This document shows, piece after piece, positions 1 through 64,000 of a stretch of 64,000 bases of DNA. Below the pieces are notes generated by a model. It saw nothing but the letters and a program-made list of their open reading frames with translations. It was not told the DNA's origin and did not search any database. Within the stretch, counting starts at the first letter, position 1, and each line of letters begins with the position of its first letter. Position numbers and translations under genes: made by a program. The DNA is from Raja brachyura (lineage: Eukaryota), in the NCBI GenBank assembly GCA_963514005.1, contig OY740799.1, forward strand, positions 11,036,001 to 11,100,000, written 5' to 3'.

Positions 1-3000
1 AATGTGCAAACTCCACACAGACAGCAATCAAGGTCAGGATTGAACCCGGGTCTCCAGTGGTCTGTGGCAGCTGCTCTACCAGCTGCGCCACCCTGTTCTT
101 GCATTGTGTATTTCCACAAAGTAGGAGGCAGTTCTGTCTCCTGAACCATTGGGTTTGTTCATGGCTGATGATGCCAGGGAGATCCCTGTAGAGGAGGCTT
201 GTGATTTAACAGTTAATACAAGGCCAACGGCTGTGATCTCCAGGTCTGGCATGTTTACACATGCTTAAAGAAAATTCCTGGGATTCCTATAGTTTCAGCT
301 GAGTCCAAGCCTGTCCTGCCATTCAAAACCTTCCGATAAATCAGTATTTAGTGAAAACAAGGGAACTGGGTGAAAAAAAGCACCCAGGAGCAAGACCAGA
401 ATTGACGACTTGTTCTCGGGACCTCAGGCACTGACAGGGAAGAGTGCCTGACAGAGAATAGTGGCCTTTGAAAGGCGATTACCATAAGTGCATGATAGCT
501 GGTGCACAACATGATCCCACGGAATAATGTTGAACGAACCGTTCCCCTGGGTTAAGTACTCCCTGCCCAGGGACACCACAACATACAAATGAGCTCCCAT
601 ATTGTTATTAGACTCAAAGTCCAATGTGCACACATGCATTCATTCCAATGGAGGGCAGAACTAGTCACCCCTCTCTCTCTCTCCATTGCTTGCAATTGCC
701 TTTCATCAGTCTTGTATGATTTTGAACATTCACTACAAAACACGGAGGTACAGTTCCCATATTGAGTGATTTTCATCTTGCTATCCAACTTAAGGACAAA
801 AATTAACTCATGGACATTTGTAAAAATGGAACCCATTCGTTACCTTGGGACAGGCTGGAATGACCCAAACCTGTTTTTTTTAAAGATTGCATTGATTGAT
901 TAAGACTACCCAGCCCTTCTTGTCAAGATATTGCCCTTTACCCAAATATTCTGCACCTTGCTTTAACGCTCCAACATTCACCAGTGCAGTCGGAGCTGCG
1001 GTCGGCGGGTGGTTTATAAGATCGGGAGTGGGATGTGGCAGATAACCCTCTAACTTGCAGACAGGAGCTCAGCCTTACTGACTCGACGCTACGCATCCAG
1101 TTTGACAGCTCCATCTTCAGTCGCATTAGAATATGGTCAGCAAACCCTTCCTGAAACTTTGGGGGAGCAAGGCATGTTAAAACAAATGCAAACTGACTGG
1201 AATATTAAATAAGCTTGCAGAGTTAGCGTGGGAGGACCTGCTTATGAAGCATTTCCTCTGCATTCACCGACCATCCTTTGCCCTAGGCTGCAAGGCCCCC
1301 TTACATTGATTCCCTTCTCAATCTTTCAACCTTCATGCACCGGTAACCAACAAAAAAAGTTTCATGCTTTAATAAACAGTGCAGTTGCCCCCAGAAACCA
1401 TCGCCCTCCCATTCCACACGCAGCCGGCAGCCCTGTGACATTGGCCTCCACTGTTTCTTATTCCCAACACATCACCAGCCCATGCAACTAACGAAGCTGC
1501 TGCTAAACATACTGTGCATGTAATCAGAGGCCAAGCTCCATCTCACAATACACCCATCTACCGCAGAGTTTGAATCAAGAGAAAGCCTGACTATCACAGC
1601 ACACAGGAGCAAAAGTACCTCAAGTTTCTTACCAGTATCTTTGAATACGTTTCCTACTCTAACTTACCTATTCGTACCCAATGGTCCCCCCAATCAATGC
1701 TCCATATCAATACAGCAGACTGACTTACTTTGACCCCCAACAGCAGACTGTGTATACACTAGAACAACAGTTTATAGATACATTATAGCAGCAGCAAGTC
1801 CACGCCAAATATCGATCACCTCTTCACACTAGTTCTATGTTAAACCACTTTCTCACCCGCTACCTGCACACCAAGGACAATTTACAGAGGCCAATTAACC
1901 TACAACCCACACATCTTTGGGATGTGGGACAAACCAGAGCACCCGGAGAAAACCCACGTGTTCACAGGGAGAACATGCATCGACACGGACAGCACCCGAG
2001 GTCAAGATTGGACCCGAATCTGGAACACTGCGGCTCTACCAGCTGCACCAGTGCTGCCTTAACAGCGGTGGAATCGTTCTGTGCCCTACGATGAATATGG
2101 TCCAGCACGGTGGTGAATTCTCAGCGATATCATACGTGGGATGATGGGGATCCCGGGAGAAAGATCAGGACCACATTGTGACATCAGTCTCCAAGATTGA
2201 AGATTCACAGCTCGGCAGATTCAAAGGTCAGTATAACACGGTTAGGTTCACCTCCCACACTCACTGGAATACTCAAGGGATTAAAGTTGTATGGTTAAAG
2301 GACTTCCTTGCTAGTCTCTACTGTGCCGAAATGAGGTAGCCATGTGAAACACGTGGAGGAACGAGCCGACCTTTGACAGAGACACCAACATTAGGCAGGC
2401 TGGCAGCTCATCAGGATTGCCATAATAAGGGATATGCTCCTTCACAAATTCCCCCATCACATCTGAAGAGACAACCCATACTTCAGTATCCTGCTTCTCC
2501 CAGAGAAAGTCCCCACTTCATCTTGCGGAGATTCAAGGTGAAGATAGCAAGTATAAATGTTTGCTGCCATTCCAACTCTCCTGCGACAGGATTTAACCTG
2601 ATCTATCCAACATAACCCTAGAGCAGCCCTGGGACAATGCACATTGGGTTGGGGGCGGAGGGGGCCCGGGGGTAGTCGTAGAGCTATACAGCATAAAAAC
2701 AGGCCCTTTGGCCAAACTTAATGACACAAAATGCTGGAGAAAGCTCAGCGGGACAGGCAGCATCTCTGGAGAGAAGGAATGGGTCACGTTTCGGGTTGAG
2801 GCCCTTCTTCAGACTCCCACTGGTCTGTGCCTGGCCCATATACTCCAAACCTTTCCTATCAATGTAATGGCTAATAGTAATGGAACATAGTGCAATGGAG
2901 ATCATGATCTCTCTTCCAGGAACAAACCTGTGGAGAGCCATCATTAAAGGGGAAACAACCCAAATGCAACCCCATTTCCCCCCCCCCCCAGTCACACAGG

Positions 3001-4155
3001 GGCCATCGATCCCAACCCAGTGATGTTCAGAGGAACCTCAGAGCGGTTGCAGCCCAAGATAATGCAGCGTTGCTTTGCTGGAGGTTGTTATCTATTCCAG
3101 AGACACCAGTAGTTGACTAATAGGTTAGTTTAGAGATACAGCGTGGAATATGCCCTTCGGCCCATCAAGTTCATGCTGACTATTTGATCACCGTTCACAC
3201 TGTAGTTCTACATCTCACTTTCTCTTCCACTCCCTACACAGCAAGGGGGGGGGGGGGGGGGTGAGAATCAACAGAGGCTAATTAACTTGGAAACCCGCAG
3301 AGGAAACCCACGCAGTCACAGGGAGAATGGGCAGCCTATAAACAGATAGCACCTGAGATCAGGATCAAACCCAGGTCTCTGGCACAGTGAAGCAGCGGGG
3401 ACACCAGTGCCAAAGCTGATGCAGGCAATAACAGCCGTTACACAACAATGACTTTTAATGCACACTTCAATTAGCTGTATTGGACAATGTGAATGAAGCT
3501 GAAAATGAAAGTAATTCAACTGCATGAAATTGCTCATCCATTCAATCAGGTTATCATCAACAAACAAACTCTCACTATCCTTGCCCTTGTCTAGTAGAAC
3601 TCGATCTACTGCAACATTGCAATTACCAATTAACCACCTGTCTTCATCATTTTATCACAGAAAAGGCTTTCAGAATTTCAAAGTGGTCACTTTGGGGAAG
3701 AGAGCTTTAGTACAGCACACCTGAACAATCGGCACTCGATCCCCTTCCTCAGCCATCTGAAGAAATAGTTAAAGAGAACCTTAAACATCTCAACCAGGTC
3801 ACCCAACTATGTTTCACAGGAACTACGAGCCAAGTCTATGCAAGTTAACCTCTTAACTTAACTCTCTCCATCCCTGATGTCATTCCAGTGTGCACACTCC
3901 AAGCCCTATACGTCCTCACTCTGCTGCCATGCCCTGAACTAAACACAATAGGCACAAACCAGAGTTTTAAACAAGTGAAATATGATTGCCACAATTTTGC
4001 ATCATAGTCCCCAGAGGAAAGCATTGAACAGGTGTCCAGTTTCAAGTTCCTGCACAAGTGCCCATCAATAACTGCAAGTTTCCCCTCAGACCCAGTCATT
4101 GAGCGATACTCTCAGATTACAACTCCTGCTTCCTTCAACTCCATGGTCATTTTGA

Positions 4156-4158
<3 letters not shown>

Positions 4159-4201
<43 letters not shown>
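4159..4201. repeat. (GT)n microsatellite
   Basis: Uninterrupted GT run. Confidence 0.95.
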
Positions 4202-4203
<2 letters not shown>

Positions 4204-5077
4204 ATGAAGTGATTGTTCAGGGAAAAATAAAGTGGCAAAAATGTTTTCCCTTCTCTGGTTATATTTGTTTCAGTGCTCCCCTCCTTCCCAAACGACAAAG
4301 CTCAAGCTAGCAGATAGCCTGCATCTCTCTCATTGCTCACAGCCAGTGGGTAGTGACATTTGACGTCAAGTCCAAGAGAAGAACAGACAGCATTGTTGTG
4401 AAACAATGGGAAATATTACAAGCCTGACGGTGAGGAGGTTGGCAGCTGGAATCAGGCATTTACTGGTTCCGACCGGGAGGGGAAAAATAGACACACTGGT
4501 TACATGAACTGGAAATAAAATTGCATTTTGGTAACAAGTTTCATGACCCACGAGTTTCTCCAAAGTGCCTTAAAGCTGATGCATAATTTTTAAATGGCTG
4601 AAGATAGAAACTGCAGCACCACATGGACAAATACAATTAGGCCATTCAGCCCATCAAGTCTACTCCACCATTCCATCATGGCTCTCAACCTCATTCTCCT
4701 GCCTTCCCTCCATAACCTTTGACACCCTTACTAATCTAATCTCTGGCTAAAGTAATTCCCCCTCATCTCCATTCCAAAGGCACGTCCTTTTATTCTGAGG
4801 CTGTACCCACTGGTTCTAACCTCACCCATTGCTGGAAACATCCTTTCTACATCCACTCGATCTAGGCCTTTCATTATCCTTTTACCATAACCATCTATCT
4901 GTTTATAATCCACCTCTCGCCTGAAAACGCCGTAACCTTAGTGATGAGCTACTGTTCTGGTTCTTCCCTAAACTATGTTTCAGCCATGATCGGTGGAATG
5001 AAGCTCCTGAAACTGAATTTAATCACCATAAGTTAAAGCAATGTGAGGAGTGAGGATGCCAAATAGATGCAGCTGGC

Positions 5078-5583
5078 AGGCGGCACAGTGACGCAACAGT
5101 AAAAGCCTTACATTGCCAGGGATCTGGGTTCAATCCCGACTATAGGTGCTGTCTGGATTGAGTTTGTACATTCTCCCTGTGACCGTGTGGGTTTTCTCCA
5201 GGTGCTCCCGTTTCCTCCCACACTCCAAAGACATACAGGTCCGTAGGTTAATAGGCTTCTGAAATTGTAAATTGTGCAGGATAGTGATAGTGCAAGTGTT
5301 AAAGAAGGAACTGCAGATGCTGGAGAATCGAGGGTACACAAAAGACTGGAGAAACTCAGCGGGTGCAGCAGCATCTAAGGAGCGAAGGAGATAGGCGACG
5401 TTTCGCGAAACGTCGCTATCTCCTTCGATGCTGCTGCACCCGCTGAGTTTCTCCAGCCTTTTGTGTACCCTAATGATAGTGCAAGTTGTCCTTAGTGTTC
5501 AGGACAGTGCTAGTGTGATCACTGCCAGTGCAAACTTGGTGAGCCAGAGAGCCTGATTGCATGCTGCATCTCTAAAGTCTAAA
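5078..5583 (+). mobile_element. V-SINE (HE1-like) interrupted by a Penelope inverted insertion
   Basis: tRNA-like head and V-domain gtgtgggttttctccaggtgctcccgtttcctcccacactccaaagac. The insertion is flanked by tgatagtgcaagt. Other copies lie at about 1-92, 1790-2060, 3130-3410, 26480-26720, 27400-27900 and 36530-36712. Confidence 0.75.
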
Positions 5584-8499
5584 GTACAACTCTTGCTCAC
5601 AGGGTGTGTTTATTTTGTCGAGTCCTGGCAAGGTGAGCATCTCATAATCATTGCACTGCAAAGCACAGAGGCCACGTGACTTTGTAGTCTGTGGATCCGG
5701 TTAATGGCTGCCTGTAGCTGGTGGTGGGAAGAAGTGACCCAGTGCCCATGATGTTGCTAGGCTCGCAGTTAGATCACCCTTTGAAGAAATTTAAAAATTA
5801 TCTCATTCCAAAGCCAACATCCCGAGCTACGACTCGTGCAGCAACGCTCATGGAGTTTCCAAGTTCCAACCATTTAATACAATGGCTCAGCACTGCCCAT
5901 GCATAAGGTCTACGCTGAACTGAAGCAAAATGCCCTCCCTTCACTGAGCCCAGAAGCCTGGCCATGAACAACACACCAAGGCCAAATAAGGTAGTTTTAA
6001 GCCAAAGCCTCTTGTTCTCAATGTGGCCGAGACTGATACAGAACTGAAACATTTAATGCTGGTTGTATTTCCTCAATCAGAAGCCACACACTTGAACATA
6101 TACTTTGACCTGGGAAAAATTGTCACAAACAAGCTGAAACTTGGAATTAAAAAAATGCTTCAGGACTGACAAAGAACATTCTGTATATCAAGGCCATGCT
6201 GTTATTTTACTGTGCAGACTATGCAGTCTCTCCTGCTCTCATTTTCTATCCTTTAACGCCTCATCTAGTCTGATTCCACTGTCTGTTCACTTCCTTAATA
6301 TCCTGCAGCGTCTGTAGGTTCTGATCCCTGTTGTTGTTTTGCACTGCAAACAAGCAAGTTAAAACTTCTCGCCAAACATGTATTATTGATCACACTCAGA
6401 CACACACACACACGCACAAGTACATGACTGATTTATATTTCAACAAGAACTTACTTCTTCTCACCCTGCTTCTTGCAAGGGCGTTGTCCCCTGCTCTCAA
6501 TTTCTCCATCTCCACCGCATGGATTCCCAAGATAAGGCATTCTATTGCTGGACTTCTGTGATATCTTCTTTCTTTAGTAAACATGGGCGGCGCCCCCCCC
6601 CCCCCCCCCCCAATGTCTCCCTCAACAAATTATAAAGTTAGCTAATCCTCTCAATCACAATGTTGCAATATAAACTAAACTTAAAAAGCCTCCCTGATTT
6701 TAATAACCTTATCCTTCACATATGACAAATGTCCTGATTTGTTTTGCCAACATAACACTTCTGAACATGAATACCTGTAGATATAGCCCAGGCTTTTCTC
6801 AACGTCCATTGAAACTCCCCAAGCATTCCAAGACCCATTGACTATTGGTTCAATTGTACTTTGTTGCATTTAACCAAAAAGTGGTTTCAGTAGATGCAAT
6901 TACATATGGTTTCCAAAATATTGCTGTACGTATGGATATTGATAGGCTTGCTACCAAGATTTAAGGCAATGTGATAAAAGGAGCTAGAGCAGCAATGACA
7001 GAGAATCCAGAGATAAAGGGTTTTAGTCTCATCCTCCCTTTCATGCAGGAGGTTGCAGATCCAGTCTGTCCTTTGTGGTGTTAAAGGGCTGGGTGAGCTG
7101 TTAGCTGGTGACTCGAGGCAGTGGCAGAACCTCAGAGACAGAAGCAGTGGGTCAGTGCGATGTGGAATATGGGGATTGAAGCTCAGAGGGTCTCCTTCCA
7201 CCAAGAGCCCACGGTTGAAAGGTTTATAGAAGCTGCTGAAGGCCCAAAGACCAGAAATATCTGGTCATCTTTCAGCAATCCAGTTGCCAGGTGATAACTG
7301 TAATGGACCTGATGCCATGCGTGCAGAGGTTGCAGTGAATGATGTTTCAATCTGCCTTCTTCCCAATGTCCTGCTGATGGAAACAGAGCCATCCAGAGCA
7401 ACGTAGCAGACCCAGCGGTCTGAAGCCACAGAGGGTGTAGGGTGCACAAGAGTGGTGTGGGTATAAATGGGCGACTTCACTTTAAGTGTGGAAACTGACC
7501 TCTGCGTCAGTGGATGAAGTCAACAAGTAGCTAGACACGGATGTGCAGAGCAAGGACCTGACGCTGAATAGATTATGGTGCATTGCTGACCCTTGGAAGT
7601 GAAAACATCTCAGCATGCATCTCAGAGACTCACTGTGTACGTGGCAGTGGTCAAATATCATGGCCTGAATGGAATCACCAACAATTCATCCACAAAGAAG
7701 GTAAAACGGGGCAGGCACCAGTCTCTGCCGACTGGGGTCACATCATCACTTGTTAGAAACAGGACTGGTCCAATATCAGGGACAAGGCATCTTATAAAAG
7801 TGAAACCCAGAGTCGGTGGGCAGCACTTTAGCCTGACTTACAGGATTTCCACAAGAGGCTTGGACACAGAATGGAGACAAATACGCCTGAGAAGTTGGAA
7901 ACGGAAGCAAAATAGAAACTGCTGGGGCCGGGGGACGTGCAGTGGTTTGTTTTTGCTTCTGAGCTCTGATGGCAGGCTGACAGTGTAGTCCAGAGGGGAT
8001 GCCACTCTGCCAGACGAGCCATCCTTCAGGCAGTACATTTAACCAAGGGCCTTCCACACTCTAGAAACGATTCAAAGATGCGAGTATTTTGAACAAACCA
8101 AGGACTTCTTCCCCATCTTCTCAACCAACATTATTAAAACACAACATTGGCCATGATCACCTTGCCCGATGCAAAGCAGCTATTGCGTTTCCCTCACTGA
8201 TGCAACGAATGTACTGTAAACAGGTCCTTGTAAAGTATTTATTGATCTGTGGGCCATCAAATGTCGACAAAACCAAACCTGGATAATAGATTGTGGCCGG
8301 GGTCCACTCACTGGTTAGTAAAAAGTTACAGCAAAAAAGCAAAGTGCTGGAGGAACTCAGCGGGTCAGGCAGCATCTGTGGAGGGGATGGCTTCTGTGGA
8401 GCAGACGGCATTTCGGGTCCAGACCCTTCTTCAGGTCCATTCCATCCACAGATGCTATCCTTGAGTATATTCTGTCTTGCACAAGATGCCAGCATCTTG

Positions 8500-9600
8500 C
8501 CACTCCGTTATGCCAGGCGTGCTGAGCGTTCAATGCAATGTGGAGCAAGGTCGGGATTGGACGAGGGTTGAAGAGGCACGCGCATCTTTGAAAACAACAC
8601 AATACTGGGGAAAGGGAGGAGGAAGTGACATTTTCTCCGAAATGTTGTGAAAATTCCACCCGGGTTTATAATTAACTTTAAAAGAATTGTGCTCAATTTC
8701 ACGACGCGTCGGAGGGGAAGCTCCAATGTTTAGAACCCCCTCAGTCATCAGGAAAGCCCCGGGTGGTTGAACGGGCAACGTTGAATGGTGAGAGAGGATT
8801 ATCCTCAGTAAATGCCTCTGTCCTTTCACTCATTCAGTCAGACAGTGGACATGCCTGCGCCGGACAGGTTGCTAAGCTGCAAGCTCGCAGCCTGCTCAAA
8901 AAAACGAGCACGCAGACCCAGATATGGTCTGGACAAGGGGGGGGGGGGGGGGGACAAAAACAGACCCACGGCGCGATTAGCTAAAGATAACGATAGGGAA
9001 TGACTTACCCAGAACAGCATGTTGAACAAAAATAGTAAATATTTAACCACGGGGTTGACGAAGCTGAAATCCTCCCCCAACGTGCGGCTGCGAGCCATGG
9101 TCGGCGAATATTCCTCTGGGTCGCAAGTCCACACTCAATCAGCCGAGGCTTCGCTGCGAAAATGGAATCAATCGGATTAAAACCACGTAGTCCGGTTACG
9201 CTGGGGATTTGCAGAATGCTGGGGATGTAATTTCGCGGCGAGGTAATTACCTGCCAGTGGAGCGACGGCGCCTCCCTCTCCCTCCTCCTCCTGGGGAAGT
9301 TAACGTGAAACTGACGAGCCGGCGCTGTGGGGCCAACACAACCTGGAAGGGGGGAGGCGCCGGGGATGGTCCCGCCCGCTTCTTGCGGTCCACATCCTTC
9401 GCCAATGGTTCTCCTCTCTCCACACCTCGTTGATCCGCCCCTGCCATTCCATGCCTACCGTTAGAGCCTTGCCGACGCCCATCAATGTGCGCCACTGACA
9501 TCACGTTGGGTTGTTCCACAACCTGTCCCACTTTGACCTCATTCAGCTGTTACAGGTGTGGGTGAGACCCGAGAGCCCGCGAAAGGGGAGGTGATTGTGC
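8500..9600. promoter_or_regulatory. CpG-island-like promoter region of TSPAN33
   Basis: Locally high CpG density around the first exon, with GC-box (ccgccc) and CCAAT motifs at about 9370-9440. Boundaries are approximate. Confidence 0.6.
9009..9098 (-). CDS. TSPAN33: Tetraspanin-33, first coding exon (remaining exons not found in window, presumably beyond position 1)
   Basis: ATG at 9098 gives MARSRTLGEDFSFVNPVVKYLLFLFNMLFW, matching the TSPAN33 N-terminus (EEFSFVSPLVKYLLFFFNMLFW). It ends at a phase-0 donor TGG|GTAAGT at 9009/9008. Confidence 0.9.
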
Positions 9601-10914
9601 AGGGACGAGTTGCTGCCTCATGCTGGTTTACACCGGAGATAGACACATAAAATGCTGGAGCTACTCAGCGGGAGAGGCAGCATCTCTGGAGAGAAGAGTC
9701 CAAACATCATCCATTCAATCTCTCTGGAGCTGTTGCCTGTCCCGCTGAGTTACAACAGCATTTCGTGTCCACCATAAATGGGGAGGGATTGTCCGGGAAG
9801 AGAATCCTGTGGGAAAGAATGGGAATCAGACAGGAAATTTCCTGCGATGGGGGGTGGAGGGTGGGGAAGGAAGTAAAACGTAAAGGTTGTTTAAGAAGGA
9901 ACTGCAGATGCTGGAAAATCGAAGGTAGATAAAAATGCTGGAGAAACTCAGCGGGTGAGGCAGCATCTATGGAGCGAAGGAAATAGACAACGTTTCGGGT
10001 CCAAACTCTTCTTCAGACTGGTGGGAGCGGGAGGCATAGATTTAAGCGTAAGGCGGGCAAAGTTGAAAGGAGATGTGCGGACGTGTCTTTACACAGAGGG
10101 TGGTGGGTGCCTGGAACGTGCTACGAGGGGCGGTGGTGGAGGCAGACATGATAGTGACATTTAAGAGGCCTTGGGATACACACGTGGATATGCAGGGAAT
10201 GGAGATATATGGATCATGTTCAGGCAGATGAGATGAGTTTCATGTTCGGCACAGACATTGTGGGCCTGTTCCTGTGCTGCATTGTTCTATAAATGGTAGT
10301 ATCAACAAAGGAGTGTATGGGGACTGCAGAATCATTTCCTAAGATGTTGGAACAATAAGCATTCAAGATGAGTATCTGCATGTTTGCTCCATGTTAAAGA
10401 CATATCTATGTGTTCCTCCAATGTAGATATCCTGCTCCTGCCCCGGACAAGAAAATAGAATAAAGGGCAGGCAATGCACCCAGTATTGTAACGTATATTT
10501 GAGGTGCAGCCAACCCTGTATTTATATCCTCGTTTTGATTAGTAACGGGTTAAACATATGTCATCATTTATAAATAGCAGTGGTGATTCTGAAAATTGGC
10601 CCAGGCTTTAAATCTTCATCACTAGGAAAGCCCCTCAAAATAACCCTCAGAAGCAATCATCCCAACCCCCTTTGTATTGAGAACATCGGAGTGATTTAAA
10701 CCTGTATTGTCACTCTGACTCCCAGCCATCTGTAGCTGAAAAAGGTGCAATGTGCTGGATTACCTCAGCAGGTCAAGCCTGGAGCACATGGATTGGTGAC
10801 ATTTTGGGTTGAGACCCTTCACTGATAATAGTGGGAAAAGGCTGGCAGAGTGGTGGGGCCAGGACAAAGCCTGGCAGTGATAGGTGCATACAAGTGAGCA
10901 GGGTTTTTTGGTAG

Positions 10915-11345
10915 TCACATTCCGCTTGGCCATCTAACGGTATGAACATTGCATTCTCCAATTTCAAGTAATTACCTTATGAACACCCCCCCCCCCCACG
11001 TGTCCCAGCTGAATTAATACCAATTTCTCCCCTTCCCCCCCACCTGTATTCCTCCCTCTGGCTTCATAATTTGTACATCTTCTATCCTTTTGGTCTCTTC
11101 ATCTCTGGCCTTTGACCAGCCATTTACATATAAAACAAACCCTTAACTGTAACTCCCTATCATTTGCCTGGCTTTTCCCTGCCCCTCCTCTTCCAGCTTA
11201 AACACCCCCCCCCCCCCCCCGACACAATCAGTCGAAAGAAAGGTCCCGACCCAAAAAGTCACCTTGCCAGGTTCTTCAGAGATGCCATTCGAACCGATGA
11301 GTTACTCCAGCACTTTGTGTCTTTTTTTGTAAACCAGAATCTGTA
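10915..11345 (+). mobile_element. Penelope-like element 3' remnant
   Basis: Degenerate ORF end (GMNIAFSNFK*), a C-rich tract, then the pseudo-LTR repeat. Similar remnants lie at about 38930-39640 (-; LEEQHLLSHLGGLQPNGMNIKF) and 55600-55975 (+). Confidence 0.6.
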
Positions 11346-11664
11346 CTAGTGTCTCCATCAGAAGCTGAAGTATGGCAACACACATGAGGGGGAGAGAGGG
11401 GGGGGGGGGGGGAGAGAGGGGGGGGGGGGGGAGAGAGGGGGGGGGGGGGAGAGAATTAGGAAGTGCATGTTGACAACCATGAGGCAGGCAGGGGAAACTG
11501 AGAAAGATAAATGGAAAGTAAAAATCAGAGATAAGTGGCAGTCTGAGTGAAGAGAGGGAAACTAAATACATATCCAAGTGCTGGAATCTGGAACCAAACC
11601 AGAAATGCTGGAAGAATTCAGCCAATCACAGCATATGTGGAAAGAGAAACCTGTTGACATTAGT

Positions 11665-12215
11665 TGGGCATGTACGGGAAATAGTGGGGCACAAGGGAAC
11701 AGTGCTGAATAGGGGGATCCTTAGGGTTCAAGCATATAATTCCCTGAAATGGCAAGACAGATAAATTGGGTAGTGAAGAAGGCATATTGCATGCTTGGCT
11801 TCATAGTTAGGGCATGGAATATAAAAGCTGGGACATTATGTTGCAATGTTACAAAGACTCTAGTTGGACCACACATTGAATGTAATTTTGGTGCCACACC
11901 GTTAGATGGATGCTGTGGTACTGGAGAGAGTGCAGAAGAGATTCACCAGGCTGTAGCTTGGTTGGAGGACTAATTACAGGGACGGGCTGGATAGGCTGAA
12001 TTTGTTCTCCAAGGAGTTAAGATCTATATAAAATGATAAGATTACATAGTCAGAATCTTTTTCCCGTGGCAGGGGTATCATAAACACGAGAGCACAGCTT
12101 TAAATAGGCTTGGTATGGAAAGTTATGGATTTAATGAAGGCAAACACGATTACTATAGGTAGGCGAAAAGGGTCAGCATGGACGTGTGGGATGAAGGGCC
12201 TGTTTCTGTATGGAA
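11665..12215 (+). mobile_element. Old CR1 fragment
   Basis: VVKKAYCMLGFI...TLVGPHIE resembles the CR1 ORF2 C-terminus. Confidence 0.7.
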
Positions 12216-12472
12216 CTATACATAGAAAGAACTATTATATGTGCCGAAAGGGAATGCGAGGTAAAAGTCTCACTAGTGACTGGTGACTCCAGGTAGATCG
12301 ATAATCTCCTATACTCCCGGCGAGCAGGCATGGGTCAGTCCCGACCACGGCTCGTTTCCTCACACATCCCTGGGATGGCGGGACTGTCATGAGGAAAGAT
12401 TGAAAAGACTAGGCTTGTATTCACTGGCGTTTAGAAGGATGAGGGGGGATCTTATAGAAACATATAAAATTA

Positions 12473-13125
12473 CTAGAATAAGTGGGACCCGTTGGGTCCC
12501 AGCTTCACACGGGAGGGTTGGTCCCCCAATGCAATATTCCACCTCTCCACCAATTCCAATATAGGGGGGGGGGGCTTTCTGGAGCACTAGTATGTGTGTT
12601 GTCGGTCAAAGGGACTGGTTTCCAGAAGGCTAGTATGGACATTGTGGGCCGAATGGATTCTTGGGCTGGCAAAGTCACTCTGGCCAGGCAGCATTTTAGA
12701 ACCAATAGAAACACTTTTTGCAAGCATTTTAGAACCAATGGAGACACTTTTTGCAAGCATTTTAGAACCAATTGAGACACTTTTTGCAAGCATTTCAGAA
12801 CCAATAGACAGTCTTTCAGCAACCATTTTAGAACAAATAGACACTTTCTGCAACAATTCTAGAACAAATAGACACTTTCTGCAACCATTGTAGACCCAAT
12901 AGACACTTTTTGCAAGCAATTGAGAACCAAGAAACACTTCTTGCAAACATTTTAGAACCAAGAGACACTTTTTACAAGCAATTTTAGAACCAATAGAGAC
13001 ACTTCTTGCAACCATTTTAGAACTTATAGAAACACTTTTTGCAAGCAATTTTGAACCAATAGACACTTTTTGCAAGCATTTTAGAACCATAGGGACAATT
13101 TCTGCAAGCAATTAAGAACCAATAA
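12473..13125 (-). mobile_element. Non-autonomous Helitron-like element (3' end) carrying a minisatellite
   Basis: Minus strand ends in hairpin tgggaccc-aac-gggtccca (12483-12501), 6 nt, then CTAG followed by host T. It interrupts a CR1 fragment. The 5' end was not found. Confidence 0.55.
12691..13125. repeat. Minisatellite, unit about 32-33 bp, about 13 copies
   Basis: Repeated ttttagaaccaatagagacactttttgcaagca with variants. Confidence 0.95.
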
Positions 13126-13324
13126 TACACCGGCAGATCAATTGGCTACTGTAAATTATCCTTTCATGTAGTTAAGTGGCTAAAAAATCATATGTAAGTT
13201 GTTGGGTATGTGAGATATCATAGAAAGTATTGTCAATGGCAGCAAGGTCTGGAGCCTTGTGTTCACTCATCCGAGACCCAGTCCACAAAATAGGTTCCCA
13301 GAAATTAGTAAGTCCAAATCAACA

Positions 13325-15280
13325 GGAGGCATGGAGTAAATGAGGTGCTAGATGAGTATAAAGAATGTAAAAAGAATCTTAAGAAATAAATAAGAAAAGC
13401 TAAAAGAAGATATGAGGTTGCTTTGGCAAGAAAGGTGAAAGTAAATCCAAAGGGTTTCTACAGCTATATTAATAGCAACAGGATAACGAGGGATAAAATT
13501 GGACCATTAGAGAGCCAGAATGGACCGCTATCTGCAGAGCCAAAAGAGATGGGGGAGATATTGAACAATTTCTTTTCTTCGGTATTCACCAAGGAGAAGG
13601 ATATTGAACTCTGTGAGGTAAGGGAAAAAAGTAGAGTAGCTATGGAAACTATGAGATTCAAAGAGGAGGAAGTACTGACACTTTTGAAAAATATAGAAGT
13701 GGTTAAGTCTCCAGGTCCTGACAGGATATTCCCAAGGACATTGAGGGAAGTTAGTGTAGAAATAGCAGGGGCTATGACAGAAATATTTCAGATGTCATTA
13801 GAAATGGGAATAGTGCCGGAGGATTGGCATACTGCGCATGTTGTTCCATTGTTTAAAAAGGGTTCAAAGAATAAACCTAGCAATTATAGACCTGTTAGTT
13901 TGACGTCAGTGGTGGGCAAATTAATGGAAAGGATACTTAGAGATAATATATATCAGCATCTGGATAAACAGGGTTTGATCAAGAACAGTCAACATGGATT
14001 TGTGCCTGGAAGGTCATGTTTGACAAACCTTCTTGAATTTTTTGAAGAGGTTACTAGGGAAATTGATGAGGGTAAAGCAGTGGATGTTGTCTATATGGAT
14101 TTCAGTAAGGCATTTGACAAGGATCCCCATGGAAGGTTGGTTAAGAAGGTTCAATCTTTGGGTGTTAATGGCAGAGTAGCAAGATGGATTCAACAGTGGC
14201 TGAATGGGAGATGCCAGAGAGTAATGGTGGATAGCTGTTTGTCAGGTTGGAAGCTTGTGACGAGTGGGGTGCCTCAGGGATCTGTGTTGGGTCCACTGTT
14301 GTTTGTCATGTACATCAATGATCTAGATGATGGGGTGGAAAATTGGATAAGTAAGTATGCAGATGATACTAAGATAGGGGGTGCTGTGGATAATGAAGTA
14401 GATTTTCAAAGTCTACAGAGAGATTTGGGCCATTTGGAAGAGTGGGCTGAAAGATGGCAGATGGAGTTTAATGCTGATAAGTGTGAGGTGCTACATCTTG
14501 GCAGAACAAATCAAAATAGGACGTACATAGTAAATGGTAGGGAATTGAGGAATGCTGTTGAACAGAGGGATCTAGGAATAACTGTGCATAGTTCCCTGAA
14601 GGTGGAATCGCATGTAGATAGGGTGGTAAAGAAAGCTTTTGGTGTGCTGGCCTTTATAAATCAGAGCATTGAATATAGGAGTAGGGAAGTAATGTTAAAA
14701 TTGTGCAAGGCATTGGTAAGACCAATTCTGGAGTATGGTGTACAATTTTGGTCGCCTAATTATAGGAAGGATGTCAACAAAATAGAGAGAGTACAGAGGA
14801 GATTTACTAGAATGTTGCCTGGGTTCCAGCAACAAAGTTACAGAGAAAGGTTGAACAAGTTAGGTCTTTATTCTTTGGAGCGCAGAAGGTTAAGGGGGGG
14901 GGGGGACTTGATTGAGGTCTTTAAAATGATGAAAGGGATAGACAGAGTTGATGTGGATAAGCTTTTCCCATTAAGGGTAGGAAAGATTCAAACAAGAGGG
15001 CATGACATGATAATTAAGGGACAGAAGTTTAGGGGTAACATGAGGGGGAACTTCTTTACTCAGAAAGTGGTGGCTGTGTGGAATGATCTTCCTGCAGAAG
15101 TGGTGGAGGCAGGATCGATTTTAACATTTAAAAGTAAAGTGGATAGGTATATGGACGGGAAGGGAATGGAGGGGTATGGTCTGAGTGCAGGTAGATGGGA
15201 CTAGGGGAAAATAAATGGTCGGCACGGACTGGAAGGGCCGAGAAAGCCTGTTTCCGTGCTGTAATTGTTATATGGTTAAC
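13325..15280 (+). mobile_element. CR1-clade LINE, 5'-truncated, uninterrupted RT ORF 13423-15204
   Basis: RT motifs [29 protein letters not shown] and YADD, followed by a CR1-type 3' UTR. Confidence 0.95.
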
Positions 15281-16699
15281 AGGCATAATATGTACTGTAA
15301 AAATGCTTGTAGATTTCCTTCCACTAATGGGAAAAAAAGTGATTTATAAGAAGAGGATATTACAGATGGAAGCAATGCCAAGAAGAAAAATGCAAGGAGG
15401 CAGAGACAAATAAAGAGTGGCAGAGGGAGAGAGCAAAGCAGAGACAGACGGACTAGCGGACGTCTCATCCCATTAATGACAATGGTGAAGGTTTGTATGT
15501 GAATCAACTTATTGAACAGTCTGAGGTAGACAAAAAGCTGGAGAATCTCAGCCAGTGAGGCAGCATCTATGGAGCGAAGGAATGGGTGACGTTTCGGGTC
15601 GAGACCCTTCCTCAGACTGCGTCACCCATTCCTTTTTCGCTCCGTAGATGCTGCCTCACCCGATGAGTTTCTCCAGCTTTTTGTCTACCTTCAATTTTTC
15701 CAGCATTTGCAGTTCTTTCTTAAACGTATTGAAGAGTTTGGATTAAGCAATGCAGAAATAAAATTTGAAGTGATTTTAACATCACTCTATAGCTTGTAGG
15801 TCAGTGCGATTGAAGATGTTAAATCCAATTAATTTTGGACATGAATTTGCATAAATATTTGACGGGTGTGTGTATGTGCTAAGTGAGATTGTAACACATC
15901 TGTGGTGTGTGTGTGTCACAGTGAACAGACTGTGATTACAGCGAGCATTCCTGTAGTACAGTTGTTTGACAAGATCACCTCGGGGCATTAAATTGGGTCT
16001 CATCAAACCTCTGGTGACCTGGTGGCATTGTATAAATTGGGCAGGGTCCCAAACTCAGGCGTGAGCTGCAGACGATATGTGTGTTGCAGTGGTTCTGTTG
16101 CTGTTTTTTCACCCACATGTCAAACCCACCATGCCAACATGAGTATTTTAAGTTTTTAAACGCTACTATTTCCGTTGACTGTGAAGCTGTTGGATCAAAT
16201 CTAGTGACAAATCTAGTTTGCTAACTAATAACGTTCGCTATAGTCCACCCATGCTCAGTCTGGGTCACATCCGCCTCCAGTCCCACAGGAATCAGATAAT
16301 CATCAGCTACTCCCTGAAGCTAAGGAGCAAGCAAGTAGCAATTTGAATTTATTTGCTGCAAGAAATAAAAGTCAGATGCATCAGATAAGAAGGCCAATCA
16401 CACCCATCTAAAGCCAACAGGGGAAAGGCAATAAATGATTGTCTTGCCATAACTGTTCACATTGCAAGAATGAATATTAAAGACTCTACTGGGACAGTAG
16501 GAGGTTGGCATAGAGAGATCAAGAGTCTTTAATTGTCTATGTACTGACAACTGATTTTTTTTTTAAACTTTCAGCAGCATAACAGGCCTGCAAACGTAAT
16601 ACACACAGAGAATAAATATTAAGCAAAAAAAATAAAATCTATAACCATAATACTGTGCAAAAATCCTGGTCCTTCGTGCAAACAAACACAAACAATAGA

Positions 16700-17140
16700 T
16701 AGACAATAGGTGCAGGAATAGGCCATTCGGCCCTTCGAGTCAGCACCGCCATTCACCGTGATCATGGCTGATCATCCACAATCAGTACTCCCCGTTCCTG
16801 CCTTCTCCCCATATCCCCTGACTCTGCTATATTTAAGAGCTCTATCTAACTCTCTCTTGAAAGCATCCAGAGAATTGGCCTCCATTGTTTTCCGAGGCAG
16901 AGAATTCCACAGATTCACAACCCTCTGTGTGAAAAAGGTTTTCCTCATCTCCTTTCCTAATGGCTTACCCCATATTCATAAACTGTGCCCCTGGTTCTGG
17001 ACTCCCCCAACATCAAGGACATGTTTCCTGCCTCTAGTGTGTCCAAACCCTTAATAATCTTTTATGTTTCAATAGGATTCCCTCTCATCCTGCAAAATTC
17101 CAGAGTACACAAGCCCAGCCGCTCCATTCTATCAACATAG
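16700..17140 (-). mobile_element. CR1 3' fragment (inverted)
   Basis: Reverse complement of the CR1 C-terminus and 3' UTR (ggtgcaggaataggccattcggcccttcgag). Confidence 0.8.
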
Positions 17141-17204
17141 GACACTGTAGTGATTCAAAGTTGAGGTTAGTGTTGTGTAGCGTTCAAGAGCTTGATGGTT
17201 GTCA

Positions 17205-17620
17205 AGCATGTACTCGCTAGAATTTAGAAGATTGAGGGGGGATCTTATAGAAACTTACAAAATTCTTAAGGTGTTGGACAGGCTAGATGCAGGAAGATTG
17301 TTCCCGATGTTGGGGAGGTCCAGAACAAGGGGTCACAGTTTAAGGATAAGGGGGAATTCCTTTAGGACCGAGATGAGGAAAACATTTTTCACATAGAGAG
17401 TGGTGAGTCTCTGGAATTCTCTGCCACAGAAGGTAGTTGAGGCCAGTTCATTGGCTATATTTAAGAGGGAGTTAGATGTGGCCCTTGTGGCTAAAGGGAT
17501 CAGGGGATATGGAGAGAAGGCAGGTACAGGATACTGAGTTGAATGATCAGCCATGGTCATATTGAATGGTGGTGCAGGCTCGATGGGTCGAATGGCCTAC
17601 TCCTGCACCCATTTTCTATG
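17205..17620 (+). mobile_element. CR1 3' fragment
   Basis: YSLEFRRLRGDLIETYKIL, with a 3' UTR nearly the same as that at 52170-52407. Confidence 0.85.
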
Positions 17621-17675
17621 TCGTTCAAAGGTTGTCTGGAGAGGATTCTGAGGTTTCAGGTATATACTATATATA

Positions 17676-19270
17676 CAGTGGCTTGCAAACGTTTTCATAC
17701 CCCTTGAACTTTTCCATGTTTTGTCACATTACAACCACAAACATAAATGTATTCTATTGGGATTTTATATGATAGACCAACACAACATGGCGCATAATTG
17801 TGAAGTGGAAGGAAAATTATACATGGTTTTTCACTTTTTTTTACAAATAAAAAACTGAAAAGTGTGGCTTGCAAAAGTATTCAGCCCCCTCTGATACCCC
17901 TAAATAATCCAGTGCAACCAATTGCCTTCAGAAGTCAACTAATTAGTAAATAGAGTCCACTTGTGTGTCATCTAATCTCAGTATGAATACAGCTGTTCTG
18001 TGAAGGCCTCAGAGGTTTGTTAGAGGACATTAGTGAACAAACAGCATCATGAAGCCCAGGGAACACACCAGACAGGTCAGGGATAAAGTTGTGGAGAAGT
18101 TTAAAGCAGGGTTAGGTTATTAAAAAAAATCCCAAGCTTTGAATATCTCACGGCGCACTGTTCAATCCATCATCCGAAAATGGAAAGAGTATGGCACAAC
18201 TGCAAACCTACCAAGACATGGTAGGTCCACCTAAACTTACAGGCCAGGCAAGGAGAGCATTGATCAGAGAAGCAGCCAAGAGGCCCATGGTAACTCTAGA
18301 GGAGCTGCAGAGATCCACAGCTCAGGTGGGAGAATCTGTCCACAGGACAACTATTAGTCGTGCACTCCACAAATCGGGCCTTTATGGAAGAGTGGCAAAA
18401 AGAAAGCCATTGTTGAACCAAAGCCATAAGAAGTCCCGTTTGCAGTTTGCCACAAGCCATGTGGGGGACACAGCAAACATGTGGAGGAAGGTGCTCTGGT
18501 CTGATGAGACCAAAATTGAAGTTTTTGGCCTAAATGCAAAACGCTATGTGTGGCAGAAAACTAACACTGCACATCACCCTGAACACACCATCCCCACTGT
18601 GAAACATGGTAGTGGCAGCATCATGCTGTGGGGATGCTTTTCTTCAGCAGGGACAGGGAAGCTGGTCAGAGTTGATGGGAAGATGGATGGAGCCAAATAC
18701 AGGGCAATCTTGGAAGAAAACCTGTTAGAGTCTGCAAAAGACTTGAGACTGGGGCAGAGGTTCACCTTCCAGCAGGACAATGACCCTAAACATACAGCCA
18801 GAGCTACAATGGAATGGTTTAGATCAAAGCATATTCATATGTTAGAATGGCCCAGTCAAAGCCCAGACCTAAATCCAATTGAGAATCTCTGGCAAGACTT
18901 GAAAATTGCTGTTCACAGATGCTCTCCATCCAATCTGACTGAGCTTGAGCTATTTTGCAAAGAAGAATGGGCTCTAGATGTGCAAAGCTGGTAGAGACAT
19001 ACCCCAAAAGACTTGCAGCTGTAATTGCAGCGAAAGGTGGTTCTACAAAGTATTGAGGGGGGCAGAATACTTTTGCACGCCACACTTTTCAGTTTTTTAT
19101 TTGTAATAAAATTTGGAAACCATGTATCATTATCCTTCCACTTCACAATTATGCACCACTTTGTGTTGGTCTATCACATAAAATCCCAATAAAATACATT
19201 TACGTTTGTGGTTGTAACGTGACAAAATGTGGAAAAGTTCAAGGGGTATGAAAACTTTTGCAAGCCACTG
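17676..19270 (+). mobile_element. Full-length Tc1/mariner DD34E transposon, Passport-like, inactivated
   Basis: TIRs of about 210 bp starting CAGTGGCTTGCAAA, with TA on both flanks. Transposase runs from ATG 18049 to TGA 19056 with WSDETK, FQQDND and SPDLNPIE (34 residues between D and E). It has a nonsense codon at about 18121 and two frameshifts, and is inserted inside an older CR1. Confidence 0.95.
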
Positions 19271-19272
19271 TA

Positions 19273-20900
19273 TATGCATTTAGAGAGACAGGGGCTGATT
19301 AGGAATAGACAGCATGGCTTTGTACATGGGAGATCGTGTCTTACGAATCTGATTGAGTGTTGTAAAGAAGTAACCAAAAAGGTTGATGAGGGCAAAGCCA
19401 TAGACATTGTCTACATGGGCTTCAGCAAGACATTTGATAAGGTTCCATATGGTAATCCGCTCGGGAAGGTTAAATCACATGGGATACTGGGTGAGCTAGC
19501 TGACTGGAGAGTGAAATGGCTTCATGGAAGGAAGCAGAGTGTGATGGTGGAAGGTTGTTTTTTGGACTGGAAGCCTGTGATGGTGTGCCTCAGGGACCAG
19601 TGCTGGGCTCAATGCTGTTTGGGGTTTATATCAATAATTTGGATGAGAATGTAGAAGACATGATTAGAAAGTTTGCAGATGGCACGAAAGTGGATGGCAT
19701 CGTAGTGAAGATGTTATCAAAAATTACAGCAGGATCTTGATCATTTGGGCAAATGGGCTGAGGAATGGTTAATGGAGATAAGTGGGAGGTGTTGCAGTTT
19801 GGGAAGTCAAACCAGGGCAGGACCTACACAGTGAATGGTAGGTTCCTGGAGTGTGTTGTAGAGCAGAGGGATCTAGGAGTGCAAGTACATAGTTCCTTGA
19901 AAGTGGCATCAGAGGTAGATAGGGTAGTCAAGAAGGCTAACAGTACGTTGGCCTTTATCAGACAGGGTACTGAATATATAAGTTGTGATGATGTTAGGGG
20001 GCTCTCCTACTGTGGCAAGCTAATCTGCGACCAGGAGGTTAAATGCCCACTACACTTTATTATACTTCTTAAAAGTGTCTCCACTCCTTCCCCCCCCCTC
20101 TCTCCCCCCCCTCTCTCCCCCCCCTTCTCCGCGCTCTGTAAAGGGCTTACCGTACACTGTACAGCCGTCTTTTACCTTCCTCTTCATCGCGGGTGTGAAT
20201 TTCAGACAGCACTCCCCCTCTTTCCCTGGCCCCCGTCTTTGCGATGTGTTTGTTTGTGTGTGTGTGCGCAGTCGGTCGATCCAGCTCGAGGTTTCAACGC
20301 GTGCCCTCGAGTTTGAAGGTCGAAGACACTCTTCTTATCTTGCGGATTAGGTCGCCGCAGTGGGACAGGCCCTTTACAGTTGTACAAGATATTGACGAAG
20401 CTGCCTTTGGGGTAACGTGTTCAGTTTTGGTCACCCTGCTGTAGGAAGCATGTTGTTAAGTGGATAGGATGCAGAGAAGATTTACGAGGATGTTGCCAGG
20501 ACATGAGGGTCTGAGATATAGGGAGAGCTTGGGTGGTTCAGACATTATTCCTTGGAGCACAGAAGGCCGAGAGGTGATCTTAGAGGTGTATAAAATCATG
20601 AGGGGAATAGATAGGGTGAATGTGGTCTTTTACCTAGAGTTGAGGAATCAAGAACTAGAGGACATAGGTTTAAGGTGAGGGGATAGATTTAATAGAAACC
20701 CGATGGAGAAATAAGGAATGAGCTGCCAGAGGTGGTAGTTGAGGCAACAACATTTAAAAGACATTTACACAGGTACATGAATAGAAAAGGCTTAGTGAGA
20801 TTTGGGCCAAACATGGGCAATTGAGACCAGTGTAAATAGGGCATCATGGTCGACATGGGTAGGATGGGCCGAAGGCAGAGTTTCCATGCTGTATGGCTCT
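19273..20900 (+). mobile_element. Degenerate CR1 LINE interrupted by Tc1 and a Harbinger MITE
   Basis: Broken RT pieces in ORFs starting at 19229, 19516, 19765 and 20460 (QHGFVHGRSCLTNL, GVPQG, KFADGTK). Confidence 0.85.
19997..20373. mobile_element. PIF/Harbinger-type MITE
   Basis: Imperfect TIRs (ggggctctcctactgtggc / gccgcagtgggacaggccct) with a TTA target duplication, inside a CR1. Confidence 0.7.
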
Positions 20901-23359
20901 AAAAAGCCGTTCTTGAACCTGGTGGTCACGGTTTCCACTCTTATACCTTCTTCCCGGTGGTAGGAGCAAAATGCAAGCATGGCTAGGGTGTTGGGGGTCT
21001 TTGATGATATTGGTTGGCTTTTAGGACAGCACCTCCTCTAAATCCCTTTGACAGTCAGTAGCTGTGATGGACCGAGCTACTGAGAAGTACTGACCGAGCT
21101 ATAGAGAAGGAAGAGACCCTATATTGAATACTTTTATAACCTTGTCGGCGTGCTTTACATGGCTACTATTGCACACTCGTACTGTATGCAAACAAGGAAT
21201 CTCACTGTACCAAGTACAAGTGACAATAAAGTATCAATCTCTCAATTTGTTCTTTGGCTTTTGACTTGTTGAACTTGACAGGGAAGCAACCAGTCAATAT
21301 GCCCTCCACCGTACAGTCGTCAACCAGGATAATTACCCAAATCACTTTGCTTTAAGCACTTGTGTGCAGAGCCTAAATGAAGATATGGAGTTACCCACGT
21401 GAATGAATATCCTACCAGCGCTCATTTTGCTTAATCAGTAGCTGGAGAGCAGCCACTTGGCACGAGGTACTAAGACAGGGACTGACACTCAGCACTATAC
21501 TATACCTAACAAAAAATAATCGATCTAACATTAATTCACTTTGGGATGACTTTTTTTGGACATACTGTGCAGCTGACAGTGCATTGCGCTAATGAATTTG
21601 TCAGCTGTCAGACAAATTAGATTTCCCCTCTTCTCAGTTATACTTCTAGCTTTGATATTAATCATTCTGGAACTGAGCAGAGCTTTGGTTACAGAAGATG
21701 AAAAGAATCAAGACTTTATTATTGCCATTGACCTTGTGCAAGCGTCAGACATTAGTTATATGTGAGGCGTGGTTCTAACACAGCACGATGGGATGTACAA
21801 GGTCTATTCTCACTATCTCATGAGCAAAGCAACCTAAAGTAGCAATGGCATCTTAAAACTCACCTGCCAGGAGATTGTGTGTTGGAAAAACACTGTTACT
21901 GAAATAACTGCTCCAGTTTACCTGAACCCTTCAGAACTCTATTTGTCTCCTTCTTTGCATTCCTGGACAGTGTCCAACGCAAATGCCTGTAATGTGATCT
22001 TACTCTCATTTCCAGCCTCTCTTTCTCTGCCAAAACACAGACCTGAATCTCAGCGAGGCTAAAGAAAAAGAGATTTAGTCAAAGCATCAGCTCATCAAGG
22101 ACAACCTGCAGGATAGTGGACAAAACGCAAAGTGCTGGAGGAACTCAGGCAGCACCTGTGGAGGGAATGGACAGGTGACGTTTCAGTTCAGGGTCCTTCT
22201 TCAGACTGGTCGTAGTAGGGTGGAGGAAGCTGGAAATGAGATGTGTGGGTGGGACAAAACCTGGCAAACGATAGGTGGATAGACACAAAGCGCAGGAGTA
22301 TCTCAGTAGGTCAGGCAGCATCTCTGGAGAAAATGGATGGGTGACGTTTTGGGCCGGGACTCTTCAGGCGAGCGGGAGGGGGGAGTGGTTTCATTGGCGG
22401 ATGGGCGGAGTAAATATCAAAGGCTTGAGTGAAAAGGAAACAAAAGGGTATTGGAAAAGAGGAGGGGAATGTAAAGTCAAGTTCCATGCTGGTACATTCT
22501 ATACATATGAATCATCAGCAGGCATCGACCTCTCACAGACCCACGAGCCACCTCCATCCTTAAACAAGATCATGGCTAATCTAATTCTAACCACATTCCT
22601 GCCTACATGAGGCACTTTTCACCTCTTGCTTAGCACGGATACCTGCATCTGCCGTAAAACATTTAAAGACTGTCTGCCTTCACTGTTCTTTCGGGAAGAG
22701 TTCCAAAGACCCAACCGAGGAAAGATATTTCACCTCTGTTATCTTAAATTATATTTCCACAATGACACTAGTTCCAGATTCTTCTACAAAACATCCACTC
22801 CACATGAATCTATTCACAACCTTTCTGGAGTGCACGTTTTAATCAACTCTTCTCTCACTCTTCTAAACTCCCTGCCTGTCTGACCTTTCCCCACAGGACC
22901 ACCCACCAACTCCATCTATCAGTCTAGTTCACCTCTCTGAACTGCTTCTCCTGCTTTTATATGGTTCCTTAAATAAGACCAAAGCTGTACACAGTACTCC
23001 AGACTCACCACTATCCCATGTAACTATTATTATGTACTCTATACTCCATGTCTATACTCGTTTTCACATAGGCCACAGCTAAAAATGGCCTGTTTCATAT
23101 GGTCATAGGAATAGGTTAGAATTAGGCCATTCGGCCCATCAAGTCTATTCCGCAATTCTATCTCTCCCTCCTAACCGCATTCGCCTGCGAGTAAGGGTGG
23201 AGATAAATTCAACAGCTGGCATACTTGGCTATCTCCAACAATCTGGGAGGTTCTAATGTGTGCTCAGGTTCCTGAAGTTAGACTTAAATCCTCAATCTCT
23301 TGATTTAGAAGCAAATATGCCAACAAATGATTCTACACATAAATAAGCAACTTGCAATA

Positions 23360-24325
23360 GGAGGCCTCAATGGGCCTGACTATGGGTGGACATGGGATGG
23401 GGACTCGACATTGGGTCTTCCCTCATAATGGGAACCATTGTGGGGGGATGTTTTTTATGTTTAAATCTCTTCATTATTGTTATGTCTGTATTCTTTTTAG
23501 GGGGCCTGTATGGTATGGCTGCCCATTAGGGGGCGCTGTCCTGTATGGTATGGCTGCCCAGCCTGCAGCTGTTCGTTTTTTCACTCTTTTTTTTAATTTT
23601 TAATGAATTTTAGTGTTTTGCTTTTGGAGTTCTAGTCTTTTTTATGTGGGGGGTGGAAAGGGGGAAAACTACTTTTCAGGGTCCCTACCAGTTCGGAGAG
23701 GCAGCTTTGCACCGGGCTGCACTTTCGACCCCTCCTCGCAGCCTACCAGCGGGCCTGGAGCGGCGTTTCCTGAGGGGACCGCCCAGAACCTCGGCTTCGG
23801 CAGCGGCACAGCGCCGGAGTGCCATTGCGGAGCGGGCGATGCCTTGCCCGGGTCGCCGCGCTGGAACTCCGGTGAGCTGAGATCGCCGAGAAAAACATCA
23901 CGCAGCTGCGGGCGGCTGCGCTGACTTTAACATCAGGAGCCTGGGATCACGAGAGGTGGAGCTCCATCCAGCGCGGCCTTTTTGGCTTTGGAAGACGCAG
24001 TCTCCAGTAAGGAAGCGGCCGTTCCAGGTGTCCCAAGCCGCTGAGGGGATTCTCCCGAGGCCAGAGCACCATCACCTGGCGAGAACAGCCTGGAACATCG
24101 GGACTCCATGAAGGCGACTGCGGAGGCCTCAATGGGCCTGACTATGGGTGGACATGGGATGGGGACTCGACATTGGGTCTTCCCTCATAATGGGAACCAT
24201 TGTGGGGGGATGTTTTTTATGTTTAAATCTCTTCATTATTGTTATGTCTGTATTTTTTTTTAATGTGCTGCATTGGCAAGAAGCATTTCACTACACCAAT
24301 TGGTGTATGTGACTAATAAATAACT
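23360..24325 (+). mobile_element. GC-rich non-autonomous retroposon with 133-bp direct repeats and LINE-type tail
   Basis: 23360-23492 is identical by eye to 24122-24254. The 3' tail reads gcatttcactacaccaattggtgtatgtgactaataaa. Confidence 0.55.
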
Positions 24326-24629
24326 TTTTATAAACCTTTATTGAATCTTTTGAACCTGAGTTGCTACAAGTCCTAGTCCTCACATGTAGGTTCAATTAGA
24401 AAGTGTTGCTGCTTTACTCTGTTTTGGAAATCTCTAATTTTTGAAAACATAATGTGATCAGAAGAGCAATAAATAGCAATACTAACACAGAGAACAAATA
24501 ATCAGAACAATGACTTCATTTACTTAAAATAAAAGCAATAATTTAAAAAAAGATTAGAATTTATTTGACACCATTCATTTCTCAAGCCCTGTTCTTGAGG
24601 TCTTCCCAGCCAATTACCTTTGAAAGGTA

Positions 24630-24832
24630 TTAAAGAAGGAACTGCAGATGCTGGAGAATCGAGGGTTACACAAAAAGCTGGAGAAACTCAGCGGGTGCAG
24701 CATCATCAAAGGAGCGAAGGAGATAGGCGACGTTTCGGGTCGAGACCAGTCTGAAGAAGGGTCTCGACCCGAAACGTCGCCTATCTCCTTAGATGCTGCT
24801 GCACCCGCTGAGTTTCTCCAGCTTTTTGTGTA
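24630..24832. mobile_element. Penelope-derived inverted short insertion with hammerhead core
   Basis: Inverted pair of the common repeat. CTGAAGA-AGGGTCTCGACCC-GAAACGTC lies at 24751-24778. Flanking duplication acctttgaaaggta. Confidence 0.7.
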
Positions 24833-25779
24833 ACCTTTGAAAGGTAGTTACCATTGGGAATATTTGTGCACAGAATGATTTCATTAAACAAAGGACAGGC
24901 CAAAAGGTCTAGTTTAGCAGTAAATGCTGGCCGGGAATCCACATTCATCTTCACTTCTGAAGAAGGGTTTTGACCCGAAATGTTGCCTATTTTCTCCGCT
25001 CCACAGGTTCTGCCTCACCCACTGAGTTTCTCCAGCATTTTTGTCTACTTTCATCTTCACATATATTTGGATAGGGTCTTCAACATTACATTCTGCAAAA
25101 GATTGGATGGCTTTGGTATAAATCTCATCCTTATGTATCAGTCTGGATCTTGTTCTCAAGACTCAGCCATCTTAGAACTAACCGCCTGCCCTGCTGGTAA
25201 GAAATGACTAAAATCACTGCAAAATTAAGCCTCGCATTTGCCTAAAGGAGATTTAGTGAAGCTCGATTGTCAACTTCTGATTAAATTGCCTCACAGTGCG
25301 GATGTGAATGGTGAGAGAAATTAAGGTAGGCCACTCAGAAGCTGCTTAAATCTTTAAAATAAAGATTTGGAAAAAAAATAATAGTAAATTGATATGTGAT
25401 AATCAAGTATATTTACCTAATCTGACCCCATACCTATTGGGAAGGAATTTTCAATATTACAAATATTAATGGACAAGAAATATTTCTACCATCTGAGGTA
25501 GCATTCAACTAATGGTATCATTAGAAAAATGGTCTGATTATTTAAAGTATAAAGGCTGTCTATGATTTGCTTTTGTCTCACATGATTTGCTTTTCAGCAG
25601 AAACCTCCTCCCAGTTATTGCAAGCAAGATGATCTGACCAGCAGAGAGAGAGAGAGAGTGAGAGAAAAAAGCTCTAAAAAATTACAATTCCAATTGGAAA
25701 GCACACGGGCTGAGGGAGGGACAGGTCCTTCCTGAGGGTCCCTCCCTCTGCTGTGCTGAAGATGAGGAGAGCCAGCTCT

Positions 25780-28700
25780 TCATTTCTTCAGCTTTTCACT
25801 GACTTGGTCAATCGCTTCCTTGATCCTGTTTAAAAACAAAGGAGTGATTACAATGCCGATCGTGGACAGGGGGATAGCACAGTAAAAAAAGTTTTGGAAA
25901 ACATCGAACACAATCTACATTGTACAATCTACAGAGGTAAAGATCTATTACAATTTTGACGGCTCCTATCCAAGACAAGAGGCCGAGATGAACAATTTCA
26001 ACCAATGTTTGATTCAAGGTGACAAAGTGGAGAGACTTATTTTGGACAAAAATAAGTCAGTACATTTAATGCTTTTCAATACTTTCAAATTGAATGACAA
26101 TACTTTCGTGATTATATTACCAGCACTTTCCTTAATTTTCTGACTTGCAATGGCCCTGAACTGATGACTAAAAGGAGGCTTTGATTGTGCTGAATCAATG
26201 GCTGTAAACTATCCCCCTGCTTCAAAAAGACAAGACTGGACAAAGTTAGCCTGCTGCTAATTCAGATTCGAAGGCTGATTTTGATGATTATTTCAAGTTT
26301 GACAAAGGCTATTGCTGTTTTTACTCTAGGTAACCCAACCCAACTCATGATATCCCTGTTGAATATTTGTATTGTGGAACTTAGCCCCATTACTCTAAGT
26401 AAATAGACCTGATCAGTTTAATTACATAAAATAGCATCCATTACTCTAAGTGGCACAGAAACATACTACCATGCTGTTTAGTTTAGTTTAAAGATACAGC
26501 ATGGAAACAGGCCCTTCACCCCATGGAGTCCAAACCTACAATCAATCACCCGCTCACACTAATTCCATGTCACCCCACCTTCACACCCATGCTTACACAC
26601 TAGGGGCAATTTACAAAGGCAAATTAACCTACACACCTGCATGAGTTTGGGATGTGGGAGGAAACTAGAGCACTTGGAGGAAGCCAAAGCGACCACAGGG
26701 AGAACATACAGAATATACACATTGCACTGCCCAGCTCACTACTTTTCCATCAGGCTTTCTGTTTAAGGGATCAATGATCTGTTCAGAGTTAATTCCACAT
26801 GTTATTTGCTTCGATTGCTTGAGCAAAGAGAGAGAGTTGGGTATTACTGTACCGTGTCAGTGGGATCTGCTCCACACATAAATTGACGAAGGGACTCAAC
26901 TGGTGAAGAGCATATTCATACTGTAACAACAAAGCACAACATTGGACGATCCCACATTTTCTCACATTAACCCAATCTTTGGCCATGCACACCCTTTTTT
27001 TGCCTCTTTGTGTCGCCCTTATGTCATCCTCACAACTCACTTTCCTACCCATCATTATGTAACGTACTGTAACAATATACATCAGAACAATTATTTACAG
27101 TGCCCAGACTGGTGCAGACGGATTCCTCTTTTCCACACCATTCACAACCATGAAATAATCCAAAATCCTCAGCTTTGAGTCAAAACATCTCTCACTATAC
27201 CTCCTACCCCTCACCTCAACCACTTTCTTATGTTCTCCATGCTGAGATGGGCACTGGAACAACACAAAGCAACACCCAGGCGCCTACTCTTCTCCAGGGC
27301 CAAAACCCTATGCTTTGTGCAACATTTCAGACTGTTAGAGTTGTATAGCACAGAAAAGGTCCTTTGACCCACCCATCCAATTCCGATCGTCAATCCCACA
27401 CTGCACACTGTCTTACAGCGCCAAGATCCTGACTATGGGCACTGTCTGTATAGAGCTTGTGTGTTCTCCCTGTGACCGTGTGGGTTTTCTCTGGGTGCTC
27501 CAGTTTCCTCCGACATTCCAAGGACTTGCAGGTTTGTTGGTTAATTGGCTTCTGTAACTTGTCCCTATTGTGTGGGATAGAACTAGTGTACAGGAGATTG
27601 GTTGCTGGCACTAAACTCGGTGGGCCGCAGGGCCCGTTTCCCTACTCTATCTCTAAACTAAACTAAACTTGTCCTCCCAGTTTCCATCACTCACCTGCAC
27701 ACTAGAAGCATTTTTTACAGCGGCTACCAACCAGCATGTCTTTGGGACGCAAGAGAAACCCTGAATATTCAGGGGGAAGAAACCCAGGCAGTGACAGGGA
27801 GAACGTGCAAGCTCCACACATTCAGTCCCAGAGATCAGGATTGAAACCCAATCGCTGGAACTGTGAGGCAGCAACATAGCTAACTGCACCACCGTACTGC
27901 CCCTATTAAATCTGGCTCTTCTTGTGGTCATTGGTTTCAGTTAAGAAGCTGCTCAATGCTGCATCGAGCTGTTTTATCAGCGCTGTGAAAAGCAGCAGAG
28001 TTCCCACCCAGTCTTCTTCTTGTCGTGTCGCTGCACTTTTCCAAGCCACTGCACAACGCAGGCTCTGGCACATGGGTTGAAGACCCTGAGATCTTCTGGT
28101 TTGCAGGTTTCTGGGAGGTGGGGGCAAGTACCCTGCCTCTCTCCCCTCCTTAAAGCTAACATGTTGACCCAGCTTTTGATCACCTACGCTGGTATATTTT
28201 CTCTTTGGCCTAATATTGATTTGACAATGGTCGCATGAACTCACCATTGCAGCTATCTCTGTACTATGTGAATGCATCACAGACGTACCTCTGGATTATG
28301 CCAGTCAAAGCACCGCATTTGGAAATACTCCACCGCAGAGCGGTAGTTTCCCCGCTCCGTGAGGCGCTTCTTGCCGGTGAGCACTCGCTCAGCCTGTTCT
28401 TCGGAGTCCGTGGCCAGAGTAACAATCTCTCGCACTGTCTGTCGGATTAGCTCCCTCACCTGCAACACAACAGAGCTGTTTGGTTACACCCCGACCACAT
28501 GGGAAGGACCCATGTCATGTATCTGTACACTGGAAATAGGGCTCTAGATAGGGTTCCTAAAAATAGCGGAGTCAGGGCATATGGGGAGAAGGCAGGAACG
28601 GGGTACTGATTGGGTATGATCAGCCATGATCACATTGAATGGTGGTGCTGGCTCGAAGGGCCGAATGGCCTACTCCGGCACCTATTGTCTATAAATGGCG

Positions 28701-29164
28701 CAATTTACATAATCACGTATTGTCTTTCCGCTGACTAGATAGCACGCCACAAATGCTTTTCACTGGACCTCGGTTCACGTGACAATAAACAAAACTATAA
28801 ACAAAGACTGGGAATCCATCATTTTACTGCCCGTCCTGGGAACAATGAAGAATTCCCTGGAGCAGGAGCCCCATTTGACAGCAGGACTACCAGTGTGTGT
28901 CTCCCTGCACTGTAGGCAGGTTAGTGAGGCTGTCTGCCCCACACTGACTAGCACCATCCAACATCTCTTTGCTGGTTCCAGATGAGTAAAGATGCCTGGT
29001 ATGGGGCCCAGGGTAGAGGAACAAGTTTGCACCATTACCTCAAGGAGATGGTCCAAGTCTTTCTGCAGCTTTTCCTTCTCCTCTGGATCCTTAGCAGCTT
29101 TGATCCTATTCTCAAGAAGAGTAACAGGTGCGTCACACTGTGCCACAGTCTCCATTCCAGCCAT
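25780..29164 (-). CDS. Legumain-like gene encoding only the C-terminal activation peptide/LSAM prodomain, 136 aa, 4 coding exons
   Basis: Exons: 29164-29039 (acceptor at 29184), 28459-28289 (171 nt), 26920-26853 (68 nt), 25825-25780. Introns are GT-AG with phases 0,0,2. Sequence RCFDWHNPEYEYALHQLSPFVNLCVEQIPLTRIKEAIDQV aligns with the legumain C-terminus [40 protein letters not shown]. Confidence 0.8.
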
Positions 29165-30499
29165 TAGAGTGGGTTTGCCCGCGCCTGCAGCAGGAAGCAA
29201 CATGGGAACACTGTAGTTCTCACAAAGAAACAAAGCTCTCCAATCCTAAGGGAGCAGCACAGAGAGTCTGAGCACCTCAAGGAGCAGGAATCAATATTTA
29301 TCATCAGGATTCTCCTAATCAGTGACAAACATGAAGACATTCCGGACAGTCAGGGGCTTTTACAGTTTATTCTCATGCATATCATTTCATGAGCTCAGAA
29401 AGACCTCGAGAACTGAAGACGGGTCTCGGCCCGAAACGTCACCCATTCCTTTTCTCGAGAGATGCTGCCTGCCCCGCTGAGTTACTCCAGCATTTTGTGT
29501 CTTATTTCCGAGATCTACACGGCTGGTGAAACACTGCGATGCAGAATGGTTGTTGTGTTGTCGGGACTATGGTAGTGTATTTGCTTCCTGGTAACCACCA
29601 GATAACTGAGCCGTGAATCAAATCAAAAAAAGGTCGGCAGATTGTCACCGTCTCGTCAAAAGGCACGTTGGGGGATTTTGCATCGACGCCACCGCATGGA
29701 ACGTGACAATCTTGTGACCTGACAGATATCTCACGGCGCGGGAAGGAGGGCGCCAGTGGCATTTCTGCCGGATACACACAAAATGCTGGAGTAACTCAGC
29801 GGGACAGGCAGCATCTCTGGAGAGAAGGAATGGGTGACGCTTCTTCAGACTGAAGTCAGGGGAGAGGGAGATACATAGATAAGGAAGTGTACGATGTGAA
29901 GAGGAGATGTTGATCAAGGAATTCTGTCAGAGTTTCCGCTACAGGCTTTTCCCAAACTGAACACGAGGGGGCAAAACCTGACCAGAGGCTGAAGAAAGGT
30001 CTCGACCGAGATGATCGTGTGTCTGTGCCCTCCACTGGGGGAGGCTGCCCGACCCACTGAGTCCTCCAGCACTTTGTATCTTCCTCCTTGACTCCTCGTC
30101 CCCCTCGCCCTCCACTGTCTAATTCCCTAATCCCATCAACCTCCATGATCATCAACATCCCAGCTATTATATTTACCAATTTAATCATTTCCTTCCCAGG
30201 AGAAAACATCTTTAATGTAGGAACTGCAGATGCTGGTTTACACATAAAATAGACACAAAATGCTGGAGTAGCTCAGCGGGACAGGCAGCATCTCTGGCGA
30301 CGCTTCGAGTCGAGACCCTTCTTCAAACATCTTTTAATTGGATATATAACTTTGAATTTGTTACATTGATGATATTTCTTTCCACTTTCAACTTTATAAA
30401 GTGATTTACAATAATCCACGGTCAATTTCAAAAAACAAATCGTACATATTCAGATACAGAGGATGGGGGAGGGATACCCCAAATGTGAACTGAACTCAC

Positions 30500-30640
30500 C
30501 GAGTGCAAGCCTTCCCTGCAAGCTTCCACTCCGCGCTTCCTGGGAGCAGCCTTGTCCGCGCTAGGGGAAGCTCCGCCCGGCTCACGCTGCGCCTCGTCTA
30601 TAGGACGGGCTGTGGCCGCTCCCTGGTGACTCACAGAGGC
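30500..30640 (-). promoter_or_regulatory. Putative promoter and non-coding exon 1 of the LSAM-only gene
   Basis: CpG-rich patch with AP-1 site TGACTCA (30627-30633), TATA-like ctatag (30598-30603) and GC box (30573-30578). Strong donor CG|gtgagt at 30500/30499. No ATG in the exon. Confidence 0.55.
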
Positions 30641-31529
30641 GGTGTCATCTCACCAGCCTCCCCTCTGTCAGCTGACGGGACAGCAATGGAGACCAAAGAT
30701 ACTAGAGCAAGAGAGACGCTCCACGTCCAACACGTTGGTGCAATCTAAGCGTGTAGGAAGGAACTGCAGATGCTGGTTTAAACCGAAGTAAAGCTGGAGT
30801 AACTCAGCGGGACAGGCAGCATCGTCTTCAGTCTAAAGAAGGGTCTCGATCCGAAACGTCACCCATTCCTTCTCTCCAGGGATGCTGCCTGTCCCGCTGG
30901 GTTATTCCACCATTTTGTGTCTATCTTTGGTGCATTCTGAGCAACAGGTTCAAGATCAGTGACAGCACAACTGACCACAGACGCGCTCACTTTAATTCAC
31001 CTTCCCTGATCAACATAACGTCCGATAGAAGGATCCCAAACCAAAACGTCGCCTCCACAGACGCTGCCTGGCTCGCTGACTTTAGTTACTCCAGTACTTT
31101 TTGCTCCAGATTCCAGCATTTGCAGTCTTTTGATTCTCCCTCTAATAGATTTTATAACTGAGACTCCACATTAAATGAAAACAGAAAATGCCGTAAATAC
31201 TCAGCGGGCCGGGCAGTATCTGCAGTTCTGAGGGTCATAGCACAGTGACAGGCCCTTCGGCCCAACTTGTCCATGCCGACCAAGGTGCCCCATATGCATT
31301 AATCCCACCTGCCTGCATTGGCCCAGATCCCTCTAAACATGTCCTATCCATGATACATCCACACATGTATTTTAAATGTTGCCAATGGTTCTTGCCTCAA
31401 ACTACCCCACCTGGTGGTTCTTTTCCACCACCCTGTGTGAAAAAGGTGCCCCTCAGGTTCCTATTAAATGTTTCCCGTCTCACCTTAAACATAATTCCCC
31501 CATTCTAGTAAAAGACTGTGCATTCACAG

Positions 31530-32552
31530 GCAGTGGCGAGTGGAGTGCTGCAAGGCTCGGTGTTGGGGCCGCAACTGTTTACCATATATATTATGATTTG
31601 GAAGAGGGATTTAGGAGCAAGTTTGTGGATGACACAAAGCTGGGTGGCAGTCTGAACTGTGAAGAGGATGTTAGGAGGTTGCAGGGTGACCTGGACAGGT
31701 TGAGTGAGTGGGCAGATGCGTGGCAGATGCAGTATAATATAGATAAATGTGAGGTTATCCACTTTGGCGGCAAAAACAAGGGGGCAGATTATTATCTCAA
31801 TGCGGTTAGGTTAGGGAAGGTGGAGGTGCAGCGAGACCTGGGCGTCCTTATACACCAGTCACTGAAAGTTGGCTTACAGGTACAGCAGGCAGTGAAGAAA
31901 GCTACTGGAATGTTGGCCTTCATCACAAGAGGATTTCAATATAGGAGTAAAGAGATTCTTCTGCAGTTGTATAGGGCTCTGGTGAGACCACATTTTGAGT
32001 ATTGTGTACAGTTTTGGTCTCCTAATTTGAGGAACGACATCCTTGTGATTGAGGCAGGGCAGCGTAAGTTCATGAGTTTGATCCCTGGGATGGCGGGACT
32101 GTCTTATGAGGAAAGATTGAAAAGACTAGGCTTGTATTCACTGGAGTTTAGAAGGATGAGGGGATATCTTATAGAAACATATAAAATTATAAAAGGACTG
32201 GACAAGCTAGATGCAGGAAAAATGTTCCCAATGTTGGCCGAGTCCAGATCCAGGGGCCACAGTCTTAGAATAAAGGGGAGGTCATTTAAAACTGAGGTGA
32301 GAAGAAACATCTTCACCCAGAGAGTTGTGAATTTATGGAATTCCCTGCCACAGAGGGCAATGGAGGCCAAGTCACTGGATGGATTTAAGAGAGCGTTAGA
32401 TAGAGCTCTAGGGGCTAGTTGAGTCAAGGGATATGGGGAGAAGGCAGGCACGGGTTATTGATAGGGACGATCAGCCATGATCACAATGAATGACGGTGCT
32501 GGCTCGAAGGGCAGAATGGCCTCCTCCTGCACATATTTTCTATGTTTCTATC
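31530..32552 (+). mobile_element. CR1-clade LINE 3' fragment
   Basis: FVDDTKLGG...LEFRRMRG in ORF 31376-32422, with a 3' UTR and ttctatgtttcta tail. Confidence 0.9.
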
Positions 32553-33340
32553 TATCCCTCCATGATTTTATACACCTCTATAAGATCACCACTCAACCTC
32601 CTGTGCTTCAAGGAATAAAATCCTAGTCTACCCAACCTCTCCATGTTGTTCATGCATTTGAGTCCTGGTAACATTCTCATAAATCTTATCTGCAGTCTTT
32701 CAAGCTTAACAGCATCTTTCCTATAGCAGGGAGACTAAAACTGAACACAATGTTCCAAATGTGGCCCCACCAATGTTTTGTCCAACTGTAACATAACATC
32801 CCAACCTCTATACTCAATACCCTGACTGATGAAGGCCGACATACTGAGAGCTTTCTTGACCACCAGATCTACCTGTGACACCATTTTCAGAGATCTATGT
32901 ACCTGTACTCCTAGGTCCCTCTGCCCTACCATACACCCCCAGGACCCTACCATTTATTGTGAAGGCCTTGCCCTGGTTTGACTTCCCAAAATGAAATACC
33001 TCACACTTATCTGCATTAGAGTCCATTAGCCATTCCTCAGTTCACTTATCCAACTGATCAAGATCCTATTGTAATTTTTGATAACCATCTTCACTATCTA
33101 CGATACCTCCCACTTTAGTGTAATCTGCAAACTTGCTAATCATGCTTTGTGCATTCTCATCCAAATTGTTGATGTAAACCACAAACAGCAATGGGCCCAG
33201 CACTGAATCTGAGGCATACCACCCGTATTCTGTATCAAACCAATTTTGTAATCAGTTGGCTAGCTCTCTCTGGATCCCATGTGACCTAGCCTTCCAGATC
33301 CGTCCACCATGCAAAACCTCATCAAACATCTTGCTGAGGG
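32553..33340 (-). mobile_element. Degenerate CR1 LINE fragment
   Basis: QRDLGVQVHRSLK...LVGPHLEHCVQF on the minus strand. Confidence 0.8.
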
Positions 33341-36300
33341 ATCGCAAATCTATAATGTATACTTTGTTTCACCTTCCATAGATGATATCTGGCCTGTGTC
33401 AAAAATAAATTGCTCATGTTTCAAGAAGACAGGTAGAGTGCCTAAAAATGCTCAAAGTCCTCTTCATTAGCCCATTTACGTTAGAGATACAGCGCTGAAA
33501 CAGGCCCACCGGGTCCGCGCCGACCAGCGATTCCCTCACATTAACACTATCCTACACACACTAGGGACAATGTTTAAAATATTTATCGCCAATTAACCTA
33601 CAAAAAAAAACACAAAAGAGATAGAAAAGGTAACAGAAGATCTGCTTATCTTCAGTGGGGTGGAATTGGCCTGTTAAATTGATTTGTATTTTTCAGAGGT
33701 GCATGATTTATAATTGTTATAAGATCATTCAGCAGAAGGAAAAATGCTTAAGTGCCTGCTACAGTAAACAACGTAACAAAGCAAAATTCTGTGTATATAA
33801 GGAGTAGATGAATCTTTGTTCAGGGAGCAACTGATTCAGTAACTGAACAGAATTTCAGCAACTGAAATCAGTGCTCCCACTGATCACTGTATTTGATGCT
33901 CTTAATAAAGTCTTGATTGCCTTGCCTGATCTTGGTGGTGTGTTTTAAAGTTTTCTTTAACACCTGCAAAATGTTTTCACCTTAATTTCAAATAATATTT
34001 TCCTCTTTACGTACCTTTAGAAACTCTTACAGGATATTTATCTCTCAGCCATTCTTACAGTCTCCCCTCCTTTTCATTATCAATACCTTGGTCTTACCTT
34101 GCTGTACTTTGAAGTACTTATTTCATGACTTGCGGTTTTAGAACGTAGAACAGTAAAACACAGGAACAGGCCCTTTGTTCATGATCATGATTCCAAATTA
34201 AACTATTCCCCTCTGTCTGTATGTGATCCATATCCCTCCATTCCCCACATGTCCATGTGCCCAATGCCGTTCCCAAAACTCAAGCTTACTGCTTTATTTA
34301 GTAACATAAACCCTTTCCTCTGACATGTTGTTGTCTTTCTCATGGTCATAATTGGTATATTTTATTCCTCAGAGAGATATATAAATATCACAAGTAAACT
34401 ATGTGGTAATTTTTTATTGGTGATTTTATTGCTTGTTTACTATTACAATTATGAATGTTGTTTCCCAACCTACCAGGCAACCTCATCCCTAATGCTTGTG
34501 ATTTTTTATTATCCCTGTTTGGATGCTATCTTCAGATTGAACTAAACCACTTTCAACTTTCAACAAAATTGTATCTTAACCCTGAAGAAGGTTTTCGGCC
34601 CGAAACGTTGCCTATCTCCTTCGCTCCTTAGATGCTGCTGCACCCGCTGAGTTTCTCCAGCCTTTTGTGTACCCTCTATCTTATTATGATCTCCCTTCCC
34701 TAATGGTCACTTAGATTATTTAACCCTTTCTAATTGCAGTATCCCAAATCTAAAATAGCCTGTTCATTGTTGCTTCCTCCAAAAAATTATTCAGAAAACC
34801 ATCTCATATGCAACCCATGAGTTGATCCTCCCTCCTAATGTGATTTAGATTAACATTCATGATGGTTTTATTATCTAAATGCCATTAAATTTCTATTATG
34901 ATCTGTATTACTATTGTCATTTGTGGATTTTTATACAATCAGTTTAAGTCTGTGGAGCAGCTGGGAAAAGAAGTCTTGGTTAATATTGACATTTAGGTTT
35001 GTCAGAGGTTAAACACATTTAATACAACAGGTCCAGCTACCGGCTTTGAACTGCAAATGACAACTGTCCTGACAATTCATGTTCTCAATGCCTTTCATAC
35101 TTGCTGAACTAAAATCTTACACGTTAACTTTTGCTGCTTTTCTACTCAAGGTGTTGCTTCTCAATCACTACTAGTCATAGCAAACAAAGTGCAATGACCA
35201 ACCAATCCTTCAACAGTGCATGACACATGCACCTTATCCATGATTTTATCTCAACCGTTGTCCCCCATTCTATTATCTGCTGCTACAGTGGAATGTTCTG
35301 GTATTTGATGTTGTATATGTTGGTATTTTGTATTTCTAACATATACATTCCTTTCATTTGAAGGCTTACTTCATCCTTATCTGCACTGTGTCCCGTGTAC
35401 AAAGGAACTGCAGATGCTGGTTTAAACCGATGATAGACTTAAAAAGCTGGAGTAACTCAGCGGGTCGGACAGCATCTCTGGAGAAAAGGAAAAGGTGATG
35501 TTTCAAGCTGAGACTCTTCTTCAGACTGAGAGTCAGCGGAAAGGGAAATGAGTGATATAGACAGTGATGTAGAGAGATATAGAATAAATGAATGAAAGAT
35601 ATGCATATACATCACCATTTATATCCCTGCACCATTTCCTTTTCCCGACTCTCAGTCAGAAAAAGGGTCTCCACCCAAAATGTCACCTATTCCAGAGATG
35701 CTGTCTGACCCACTGAGTTATTCCAGCATTTTGTGTCTATCAGCACTGTGTCCTGTTAGTTTGCCTCCATCTACAGCCTTAATAATATGCCTTCATATAG
35801 TGCAGTCAGATCTTGTCAATTTGATTACAATGATATATTGAACTCGATCATCAATTACAGCGGTTAGCTTTATCAAATGACACACATATTGGACAGAGAA
35901 ACATTCTTCACATTCACTTAGTCTACCTTGGAACACTTGTTGACTTTAACTTCAACCTTTTTGCACATGTTTTTCCCCAAACAGGTGTTTGACAGCACCA
36001 TCTGTGGCATTAGCTGCTCCACTACACTTAATGCTTAATACACTTAAGTCTTGTTCTCTAAAACCGCACGCAGAATGCTGCCACATATTATTTGTAGACT
36101 GGCAACATTTACCTCCTGGTTGAAATGGAAACTTTCTCATCTGGGAAGTGCTCCAAGGTAGACTAAGTGAATGTGAAGACATGTTTAGCAACTTGTTTCT
36201 ACTGGAAGAAGTGCTGAAGGCCACACTGATGGTCAGTGTTGCCACTGCAAAGGCTCTCTGAGAAAAGACAACATTACGTGGAATTACTCTCACTGGACAC

Positions 36301-36731
36301 TGATGTGCTCGGCCATACATAATTAGCTCCCATATAGTTGGGAAATGAAGAAAAGACGCATTAATAAAATACAATCACTGCAAGGAAATATAAAAATATG
36401 TTGAATATTGCGTGCTAACAACCCTATATCTTATATTATGTTATTTGCCCACTTTATGGGATCTCCTTATTTGAAAAATACAAGCAGAAACAATTCTGCC
36501 AGTATTTTAATTTTTCCCTCAAAGAGCGTAATTGTTTAAAACATTTACCAAGGCAATTAACATACAAACCTGTACATCTTTGCAGTGTGGGAGGAAACCG
36601 AAGATCTTGGAGAAGGCTCATGGTCAAGGGGAGAAGATACAAACACCGTACAGACAGAGCCCGTAGTCAGGATCGAACCCGGGTCTCCCGCGCTACATTC
36701 GCTGCGCCACCGTGAAGTAGAAAATAAACGA

Positions 36732-37116
36732 TTAAGGAAGTTGTTTCAGAGGAAGTGGCGCAGGGGTATGGAGCAGCAACCCATTCTCCTTGTCTGGAAT
36801 ATCAATCATTGTCACTTTGTTGTTCTGAAGATATTTGTTAATATTTGCTTTTATCTTTCCTATCCTTACCCGAGTGTCTAGATCAGGTATGGTACTCTCA
36901 TCTCCCAGGTCTTTCAGAATGGATTTCAATAGTTTGCGCAGCCACTTTGTGCCGTAACTCTGCTCATGGGAGGGAAGCATTTGAACCTGACTTTCAACTC
37001 GGAGTAAGAGCTCTTCATCATCTCTGATCTTAGTGATGATCTTTAGCCCGTGACACAGCTTTTCAACTTGTTGAATGTTTTTCTGTTCAAGGTCATCAAG
37101 TTTGTTTGCACATAGA
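36732..37116 (-). CDS. Terminal exon: last LRR plus helical C-terminal cap
   Basis: Acceptor ttgctttcag|T completes TAT (Y). It reads YLCANKLDDLEQKNI... through to TAA at 36734-36732. Confidence 0.8.
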
Positions 37117-40100
37117 CTGAAAGCAACAAGGCAATGAAAATTAGCAAATGCTTCAATCGTATTTAAATCAGGAATCCGAAAATCAAATTCCAACCATCTC
37201 ATTCACGTTATCTTAATAATCATCAAATTCTACAATGAGGAAGTGGCCATTCAGCATCATAACTGTCCAGCCCTTTAGGGAGCTTTCCACTTGCTCACTC
37301 CTTCTACTCTTTCTCGTATCCGTGCAAATGTTTCTTCTTCAAATATTATTACTCCCATTTGAAAATTTGAACAAAAGTTCCCTTATATCCTAATTTTCTT
37401 TGACCTTCTAAACTATTTACTCATCTAAACTATTTCCAAACCTACATCTCGTTTCTTTTTTTTATGACCCAATTAAGGATGTGCCTGGTTCCTTCCGAAA
37501 AGCGTAATCTTTACCAGCTAATCTTAGTACAATGCTAATGGTGATTCAGCCACAGTCTTGAGTTAGAATGCACTCTCAATCCTTGCTCCTTTCCTGCCAC
37601 TCCATCACACTGAAACAAAAACATATGGACATGTCTGGAGCAGCAATGTTCCTTGCGTGGTAGAGGGTCCCATGGAGGCTGGGAAAGAAAAAAAAGACTG
37701 ACTCAGCGGGTCAGTCAGCATCCCTGGAGAACATGGATAGTCGGGACCCTTCTTCAGTTTAATTAGTCTGAATTGATCAATCAGATTAATCAAACTTGCA
37801 GGTCGGTACACTTCTTCAGACTAATCAGTTTGACCAAAGGGTCTTATCCCAAAACGTCACCTATCCATGTTATCCAGGAATGCTGCCTGACCCGCTGCAT
37901 TACTCCAGCTTTTTGTGTCTTTCCCTGGTAAACTAGCATCTGCCGTGCCTTGTTTCTATATTTTCACATTTACATAATGTGTCTCATACTCACCAACGCC
38001 AACACAATTGCACACAAACCAATCCTTGTGAGCATTTATCAAATAAACTGCTTATTCACTCACATCTACCAGCTACTTACTAGAGCTTCTGGAGAGTTTT
38101 GTTGCATTTCAGGTACTGAGTCATGTTCTCTGTGCCTTCACCTGTGATCCCATTGTCATACAGGCGAAGGATTTTGAGACTTCTGTTTCTTGCCAGAGCT
38201 TTCCAAAGAATCTGAGCTCCCGCCGAACGTAAAGAGTTTGTGCCACTCCTGAAAACGGAACCAAATGGCAAATGTCAGGGATGAGAAGCTCTATAGAAAC
38301 TTGGAGAATTTTACAAGAGGATCTATGTGATGAAAATTCTTACGATAATGTCTCAATCCTGCACTTTGGGTCTTCAAGGACGGCACTTAAATTCTTTGCT
38401 GACTTCGGAGTCAGTTTGTTGGAGCTTACCCTGGAAACACAAAACGTTGAAATCAATTAGAGACCCGAGTGCCTGGGGACAGAACACAAGCCTCACAAAC
38501 TGCTGCCTGCAAATTAACAGTTGCGCCCCTGCCAGGAGAGCAGAGTCTAACCTTGGTCTAACGCGTGTGTCTGTGCAAAGATTTTTGAACAATAGTGCAA
38601 ATGGGGCTTAAAATGACCAGATAATTACATAGTTTAAGAGATCCTGTGCTTCTGCTTGAGCAGTTTCTAATACACAAAATCAATTCAACCTCGTTTATAA
38701 TAATCAATGTTTGGATATTTGGATACACAAGAGACAGCAAAAGCTGGAACCTGGAGCAAAAACAAACTGGCGGAGGAACTCAGCGGGACAAGCAGCATCG
38801 GTGTAGGCAGACAGACAGTCGATGTTTGCAGTCGAGGATTGAGAGCAGAAAGGGGATATGGCCAGGACAGAAGTGAGTGGGAGACCGAGAGGCAGGATCT
38901 GGCAAATGATAGGTAGAAACAAGGAACTGATTTACACAAAAGAACACAAAATGCTGTAGTAACTCAGCGGGTCAGGCAGCATCTCTGGAGAACGTAACAG
39001 GTGATATTTCTTCTTCAAACTGATGATCAGTCTGTAGTGAGGTCCCGACCTGAAACGTCAGTGATCCGTGTTCTCCAGAGATGCTGCCTGACCCGCTGAG
39101 TTGCCCCAGCACTTTGTGTCCTTAAGTAATAGGTGGATCCAGATGAGGAGTGCTGAGATGAACCTGAAGCTGAGGAGGTGATAATGGATACAAAGGACTG
39201 TAGATTATGGAATCAGGTAAGAAATGATAATGGTGAGTGGAATCACATTAGGGTGGGATGGTGGGCAAAAGCTGGGCAGTGGAGGGAATTGGGAAATCAA
39301 GTGGGTGTAATGTGCAAGTGATACACTGATGGAATCATTTGGGAAGGGGTAGGGTGATTACAGAAACTGAGAGTAAGAGGGGTTGGGTTTGAAAAGAAGG
39401 GGCATGTGAGACAACCTAGGTGTATCAGGAGACAACAAATAGACAGAGGGGTTACGTGAATTTGATGTTCATACCATTAGGTTGTAGACCACCCAGGTGA
39501 GATAGGAGATGCTGTTCCTCTAGATTCATGAAAACCTGTCCATTGACACTGCTGTGCTGGAAATGGGGTGGGGCAAGATTTACAGAAAGAACAAACCCCC
39601 AACAGGTATATTTGCAGGTAAAGCAAACCGTCCCCAAGTCTTTTTATCGTGATCAATGCAAGTGTGCTCATAAGAGCAACAACTAGAATGAATGCATAGA
39701 ATTAAATCTCTGCCCTTGTGGTTATTACAATGCAGCTCTGTGACTCATTGCCGCTCTGTGGCTCTACATGGCAACATTGGAGGAGGGTAGGGTTATGATA
39801 GAACAATGTAGGTAAGAGATGATTGCACAAATTGTTTCCATTCTAGCCTTGAAGAGTAGCATCTCCATTTGCATATATTTCATTACAACTTTCAGGCACA
39901 AATATTAGCTGGGATAGAATAAATCAGGACATGCAGGGCATAAAATGTGACAAAGGAAAGTATAAAACATGCCGACAAACATTGAGCATGCAAGAAGGTA
40001 GATTAGCTCAACTGGCACTTAATATTCTTTTGAATGTCATTACTCACAAAAGAGTTCTGCACTTGACTAGAATTTCTTGGAGCTGCTTTATTCCTTTATC

Positions 40101-43100
40101 ACCAATGTTACAGTGCCTCAAATCCATCTCCTCCACAGTGGAATGATTGAGACAGTAGCACAAAGCACGCAGATCGAGGGGGCTCAGAAAAAAGTTGTGA
40201 AAATCCACATGTCGGATGCAAGGAGATACTTCAGCCGTTACAGTGGCATCATTCAGTTCAAAGAGACAATGCATCAAATTCAGCAATTCTGCCTTCTTAA
40301 CGTCTCGCTGAAGGCTGTTTTTGAACCATGTTGTGAGAGCTCTGGCTGTAGAAGGGGGGAGAGGAGCTCTATAGTTCCACAACTTGCCATCTCTTCCTGC
40401 GGTTAGGAAGCCAGTGAGAAACCTCAGAAAATTGTACAGTTTCTCTGTGTGATCAGGTTGAAAAGATTGCAAATAAAATTGGCTCATTTGATTTAGTGGC
40501 CTTTTCCCAAAGCACCACAGATCCAGACACTTGACCAACTCTTCAGCTTCATGGTTGAGTAAAGTAGCACAATACAAAGCTGCAAATTGTTCCTTCAGCA
40601 CTGCATGGTGGAACGCAAAGACCCCTTGGCATTTACAGTCCAGCACAAGATTTGAGAGATATTTTGAAAGGATGTCTGGGTCTATTTCATAGGTCTTCAG
40701 ATCAGTCACATTTATTTCAAGTTTCCCTGATAGCAGAGAGTTGAAGGATAGTTCTCCCAGTTTCAGGATGGTGTCTTTAAACAATTCCTTCTCCTCTTCA
40801 CTCTTATTCTCAGCGTCTGTTTCTTTACACGTGCTGCAGTTAAACAGACTGTACAGCAACAATGTAAAAACTTTGCTATTTGTCACTGGTTCATTTGCAG
40901 GCACTTGTTGAGAGCTGGTACACTTGTCCAAAATATTGCACAGAATGAAGCTGTTGAGGGGATTGGAAGCCAGACATTTGATGGTCGCATTCTCTGTAAT
41001 GCGTTGAAACATTTCTTCTGCCTTTTGCTTCTCTCCACAAAACACCTCACAATATCTTTTCAGCTGATCATTGGTAAAGCCAGATATAACAAAAAGCTGA
41101 TCAAAGTAGTTCTTGCTGAATTCTATCTGATTGGTATTCCATCGGGAGGTAACCAACACCTGGGCTTCTCGAAGGAGGTTCTTGGATATTAGTTTGGAAA
41201 CAAGAACACCTACTTCTGCCTCACTATCCAGGTTGAAATCAGAGCCAGATGGATTCCATTGCAACTGATGGGCAAATTCATCAAGCCCGTCCAAAATGAT
41301 CAACACATCTTGAGGGTTCAAGAGGAGTTCCGTTAGGACTGATGACAAAGGTGTGCAATGCTTCTTGAGCAGATCCCGGAGAGATGTCTTTCCTTTAACC
41401 TCATTCAAGTCACGGAATCTGAGAACCAAGACACTCCTCAAGGTGTGGGTTGGTTGAGATGCCCACTCTTGCTCCATGCTGACAACAGTCCAACTTTTCC
41501 CTACTCCTGCATCACCTACCAGCAGGACTCGCTTTGAGAAATTTCCTTCCTGAAGCAAAGACAGCAGTTGTGAAATTTGTACTTCTTGTGCAACATTTGA
41601 GTCATCACTCCTGATAAGATCACCGTCTGGGTCTTGTTCCTTCGGGTTGGTAATATTGATGGTTCTGGCAAGCGAATAGTTTGCGAATCGCTGTTGTGTT
41701 AATGAACAACATAAATGCATTTTATCTTTCAAGATGTACCCTTTATAGTTCTGAATGGCATCTGAAGAAAAAAATACATTTCTCACAATTAGTAAGTATT
41801 TTATTATCATGGATTAACAAAATGTGAGAACTGTGAGCATCAGATATCCATCAAGTGCAGATCCCCTTTAAGAATTCCCACATCGCTTCACGTTTAATTT
41901 GTCAGAGTTATGCAGCACAGAAACAGCCCCTTCAGCCCACCTTGTCCATGCCAATCATCAAGTAACCATCCATACTATTCCATTTGCCAACTGTTGGTCA
42001 GTATGCCCTGCTGATACAAGTATTAAAATCTTGCAGATTTTCCATTCGTCATCTACACCAGCTTTTGGTTGGCACTTTGTTACAAAGTTCAAAATATCCA
42101 TATTATGAAAATATTTCACATAACAAAATCTGATGCAGTTTGAAAGTGAACCTGGGATTCCCGGGAGCGTGGGGATCCTCCAGAATGACGATCCTCCTGC
42201 CAGATAATACTCAATGGCTAGATTATGGTCTCCAGCATGCAACTCCATTGTAGAATGGATCCATGATTAGGGAGACCACTTCTACTATTGTGGGCAGAAA
42301 CTACTGCATGCTGGAGCATAACTTAAGAAAATCTCAATGGAGGTTGGTTCTTTACCTTTTATATTGTCTGCCAGTAAATGAATATCTGGAAAAATAAATA
42401 GAATAAACCACATGTTAGAGTGTGTTCCTCTCAAAGAATGTCATATACACTGTGGCTCAAAGCGCCTAGAAATCCTTTCCCATTGGAGTGTTCTGAACAC
42501 ATTCTCGAATAGGTATTCAGTTTGTGTGATTATTGGACAAAATCTTAAACATTTTACTCACTCTCTTCATTATCTGGTTTCTTCTTGTTTTTCATTTTCC
42601 AAAACAAAATTCCAACTGCAATTAAAACAGGCAGCACTGCAAGTAGGAGTACAAGCTTGTGCCTTTCCGAAGCTGGATCGGTGCCACTGGGTGTATTATT
42701 CTCCGATGTATCTATGATGTTCAGAACACAAAAGTGCAAATGGTTAGTGTTCAATTAAGAATTGGGCTAAAACACGCTTTCAAATCAAGGTTTACTATAA
42801 TGTCATTAATTTTATAATTAACATTTGGGAGCAGGATTGATAAAATCTGATTGACCCTTTTATTGCAAGTATAAGTCTTCTATTTTGAATACAACTTTTT
42901 AGAAGCAACAAGTGCTAACACGATACAAACCTGTCACAAATGACTATGACCACAATCCCCAGATCAACAGTGCTGCTATGTGCGTTCACATGGGCTAAGC
43001 TATGCCGGGCTTTTTGTGGGATATAGGGAGCTGTCACTGTTTTGGGGGCAACTCTGGCACATCCCTCAACTCTTCTTCTGGTACATCGACGATTCTATCA

Positions 43101-45983
43101 GTGCTGCTTCGTGCACTCAGGCACAACTCAAATGCCTTCCTTTTTGCTTCCAATTTCCAGCATCTGACTCTCCCCTTCTCCTTCTGGATCTCTGTTATCA
43201 GTTCAGGGGATTGGTGAGCGACAAACTGACATTACAGGCTGAAGAGAAAGATCTCGATCCGAAACATCACCTATTCCTTTTCTCCAGAGAACCCACTCAG
43301 TTGCTCCAGCTTTTTGTCTATCTTCGGTTTAAACCAGCATCTTCAGTTCCTTCCTACACAACAAGAGTTCCCTTGATCTTTCCTTCTACCCAGTTGCCTC
43401 TCTGTTCAATGGATCATCTTTGCAAATTCCAACAGCTCCAATAAGACTTGACCACCAAACATATATTTTCCTCTGCATAGGAAAGAACTGCAGATGCTGG
43501 TTTAAATGGAAGATAGACGTAAAATGCTGGAGTAACTCAGCAGGACATGCAGCATCTCTGGAGAGAAGGAATGTGTGACGTTTCGGGTCGAGACCCTTTT
43601 TCAGACCGATTTCCTCTCCTCCCTTTTCAGCATTTTGAAGGAATCACTCTGTTTGAGTGCAGGCAGAGGGCAGTTATTTTAACTGACATTGTTGGCGTGG
43701 ACATTACGGGCCGAATGACTGCGAGAGTTGGAACGTCATGTTGGAGCTGTACTAAACACTGCTTACACTGCATTTGGAACACTGAGTGCAGTTCTAGTTG
43801 GCACGTTACAGAAAGTGTTATTGTAAAAGCATTCACATGATATTCAGCTGCATGTCGCCCAAAATAGTGGAATGTAATTATAATGAGAAATTGGAAAGGC
43901 TGGATTTTCACTCACTGGAATGCCAGATGACAGGGTACTCTGTCTCTACCAGTTTAAATGGGATATCAATGGGATATAGTCAGAGTCTTTTTCCACAGGG
44001 AGCCAGAACTAGAGGCACAGATTTCATGGGGACGCAAGTTGTGACAGACGCTGGAATCTGGGTCAAAATACAAGAGAAACTCGACATCTACGGAGGGAAA
44101 TGGACAGATAAGATTGCGGGTCGAGACTAAGCCCAAGTTCAGGGTGAGACTTTTAAAAGAGATCTGATGCAAAAGTTTTCACACTGGACGATAATACCTG
44201 GGATGAGCTTCCAGAGGAGGTAGTAGAGCAGGGGTGGGCAACCTTGTTCTGCATCGGTGCTGGGACGCATGTCTGTGAGCGGATGGCGGGCCACATCTAT
44301 CACGTGTTCACATGGATCCCACCCCCATCCCATCCCGGATGGCAAGCATCAGATCACGTGTTCACAGAAGTTAGACAAAATGCTGGCGAAACTCAGCGGG
44401 TGAGGCAGCCTCATGCAATCCTACATGTCTCACCTGCTGAGTTTCTCCAGCATTTTTATCTCCCTTTGATTTTTCCAGCAGCTGCAGTTCTTTTTTAAAC
44501 GTGTTCACAGAATGTGCGCGGCCGTGCCGGCGGCTTTGCGCAGGATGCGGTACAGCCAGAGCTGAGCCGCTCTTGGCACTCGGAGGGCCGGATGATTTCA
44601 GGTTAGGAGCCACATTCGGCCCGGGGGCTGTAGGTTGCCGACCCCTGTTGTAGAGGGTGATACTATGACATTGTTCGATAGACATTTGGAAAGGTACGTG
44701 GATGGGAAAGACACAGAATGATACTGGTCTAATGCATTCAAATGGGATTGGCAGAGACTGGCATTGGCATGAGATGGCCAAAAGATTCCCTTTCTGTGCT
44801 TTACAATTCTGTGAAATTTACACAACAAAACATCGATCAATCTGTCACAAGATGCACTCACCATTTAATTTTAGTTCCACCACGTTCTCTGTGAATGGCA
44901 TTCCATCATCCACAGTTACAAAGCAAGTGTAGTTTCCCACATCCGATAACAACATTCTTTCCAATTTCAGGCTCGCATTCCCTTTGGAGAATTCCGATTG
45001 AAATAGTTGAGTGCGGCCCAGGAATGCTGTGTCGTGATGCTCCGGATGGGCTGATCCAGAATAGAAACTGTAAACCACGGCGAGACTGTCTGTCCGCTGC
45101 CATGTGATGATGAGATTGTTCAGATTGAAGTTGGATGAAGCATGGAAGGTGCAGGGCAGCCAGATGTCTTTATTCAACATCCCATAGGATCGAGAGAAAG
45201 ACCCTTCAGCTGGGAAATACAGGAAATGAAAACGCATGCGTTAACTTGCACATAAAGTTGGAGTCATCTACCTCCAAACTTCCTGTGCTCCAACCGAATA
45301 TCACTCAGTTCAGTTTAGTTTATTGGCACGTGCACTGAGGTACAGTGAAAACCTTTTGTTGCATGCTATCCAGTCAGTAGAAAGACAATACATGAGAACA
45401 ATTGAACCATACAATGTACAGTTTATTTACAGTGTATTATAGTACAGTACAAGGGAATAACGTTTAGTGCAAGGTAAAGCCAGCAAAGTACGAACAAGGA
45501 AAGTCTGAAGGTCACCAAAGAGGTAGATAGTAGTTCAGCACTGCTCTCTGGCTGTGGTACGCTATAGCTTCCAGCATGCCACAAATCCAATCCACTGACA
45601 TGTTTCCACATCTACTGACTCTATCACACTTTACAAGATATTACTTTAGTTACAAAATGAAATGAACGGATAAAAGGAATGTTAGAATTGAAATTAAGGT
45701 AAAAGCAGGAGAATAATGTCACCGCAATAGGCAAATAAGCAATGAAAGAAAAATTGTGTGAGAATCTTTGTTATATTGTTGAGCAAAGGGTTTACTCTTC
45801 AATCTTAAATTAGGCAATGAATAAAACAGGAAACGTAATTCCTCTAAGATCAGATTCATAACTTGTGAGAAGCAGCCAGCGAGTGGATGACAAATGTACA
45901 CAATCTCCCCATTGGGATGAACACTCACCCAAGCTAGGGAACAGCAGCAATGACAACAGCATCTTTTCCAATGTACACTCCAT
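36732..45983 (-). CDS. Predicted type I transmembrane NLR: signal peptide - IgV (B7-like) - TM - NACHT - LRR, 978 aa, 8 coding exons
   Basis: Exons: 45983-45929, 45209-44862, 42711-42562, 42385-42356, 41761-40048, 38430-38344, 38248-38081, 37116-36732. All introns are GT-AG and phases match (1,1,1,1,2,2,2). The total is 2937 nt = 978 aa + stop, with no internal stop. Confidence 0.8.
38081..38248 (-). CDS. 168-nt LRR exon (two RI-type repeats)
   Basis: SGTNSLRSAGAQILWKALARNRSLKILRLYDNGITGEGTENMTQYLKCNKTLQKL; phase 2-2, ttttcag / gtaagt. Confidence 0.9.
38344..38430 (-). CDS. 87-nt LRR exon
   Basis: VSSNKLTPKSAKNLSAVLEDPKCRIETL; phase 2-2, tttccag / gtaaga. Not in the ORF track. Confidence 0.85.
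40048..41761 (-). CDS. NACHT-HD1-WH-HD2 exon with first LRRs (NLR family)
   Basis: Walker A GDAGVGKS, Walker B LIILDGLDE, sensor-1 VLVTSR, NPL motif, WH motif FAFHHAVLKEQFAALY and HD2 motif LLNLMHCLFEL. Acceptor ttttcttcag; phase-2 donor TT|gtgagt. Confidence 0.95.
42356..42385 (-). CDS. 30-nt juxtamembrane micro-exon (NIHLLADNIK)
   Basis: Acceptor tatttatttttccag, donor AAG|gtaaag. Phase 1-1, so it keeps frame between the TM and NACHT exons. Confidence 0.65.
42562..42711 (-). CDS. Stalk plus transmembrane exon
   Basis: 150-nt phase 1-1 exon. Hydrophobic LVLLLAVLPVLIAVGILFW is followed by a basic stop-transfer segment KMKNKKK. Acceptor catcatag, donor gtgagt. Confidence 0.85.
44229..44647. 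mobile_element. hAT (Charlie-like) MITE with nested Penelope insertion
   Basis: TIRs CAGGGGTGGGCAACCT / AGGTTGCCGACCCCTG; 8-bp TSD tagtagag / ttgtagag. Confidence 0.85.
44862..45209 (-). CDS. Ig V-set domain exon, B7/butyrophilin-like
   Basis: 348-nt phase 1-1 exon. It carries canonical IgV motifs WLPCTF, IITWQR, GRTQLF and GNASLKL...DVGNYTC. Acceptor ttcccag, donor gtgagt. Confidence 0.9.
45929..45983 (-). CDS. Signal-peptide exon of Ig-TM-NLR gene
   Basis: Acceptor tcttcaag|GCA ATG, peptide MECTLEKMLLSLLLFPSL, phase-1 donor G|gtgagt. Splicing gives ...FPSLAEG, a plausible A-x-G cleavage site. Confidence 0.8.
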
Positions 45984-46309
45984 TGCCTTGAAGATTAAAA
46001 ATAGAACAGGTTAGTTTTTTGAGCATCTTCTCCAAATCTTCAGGAACAGTGCCTCGGGAGCGATGGATAACAAACCAAGTTGATGCAAAATGTCATCACA
46101 GACGCCTGCCTTCATCAGAAGACGGCTCTGAGAAATAATAAACGGTTCACATCCTCCAGAGTCACAGGGTGGACTTTTATTCTCAGAGGGCACTGCTGTC
46201 GACACGGCTGGGCTAACACTGGACCCTTGACCTGTGGATTATAATTCTAAAACCGATGATCTCATGTGCTTCAGTGTATGCCAATATTCAATGACTTGCA
46301 TGAGTCAAC

Positions 46310-47355
46310 ACCACATGGTAGGCTGCTCTGGAAGGTTATATCACATGGGATCCAAGGAGAGATAGTTGAATGGATAGAAAACTAGCTTCTTGGAAGGAGC
46401 AGAGGGTGATGGTGGAAGGTTGCTTCTTGGACTGGAGATCTGTGTCTCAGGGTTCAGGTAGTGTGCCTCAGGGTTCGGTGCTGGACCCATTACTATTTGG
46501 TATCTATTTCAATAATTTGCATGAGTATGTACATGGCAAGATTAACAAATTTGCAGATGATACAAAAGTGGGTGGTATTGCCGATAGTGAAGATGGATGT
46601 CAATAATTGCAGCAGGTGGGCTCATGGTGGGTTGATGGAATTTAATACAGAAATTTTTCAGTTGTCGCATTTTGGAAAGTCTAATATAGGTAAGACCTAC
46701 ACGGTGAATGGTCAGGCTCTGTGAATTGTTGTATAGAGCAGCGGGATATATAAGTGCAGGTACATCATTCCTTGAAAATGGCATCAAGATGGTGAAAAAG
46801 GCTTTTGACACATTGGCCTTCATCAGTCAGAGTATTGAGTATAGAACCTGGTAGGGCATATTGCAATTATCAGAGATAAGATATCAGTGAGACCACATTT
46901 AGAGCATTGCATTCAGTCCTGGACACCATGTTATAGAAAACATGTTTAGTTGGAAAGGGTGCAGAGAAGATTTACAAGGAAGTTGCCAGGACTCGAGAAT
47001 CTGAGATGTTGGGAGAGATTGAGCAGTCTTGGACACTATTACCTGGAGAGCAGGACGATGAGGAGTGATCTTATAGAGGTGTATACAATCATGAGAGGAA
47101 TACACCAGGTGGACACACAGAGTTTCTAGCCCAGGGTGGGGGAAATCGAGAATCAAAGGGCATAGTTTTAAGGTGAAGGGGAAAAGATATTATAAGAATC
47201 TGAGGGATAACATTTTCAGGCAAAGGGTGCTGGGTGTATGCAACAAGCAGCTGGAGGAGATAGTAGAGGCAGGGATTATTCCAACGTTTAAGGATCAATT
47301 AGATTGGTATGTGGATAGGACTGGTTTAGAGGAATGTGGGCCAAACAAACGCAAG
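46310..47355 (+). mobile_element. Degenerate CR1 LINE fragment
   Basis: VPQGSVLDPLLF...KFADDTKVGG plus downstream CR1 C-terminal pieces. Confidence 0.85.
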
Positions 47356-47698
47356 CAAGTATTGTATTGTATTGAATTTATTGTCATTATCTCATAAGAG
47401 ACAAGAAAATGGATTTTCCTTACAGTCATGTAACATAAAAATAAATAATAAATAAATGAATAATAAATACAAAGAACAAACACAGAAGTCCACGACAGAT
47501 CACAACTCCACAGCGGCACCAAAGTTAGGGAAGGTACCATGGTCCAGCCAGCCTCCCCTCCGATCTTCCCAGCTGTTCAACCGCGGTCGTGGCTTCCCGA
47601 GCACCCGCAGCCGCCGCCACGGGCGGCCCGATGCTCAGGTCCTCCCGCCGGGAACGATGGAACCCCGACGAAGGAGTTAGACAAATCTTGATAGGACA

Positions 47699-47793
47699 GT
47701 CTGAAGAAGGGTCTCGACCCGAAACGTCGCCTATCACCTTCACTCCTTAGATGCTGCTGCACCCGCTGAGTTTCTCCAGCTTTTTGTGTAACC
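47699..47793 (+). mobile_element. Penelope-derived short insertion with hammerhead core
   Basis: Same repeat, flanked by a perfect 12-bp duplication cttgataggaca (47687-47698 and 47794-47805). Confidence 0.7.
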
Positions 47794-48260
47794 CTTGATA
47801 GGACATGTTGGGACAAGGGTAGGTTGGGCCCATTTGCACACCATATGACTATAATTCTGGTGTATTGGAGTAACTCAGTGGGTCAGGGGGCATTGGTGAC
47901 ATTTCAGGTTGGGATCCTTCTTCAGACTAACCAGTTATCCATGTTCTCCAGAGATGCGCTCAATCTGTTAAATTACTCCATAAGGTCATGTGATAAGAGC
48001 AGAATTAGTCCATTCTGCTATCAAGTCTACTCCACCATTCAATCATGGCTGATCTATTTCTCCCTCCGAACCTCAATCTCCTGCCTTCTCCCCGTCTCCC
48101 TTGACACCAGTACTAATAAAGTGTTTATCTTTGTGTCAAGATCATTAATGCAAGATCATTCTTTTTCTTTTTTTGTAAACAAGTATCTGCAGTTGCTAGT
48201 GTTTCAACGACTTCATCTTGAAACACAAGGACACGGAGGCTTCATTTGCACACTGCCGCT

Positions 48261-48505
48261 CAAAGATCCCACAGCAAGATAGACCACTCCTGCTAAATGC
48301 AATGGGCTGACGTGTAGTACGCAACGGAACGGAACGTGGGCCTTTTTTTTTCATCCATTTCCGTAACCCGATCCGACCCGACTCGCAGTGTAATCAACGT
48401 TGCCGGGGAACAGTTTGTGTTAATAAATTAAAATTCAGAAAATGAGGAGAAGATTTTGACCAAATAACTTTTATTTTTACGAGGATGTTCGCAATAGGAT
48501 CTTTG
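48261..48505. mobile_element. hAT-type MITE
   Basis: TIRs CAAAGATCC / GGATCTTTG with a perfect 8-bp TSD ctgccgct. Confidence 0.8.
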
Positions 48506-49218
48506 CTGCCGCTCAGAGTGGAGGGGAGGGAGGTGGTTGGTATCCTATTGGTCCCGTCCACTAGCTCCACCTCTTGGCAATTGTATCACCCTTCCGAGAA
48601 ATATAAGTAGTGTTCTGGTAAACAACACGTCTGAAGAAGGGTCTCGACCCGAAACGTCGCCTATCTCCTTCGCTCCTTAGATGCTGCTGCACCCGCTGAG
48701 TTTCTCCAGCTTTTTGTGTAACTCTTGATCTGAAGAAGTGTCTCGACCCCAAAAGTCACCCATTCCTTCTCCCCAGAGATGCTACCTGTCCCGCTGAGTT
48801 ACCCCTGCATTTTGTGTCACACCTCACTCACTGAACTCCAGGCTGGTCCGCGGTGGGATCCTTTGCGTTCTATTTTATTTTTAGTTTAGTCAGGATCGAA
48901 TTTGTTTAATTTCATTGCGACTCTTCTTCACTTCCCTGCGCCCTTCTTAGCCCCCCCCCCCCCCCCGTCCCGCTCCCCGCCATCGCCCCCCTCTCCCTCC
49001 CCCACCGCCCACCTCCTTTACGTCCACGTCCCTCTCTTGCTTTACCCCCCCCCCCCCTCCCAGCTACTCAAAACCCCATGCTCGGCTTCTCCCCCCCCCC
49101 CCCCCCCCATGCCAACCCTCCTCGCCCTTGAACTTGAAACGTTCGGGCCGCGAATGTGAAGGTGAAACCAACAGCGAACAATCGGCGTTAAAGCGAGATG
49201 GTACAAACACAAACTCAC

Positions 49219-49300
49219 AAAGTATTTCGATCGCATTTATCCTCGCCCTTTGGGTTGTCCGGAGCCTGGAACCGTCTTATTAAATCATCTCGACCACATC
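49219..49300 (-). other. Candidate non-coding first exon of the Ig-TM-NLR gene
   Basis: CpG-containing segment just downstream of the ISRE cluster, ending at donor |gtgagt (49218). The signal-peptide exon has an acceptor 3 nt before its ATG, which suggests an upstream UTR exon. The 5' end is approximate. Confidence 0.45.
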
Positions 49301-49331
49301 GTTCTTTCGCAGCAGGCGGCTGTGCGGAGAC

Positions 49332-49440
49332 GAAACCGAAAAGGGCTTAACAACTCCACCTCTTAATTTGTGTTTATTGGAGGTTTCATTTCTCCAGCGA
49401 AGGTTTCATTTCTCCAGAGAAGGTTTCAGTTCTCCGGAGA
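49332..49440 (-). promoter_or_regulatory. ISRE/IRF-element cluster upstream of the Ig-TM-NLR gene
   Basis: GAAACCGAAA at 49332-49341. Three tandem 20-bp units at 49381-49440 (AGGTTTCATTTCT twice, then AGGTTTCAGTTCT). Minus-strand CCAAT at 49376-49380. Confidence 0.6.
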
Positions 49441-49454
49441 ACTAAAATCCAAGT

Positions 49455-52407
49455 GTTTACTAGTGCTGTCAGGGAGGATTTAAACTAATGTGGGGGGGGG
49501 GGGGGGGGGGGGAGGGAGCATGAGCAGAGAGGCAGAGGGGTGTAAAATGAGGGTAGAAGCAATAGGTAGCAAGGTGAAAAGTAAGTGGCAGGCAGAAAAA
49601 TCCAGAGCAAAAATCAAAAAGGGCCACTTTTCAACATAATTGTATAAGGGGTAAGAGTGTTGTAAAAATAAATCCTGAAGGCTTCATGTATCAATGCAAG
49701 GAGCATTCGTAATGAGGTGGATCAGCTGAATGTGCAGATAGTTATTAATAAATATGATGTAGTTGGGATCACAGAAACATGGCTCCATGGTGACCAAGGC
49801 TGGGAGCTGAACATCCAGGGATATTCAATATTCAGGAGGGATAGACAGAAAGGAAAAGGAGGTGGAGTAGCATTGATGGTTAGAGAGGAGATTAACGCAA
49901 TAGAAAGGAAGGTCATTAGCTTGGAGGATGTGGAATCGATATGGGTAGAGCTGCGAAACACTAAGGGGCAGAAAACGCTAGTGGGAGTTGTGTACAGGCC
50001 ACCTAACAGTAGTAGTGGAATTGGGGATGGCATCAAACAGGAAATTAGAAATGCGTGCAACAAAGGTAAAAGAGTTATAATGGGTGACTTCAATCTACAT
50101 ATAGATTGGGTGAATCAAATTGGCAGGGGTGCTGAGGATGAGGATTTCTTGGAACGTATGCGGGATAGTTTTCTAAACCAACATGTAGAGGAACCAACGA
50201 GAGAGCAGGCTATTCTAGACTGGGTATTGAGTAATGAGAAAGGGTTAGTTAGCAGTCTTGTTGTGCGTGGCCCCTTGGGCAAGAGTGACCATAATATGGT
50301 TGTGTTCTTCATTAGGATGGAGAGTGACATTGTTAATTCAGAAACAAGGGTTCTGAACTTAAAGAAAGGTAACTTTGAGGGTATGAGACGTGAATTGGCC
50401 AAGATAGACTGGCAAGTGATTCTTAAAGGGTTGATGGTGGATATGCAATGGAAGGCATTTAAAGACTTTAAGGATGAACTACAACAATTGTTCATCACAT
50501 TTTGGCGAAATAATAAATCAGGGAAGGTAGTGCATCCGTGAATAACAAGGGAAATCAGGGATAGTATCAAAACACAAGATGACGCATACAAATTAGCCAG
50601 AAAAAGCAGCTTACCAGAGGATTGGGAGAAATTTGGAGTCCAGCAGAGGAGGACAAAGGGCATAATTAGGCAAGAGAAAATAGATTATGAAATAAAACTG
50701 GCAGGGAGCATACAAACAGACTGCAACAGTTTTTATAGATATTTGAAGAGAAAAAGGTTAGTTAAAACAAATGTAGGTCCCTTGCAGTCAGAAACTGGTG
50801 AATTGATCATGGGGAACAAGGACATGCCAGACCAATTGAATAACTACTTTGGTTCTGTCTTAAGGATTACAAATAATCTGCCGATATAGCAGGGGACTGG
50901 GGGTAATATGAGATGGAGGAACTGAGTGAAATCTGGGTTAGCCGGGAAGTGGTGTTAGGTAAATTGAATGGATTAAAGGCCGATAAATCCCCAGGGCCAG
51001 ATAGGCTGCATCCCAGAGTACTTAAGGAAGTAGCCCCAGAAATAGTGGATGCATTAGTGATAATTTTTCATAACTCTTCAGATTCTGGAGGAGTTCCTGA
51101 GGATTGGAGGGTAGCTAATGTAACCCCACTTTTTAAAAATGGAGGGAGAGAGAAAACGGGGAATTACAGACCAGTTAGTCTCACATCGGTAGTGGGGAAA
51201 ATGCTAGAATCAGTTATTAAAGATGAGATAGCAGCACATTTGGAAAGTAGTGAAATCATTGGACAAAGTCAGCATGGATTTATGAAAGGTAAATCATGTC
51301 TGACGAATCTTATAGAATTTTCCGAGGATGTAACTAGTAGAGTGGATAAGGGAGAACCAGTGGATGTGTTATATCTGGACTTTCAGAAGGCTTTCAACAA
51401 GGTCCCACATAAGAGATTAGTATACAAACTTAAAGCACACGGTATTGGGGGTTTAGTATTGATTTGGATAGAGAACTGGCGGGCAGACAGGAAGCAAAGA
51501 GTAGGAGTAAACGGGTCCTTTTCAGAATGGCAGGCAGTGGCTAGTGGGGTACCGCAAGGCTCAGTGCTGGGACCCCAGCTATTTACAATATATATTAATG
51601 ATCTGGATGAGGGAATTGAATGCAACATCTCCAAGTTTGTGGATGACATGAAGCTGGGGGGGGCAGTGTTAGCTGTGAGGAGGATGCTAGGAGGCTGCAA
51701 GGTTGGGTGAGTGGGCAAATGCATGGCAGATGCAGTATAATGTGCATAAATGTGAGGTTATCCACTTTGGTGGCAAAAACAGGAAAGTAGACAATTATCT
51801 GAATGGTGGCCGATTAAGAAAAGGGGAGATGCAAGGAGATCTGGGTGTCATGGTACACCAGTCATTGAAAGTAGGCATGCAGGTGCAGCAGGCAGAGAAG
51901 AAAGCGAATGGTATATTGGCATTCGTAGCAAAAGGATTTGAGTATGAGATCAGGGAGGTTCGACTGAAGTTGTACAGGGTATTGGCGAGGCCACACCTGG
52001 AATATTGCATTCAGTTTTGGTCTCCTAATCTAAGGAAATACATTCTTGCCATAGAGGGAGTGCAGAGAAGGTTCACCAGACTGATTCCTGGGATGGCAGG
52101 ACTTCCACATGAAGAAAGACTGGATACACTTGGTTTGTACTTGCTGGAATTTAGAAGAATGAGAAAAACATTTTACACACAGAGAGTGGTGAATCTGTGG
52201 AATTCTCTGCCACAGAAGGTAGTTGAGGCCAGTTCATTGGCTATATTTAAGAGGGAGTTAGATGTGGCCTTTGTGGCTAAAGGGAACAGGGGGTATGGAG
52301 AGAAGACAGGTATAGGGTACTGAGTTGGATGTTCAGTCATGATCATATTGAATGGTGGTGCAGGCTCGAAGGGCCTACTCCTGCACCCATTTTCTATGTT
52401 TCTATGA
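49455..52407 (+). mobile_element. CR1-clade LINE ORF2 (APE endonuclease + RT), frameshifted
   Basis: EN motifs GITETWL, GGGVAL, VYRPP, MGDFN and SDHN (49717-50541). RT pieces at 50913-51710 and 51703-52323. Tail (ttctatgt)n. Confidence 0.95.
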
Positions 52408-54254
52408 CCCTTCTTAACAAGATTCGACCAGTCGTTTATCCATGTTCTCCAGAGATGCTGCATGACCCTCTGAGTTACTCCAAAACTCTGTCGCTTTCTC
52501 TAGCATCTGCAGTTCCTTGTCTTGACACCACTTGCTATTCTTGTCTGACCAGTTTCAAACAGCCCAACACTCGAACTTTTTATAAAATGCGACTCATAGA
52601 CAAATGTCTACAGCGGTCGGCAGATCATAGTGCTGGGTACTTGAGTCATATGCTGTACTAATCCCTGAACACAGTGTACTAAATCGTTAACTCGCTCTCA
52701 TTGCGGTAGAGTTTATTGTGTTCGGGCAGTTGAAAACAACATTGTTTGCATAGTCAATAGTTTTGCTGCCCCGCCCCTACTCAACAGTGTGTGGAGCCCG
52801 AGGCCGCAAGAGAGGATTAAACATGTTCATTTGTATCCGCCATATTAGTTGATACGTTTTGTGAGGACGTATGACAACGCCCTATGCTGTAAATGGTAGT
52901 ACTTCCAATACTGAGGAACAAAGTGATCTAAAGGTCATATTCCACAATCACCAACGGTAGCAGCACAGGTGTTGACACAAGGAACTGCAGATGCTGGTTT
53001 ACAAAGCAAAATACACAAACTTCTGGAGCAACTCAGCTGGTCGCGCAGTTTGTAAAGTGTTCTGGTAAACAACACGGCCTCGCTAAACACCAGTCTGTGG
53101 AATCGGTTGCATACTACTATTTACATCGCGTCCCTCTTTCCCCACTCACTCCTTATCCCCCCCCCCCTCCTTCCCATCTGCCACTCTCCCAATGTACCAC
53201 CCCCTTCCTGACCCGTCCCCCCCTCCCTGCCCATTGCCACCCGTCCCGCGCAACTCTTCCTCCCCAAACCCTTGCCCCGCGTCTCCCCCTCGTCCCATTG
53301 CCCTGATCCCCCATTTGCTCCGTCTCCCGCTCACCCTCCTCGCCCCTGAACCTGAAAAGTTCGAGTCGTGAATGTGAAACTAACAGCGAACTATCAGTTT
53401 TATGCCATGTCGACCGAAACACACTCACTAATTATTTGGATCGCATTTATCCTCTCCTTTTGGGTTGTCCGGACACTAAAACCCTCATATTGAAACATCG
53501 CGGTAATCTCTCCAGCGTTGAATATGTTTTCGCTAACAGCCGGACGCGGTGCAAAGTAAATACAGGAAACCAGGAAACACACAGCAATATCACTGCGCAC
53601 CCAACTGTAAATATAGGACGCACCCACTTGTCTGACGAATTTCAAATGTCCTGAGCTGTCACATTTCATAAAATGCGTCTCATATCTGCAATTTCTGCAA
53701 CGGTCGAGTCAGCCTTTTGCCGGGCAATCGGATCACACGCTGCACCATGCCCTGACAATGGTGCACTAAGTTCTTAACTCGGTCTCATTGAGGCAGTTGA
53801 CTGTTCGGGCAGTTTCTGTGGAGCACAATCGAGACCAGTGTGTACCCATCAGCGTGGACTTGGCCGTTTCTCATCTGTATTCACCATGTTAGGGGATGTG
53901 TTTTGAGAGACGGAGAAGGCCATACACGGTAAAATGTAGAACTCCGCAAGTACACAGGGACAGACGGACTTCAGTGCGCATATGAAAGGATCCCCGACTG
54001 TAACAACACAAGTAGATACATTATAGACACAAGGAGCTGCAAATGCTGCTTTACAAAAAGTGATACAAAGTGCTGGAGTAATTCCGCGGCTCAGACAGCT
54101 TCTCTGGAGAACGTGGAAACACTGTGGTCAGGACCCTTCTTCAAGTCGAATAACTAGAAATATTGTCAAGCAAGCACTTTGGATACTAATTTTCATTCGC
54201 TCTGCAAGGGTAGAAAGGTCACCGTTCAACTATTTAGAAGTTCGTAAGTTTATA

Positions 54255-55165
54255 AGTTATAGGAGCAGAATTAGGCCATTTTTGCTCATCGAGTCCAATT
54301 CGCCACTCAATGCTGGCGATCTATCACTTTCAATCCCATTATCCAACCTTCTCCCTGTAACCTTTGACAACCTTAGTAATCAAGAACGAACATGCCAATT
54401 TCTGCTTTAAAATATCAAATGACAGCCTCCTTCAGCCGTCTGTAACAATGAATTCTAGATTCACCACCCTCTGACTAAATATATCTATTTTTATTTTAAG
54501 GCTGTGCCCTCTGGTCCCAGACTCCCCCACTAATGGAAATATCCTGTCCACATCCATTCTCTGCAGGCTTATCTTTGCCTTTCACTGTGTAGCAAGTTTC
54601 AATTAGGCCCCTCCCTCATCACTCCAGCAAGTACAGGCTCAGTGTCGTCAAACGCTCATGTATGTTAACCTATTCATCCCCAAGATCATTCTCGTAAACC
54701 TCCTCTGGGCCCTCTCCAATGCCAGCACATCCCTCCTGCAATACGAGGCCCAAAACTGCTCACAATATTCCAAATGCGGTATGAGCAATGCCTCAGCATT
54801 ACATCCTTGTTTTTATATTCTAGTCCTCTCCAAATAAATGCTAACATTGCACTTGCCTTCCTTACTAACATTTGAACTTGCAAATTAACCTTGTGGGAAT
54901 CGTGCACCAGCATTTCCAAGTCCCCTTAAACGTCCAATTTCTGAATCCTCTCCCCATTTAGAAAATAATCTACACCTTCATTCCTACTACCAAAGTGCAT
55001 GTCTGTACACTTTGCTACACTGTATTCCATCTGCCATTTCTTTGCCCGCTCTCCTAACCTGTCCTTCTGCAAACCCCCTGCTTCCTCAATACTACCTACC
55101 CCTCTACCTATCGCTGTATCATCCACAAACTTGGCCACTGCCATCAAATCCATCATCCAAATTAT
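54255..55165 (-). mobile_element. Degenerate CR1 LINE fragment
   Basis: AKFVDDT..., KKWQMEYSVAKC and AMLAFIWRGLEYKNKDVML on the minus strand. Confidence 0.8.
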
Positions 55166-58100
55166 TTGATTGATTCGTTGAAAGATACAGCATGGAATCA
55201 AGTACTTTGTCGCAAGTCCCTGCTGACCATCAATCGCCCATTCACACCAGTTCTCTCTAATCCCACTTCCTCATCCCCTCCCTACACAAGGGGGGCAATA
55301 TACAGAGCCCCATTAACCTAATTGTAATATATGTCAGTCGATAGTCTGTCCCCTGTTATGAAGACAGAGATCAAGAAAGGGGAGAGGTTTCAGAGATAGA
55401 ATTTGGGGGTAGAGAGGTATCAAATACTATTGTTAAACCCCTCTTCCCTAAAACTCTTGCACATCCAACAAGAGGATAGAGTTCCTCTGATCTTCACAAC
55501 CACCCCACCAGTCCCTGCATCCAACACCTGCATCCCGGTTGCTCACCAATTTAACCCCATCCCCCCCCCCCCCCCCCCCCCCCCAATTTATTCCTTTCCT
55601 GGGCCTCCACCATTGTCAGAGCAAGGCCACATACAAACTGAAGGGACATCAACTCATATTCTGTTTGGATAACTTACAACCCAGTGGTATGCACATTTAA
55701 ACCTACAATTTTAGGTAACCCTTATAAAGCACCGTGCCCTCCTACTCCATACCCCTCCTTTTCTACCCCCCATCGCCAGAGTCTCCCCATCACATGCCAC
55801 GCTGTGTCCAGCGTCTCCTCTCTCCCCGCTTTCTTTTGCCCCCATGTCAATCCGCCTGAAGATGAGTCCTGACTGAAAAGTCACACATCCACGTTCTCCA
55901 GAGTTATCGCCCGACTCGCCGAGTTACTCCGGCACTTTGAGTCTGTTTTGTCAGCCACCATGTGCAGTTCTTCGCGTTTCAATGAATTGGTTTAGAAACA
56001 CAAGCACGCCATAAGCAAGAGGTGGAGCCTCTTCCGTATCCTATTGGTCCCGTGATTTCTCCACCTCTTGTCAATTGCATCGCTCTGCTGAGAAATACAT
56101 ATTCTGGTAAACAACACCCCTTACTGAACACCAGGCTGAACTTGAAAAGTAGAGGCGGTGAATATGAAGGCGGGACCAACAGTGAGACACAAAATGCCGG
56201 AGTAGCTCAGCGGGACAGGCAACATTTCTAGATAGAAGGAATGGGAGGCGTTTCAGGTCGAGACCCTTCTTCAGACCTTCGGGTCACCCACCCCTTCTCT
56301 CCAGAGATGCTGCCTCTCCCGCTGAGTTACTGCAGCATCTTGTGTCTATCTTCGATTTAAACCAGCATCTGCGGTTCCTTCCTACACAGTGAACTATCAG
56401 CTTTTATCCACGATGATCTAAATACACACGTTATTTTGATCGATTTGAGCCTCTTTCCTTGGTTTGTTCAGGCATTAAACCCCCTGAAACAGAAATAGCT
56501 CGGCCACCTCTACAAAGTGAAACATTTTTTTCGTTTACAGCAGAACGCTGTGCAAAATAAAGAAGGGGAACCAATAGCCATTTTCGGGTGCGCAATGGCA
56601 ACACGGAAGCAGTTCTGCGGGTCCACCCTCTTTCACATTTAATAAAATACGACTCGTTGACAATTTCTGTAAAGGCTGAGGTAGCCTTTTACCGGGTACT
56701 TGGGTCTCACGCTGCACCATGCCCTGAAAACAGTGTATTTAGTTGTTGACCCGGTCACATTGCCGTAGAGTTCATTGTGTCCGGGCAGTTTCAGTTGGGG
56801 CCTCGTCGAGACCAGTGTGTCCTACGTGAGGACGTGGACGTTTCACATCCGTATTCACCATGTTGGGGGATATGTCTTATGCTTTATGAGGACCATCAAA
56901 GCCCATACACAGTGAATGGTAAGCATTGAGGAACGGACGGACTTCAGTGCCCATATCTAAGGATCCCCAACTGTAACAACACATGTAGATAAATTGTTGA
57001 CACAAGGAACTAGTTTACAAAAAAAGGCATAAAGTGCTTCAGTAACCCAGCGGGTCAGACAGTATTTCTGGAGAACATGGATAAACGACGTCGCGGGTCA
57101 GGAACCATCTTCAGCCAAATAGAATAATTAAATAAATTATCAAACAAGAACATTGGATACTTGTTTTCATTAACTCTGCAAGTGCAGAAAGTTTATGGTC
57201 CAACTATTTGATTGAAAGAAACAGGCCCTTTGGCACACCAAGCCGTTGCCAACCATCGATCGTCTGTTCAAGCCAGATCAATGTTATTCCACTTCCTCAA
57301 CAACTCCCTACATGAAGGGTAATTTACAAAGGCTAATTAACCTAATTGTTTGTAGTGGATGTCAGTCCATGGTCTGTCCCCTGTGATGGAGACAGAGAGA
57401 TCAAAAAAGGGGAGAGAGGTTTCAGAGATAGTCTCTGATAACTCCCTGCCTCTGATCTCTGACACGAGGATAGACTTCCCCTGATACTCACCACCACCCA
57501 TCCAACACATCATCCTCCAACATTTCCATCACCTCCAACATGATCCCACCACCAGTCACATCCACCCAGTCTTTCTTTAGACACCTTTATTCACTGTGGA
57601 ATCTCATGTATTAATCAGTTATTCACTTAACCTTGGTTTAAGAGTAAAGGAATAAACACTGAAGCCATGGTTTGGAAAAGCAGAAGTTCTCCATGGGAAA
57701 TTGCTTCTCTTGATCTTTGCTGTAAAACTGAACAAAGGCTGAAGGCTTATTTGCAACTCCTGACTTCCATGCTTGTGGATTACAATGCAGAATTCAGAAA
57801 TTTACTGCAGATCAGATGTTGACACATTTAACTGCTTTTGACTACAGTACTAATTTTAAAGTGGAATTTGGAGTGGGGCTTGGGGCAGAGTAGGCTGATG
57901 TGACGATTATGCTCAATGTGTGATCACTGAATGTCAGTAAGCCTTGGTAATCTTTAAAAACATGGCTCAACGTAGAAGTAACATTTATAGATGGTGATGC
58001 AGTTCAATTTTGTTCTTATATGTAACCCATAAAATGGCAACATGCCAGGTCTCGAGTTTGGCTGTGGGGGGACTGGCTCAGTGTGGGGGACTGGCTCAGC

Positions 58101-58830
58101 GGGCTCCCCCTAAGGCTGCGATCCATCAGTTCTTGAGTTTGACCATATAAGAGCCGCAGACTCCTGGGGGCTTAAGCCTGTGCACATCCAATTGCCTATC
58201 AAAGTGGTTTTGTGGGTGGAGTTGCCGTTACAAACAGAAAGGTCTTTTTGATGATGTTGGGCTTTGCTGTGTTGACCTGATATCAGCTGACCTGAAGAGA
58301 TTCACATCTGTGATTTACTCCAAGAGTGTGCTTTAGTGGGCAGGGAAATAGACACAGCAAGTTAGTCCTTGCTAGGATTTATGTTAAATTCCAGCTGAAG
58401 CATTTAGATACTTTGTTTTAAAGATTCTTCCAATAAATAGATTTACACAGTGGCAAAAATAATAATTGTTTTATGTTACATGCACATGATTGTATGCTTG
58501 CACATAATAATAATAATACATGACACTGGGATAATAATGACAGCACTAGAACGTCCAGCACATAACTGATCCATAAAGGTGAATGGAGCACAAAGCCAGC
58601 TCATACAAAACAGGCAAAATATTCATCCAAGCACAGCACAAAGAGGAATGTGGAACAACGTACAAACACAACTTACATCTAATCAACGAAGTAAACAGAA
58701 ATAAGAGAAATACATTGAGAATGATCACATAGGAATATTTGGATGCATAAGTTTGATCCAAGGTTTATTCAAGAATGTTTATTTGTATTGAACTGTTTCA
58801 ATATTTGCAGCTTCCCTCTCCATTAGTCTT

Positions 58831-58941
58831 TCAGCGAAGAACTGGGCTGTACACAGTCTCCTCCTCCTCCTCCTTTCTTGCTCTCCGTGTCATTGCCCAT
58901 TGCAGTTTGGCATAGCAGATCTCTTCCTCATTGGTTTCATT
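58831..58941 (-). CDS. Last coding exon of an inhibitory receptor (ITIM + ITSM)
   Basis: ttttgtag|NETNEEEICYAKLQWAMTRRARKEEEEETVYSPVLR*. ITIM is ICYAKL and ITSM is TVYSPV. Two minus-strand AATAAA signals lie at about 58765-58785. Confidence 0.75.
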   Translation of the reverse strand, partial: NETNEEEICYAKLQWAMTRRARKEEEEETVYSPVLR

Positions 58942-59453
58942 CTACAAAATAGGCAAAACACAGTGTATTAAATTTTGTTTTTGTCTGTGGTTCAATGTGC
59001 CAACCACGCAGCATGTTCTCAGTCATCTCAGTCTCAGTCATCAACATAGTGTTGGGAAGTGCCAGTGAAGCTGCACTGACTCTCTAATAAATGGTTCACT
59101 GATGTCCGGTTTAGGTTTTGCCAGATTTTCAAATCACAATGAATGGCGGTGCTGGCTCAAAGGGCCAAATGGCCTCCTCCTGCACCTATTTTCTATGTTT
59201 CTATTTCCAATGAGTTGTTTGTTTGATTTTGTAATTGCAATTAAAACTTTGCAGGAGTATCCAAGGTCCACATTAGGCTATTAAACATTGCCATACATAA
59301 ATTCAAACTCACGAGCCTGCTTCTCCTGGTCTGGTTATGTGGAAATCCCAGAGAATTCTCAGAGGGGATAGACAGTCCAACATTTGCTTTGAATAATTAA
59401 CTGGAGAGGACTAAATATACATTCTCTTTTTAAACAAATAATTAAATATTTAC

Positions 59454-59524
59454 CATGTTATTCCATTCAAGGTTCAATGTTCGATTACTTTGAATTCTTG
59501 TTTGGTCTTGAATCCCTTTCCTTT
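59454..59524 (-). CDS. Cytoplasmic exon of the same ITIM/ITSM receptor
   Basis: tatttcacgtag|..RKGIQDQTRIQSNRTLNLEWNNM|gtaaat. The 71-nt phase 1-0 exon is in frame with the terminal exon. Confidence 0.6.
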
Positions 59525-59974
59525 CTACGTGAAATAATAATGAAGGGGAATAATTAGTTTTAAAGAAAAGTCTCTACTTTGTAGTAAAGTGAAACTATAG
59601 TATCTTATGTCATGTTAGGAATATATTATATAGCTTCAAAAATAGACATATCTAATAATTTACTTCATATTATTATGTCAATTTTAAAAAGTGGGACAAT
59701 AGATGCAAACACTGTAGTTGGCTGTGACGTCACTTACTGCATGCACATTTTATAAGGAAGAGCACAAGAAGGAAAAGGCAAGCTGTTCCTCCACTTATGG
59801 AAAGCAAAATGGAAATCCAGGTCCTCCATTTATGATCTGTGGAAAATTGGAATTGTTAAATCACTTTATGCGTGGTCCATTTAAGCAACTCCCCAGAACA
59901 ATTTCAATACGTTTAATCATTTTATTTATAGAAACTTTTTGCAACTATTAATTTCCTTTACACTTTCACATCTC

Positions 59975-60285
59975 TATCAATTAATGCTCGGAGAAGGAGA
60001 AAGAGGCGCAGCGCACAGGCCTTGAACCTGGTGAGACGCAGGAGGAGCCCGGCCGGAAGTCACCGCACAGAGCCCAGTCCCTCCATGCACTAGAGTCTCC
60101 CACCCTTGCAGAGTAGTTATTAAGATGGCTGAGCCGTGGGCGGTTGCTGCTGGGACGCAAGTCGGGGCCTGATCAGCCCCGGCTGGGTCGCCTGGGCGAG
60201 GTTGTCTGATATTGTGAGACCCGAAACACCCGATGACTCCAGGTCACATCACTGAGGATGTGTCCCAGCGCATCTAGAAGATGTA
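59975..60285 (+). mobile_element. 3' end of a HERO/NeSL-like (REL endonuclease) non-LTR retrotransposon
   Basis: AEPWAVAAGTQVGA* followed by tgatcagccccggctgggtcgcctgggcgag...catcactgaggatgtgtcc. Recognised from memory of such elements. Confidence 0.5.
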
Positions 60286-61199
60286 TATTTTTCACAATCA
60301 TTACCAAAGTATAGTTGCAGTATTAATAATAATTAATAGTTGGTGTCGTCCCAAAGCCATTGCCGTTTTGTATAGATGTACAAAGTTCTGTACAAATATA
60401 ATTTAAGTTATCAATCAAAATATTTTGGCTTGGTCAGTTTATAATGCCATTTTACCCCATTTGAATTTGTTAAAAACTGCACTTTTCAATTGGTAAAAAC
60501 CAATTGGGCCTGAAAAGCCAATGAAGATCCTGGGAAAAGTTCTCAAAGAGTGAGGCTTCATCAACGTGACACATTTTTGTTGTTCAAAATAATGAAAATA
60601 CAGATTCAGATTATTGTTATAGACTCCAGCAGGACACTGAAATTCTTAGTTTGCATGAAGCTCACAGAGTAAACAATAAATACATGAACAATAAATGCAG
60701 TGGCAAACGCAAAACATGAGGATGGTGTCAAGATATCGGTGCAATCTGAAGTAGTACAAAGAAAGGGGAAAAGTGGAAAACTGAGTAAGATAGAGTTAAG
60801 AATAAGATTACATGGCAGCCCCTCTGGGAAAGGGGTGTGAAATGAGCTGGTTAGTTCAGGAGTTGGATAGCCATGGGAAAGTTGTTGTTATTACGTCGGG
60901 ATGTCCAAGCTTTCAAGGTCCAACTGGGAATGACCAGGATGGCATGTTAATGACTGATCTTTTTGGCTTCTACAATATCATCAACATTAACAGGAGTGGG
61001 TTAATCAGCAAAGCAAGGGCGTACAGTTTTGTAAAAAGCAAAGTCCACCTGACAAAATCGTGGATCTGAATGGTTCTCTGAAAGATTGGGGGGGGATCAT
61101 CTTTCTGAAAACAGCTCTCTCAAAATATCTCTACTGCTGATGACAAGTTACAGTTTCAGGGTAAGTCTATTTATGGTTGACACTTAAACATAACCTTCA

Positions 61200-62225
61200 C
61201 AGAGGTGTTGACACATTCTCTTAACTCTTCCTCATTTGGCGATTCCATTATCTCGACCGAGGACTGTTACCAAAGTTGATTGTTGACCTAAGGAAGTAGG
61301 GCTGGGGAGAGGGATGAACCCAACCCTGTCCTCATTAACTCAGCGGCTGTGAAGATGGTCGACAACTTAATGTTTCTTGATACCTGTATCAGCAGCAACC
61401 TAACCTGGTCCCTTGACACTAATGCAGTGATCAAGAAAGCTCATCAGTGCATTTACTCTCCTATGTGCCTGAGAAGATCCAACATGTCCACGAGGATTTT
61501 CTTAAACTTCTATAGATGTGCTACCAGATGCATTGTGAAGGATGCATCTCAGAATGGTATGGGATCTGCTCTGTTCTTGACCATCTGAACCTGCAGAGAG
61601 TAGTGAACACAAAACAGTCCATCACAGGACACAAAATGCTGGAGTACTGCAACTCAGCAGGTCAGGCAGCATCTTTGGAGAAGATGGATGGGTGCAGTTT
61701 CAGATCGGGACCCTTCTTCAGACTCACTCACCCTGACCTGCAATGGTTATTTTGTTTACCTGCATCTCCAGTCCATCACAGGCTTGTCTCTTCCTTCCAT
61801 ACAGTCCACCTTCATGGTGCATTGCATCAGGAAGGCTGGAAGTGTTGTCAAATGTGCCTGCTGTCCCGGCCATTCCTTTTTCTCCCTTCTACCTTCTGGG
61901 AGAAGATACAGGAGCTTGAATGCCCAGATCTCCAGAATTAAGAACCACTTTCCACATTGCTAACTGACTCCTGAAGCAATCATCTCTTTTACACCCCCTT
62001 TCCAGAGATGCTCTATCTCATTGATTATTATATTATTGTATTTTAATATTCTTTTGCACTACATGGATTCTGCATGACAATCGTGCACGATTCTGCTGTT
62101 TTGCACTCGTCATCATATTGTTGTATTTATCATTAGTGTATGTTTACTGTTACACTGTGAGCTTCGGGTGAACAAGGAACAAGGAACACCCTCTTAGAGA
62201 TGATAATAAACTAATCTGATCTGAA
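61200..62225 (+). mobile_element. Degenerate Rex1/Babar- or L2-like LINE fragment
   Basis: FLDTCISSNLTWSLDTNAVIKKAHQCIY resembles the RT C-terminus; 3' tail gataataaactaatctgatctgaac. Confidence 0.6.
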
Positions 62226-62503
62226 CTTGGGACCAAGCTTCTTGTTTTAAAGGCTTTTTATTTATAACTTCCACCACATTTAAAAATCAATCCACCCCTC
62301 CATTCAATTGTTGTGCTCAGGTTTTCCATTTTCTATAACTATTTTCAATTGTTTTGTTTATTTGTCCTTTTCTTTCTTGTTGTAATTATTTTATAGTGAG
62401 ATCTTTAATTTTGATTACATAAAGTTATTTGATTTCATTAATTTCTAGTTAATTTATTTTTAAATGCTTCAACATATTTGAATAATTTCATCAGTAAGTT
62501 CAC

Positions 62504-62534
62504 CTTCCAGATCGGGTTTTGTGTTTTTCGTTTT
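62504..62534 (-). CDS. Possible further cytoplasmic micro-exon (KTKNTKPDLE) of the ITIM/ITSM receptor
   Basis: Acceptor ttatttttaaag, donor AAG|gtgaac. Phase 0-1 is compatible with the next exon, but the exon is short and weakly supported. Confidence 0.35.
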
Positions 62535-62859
62535 CTTTAAAAATAACAAGTGCACAAAGTTATATGAGTGGATTAGACCTGGTCACACATAAACTGAACT
62601 AAAAGATCAATTTGCTGACCTTTAGAAATAGCACAACACCAAAAACCACAAAACATGTTTTTCATGAATAGAGGAAATGGAAATGTGTGTGGAAAATGTT
62701 TGCGCAATTTTTAGGTCATGTAAAGTGACATTGTTTTGTAATTCCTCAATTTGGTTTATAATCAAATCCAGCTTTTGGATCTAATGACATGCTTTACTTT
62801 TTAATTAGAAATTATATCTATATATATATGTAATTTCTGATAAAAAAAGTTTAACGTAA

Positions 62860-63800
62860 TTAGAATAAGGATATAAGTGGCTTGTTGTAGAACCTCTGAA
62901 AAGTCGATTCATTTGACCATCCTGCGGCCGCGAGGATGTGGTCTAGAGGGACGTCCATTGCCCTCACCACTGACGTCGACGCTGCCCTGGTGGAATGAGA
63001 TTTAACGTTTTCAGTATTAACTCCCGCACATCCCAGGACTTGCTTCAGCCATCGTGAGATGGTCTGAGATGACACTTGCTTATGTGGCTTTTTGTGGCTT
63101 ATAAGTAGTGCTACCTCAGACCCTCTGAGGCTCTTCGTAACATCAATATAATGCTTCAAATGCTCCACTACACGCAGGCGTGAATCTGCTGGATAAGCTG
63201 ACAATACAAGCTTGAATCCTGACACCCCTGGTCTGCTCTGTTTGAGTAAGTCATAGACGTAAAAAGTAACGGCATTTTGTGATGACACCATCCAGTCCAG
63301 ATGCAGTTTGTTGAGAGTCTGAACCCTCTGCGCTGATGTAAGCACCATGATCATGACCAATTTGAGGGTGATCCTTAGTAAGGACAATGATGAGGCTGTT
63401 CCCCATTGACGGAGCACCATGAGTACCATGCTCACATCCCAGATTTGAGAGTACCTAGGCCCAGGAGGATTGGAATTAAACACACCCTTCATGAATCTTG
63501 ATATTAACAGGTGGGACCCTAAAGGTGGAGATCTGACCCTCGACACAAGTATGCTGACAGGGCACTCCTGGCACTGTTGATGGCACTGTAACTCAGCCCT
63601 TCACTGGATAGGAATTCTAGCACATCTGGGATGGAGACCGTGTGATGTGATGTTCCCATGTAAGCAAAATTCCTCCCATTTCCTGATATGGGAGAGGTAT
63701 TGCCTTTTTGTGCTATCCCTCCAGGATGATGTGATGGTATCCACAGTCTGATTGGACAGGCCCAGGTACGGCCTTTTAAAAATCTGCAAATCAACAAATT
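62860..63800 (-). mobile_element. DIRS-type retrotransposon tyrosine recombinase fragment
   Basis: Catalytic motifs SAQRV, KSHSTRAASTS and AAGWSNESTFQRFY in ORF 62860-63546. Frameshifted N-terminal part GLSYSAINSARSALS. Confidence 0.85.
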
Positions 63801-64000
63801 TACACGATCATTCAATGGGCACAACCTTATTTCTTGATATCATTTTGTTGATATCAGGAAATAAAACCGTGCCTCCTTTGAGGGTGTCATAAATCAGGAC
63901 GAGCGGAGATTGTGTGACAAGGAAGTAATTCAAGTGGAAAACAACAATTTGCTAGCCAGAAAAATAAGGTGTGCCGATTACTAAGGTAACATTATAAAGT

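Follow-up and report, generated by a model that had tools for sequence, protein, structure and literature searches.

A skate gene encoding the legumain prodomain module without the protease domain, and its family in fishes

Structure and expression of the gene

On the minus strand of the 64-kb window, which is the whole stretch of DNA analysed, we found a gene with four coding exons, whose predicted protein is homologous to the LSAM domain of legumain together with the 15 residues that end the activation peptide. The coding exons are as follows.

29184-29039, minus strand: coding exon A, 146 nt, frame open from the acceptor; end of the activation peptide (helix) and start of LSAM
28459-28289, minus strand: coding exon B, 171 nt (57 codons), encoding the LSAM core
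26920-26853, minus strand: coding exon C, 68 nt, ending in phase 2
25825-25780, minus strand: coding part of the last exon (D), with the stop TGA at 25782-25780

As claimed in a preliminary description of this DNA, the four exons are intact, their sizes and phases are those given there, and the splice sites are canonical, with AG at every acceptor and GT at every donor. Reading of the sequence likewise confirmed two in-frame start codons (ATG) in exon A, at 29164 and 29155, which give a protein of 136 or 133 aa. Exon B alone matched canonical legumains with E values of 1e-10 to 1e-14, and in a PDB search it matched chain 4fgu_A of human legumain over chain residues 330-384 with an E value of 2e-7. 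Its Pfam score for Legum_prodom was 13.7 bits, below the cut-off of 25.2, and no legumain match was found in Pfam for exon A or exon C alone. The orthologue P0057 aligned to 29164-29036 (exon A) with 95% identity.

Transcript evidence came from contigs assembled from the runs of related organisms (relatives X1, X2, X3 and X6). Spliced contigs joined exons D-C-B-A in X2, X3 and X6, and B-A in X1, with a depth of 13-95 as against 3-13 for intron pieces; in X2, X3 and X6, the depth of the exon C bin equalled the contig depth multiplied by 69/197. Contigs and sequence together give the following further features.

30500-30818, minus strand: non-coding first exon (5' UTR), donor G/GT at 30500/30499; X2 record 9 covers 30499-30818 directly after exon A
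30648-30631, minus strand: upstream ORF of five codons, read from the sequence, inside the span of X2 record 9
30561-30563, minus strand: in-frame TAG closest to the donor, closing the frame that leads out of exon 1 into exon A
29185-29442, minus strand: alternative 5' extension or retained intron, in X1 only; an in-frame ATG at 29203 would add 13 residues
24974-25779, minus strand: 3' UTR, at least (X2 record 9 and X3 record 14)

The proposed junction from 30500 to 29184 was present in one assembled contig from one relative (X2 record 9, 1545 nt). Position 30818 is a lower bound for the upstream end of exon 1, where the X2 contig stops inside a repeat. The length of the 3' UTR is also a lower bound, as the contigs end at a repeat; X2 record 9 and X3 record 14 span 25200-25824 plus 226 letters past 25200, and the closest downstream AATAAA lies at 24565. 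Two further claims had been made for the 5' exon, that it is CpG-rich and that it is free of ATG. The first holds, with a GC content of 0.66 and a CpG o/e of 0.79 at 30500-30650 versus 0.45 for 25-31 kb, and the second holds in part: no ATG was counted in 30500-30650, yet the five-codon upstream ORF is read at 30648-30631. AP-1 and TATA-like motifs at about 30600-30632 had been read as a promoter, and this reading is not supported because they lie inside the transcribed exon of X2, which reaches at least 30818. Exon 1 contains three in-frame stops in the frame feeding exon A and therefore cannot extend the protein upstream. In X1, record 7 (572 nt, depth 94.6) joined exon B to 29037-29442, and the depth at 30519-30715 was 0. 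The nucleotide divergence of coding and untranslated sequence gave conflicting signals: X2 differed from the window at 8/314 coding and 47/945 UTR positions, X6 at 17/318 coding and 9/290 3' UTR positions.

Absence of the protease domain

No catalytic-domain exon was found anywhere in the window by tblastn of canonical legumains, which bears out the claim that such exons are missing near the gene. Searched against the whole window, three full-length canonical legumains (438, 449 and 436 aa) matched the C-terminal exons B and C only, the best match outside them having an E value of 0.33. Two partial legumains covering Peptidase_C13 again matched these two exons only. In the 35 kb upstream on the gene's strand, a catalytic exon was not found. 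Missing assembly sequence had been named beforehand as a possible explanation; the window contains no N. At the protein level, PF01650 (Peptidase_C13) was absent from all five short-family proteins tested and present in both canonical controls.

Predicted fold and domain membership

Fold and Pfam membership were determined on the orthologue P0057, which is about 95% identical, rather than on the joined window protein. In Pfam, P0057 scored 34.3 bits for PF20985 (Legum_prodom) against the cut-off of 25.2 and covered profile positions 2-96 of 97; the cut-off was passed by 4/5 short-family proteins tested, P0048 failing at 23.2. The AF2 model of P0057 (pLDDT 87.6, pTM 0.79) recovered the fold of the prolegumain prodomain: all seven Foldseek matches at E<=0.001 were prolegumains (TMq 0.65-0.82, rmsd 1.7-2.0), and the sole clear match of a wide VIA fold search was a plant proenzyme (Z 11.5). 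With this orthologue model as proxy, the predicted LSAM fold can be taken as established. With the whole model and its long N-terminal helix as the query, no death, CARD, pyrin or DED protein appeared among the 50 VIA matches listed or the Foldseek matches with E<1.

A conserved family in fishes

Short proteins called "legumain-like" (133-196 aa, with Legum_prodom only) were found in skates, sharks, sturgeons, gar, elopomorphs and otophysans. All 35 matches of a profile search were short fish proteins (86-223 aa), and where Pfam was precomputed for them it showed Legum_prodom alone, except for one reverse-transcriptase tail. When the length limit was removed, the short-type matches (7/7) were still 96-223 aa. 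RefSeq models in Leucoraja and Amblyraja are 136 aa long, models labelled "isoform X1" are 153-181 aa, and all RefSeq isoforms of the short gene lie within 133-196 aa. Full 136-aa proteins are encoded by many Logan contigs of about 1.3 kb. The ORF is intact in the window and in 25/25 aligned species. In our searches the short family did not appear in tetrapods or euteleosts, both of which keep legumain; it turned up in fishes only.

In the tree, the short proteins formed one clade (100/100) separate from the canonical legumains of ray-finned fishes, with a long branch between the two groups (0.67+0.43) and an internal branching that resembles the species tree. Median identity over 10 same-species pairs was 57% for the short family versus 68% for the canonical LSAM, and chondrichthyan and actinopterygian short proteins had a median identity of 43%. 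Because shark and ray-finned orthologues fall into one clade, the truncated gene arose, as judged from this phylogeny, before cartilaginous and bony fishes diverged. The earlier idea of a partial duplicate thus stands in so far as this is a stand-alone, intact and expressed prodomain gene; a recent or local duplicate it is not, given the orthologues in sharks and ray-finned fishes. The orthologues sought in other chondrichthyans were found in sharks and skates, and in ray-finned fishes as well.

The same gene is present in other species under the RefSeq and UniProt names "legumain-like" or "Legumain prodomain domain-containing protein" (133-136 aa, same start and end), for example XP_055509298.1 of Leucoraja erinacea, XP_032878285.1 of Amblyraja radiata and XP_072418930.1 of Chiloscyllium punctatum. 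The skate RefSeq entries belong to the 90%-identity cluster of P0057, and the protein encoded in the window differs from both the Leucoraja and the Amblyraja one. These names come from annotation pipelines only; RefSeq had already predicted the orthologues.

Sequence differences from canonical legumain

The autocleavage column, which by motif and numbering presumably corresponds to human N323, is Asn in 18/18 canonical sequences and in none of the 25 short ones (K 21, G 2, E 1, R 1; the window has K). At the four LSAM Cys columns, canonical sequences have C in 18/18 at each, whereas the short members have it in 0/25, 19/25, 12/25 and 0/25, the window residues being N, C, C and S. With the disulfides presumably pairing Cys 1-3 and 2-4, the short protein is predicted to be unable to form either LSAM disulfide. 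The helix D-V-P...L is kept in the short family (D 25/25, V 22/25, L 24/25), with the canonical helix Lys replaced by Gln in 23/25, and the F-N/D-W-H motif is kept too. At the two columns of the double-arginine motif needed for carboxypeptidase activity, presumably human R342 and R403, the 25 short members have R in 20 and K in 5 at the first, and R in 1, K in 1 and otherwise H, Q or D at the second. Human N323 is named as a legumain residue in PMC9788469, and the double-arginine motif in PMC8491156.

Median net charge was 0 in the short family (skate orthologue -3, pI 5.7) versus +2 in canonical legumains (pI 8.4). In the alignments, a Lys-rich C-terminal helix was common to the short family and absent from canonical legumains. 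Exon A encodes a polar N-terminus with no signal peptide as judged by eye; together with the in-frame stops in exon 1 this agrees with the earlier description of a protein without signal peptide. Together with the loss of disulfide Cys 1 and Cys 4 in 25/25 short members, this suggests that the short protein probably resides in the cytosol or nucleus. This reading may not cover the whole family, because 3/26 aligned models (Albula and two Megalops) have a hydrophobic N-terminal extension, a possible signal peptide.

Discussion

We consider it almost certain that the locus is a real, expressed and anciently conserved gene encoding the C-terminal module of legumain only, namely the end helix of the activation peptide and LSAM; its structure and splicing, its conserved family and the lack of catalytic exons in the window are established. 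The encoded module shares homologous sequence and predicted fold with the canonical legumain prodomain (PF20985; PDB 4fgu, 4nok; TMq 0.82, rmsd 1.7-2.0). The boundaries of exon B are apparently shared as well, as truncated canonical predictions start and end at the same residues. In contrast to canonical legumain, the encoded protein has no Peptidase_C13 domain, signal peptide or disulfides, has lost the autocleavage Asn and the second Arg, and carries an extended Lys-rich C-terminal helix where canonical legumain has a Cys-containing tail. The module is the kind of piece that is described as remaining bound after cleavage in two-chain or ACP legumain (PMC9788469, PMC8491156, PMC7489914); here, however, it is encoded by a separate gene and would act in another compartment, and binding is a proposal.

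We tentatively favour an uncleavable prodomain that acts in trans on legumain, and a role independent of legumain is nearly as likely. The short protein would bind the catalytic domain of legumain on its active-site face, like the attached prodomain in the zymogen and two-chain states; lacking the autocleavage Asn, it could not be removed by legumain, which would thus be capped or stabilised outside the acidic lysosome. LSAM is reported to stabilise the catalytic domain at neutral pH, being non-covalently bound after cleavage (PMC9788469, PMC8491156), and to be positively charged and neutralise the acidic catalytic domain (PMC9788469). Proregion-only genes acting in trans follow the same logic in MEROPS family I29 (CTLA-2 alpha, Drosophila crammer and Bombyx BCPI; PMC4089206), but those derive from papain-family (C1) propeptides with measured inhibition, whereas the skate protein derives from a C13 prodomain and is known from sequence. 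In the literature searched, no paper was found on a C13 counterpart of such inhibitors or on the short family itself.

The sequence evidence on inhibition in trans is mixed. Retention of the helix residues D-V-P...L, the first Arg and F-N/D-W-H, along with loss of the autocleavage Asn, would favour it. Against it, legumain is luminal and the short protein is without signal peptide, the second Arg is present in only 1/25 members, the helix Lys has become Gln in 23/25, the net charge is near neutral, and the family was not found in tetrapods or euteleosts, though both have legumain. A more specific version, which we consider rather unlikely in its full detail, would see in cartilaginous and early-branching ray-finned fishes a dedicated cytosolic, uncleavable trans prodomain that captures escaped lysosomal legumain or holds a neutral-pH-stable carboxypeptidase- or ligase-like state, lost in tetrapods and euteleosts.

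The alternative that competes most seriously, and is quite possible, is a neofunctionalised helical-bundle protein in which the LSAM fold is kept as a scaffold for binding a partner that has no relation to legumain, in the cytosol or nucleus. It accords with the loss of the autocleavage Asn, of both disulfides and of the second residue of the double-arginine motif, with the shift of charge to neutral or acidic and the derived Lys-rich C-terminal helix, and with the long branch (0.67+0.43) and a compartment unlike that of legumain. However, conservation of the first Arg, of F-N/D-W-H and of the helix that ends the activation peptide is as high as in canonical legumain, which would be needless if the fold alone mattered. 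These conserved residues are perhaps merely structural.

A death-fold-like adaptor for the neighbouring membrane-spanning Ig-NACHT-LRR gene is very improbable. The gene lies about 6 kb downstream of the last ORF of this NLR on the same strand, and LSAM has been described as death domain-like in topology (PMC12320161, PMC8491156, PMC7489914). But the whole model recovered no death-domain superfamily adaptor by Foldseek (E<1) or among the 50 VIA matches listed, the X2 contig shows that the gene has its own first exon with in-frame stops, and the short family turned up in fishes only. We give hardly any weight to a transcribed pseudogene fragment or non-coding RNA. The gene is a truncated copy of a larger one, the X1 contig reads through into the upstream intron, and in X6 divergence from the window is greater in the coding exons than in the 3' UTR; yet the ORF is intact in the window and across all 25 species, cartilaginous and ray-finned short proteins are 43% identical, branching within the clade resembles the species tree, the fold model is confident, and the Logan contigs of about 1.3 kb encode full 136-aa proteins. 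Equally remote is a longer gene of which these exons would form the 3' end, whether a full legumain with catalytic exons outside the window or a read-through of the NLR. Although the frame of exon A is open from its acceptor and the X2 contig ends within a repeat at 30818, three in-frame stops lie in exon 1, no catalytic exon was found in 35 kb upstream, and neither the 7/7 short-type matches without length limit (96-223 aa) nor the RefSeq isoforms (133-196 aa) are long.

LSAM has so far been known solely as part of the legumain zymogen, and its role after release or outside the lysosome is the question on which the short family bears. A 2025 protocol paper offers recombinant LSAM as a means to study domain function and names its two disulfides as an obstacle to production (PMC12320161). 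The short family is a natural free-standing LSAM without disulfides or signal peptide, which has existed since before the split of cartilaginous and bony fishes; for legumain biochemists it provides an LSAM with few cysteines, which should make expression easy. As a natural free LSAM exists, regulation of legumain in trans versus another role of the fold is directly testable. If regulation in trans is true, the family would provide the first example from C13 of what propeptide-like inhibitors are to papain-family proteases, and a kind of protease regulator that has not been described for legumain.

Gene structure and transcripts

The gene lies on the minus strand, and its four coding exons (A-D) follow a 5' exon, exon 1, whose donor is at 30500.

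Features of the gene (window positions)
29184-29039, minus strand: exon A, 146 nt; frame open from the acceptor, ATGs at 29164 and 29155
28459-28289, minus strand: exon B, 171 nt
26920-26853, minus strand: exon C, 68 nt; its end is in phase 2
from 25825, minus strand: exon D, stop codon at 25782-25780
30648-30631, minus strand: upstream open reading frame of five codons, inside exon 1

All acceptors are AG and all donors GT, the window contains no N, and the predicted product has 136 aa from the first ATG or 133 aa from the second. The exon sizes, phases and start codons given in the preliminary description match the translations of exons A-D. The first exon is non-coding, with three stops in the frame that feeds exon A (nearest 30563-30561). 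In one related organism (X2, below) it spans 320 nt or more and takes in the AP-1-like and TATA-like motifs (about 30600-30632), which places them within the transcribed exon rather than ahead of it.

Exon B alone was compared with PDB sequences, where it matched human legumain (4fgu_A, chain residues 330-384, E 2e-7) as well as the hamster and mouse enzymes. Against Pfam the same exon scored 13.7 bits for Legum_prodom, below the cut-off of 25.2, and exons A and C singly gave nothing relevant; as single-exon Pfam comparison is too weak, the PDB sequence search settled the legumain identity of exon B. Three full-length canonical legumains, from gar (438 aa), tarpon (436 aa) and a lamprey-labelled entry (449 aa), were used as tblastn queries against the 64 kb and found exons B and C only, the next best match having E 0.33. 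Two partial legumains, together covering Peptidase_C13 profile positions 1-77 and 159-257, gave the same picture. The expectation that the window would yield only C-terminal matches and no catalytic exons was thus borne out across the 64 kb. Between the gene and its upstream neighbour, an NLR gene on the same strand, no legumain exon was found, and a LINE-like ORF and other repeats lie there; this LINE-like ORF has no Pfam match.

Transposon ORFs occur in the window at 13423-15204, 18191-18994, 49717-51710, 62860-63546 and 31376-32422, the types being reverse transcriptases, a Tc1/mariner-type transposase (HTH_Tnp_Tc3_2 plus DDE_3), an endonuclease and reverse transcriptase pair, and a tyrosine-recombinase ORF.

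Sequencing runs of four related organisms (X1, X2, X3 and X6) were compared over window 25200-31100 as Logan contigs, which inform on structure and not on transcript ends or expression levels. A 1545-nt contig of X2 (depth 82.7) covers 25200-25824, 28289-28457, 29037-29181 and 30499-30818, where it ends inside a highly repeated element. It carries 69 unlisted letters at the expected place of exon C, and the depth of the exon C bin in X2 is exactly that predicted from the contig (29 = 82.7 x 69/197). The D-C-B-A joins are present in a 1292-nt contig of X3 (depth 40.2) and a 773-nt contig of X6 (depth 13). Since intron-only pieces reach a depth of 3-13 as against the spliced contigs, the runs, whose records are silent on type, behave as RNA. 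The proposed 30500>29184 junction is seen in one organism, in the X2 contig, and partial signs of it appear in two others. X1, the closest of the four relatives, has a 572-nt contig (depth 94.6) in which exon B is joined to 29037-29442; the contig crosses the acceptor of exon A and continues into the intron upstream, and depth in X1 at 30519-30715 is 0. An ATG at 29203, in frame within 29185-29442, adds 13 residues. This read-through form may represent an alternative start (a second promoter) or a retained intron. In many further Logan contigs, about 1.1-1.4 kb long, a complete short-family protein of 136 or 142 aa can be read; since the gene spans more than 5 kb, these contigs derive from spliced RNA.

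One short interspersed repeat is found in both orientations in the introns and UTRs of the gene, at about 30751-30900, 30240-30330, 29776-29860 and 29440-29510, with further copies at about 28579-28692, 25040-24960 and 24700-24840. Summed contig depth at these copies rises up to 1e5-1e6, and most contigs break or falsely join there, so that neither transcript end of the gene is fixed.

A short legumain family in fishes

A phmmer search with exon B against 1.84 billion representatives, with no length limit, returned 32 matches. Among the 21 examined by eye, 14 were fragments of canonical legumains and seven were of the short type (96-223 aa), all without Cys at the first disulfide position and with a common T-D-S-x-E motif. 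A profile of four clean members, searched over lengths of roughly 80-255 aa only, matched 35 proteins, all of 86-223 aa. The family includes cartilaginous fishes (the skates Leucoraja and Amblyraja; the sharks Chiloscyllium, Hemiscyllium, Stegostoma, Rhincodon and Pristiophorus) and ray-finned fishes (sturgeons, gar, bonefish, tarpons, milkfish, a sucker, characiforms and catfishes); the searches made yielded no member from tetrapods or euteleosts. An ESM Atlas search with the orthologue P0057 gave no usable match. Source names are 'legumain-like', 'legumain' or 'Legumain prodomain domain-containing protein', and entries named 'isoform X1' are also short (153, 165 and 181 aa). Four of five members tested passed the Legum_prodom cut-off over the whole profile, and none of the five contained Peptidase_C13. 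In Albula, Megalops cyprinoides, Chanos, Astyanax and Acnodon, a separate contig encodes a full-length canonical legumain in addition. Annotation pipelines had already predicted orthologues, so the gene itself was represented in databases before; a full-text literature search, with subscription journals and supplementary files outside its scope, yielded no description of a legumain prodomain encoded as a gene of its own.

In Amblyraja radiata, two RefSeq 'legumain-like' proteins, P0186 and P0187, lie on different contigs (104.9 and 44.0 Mb), which points to a second copy or a haplotig. The N-terminal extension of P0187 (196 aa) is the translation of an exon homologous to exon 1 of the window. 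We read it as an annotation artefact because of the stops in the window's exon 1, and the model is probably over-extended.

For the tree and counts, 25 of the 35 profile matches were taken, leaving out P0010 (an isoform of P0035), the longer hypothetical models P0038, P0050, P0053 and P0062, and the partial or mispredicted P0001, P0014, P0018, P0064 and P0065; P0063, with an internal gap, was kept in alignment A3 and not in the tree. IQ-TREE with a mixture model was run on 133 columns of the 25 short sequences and 19 canonical legumain prodomains. Short and canonical proteins fell on the two sides of one branch (support 100/100, length 1.1). Within the short clade, cartilaginous and ray-finned fishes separated at 100/99, and the ray-finned order was that of the species tree: gar, sturgeon, elopomorphs, milkfish, sucker, and characins with catfishes. 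The matches listed (120 of 2,320 above threshold) included neither a shark nor a tetrapod canonical legumain, so that the comparison is with ray-finned canonical legumains only.

The lamprey-labelled legumain P0119 was tried as outgroup and rejected, as it nests among teleosts at 100/98; the tree is consequently unrooted, and P0119 was excluded from charge and column counts. This protein, labelled Lampetra planeri and encoded on a 37-kb contig, groups with medaka and fugu, which suggests that either a fish sequence entered the lamprey assembly or the entry is mislabelled.

Median identity in 10 same-species pairs was 57% for the short proteins versus 68% for the canonical prodomain; it was 43% between cartilaginous and ray-finned short proteins (100 pairs), and short and canonical proteins share 30%. 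At the nucleotide level, X2 differs from the window at 8/314 positions in coding exons and 47/945 in UTRs, and X6 at 17/318 in coding exons and 9/290 in the 3' UTR; the few differences visible give a mixed signal. Among the differences listed (216 more are unlisted), sense codons show synonymous changes at 28400 and 29135 and a nonsynonymous one at 28374, and a further difference gives TAA in place of the stop TGA (25781).

Residue changes and fold

Residues at seven alignment columns
Column; canonical legumains (n = 18); short family (n = 25)
Autocleavage-column Asn; N 18/18; N 0/25 (K 21, G 2, E 1, R 1)
Cys 1; C 18/18; C 0/25
Cys 2; C 18/18; C 19/25
Cys 3; C 18/18; C 12/25
Cys 4; C 18/18; C 0/25
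Double-arginine motif, first Arg; R 18/18; R 20, K 5
Double-arginine motif, second Arg; R 18/18; R 1, K 1, the rest H, Q, D

At these columns, in the same order, the window exons have K, N, C, C, S, R and H. If the disulfides of LSAM, the C-terminal legumain domain, pair 1-3 and 2-4, as we take them to do, neither would form in the short family. Features that the short family has conserved are the helix closing the activation peptide (D 25/25, V 22/25, L 24/25) and the F-N/D-W-H motif. Median net charge over the aligned region is 0 in the short family versus +2 (pI 8.4) in canonical legumains, and the skate orthologue has -3 (pI 5.7). The alignment columns were in part assigned to human residue numbers on our own assumption. 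Human legumain residues named in the literature are N323, D303/309, R342 and R403 (PMC9788469, PMC8491156).

The simplest reading of these sequences, on an unrooted tree with ray-finned canonicals only, would be that the truncated gene arose once, before cartilaginous and bony fishes diverged; the derived characters common to the short family are consistent with it.

Window exons were handled singly, and the fold was studied on P0057, a natural orthologue of 136 aa that shares a 90% cluster with the RefSeq skate proteins (tblastn identity to the window 95%, 92% and 88% per exon). AlphaFold2, with a 26-sequence alignment, gave a model of seven helices (pLDDT 87.6, pTM 0.79), disordered at residues 1-9 only. 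In Foldseek, all seven matches at E<=0.001 were prolegumains of mouse, human or hamster (TMq up to 0.82, with an rmsd of 1.7-2.0 over 122-125 columns), followed by plant legumains, and the first unrelated row had E 2.5. In a wide VIA search of 48,161 chains, a plant legumain proenzyme (Z 11.5) was the single clear match.

Discussion

Our results describe a conserved, signal-less protein of a spliced gene that lacks the disulfides and, as modelled on P0057, folds like the legumain prodomain; it is probably cytosolic or nuclear. The encoded module runs from the helix ending the activation peptide through LSAM. According to published work, this module in legumain covers the active site, neutralises its acidic surface, and stays bound after cleavage in a two-chain state stable at neutral pH (PMC9788469, PMC8491156, PMC7489914). 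The short protein may accordingly be a prodomain that acts in trans on legumain outside acidic compartments, and legumain would be unable to cut it off because the autocleavage Asn is gone. We tentatively favour this candidate mechanism since the module matches the part of legumain that caps the active site and remains bound. Such action would mirror that of the propeptide-like inhibitors of papain-family proteases (PMC4089206). However, the protein and legumain differ in compartment, the short family has lost the second Arg and the Lys of the helix, its charge is lower than in canonical legumains, and the searches made recovered no tetrapod or euteleost member.

Only slightly less probable is a role of the scaffold that does not involve legumain. 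An adaptor role linked to the NLR is very improbable; no death-fold protein was among the 50 matches listed in the VIA search. This NLR (window 36732-45983, minus strand) has an ORF at 40044-41810 with NACHT and NLRC4_HD2, LRR-like ORFs near 38.1 kb, a TM-like ORF at 42554-42754 and an IgV-like ORF at 44845-45237. That the gene is a pseudogene is very unlikely, mixed as the nucleotide signal is, as an unselected sequence would not stay 43% identical over such a span, which argues for selection on the short protein. Equally hard to accept is that the exons are the 3' end of a longer gene. The contigs compared link exon A to no other coding sequence (97 end letters of the X6 contig are unplaced).

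A further point against a prodomain acting in trans comes from three elopomorph models with hydrophobic N-termini. These proteins, P0009, P0043 and P0045 from Albula and Megalops, carry a hydrophobic N-terminal segment of about 25-45 residues, a possible signal peptide. Should this segment be genuine, secretion or a luminal location would be expected of the elopomorph protein.

What the first reader, a model, noticed from the sequence alone, without database searches (positions are those of the whole stretch)
36732..45983. A membrane-spanning NLR: B7-like IgV ectodomain and TM helix fused in frame to NACHT-LRR
Seen: eight GT-AG exons join with matching phases into one stop-free 978-aa ORF. It reads signal peptide, IgV, stalk/TM with basic stop-transfer, a 30-nt linker, intact NACHT (Walker A/B, sensor-1, WH, HD2), about 6 RI-type LRRs and a helical tail. 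The TM exon ends only 800 bp upstream of the NACHT exon acceptor. I found no CARD, PYD or BIR exon and no separate terminal exon for the Ig gene. Known: characterised vertebrate NLRs are intracellular, with CARD, PYD, BIR or FISNA-type N-termini or a mitochondrial leader (NLRX1). B7-family proteins have short tails or B30.2 domains. Inference: this is a receptor-type NLR whose effector slot is replaced by an extracellular or luminal Ig domain. It could couple ligand binding to NACHT oligomerisation (outside-in), or cluster a B7-like ligand on cytosolic sensing (inside-out). I know of no description of this architecture but cannot search.
Basis: partly seen in the sequence, partly recalled or inferred. 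Interest (0 to 1): 0.95.

Follow-up and report, generated by a model that had tools for sequence, protein, structure and literature searches.

The report
Membrane-spanning NLR with B7-like ectodomain
This is a real, transcribed skate gene for an NLR immune sensor that crosses a membrane, with a B7-like immunoglobulin domain outside and the NACHT-LRR ATPase in the cytosol; the same design occurs from sharks to alligators, and I found no paper describing it.

Summary
Eight GT-AG exons on the minus strand (45983 to 36732) have matching phases and give 978 codons. They read signal peptide, IgV, stalk/TM with a basic stop-transfer, a 30-nt microexon, NACHT-WH-HD2, about 7 LRRs and a three-helix tail.

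Spliced, RNA-like contigs from three closely related organisms carry the doubted junctions (42562>42385, 42356>41761, 45929>45209). One 3015-nt contig joins the IgV, TM, linker and NACHT exons. A DNA run shows none of these junctions.

The design is not specific to skates. V-set+TM+NACHT-LRR-tail proteins form one clade that follows the species tree: sharks and rays, gar, coelacanth, lungfish, many amphibians and alligator. The fusion therefore predates the split of cartilaginous and bony vertebrates.

- **IgV:** closest to B7-H3 and B7-H4, and as conserved as the ATPase core.
- **Sorting motif:** a membrane-proximal [DE]xxxL[LI] motif, partly encoded by the microexon, is conserved.
- **Sister clade:** it carries a CARD instead of IgV-TM but shares the LRR and tail.

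I read this as a type I membrane NLR of endocytic or surface membranes. The signalling direction is untested; inside-out is my leading guess, at about 40%. No paper describing it in vertebrates was found, although sea-cucumber Ig-TM-NACHT receptors are a published analogue.

The parts
45929..45983 (-). Exon 1: start codon and signal peptide (MECTLEKMLLSLLLFPSL, with cleavage probably after the split-codon Ala)
   Evidence: ORF and GTGAGT donor. The spliced joint 45929>45209 is seen in X1 and X6 and not in the DNA run X15.
44862..45209 (-). Exon 2: a single IgV (V-set) domain, phase 1-1. Ig cysteines at 45151-45159 (LPC) and 44923-44931 (YTC); conserved N-glycosylation sequon NAS at 44971-44979
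   Evidence: Pfam V-set 8.8e-8. PDB best matches are CD276 4.7e-15 and VTCN1 1.2e-13. Cysteines are conserved in 29/29 and the sequon in 25/29 family members. X2 contig 16 joins 44862 directly to 42711.
42562..42711 (-). Exon 3: stalk, TM helix (42599-42655), basic stop-transfer KMKNKKK (42578-42598) and an acidic run. The last Glu (42563-42565) starts the dileucine motif
   Evidence: Hydrophobic 19-mer with Kyte-Doolittle mean above 2, followed by K/R, in nearly all orthologues. AF2 places a helix at 164-184 of P0001.
42356..42385 (-). Exon 4: 30-nt phase 1-1 microexon encoding (N)IHLLADNIK. It completes the E-x-x-x-L-L sorting-type motif (IHLL at 42372-42383)
   Evidence: Canonical AG/GT sites. 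Joints 42562>42385 and 42356>41761 occur in RNA-like contigs of X1, X2 (and X6 for the second) and are absent from X15. The motif is kept at the same aligned site in 23/29 members.
40048..41761 (-). Exon 5: juxtamembrane helix, NACHT NBD (Walker A 41493-41516, Walker B 41277-41303, sensor-1 41142-41153), HD1, WHD (40572-40613), HD2 and the first LRR
   Evidence: Pfam NACHT 1.2e-25, NLRC4_HD2 6.2e-15, NOD2_WH 1.1e-3. PDB sequence hits are NLRP3 2e-17, NLRP6, NLRP5 and NOD2. pN/pS is about 0.35 against X1.
38344..38430 (-). Exon 6: one 28-residue RI-type LRR
   Evidence: tblastn of P0001; splice sites and phase.
38081..38248 (-). Exon 7: two RI-type LRRs
   Evidence: Pfam LRR_6; tblastn of P0001; splice sites.
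36732..37116 (-). Exon 8: last LRR, conserved three-helix tail (about 36825-37022), disordered C-terminus and the TAA stop (36732-36734)
   Evidence: tblastn of P0001, 87% identity. AF2 helices 889-900, 911-925 and 934-955 have pLDDT around 88-91. The tail is conserved in gar, amphibians and alligator, and in the CARD-type sister clade.

Best explanation
**Shown.** This is one expressed gene of a skate. It encodes a 978-aa type I membrane protein with these parts in order:
- a cleavable signal peptide;
- one glycosylated B7-H3/B7-H4-like IgV domain on the exoplasmic side;
- a short stalk;
- one TM helix with a positive-inside stop-transfer;
- in the cytosol, an acidic-dileucine motif, a juxtamembrane helix, a complete NACHT ATPase (Walker A/B, sensor-1, WHD His), about 7 ribonuclease-inhibitor-type LRRs and a three-helix tail.

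It belongs to an orthologous family that arose before cartilaginous and bony vertebrates split. The family survives in sharks and rays, gar, coelacanth, lungfish, amphibians (with paralogues) and crocodilians.

**Inferred.** The [DE]xxxL[LI] motif lies 8-15 residues after the TM helix. Motifs of this kind are bound by AP-1/2/3 adaptors. The protein therefore probably cycles between the cell surface and endosomal, lysosomal or phagosomal membranes.

The CARD-type sister clade shares the NACHT-LRR-tail module and has a CARD where this family has IgV-TM. In STAND/NLR proteins the C-terminal part senses and the N-terminal part is clustered by oligomerisation. My leading mechanism is therefore inside-out. 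A cytosolic cue opens the NACHT-LRR, ATP-dependent oligomerisation bundles the TM helices, and the IgV is presented as a multivalent B7-like ligand to a conserved partner on another cell or in the lumen. Butyrophilins use similar logic.

The confidence of 0.8 is for the identity, topology and ancient family. The inside-out direction alone I put at about 0.4.
For: **Gene structure.** Exons, phases and the 978 codons are verified.

**Transcripts.**
- GT-AG joints 41761/42356, 42385/42562 and 45209/45929 appear in RNA-like contigs X1, X2 and X6, and none in the DNA run X15.
- X2 contig 16 (3015 nt) links the IgV, TM, linker and NACHT exons.
- In X1 the exon contigs stand at depth 131-274, against 15-21 for intron contigs.
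- P0001 (982 aa, 93% identical) lies on a 3341-nt contig. P0217 (1008 aa) lies on a 3675-nt contig.

**Domains.** Pfam. The IgV is closest to CD276 and VTCN1. The NACHT is closest to NLRP3 and NOD2 by sequence and by fold. The AF2 model has pLDDT 78.5 and pTM 0.70, with an IgV, a TM helix, 7 LRR strands and a three-helix tail.

**Family.** V-set+NACHT occurs in 11 or more elasmobranchs, gar, lungfish, alligator and 12 or more amphibians. The tree is congruent with the species tree.

**Constraint.**
- IgV is 37-40% identical between skate and gar or frogs, against 35-41% for the NBD.
- Ig cysteines are kept in 29/29 members, the sequon in 25/29 and Walker A in 28/29.
- pN/pS is about 0.35.
- The dileucine motif is kept in 23/29 members at one aligned site.

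**Sister clade.** It has a CARD (Spea P0071, Pfam CARD 4.3e-5) and the same tail.
Against: - No RNA run of the source species itself was available. The runs are only guessed to be RNA, and contigs cannot show transcript ends.
- Topology, glycosylation, localisation, ATPase activity and oligomerisation are predictions only. No SignalP or DeepTMHMM was on hand.
- No downstream effector domain is identifiable.
- The ligand of the IgV is unknown.
- The published echinoderm analogue is reported to work outside-in.
- Some orthologues lack the dileucine motif, and the alligator protein has a degenerate Walker A.
- Several NCBI isoforms lack the IgV, so TM-only forms may exist.
Confidence: 0.8

Rival explanations
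1. Outside-in receptor. The IgV binds an extracellular or luminal ligand, microbial or self. Clustering then drives NACHT oligomerisation and a cytosolic output, for example phagocytosis or trafficking, as reported for sea-cucumber AjNLRC4.
For: The published analogue has an extracellular Ig, a TM segment and an intracellular NACHT, and acts as a bacterial receptor (PMC8699970). The endocytic sorting motif fits a receptor that internalises cargo. The ectodomain is conserved.
Against: There is no recognisable cytosolic effector domain. The complete LRR and autoinhibited-type fold (best match ADP-bound NOD2) imply a retained cytosolic sensing or regulatory module, shared with a CARD-bearing sister clade. 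An IgV as conserved as the ATPase core looks unlike a fast-evolving pathogen receptor.
Confidence: 0.28
2. Anchor only. The protein is a cytosolic-facing NLR that is simply tethered to an endomembrane. The IgV serves folding, sorting or homophilic packing and has no signalling partner.
For: Mammalian NLRP3, NOD1 and NOD2 need membrane association (established knowledge; membrane-bound NLRP3 papers turned up). Gene models with a TM segment but no IgV exist in axolotl, caecilian, coelacanth and a sawshark.
Against: A TM helix alone would be enough for anchoring. Yet the IgV, its disulfide and its glycan sequon have been kept for more than 400 million years at the same level as the NBD. Some of the TM-only models may be incomplete annotations.
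Confidence: 0.2
3. Artefact. A B7-like gene and a separate NLR gene lie adjacent and are joined only by read-through transcripts or by gene-prediction or assembly error.
For: The two halves lie only 0.8 kb apart. Assembled contigs cannot prove single molecules end to end (tool caveat).
Against: - In-frame GT-AG splicing through a conserved microexon is seen in three organisms.
- IgV and NACHT contigs have similar depth.
- There is no terminal exon for the Ig part and no start codon or effector exon for the NLR part.
- The same fusion is conserved from sharks to alligator, in a tree matching the species tree.
- The DNA run covers the region without a rearrangement signal at the exon borders.
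Confidence: 0.03

Closest known systems
NLRP3 / NOD2-type vertebrate NLRs
   Same: NACHT NBD-HD1-WHD-HD2 followed by ribonuclease-inhibitor-type LRRs, with intact Walker A/B, sensor-1 and WHD His. The best sequence and fold matches are NLRP3 and ADP-bound NOD2. These NLRs also act at membranes, which is established knowledge.
   Different: There is no PYD, CARD, BIR or FISNA. Only about 20% identity, so it is not an orthologue of any solved human NLR. It is membrane-integrated through a signal peptide and TM helix rather than by lipidation or polybasic patches. It has only about 7 LRRs and an extra three-helix tail.
B7 family (CD276/B7-H3, VTCN1/B7-H4) and butyrophilins (BTN3A1)
   Same: The IgV sequence is of B7 type (CD276 4.7e-15, VTCN1 1.2e-13, BTN3A around 1e-8). 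It is a type I membrane protein. Like butyrophilins, it pairs a B7-like ectodomain with a cytosolic sensor-type domain, and BTN3A1 is known to signal inside-out (established knowledge).
   Different: It has a single IgV with no IgC domain, since the transcript joins 44862 directly to 42711. The cytosolic part is a 780-aa NACHT-LRR ATPase rather than a short tail or a B30.2 domain.
Sea-cucumber AjNLRC4 / AjNLR-new (Ig-TM-NACHT receptors)
   Same: They are membrane-inserted NACHT proteins with Ig domains. AjNLRC4 has its Ig outside and its NACHT inside (PMC8699970, PMC13133943).
   Different: The echinoderm proteins have two Ig domains and two TM segments, and AjNLRC4 lacks LRRs. AjNLR-new is reported with the opposite topology. 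No sequence was available here to test homology, so independent origin is likely but unproven.
CARD-type sister clade (Spea bombifrons P0071, Erythrolamprus P0018, Alosa P0075; auto-named NLRC3-like)
   Same: It is the closest NACHT-LRR relative in the tree. It has the same short LRR and the same C-terminal helical tail.
   Different: It has an N-terminal CARD (Pfam 4.3e-5 in P0071) and no signal peptide, IgV or TM segment.
NLRX1
   Same: It is an NLR without a death-fold effector that is directed to an organelle by an N-terminal targeting sequence. From my own knowledge, its LRR is capped by a C-terminal helical bundle.
   Different: NLRX1 has a mitochondrial leader rather than a secretory signal with Ig and TM. 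It was not among the sequence hits, and orthology was not tested.

Membership tests
NLR (NACHT-LRR) family | NACHT NTPase domain with Walker A, Walker B and sensor-1 | tested here: met
   Pfam NACHT 1.2e-25. GDAGVGKS, LIILDGLDE and VTSR are located in the window.
NLR (NACHT-LRR) family | Winged-helix and HD2 helical domains after the NBD, with the conserved WHD histidine | tested here: met
   NOD2_WH 1.1e-3 and NLRC4_HD2 6.2e-15. FHHAVLKEQFAALY is present. The fold matches NOD2 and NLRP3.
NLR (NACHT-LRR) family | C-terminal leucine-rich repeats of ribonuclease-inhibitor type | tested here: met
   LRR_6 hits. Seven regularly spaced beta strands at 716-882 in the AF2 model of the orthologue.
NLR (NACHT-LRR) family | N-terminal death-fold or BIR effector domain (CARD, PYD, BIR), typical of characterised vertebrate NLRs | tested here: not met
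   No such Pfam hit in any exon or in P0001. The transcript joins TM, linker and NACHT directly.
NLR (NACHT-LRR) family | Soluble cytosolic protein | tested here: not met
   By prediction only: signal peptide, glycan sequon, a 19-residue hydrophobic helix and positive-inside flank.
B7 / butyrophilin family | N-terminal IgV of B7 type | tested here: met
   CD276 4.7e-15, VTCN1 1.2e-13, then MOG, BTN3A, PD-L1 and CD86.
B7 / butyrophilin family | Membrane-proximal IgC domain after the IgV | tested here: not met
   Only one Ig exon. The RNA contig joins 44862 to 42711. The AF2 model shows one beta-sandwich followed by a disordered stalk.
B7 / butyrophilin family | Short cytoplasmic tail or B30.2 domain | tested here: not met
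   The cytoplasmic part is NACHT-LRR-tail, about 780 aa.
Unnamed gnathostome IgV-TM-NLR orthologous group (models auto-named NLRC3-like, NLRP1 homolog and similar) | Colinear SP-IgV-TM-NACHT-short LRR-three-helix tail that matches the family profile end to end | tested here: met
   P0001, P0012, P0035, P0041, P0042, P0044, P0046, P0048, P0052, P0053 and P0054 match profile positions from about 3-18 to about 950 in one stretch. The window exons align colinearly to P0001 at 72-93% identity.
Unnamed gnathostome IgV-TM-NLR orthologous group (models auto-named NLRC3-like, NLRP1 homolog and similar) | Monophyly, with a branching order that follows the species tree | tested here: met
   The clade has SH-aLRT support of 89. 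Inside it, elasmobranchs (100) stand against gar, coelacanth and amphibians (96) (quick search). A long amphioxus branch attaches next to the clade, so the root of the clade is not secure.
Echinoderm Ig-TM-NACHT receptors (AjNLRC4) | Two TM segments, two Ig domains, no LRR | tested here: not met
   The skate protein has one TM segment, one IgV and LRRs. The AjNLRC4 features are taken from PMC8699970. Sequence homology was not tested because no sequence was on hand.

The most novel reading that the evidence does not exclude
Jawed vertebrates ancestrally had a transmembrane NLR that couples ATP-driven NACHT oligomerisation in the cytosol to clustering of a B7-H3/H4-like IgV on the other side of the membrane. 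This would be a direct wire between cytosolic innate sensing and B7-type cell-surface or luminal recognition. It is kept from sharks to crocodilians, and no member was seen in mammals or teleosts among the hits I examined.
Probability: 0.5. Interest if true: 0.9.

Novelty: new variant of a known kind. Interest (0 to 1): 0.85.

Why it matters
Textbook vertebrate NLRs are soluble cytosolic sensors whose N-terminal death-fold domains recruit caspases or kinases. This NLR has kept its complete ATPase and LRR machinery, but its effector slot holds a secreted-pathway Ig domain and a membrane anchor. The family is conserved across more than 400 million years of jawed-vertebrate evolution.

It makes three questions directly testable in tractable species such as gar, axolotl, Pleurodeles and frogs:
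- Can NACHT oligomerisation signal across a membrane?
- What does a B7-like IgV recognise when it is driven by an NLR?
- Why was no member found in mammals or teleosts?

It also links two immune gene families that have been treated separately, B7/butyrophilin and NLR. Dozens of database entries for it carry misleading names.

Tried and rejected
- **Joined model not searched.** I searched exon by exon by reference and used the natural full-length orthologue P0001 (93% identical in the NACHT exon) as a proxy.
- **The look-up of encoding contigs was closed.**
- **No RNA run from the source organism.** All RNA-like holders are close relatives, with about 2-4% nucleotide divergence.
- **The tail gave no leads.** PDB sequence search found nothing meaningful and the ESM Atlas gave no usable hit.
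- **The profile search with alignment A1 lost most members.** The word index lost even rows of the query alignment. The exhaustive HMMER search was needed.
- **No strict ISRE near the promoter.** The pattern GAAANNGAAASY gave 3 hits in the window, none near the promoter. The upstream repeat holds only IRF-type cores.
- **Literature searches found no vertebrate description.** This covers. The library holds open-access papers and bioRxiv only, so this is not proof of absence.
- **No tree with human NLRs.** Placement relative to named human NLRs rests on PDB E-values only.
- **A pore-forming role for the bundled TM helices was considered and set aside.** The helix is uniformly hydrophobic, with no polar face.
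- **Complex prediction was not used.** I make no specific binding claim.


Full report
**1. What is in the sequence**

On the minus strand between 45983 and 36732 there are eight exons. Pfam recognises their in-frame translations as V-set (44845-45237, E 8.8e-8), NACHT (1.2e-25), NOD2_WH, NLRC4_HD2 (6.2e-15) and LRR_6.

I fixed the borders using three sources: the splice-site contexts, tblastn of a full-length orthologue, and spliced contigs. The exons are:

| Exon | Coordinates | Content |
|---|---|---|
| 1 | 45983-45929 | start codon, signal peptide |
| 2 | 45209-44862 | IgV |
| 3 | 42711-42562 | stalk, TM, stop-transfer |
| 4 | 42385-42356 | 30-nt linker microexon |
| 5 | 41761-40048 | NACHT, WH, HD2, first LRR |
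| 6 | 38430-38344 | LRR |
| 7 | 38248-38081 | LRR |
| 8 | 37116-36732 | last LRR, tail, stop |

Every intron is GT..AG and the phases are 1,1,1,1,2,2,2. Each exon is open in its frame, and the split codons read A, D, N, D, L, S, Y. The sum is 2937 nt, or 978 codons plus TAA.

I checked it exon by exon. The natural orthologue P0001 served as the full-length proxy.

**2. Is it one mRNA?**

The look-up of sequencing runs gave RNA-like Logan contig sets from three close relatives (X1, X2, X6) and DNA-like sets of the probable source (X15). I laid these on 40800-46100.

- Joint 41761/42356 is present in X1, X2 and X6.
- Joint 42385/42562 is present in X1 and X2.
- Joint 45209/45929 is present in X1 and X6.
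- All three show CT..AC on the plus strand, which is GT..AG for the gene. None is in X15.
- X2 contig 16 (3015 nt) runs NACHT exon, 30 nt, 42562-42711, then 44862-45205. IgV, TM, linker and NACHT therefore stand in one spliced contig.
- The 1499 nt of that contig that lie beyond 40800 fit the spliced length of exons 5-8 (1393 nt) plus a short UTR.
- In X1 the exon contigs have depth 131-274 and the intron contigs 15-21.

In addition, P0001 (982 aa, 93% identical over the NACHT exon) comes from a 3341-nt contig. P0217 (1008 aa, V-set+NACHT) comes from a 3675-nt contig. Neither contig could hold the introns.

Three caveats apply. A retrocopy explanation is unlikely, because the run sizes are transcriptome-like, exon depth far exceeds intron depth, and the DNA run lacks the joints.

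**3. The protein**

- **Signal peptide:** MECTLEKMLLSLLLFPSL-A.
- **IgV:** one domain with the canonical cysteine pair and an N-x-S sequon.
- **Stalk:** about 20 residues.
- **TM helix:** LVLLLAVLPVLIAVGILFW, followed by KMKNKKK. This positive-inside flank gives a type I orientation.
- **Cytosolic part:** PDNEE-N-IHLL, a juxtamembrane helix, then the NACHT with GDAGVGKS, LIILDGLDE, VTSR and FHHAVLKEQFAALY.

An AlphaFold2 model of P0001, built on a 30-sequence family alignment, has pLDDT 78.5 and pTM 0.70. It shows:
- a beta-sandwich at 31-140;
- a disordered stalk;
- a TM helix at 164-184;
- a helix at 189-213;
- a canonical NBD-HD1-WHD-HD2;
- seven LRR strands at 716-882;
- three helices at 889-955, then a disordered end.

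Foldseek places the model with ADP-bound NOD2 and closed NLRP3. By sequence the NACHT is nearest NLRP3 (2e-17), NLRP6, NLRP5 and NOD2. It is therefore not an orthologue of a solved human NLR.

The IgV is nearest CD276/B7-H3 (4.7e-15 for one domain) and VTCN1/B7-H4 (1.2e-13). MOG, BTN3A, PD-L1 and CD86 follow. 'B7-like' is justified, but there is no IgC domain.

The tail has no detectable relative.

**4. It is an old family, not a skate oddity**

The NACHT exon finds V-set+NACHT models in these elasmobranchs at 57-85% identity: Rhinoraja, Pristis, Narcine, Pristiophorus, Hemitrygon, Mobula, Hypanus, Heterodontus, Mustelus, Scyliorhinus, Stegostoma and Chiloscyllium.

A family profile was scored against 1.84 billion representatives. 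With cluster look-ups and Pfam, this added full-length V-set+TM+NACHT-LRR-tail proteins from:
- spotted gar (W5NES8) and alligator gar;
- African lungfish;
- American and Chinese alligator;
- many amphibians: Hyperolius, Discoglossus, Pleurodeles, Pelodytes, Pelobates, Mantella, Ranitomeya, Pyxicephalus, Engystomops, Ascaphus and Bombina.

TM-only or partial models came from coelacanth, axolotl, a caecilian, Lissotriton and a snapping turtle.

A hydrophobic 19-mer followed by K/R sits between the IgV and the NACHT in nearly all of them.

In a maximum-likelihood tree of the NACHT-to-C-terminus part (quick search), the family is one clade with SH-aLRT 89. It splits into elasmobranchs (100) and gar, coelacanth and amphibians (96). 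This is the species tree. Amphibians carry extra paralogues, and sharks have a second lineage (Mustelus and Pristiophorus B).

The fusion therefore predates the split of cartilaginous and bony vertebrates. I saw no mammalian, avian, squamate or teleost member among the hits I examined. This is suggestive of loss but is not proof.

**5. Constraint**

| Measure | Result |
|---|---|
| IgV identity, skate vs gar or frogs | 37-40% |
| NBD identity | 35-41% |
| LRR identity | 36-45% |
| HD1-WHD-HD2 identity | 26-30% |
| Ig cysteines kept | 29/29 |
| GN-x-S/T sequon kept | 25/29 |
| Walker A GK[ST] kept | 28/29 (alligator degenerate) |
| pN/pS, window vs X1, first 960 nt of the NACHT exon | about 0.35 (8 synonymous, 10 non-synonymous) |

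The pN/pS estimate rests on 18 differences, so it is a small sample. An ectodomain kept as well as the ATPase core argues for a conserved partner rather than a fast-evolving pathogen receptor.

**6. A conserved sorting-type motif**

An acidic dileucine, [DE]xxxL[LI], lies 8-15 residues after the TM helix at one aligned site in 23 of 29 members. These include all 12 elasmobranchs, gar (EGVPLI), alligator (DAEKLI) and most frogs and salamanders.

In the window it is E-N-I-H-L-L, which spans the exon 3/4 junction. The 30-nt microexon supplies the leucines.

From established knowledge, AP-1, AP-2 and AP-3 read such membrane-proximal motifs for endocytosis and endolysosomal delivery. I infer cycling between the cell surface and endocytic or phagosomal membranes. 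This is not shown.

**7. How it most likely works**

The nearest outgroup is a CARD-type clade: Spea (with a Pfam CARD), a snake and a shad. It shares the short LRR and the helical tail but has no signal peptide, IgV or TM segment.

One conserved cytosolic NACHT-LRR-tail module is thus coupled to a CARD in one clade and to IgV-TM in the other. All three N-terminal exons are symmetric phase 1-1, and the NACHT exon starts in phase 1. This is what in-frame exon shuffling requires.

In NLR/STAND proteins the C-terminal part senses and the N-terminal part is brought together by oligomerisation. Applied here, a cytosolic cue would bundle the TM helices and cluster the B7-like IgV. That is inside-out signalling, with logic similar to butyrophilins.

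My estimates for the mechanism are:
- inside-out: about 0.4;
- outside-in reception, for which the sea-cucumber AjNLRC4 is a published precedent (PMC8699970): about 0.28;
- mere anchoring: about 0.2;
- two-gene artefact: about 0.03.

What is shown is gene structure, splicing in relatives, domain identity, conservation and phylogeny. What is inferred is topology, trafficking and direction of signalling.

**8. Comparison with what is known, and novelty**

It is an NLR by every core criterion. It fails two features of characterised vertebrate NLRs: a death-fold or BIR effector, and solubility.

It has a B7-type IgV but fails the other B7/butyrophilin criteria, namely an IgC domain and a short tail or B30.2.

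The echinoderm Ig-TM-NACHT receptors are the closest published architecture (PMC8699970, PMC13133943). They differ in having two Ig domains and two TM segments, and AjNLRC4 lacks LRRs. AjNLR-new is reported with the opposite topology.

Five full-text searches and six papers read for the relevant terms found no description of a vertebrate V-set-TM-NLR. The whale-shark NLR survey does not mention one. The library is open-access only, so an earlier description cannot be excluded.

Orthologues already exist in public databases as unreviewed models named NLRC3-like, NLRC5-like, NLRP1 homolog, NOD1-like or uncharacterised.

I rate it a new variant of a known kind, with high interest.

Noticed in passing
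Its reverse complement holds GAAATGAAAC, an IRF-type core. The strict ISRE pattern GAAANNGAAASY has no match there. Interferon inducibility of the gene is therefore possible but unsupported.
   Followed up: partly
window 41862-42038, 43101-43631, 44163-44693, 45225-45578: Stretches inside introns 1, 2 and 4 reach contig depths in the thousands to millions in every run laid, DNA and RNA-like alike, with many internal joints. They are high-copy interspersed repeats and are not part of the gene's message.
   Followed up: no
window 13423-15204(+), 18191-18994(+), 49717-51710(+), 62860-63546(-): The flanks hold transposon ORFs: a reverse transcriptase (RVT_1 1.4e-33), a Tc1/mariner-type transposase (HTH_Tnp_Tc3_2 + DDE_3), a LINE endonuclease plus RT, and a tyrosine-recombinase (Phage_integrase) ORF.
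   Followed up: partly
P0022 (Petromyzon marinus, auto-named NLRC3-like, 955 aa): The lamprey model has a cysteine-rich N-terminal stretch and a hydrophobic helix (residues 133-151) followed by HRRRPRR. A weak FISNA match (2.3e-4), NACHT and LRRs follow. In the tree it sits away from the IgV-TM clade, with NLRP3-like sequences. It may be a second, independent membrane-anchored vertebrate NLR, or a mis-joined gene model.
   Followed up: partly
P0071 (Spea bombifrons), P0018 (Erythrolamprus reginae), P0075 (Alosa sapidissima): This sister clade of NLRs has an N-terminal CARD (detected in Spea) and the same short LRR plus three-helix tail as the IgV-TM family. It has no name of its own in the databases.
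   Followed up: partly
P0206 (Alligator mississippiensis LOC102567599, 975 aa): The crocodilian orthologue keeps the IgV, the TM segment, the dileucine motif (DAEKLI) and the tail. Its Walker A reads GNTAKIISR and its sensor-1 reads TAQ. It may no longer bind or hydrolyse ATP.
   Followed up: no
P0017 (Ambystoma X2), P0034 (Rhinatrema X2), P0055 (Protopterus X2), P0011 (Pristiophorus), P0015 (Latimeria): Several annotated isoforms or models start just before the TM helix and lack the IgV. These could be real alternative-promoter forms (TM-anchored NLR without an ectodomain) or incomplete models.
   Followed up: no
window 41620-41660 (exon 5, residues HLCCSL); aligned region in orthologues: A cysteine pair 35-45 residues after the TM helix recurs in many orthologues: skates, rays, coelacanth, axolotl, Discoglossus and Pleurodeles. 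It lies in a low-confidence loop of the model. It is a possible palmitoylation site, but it is not conserved in 90% of members.
   Followed up: no
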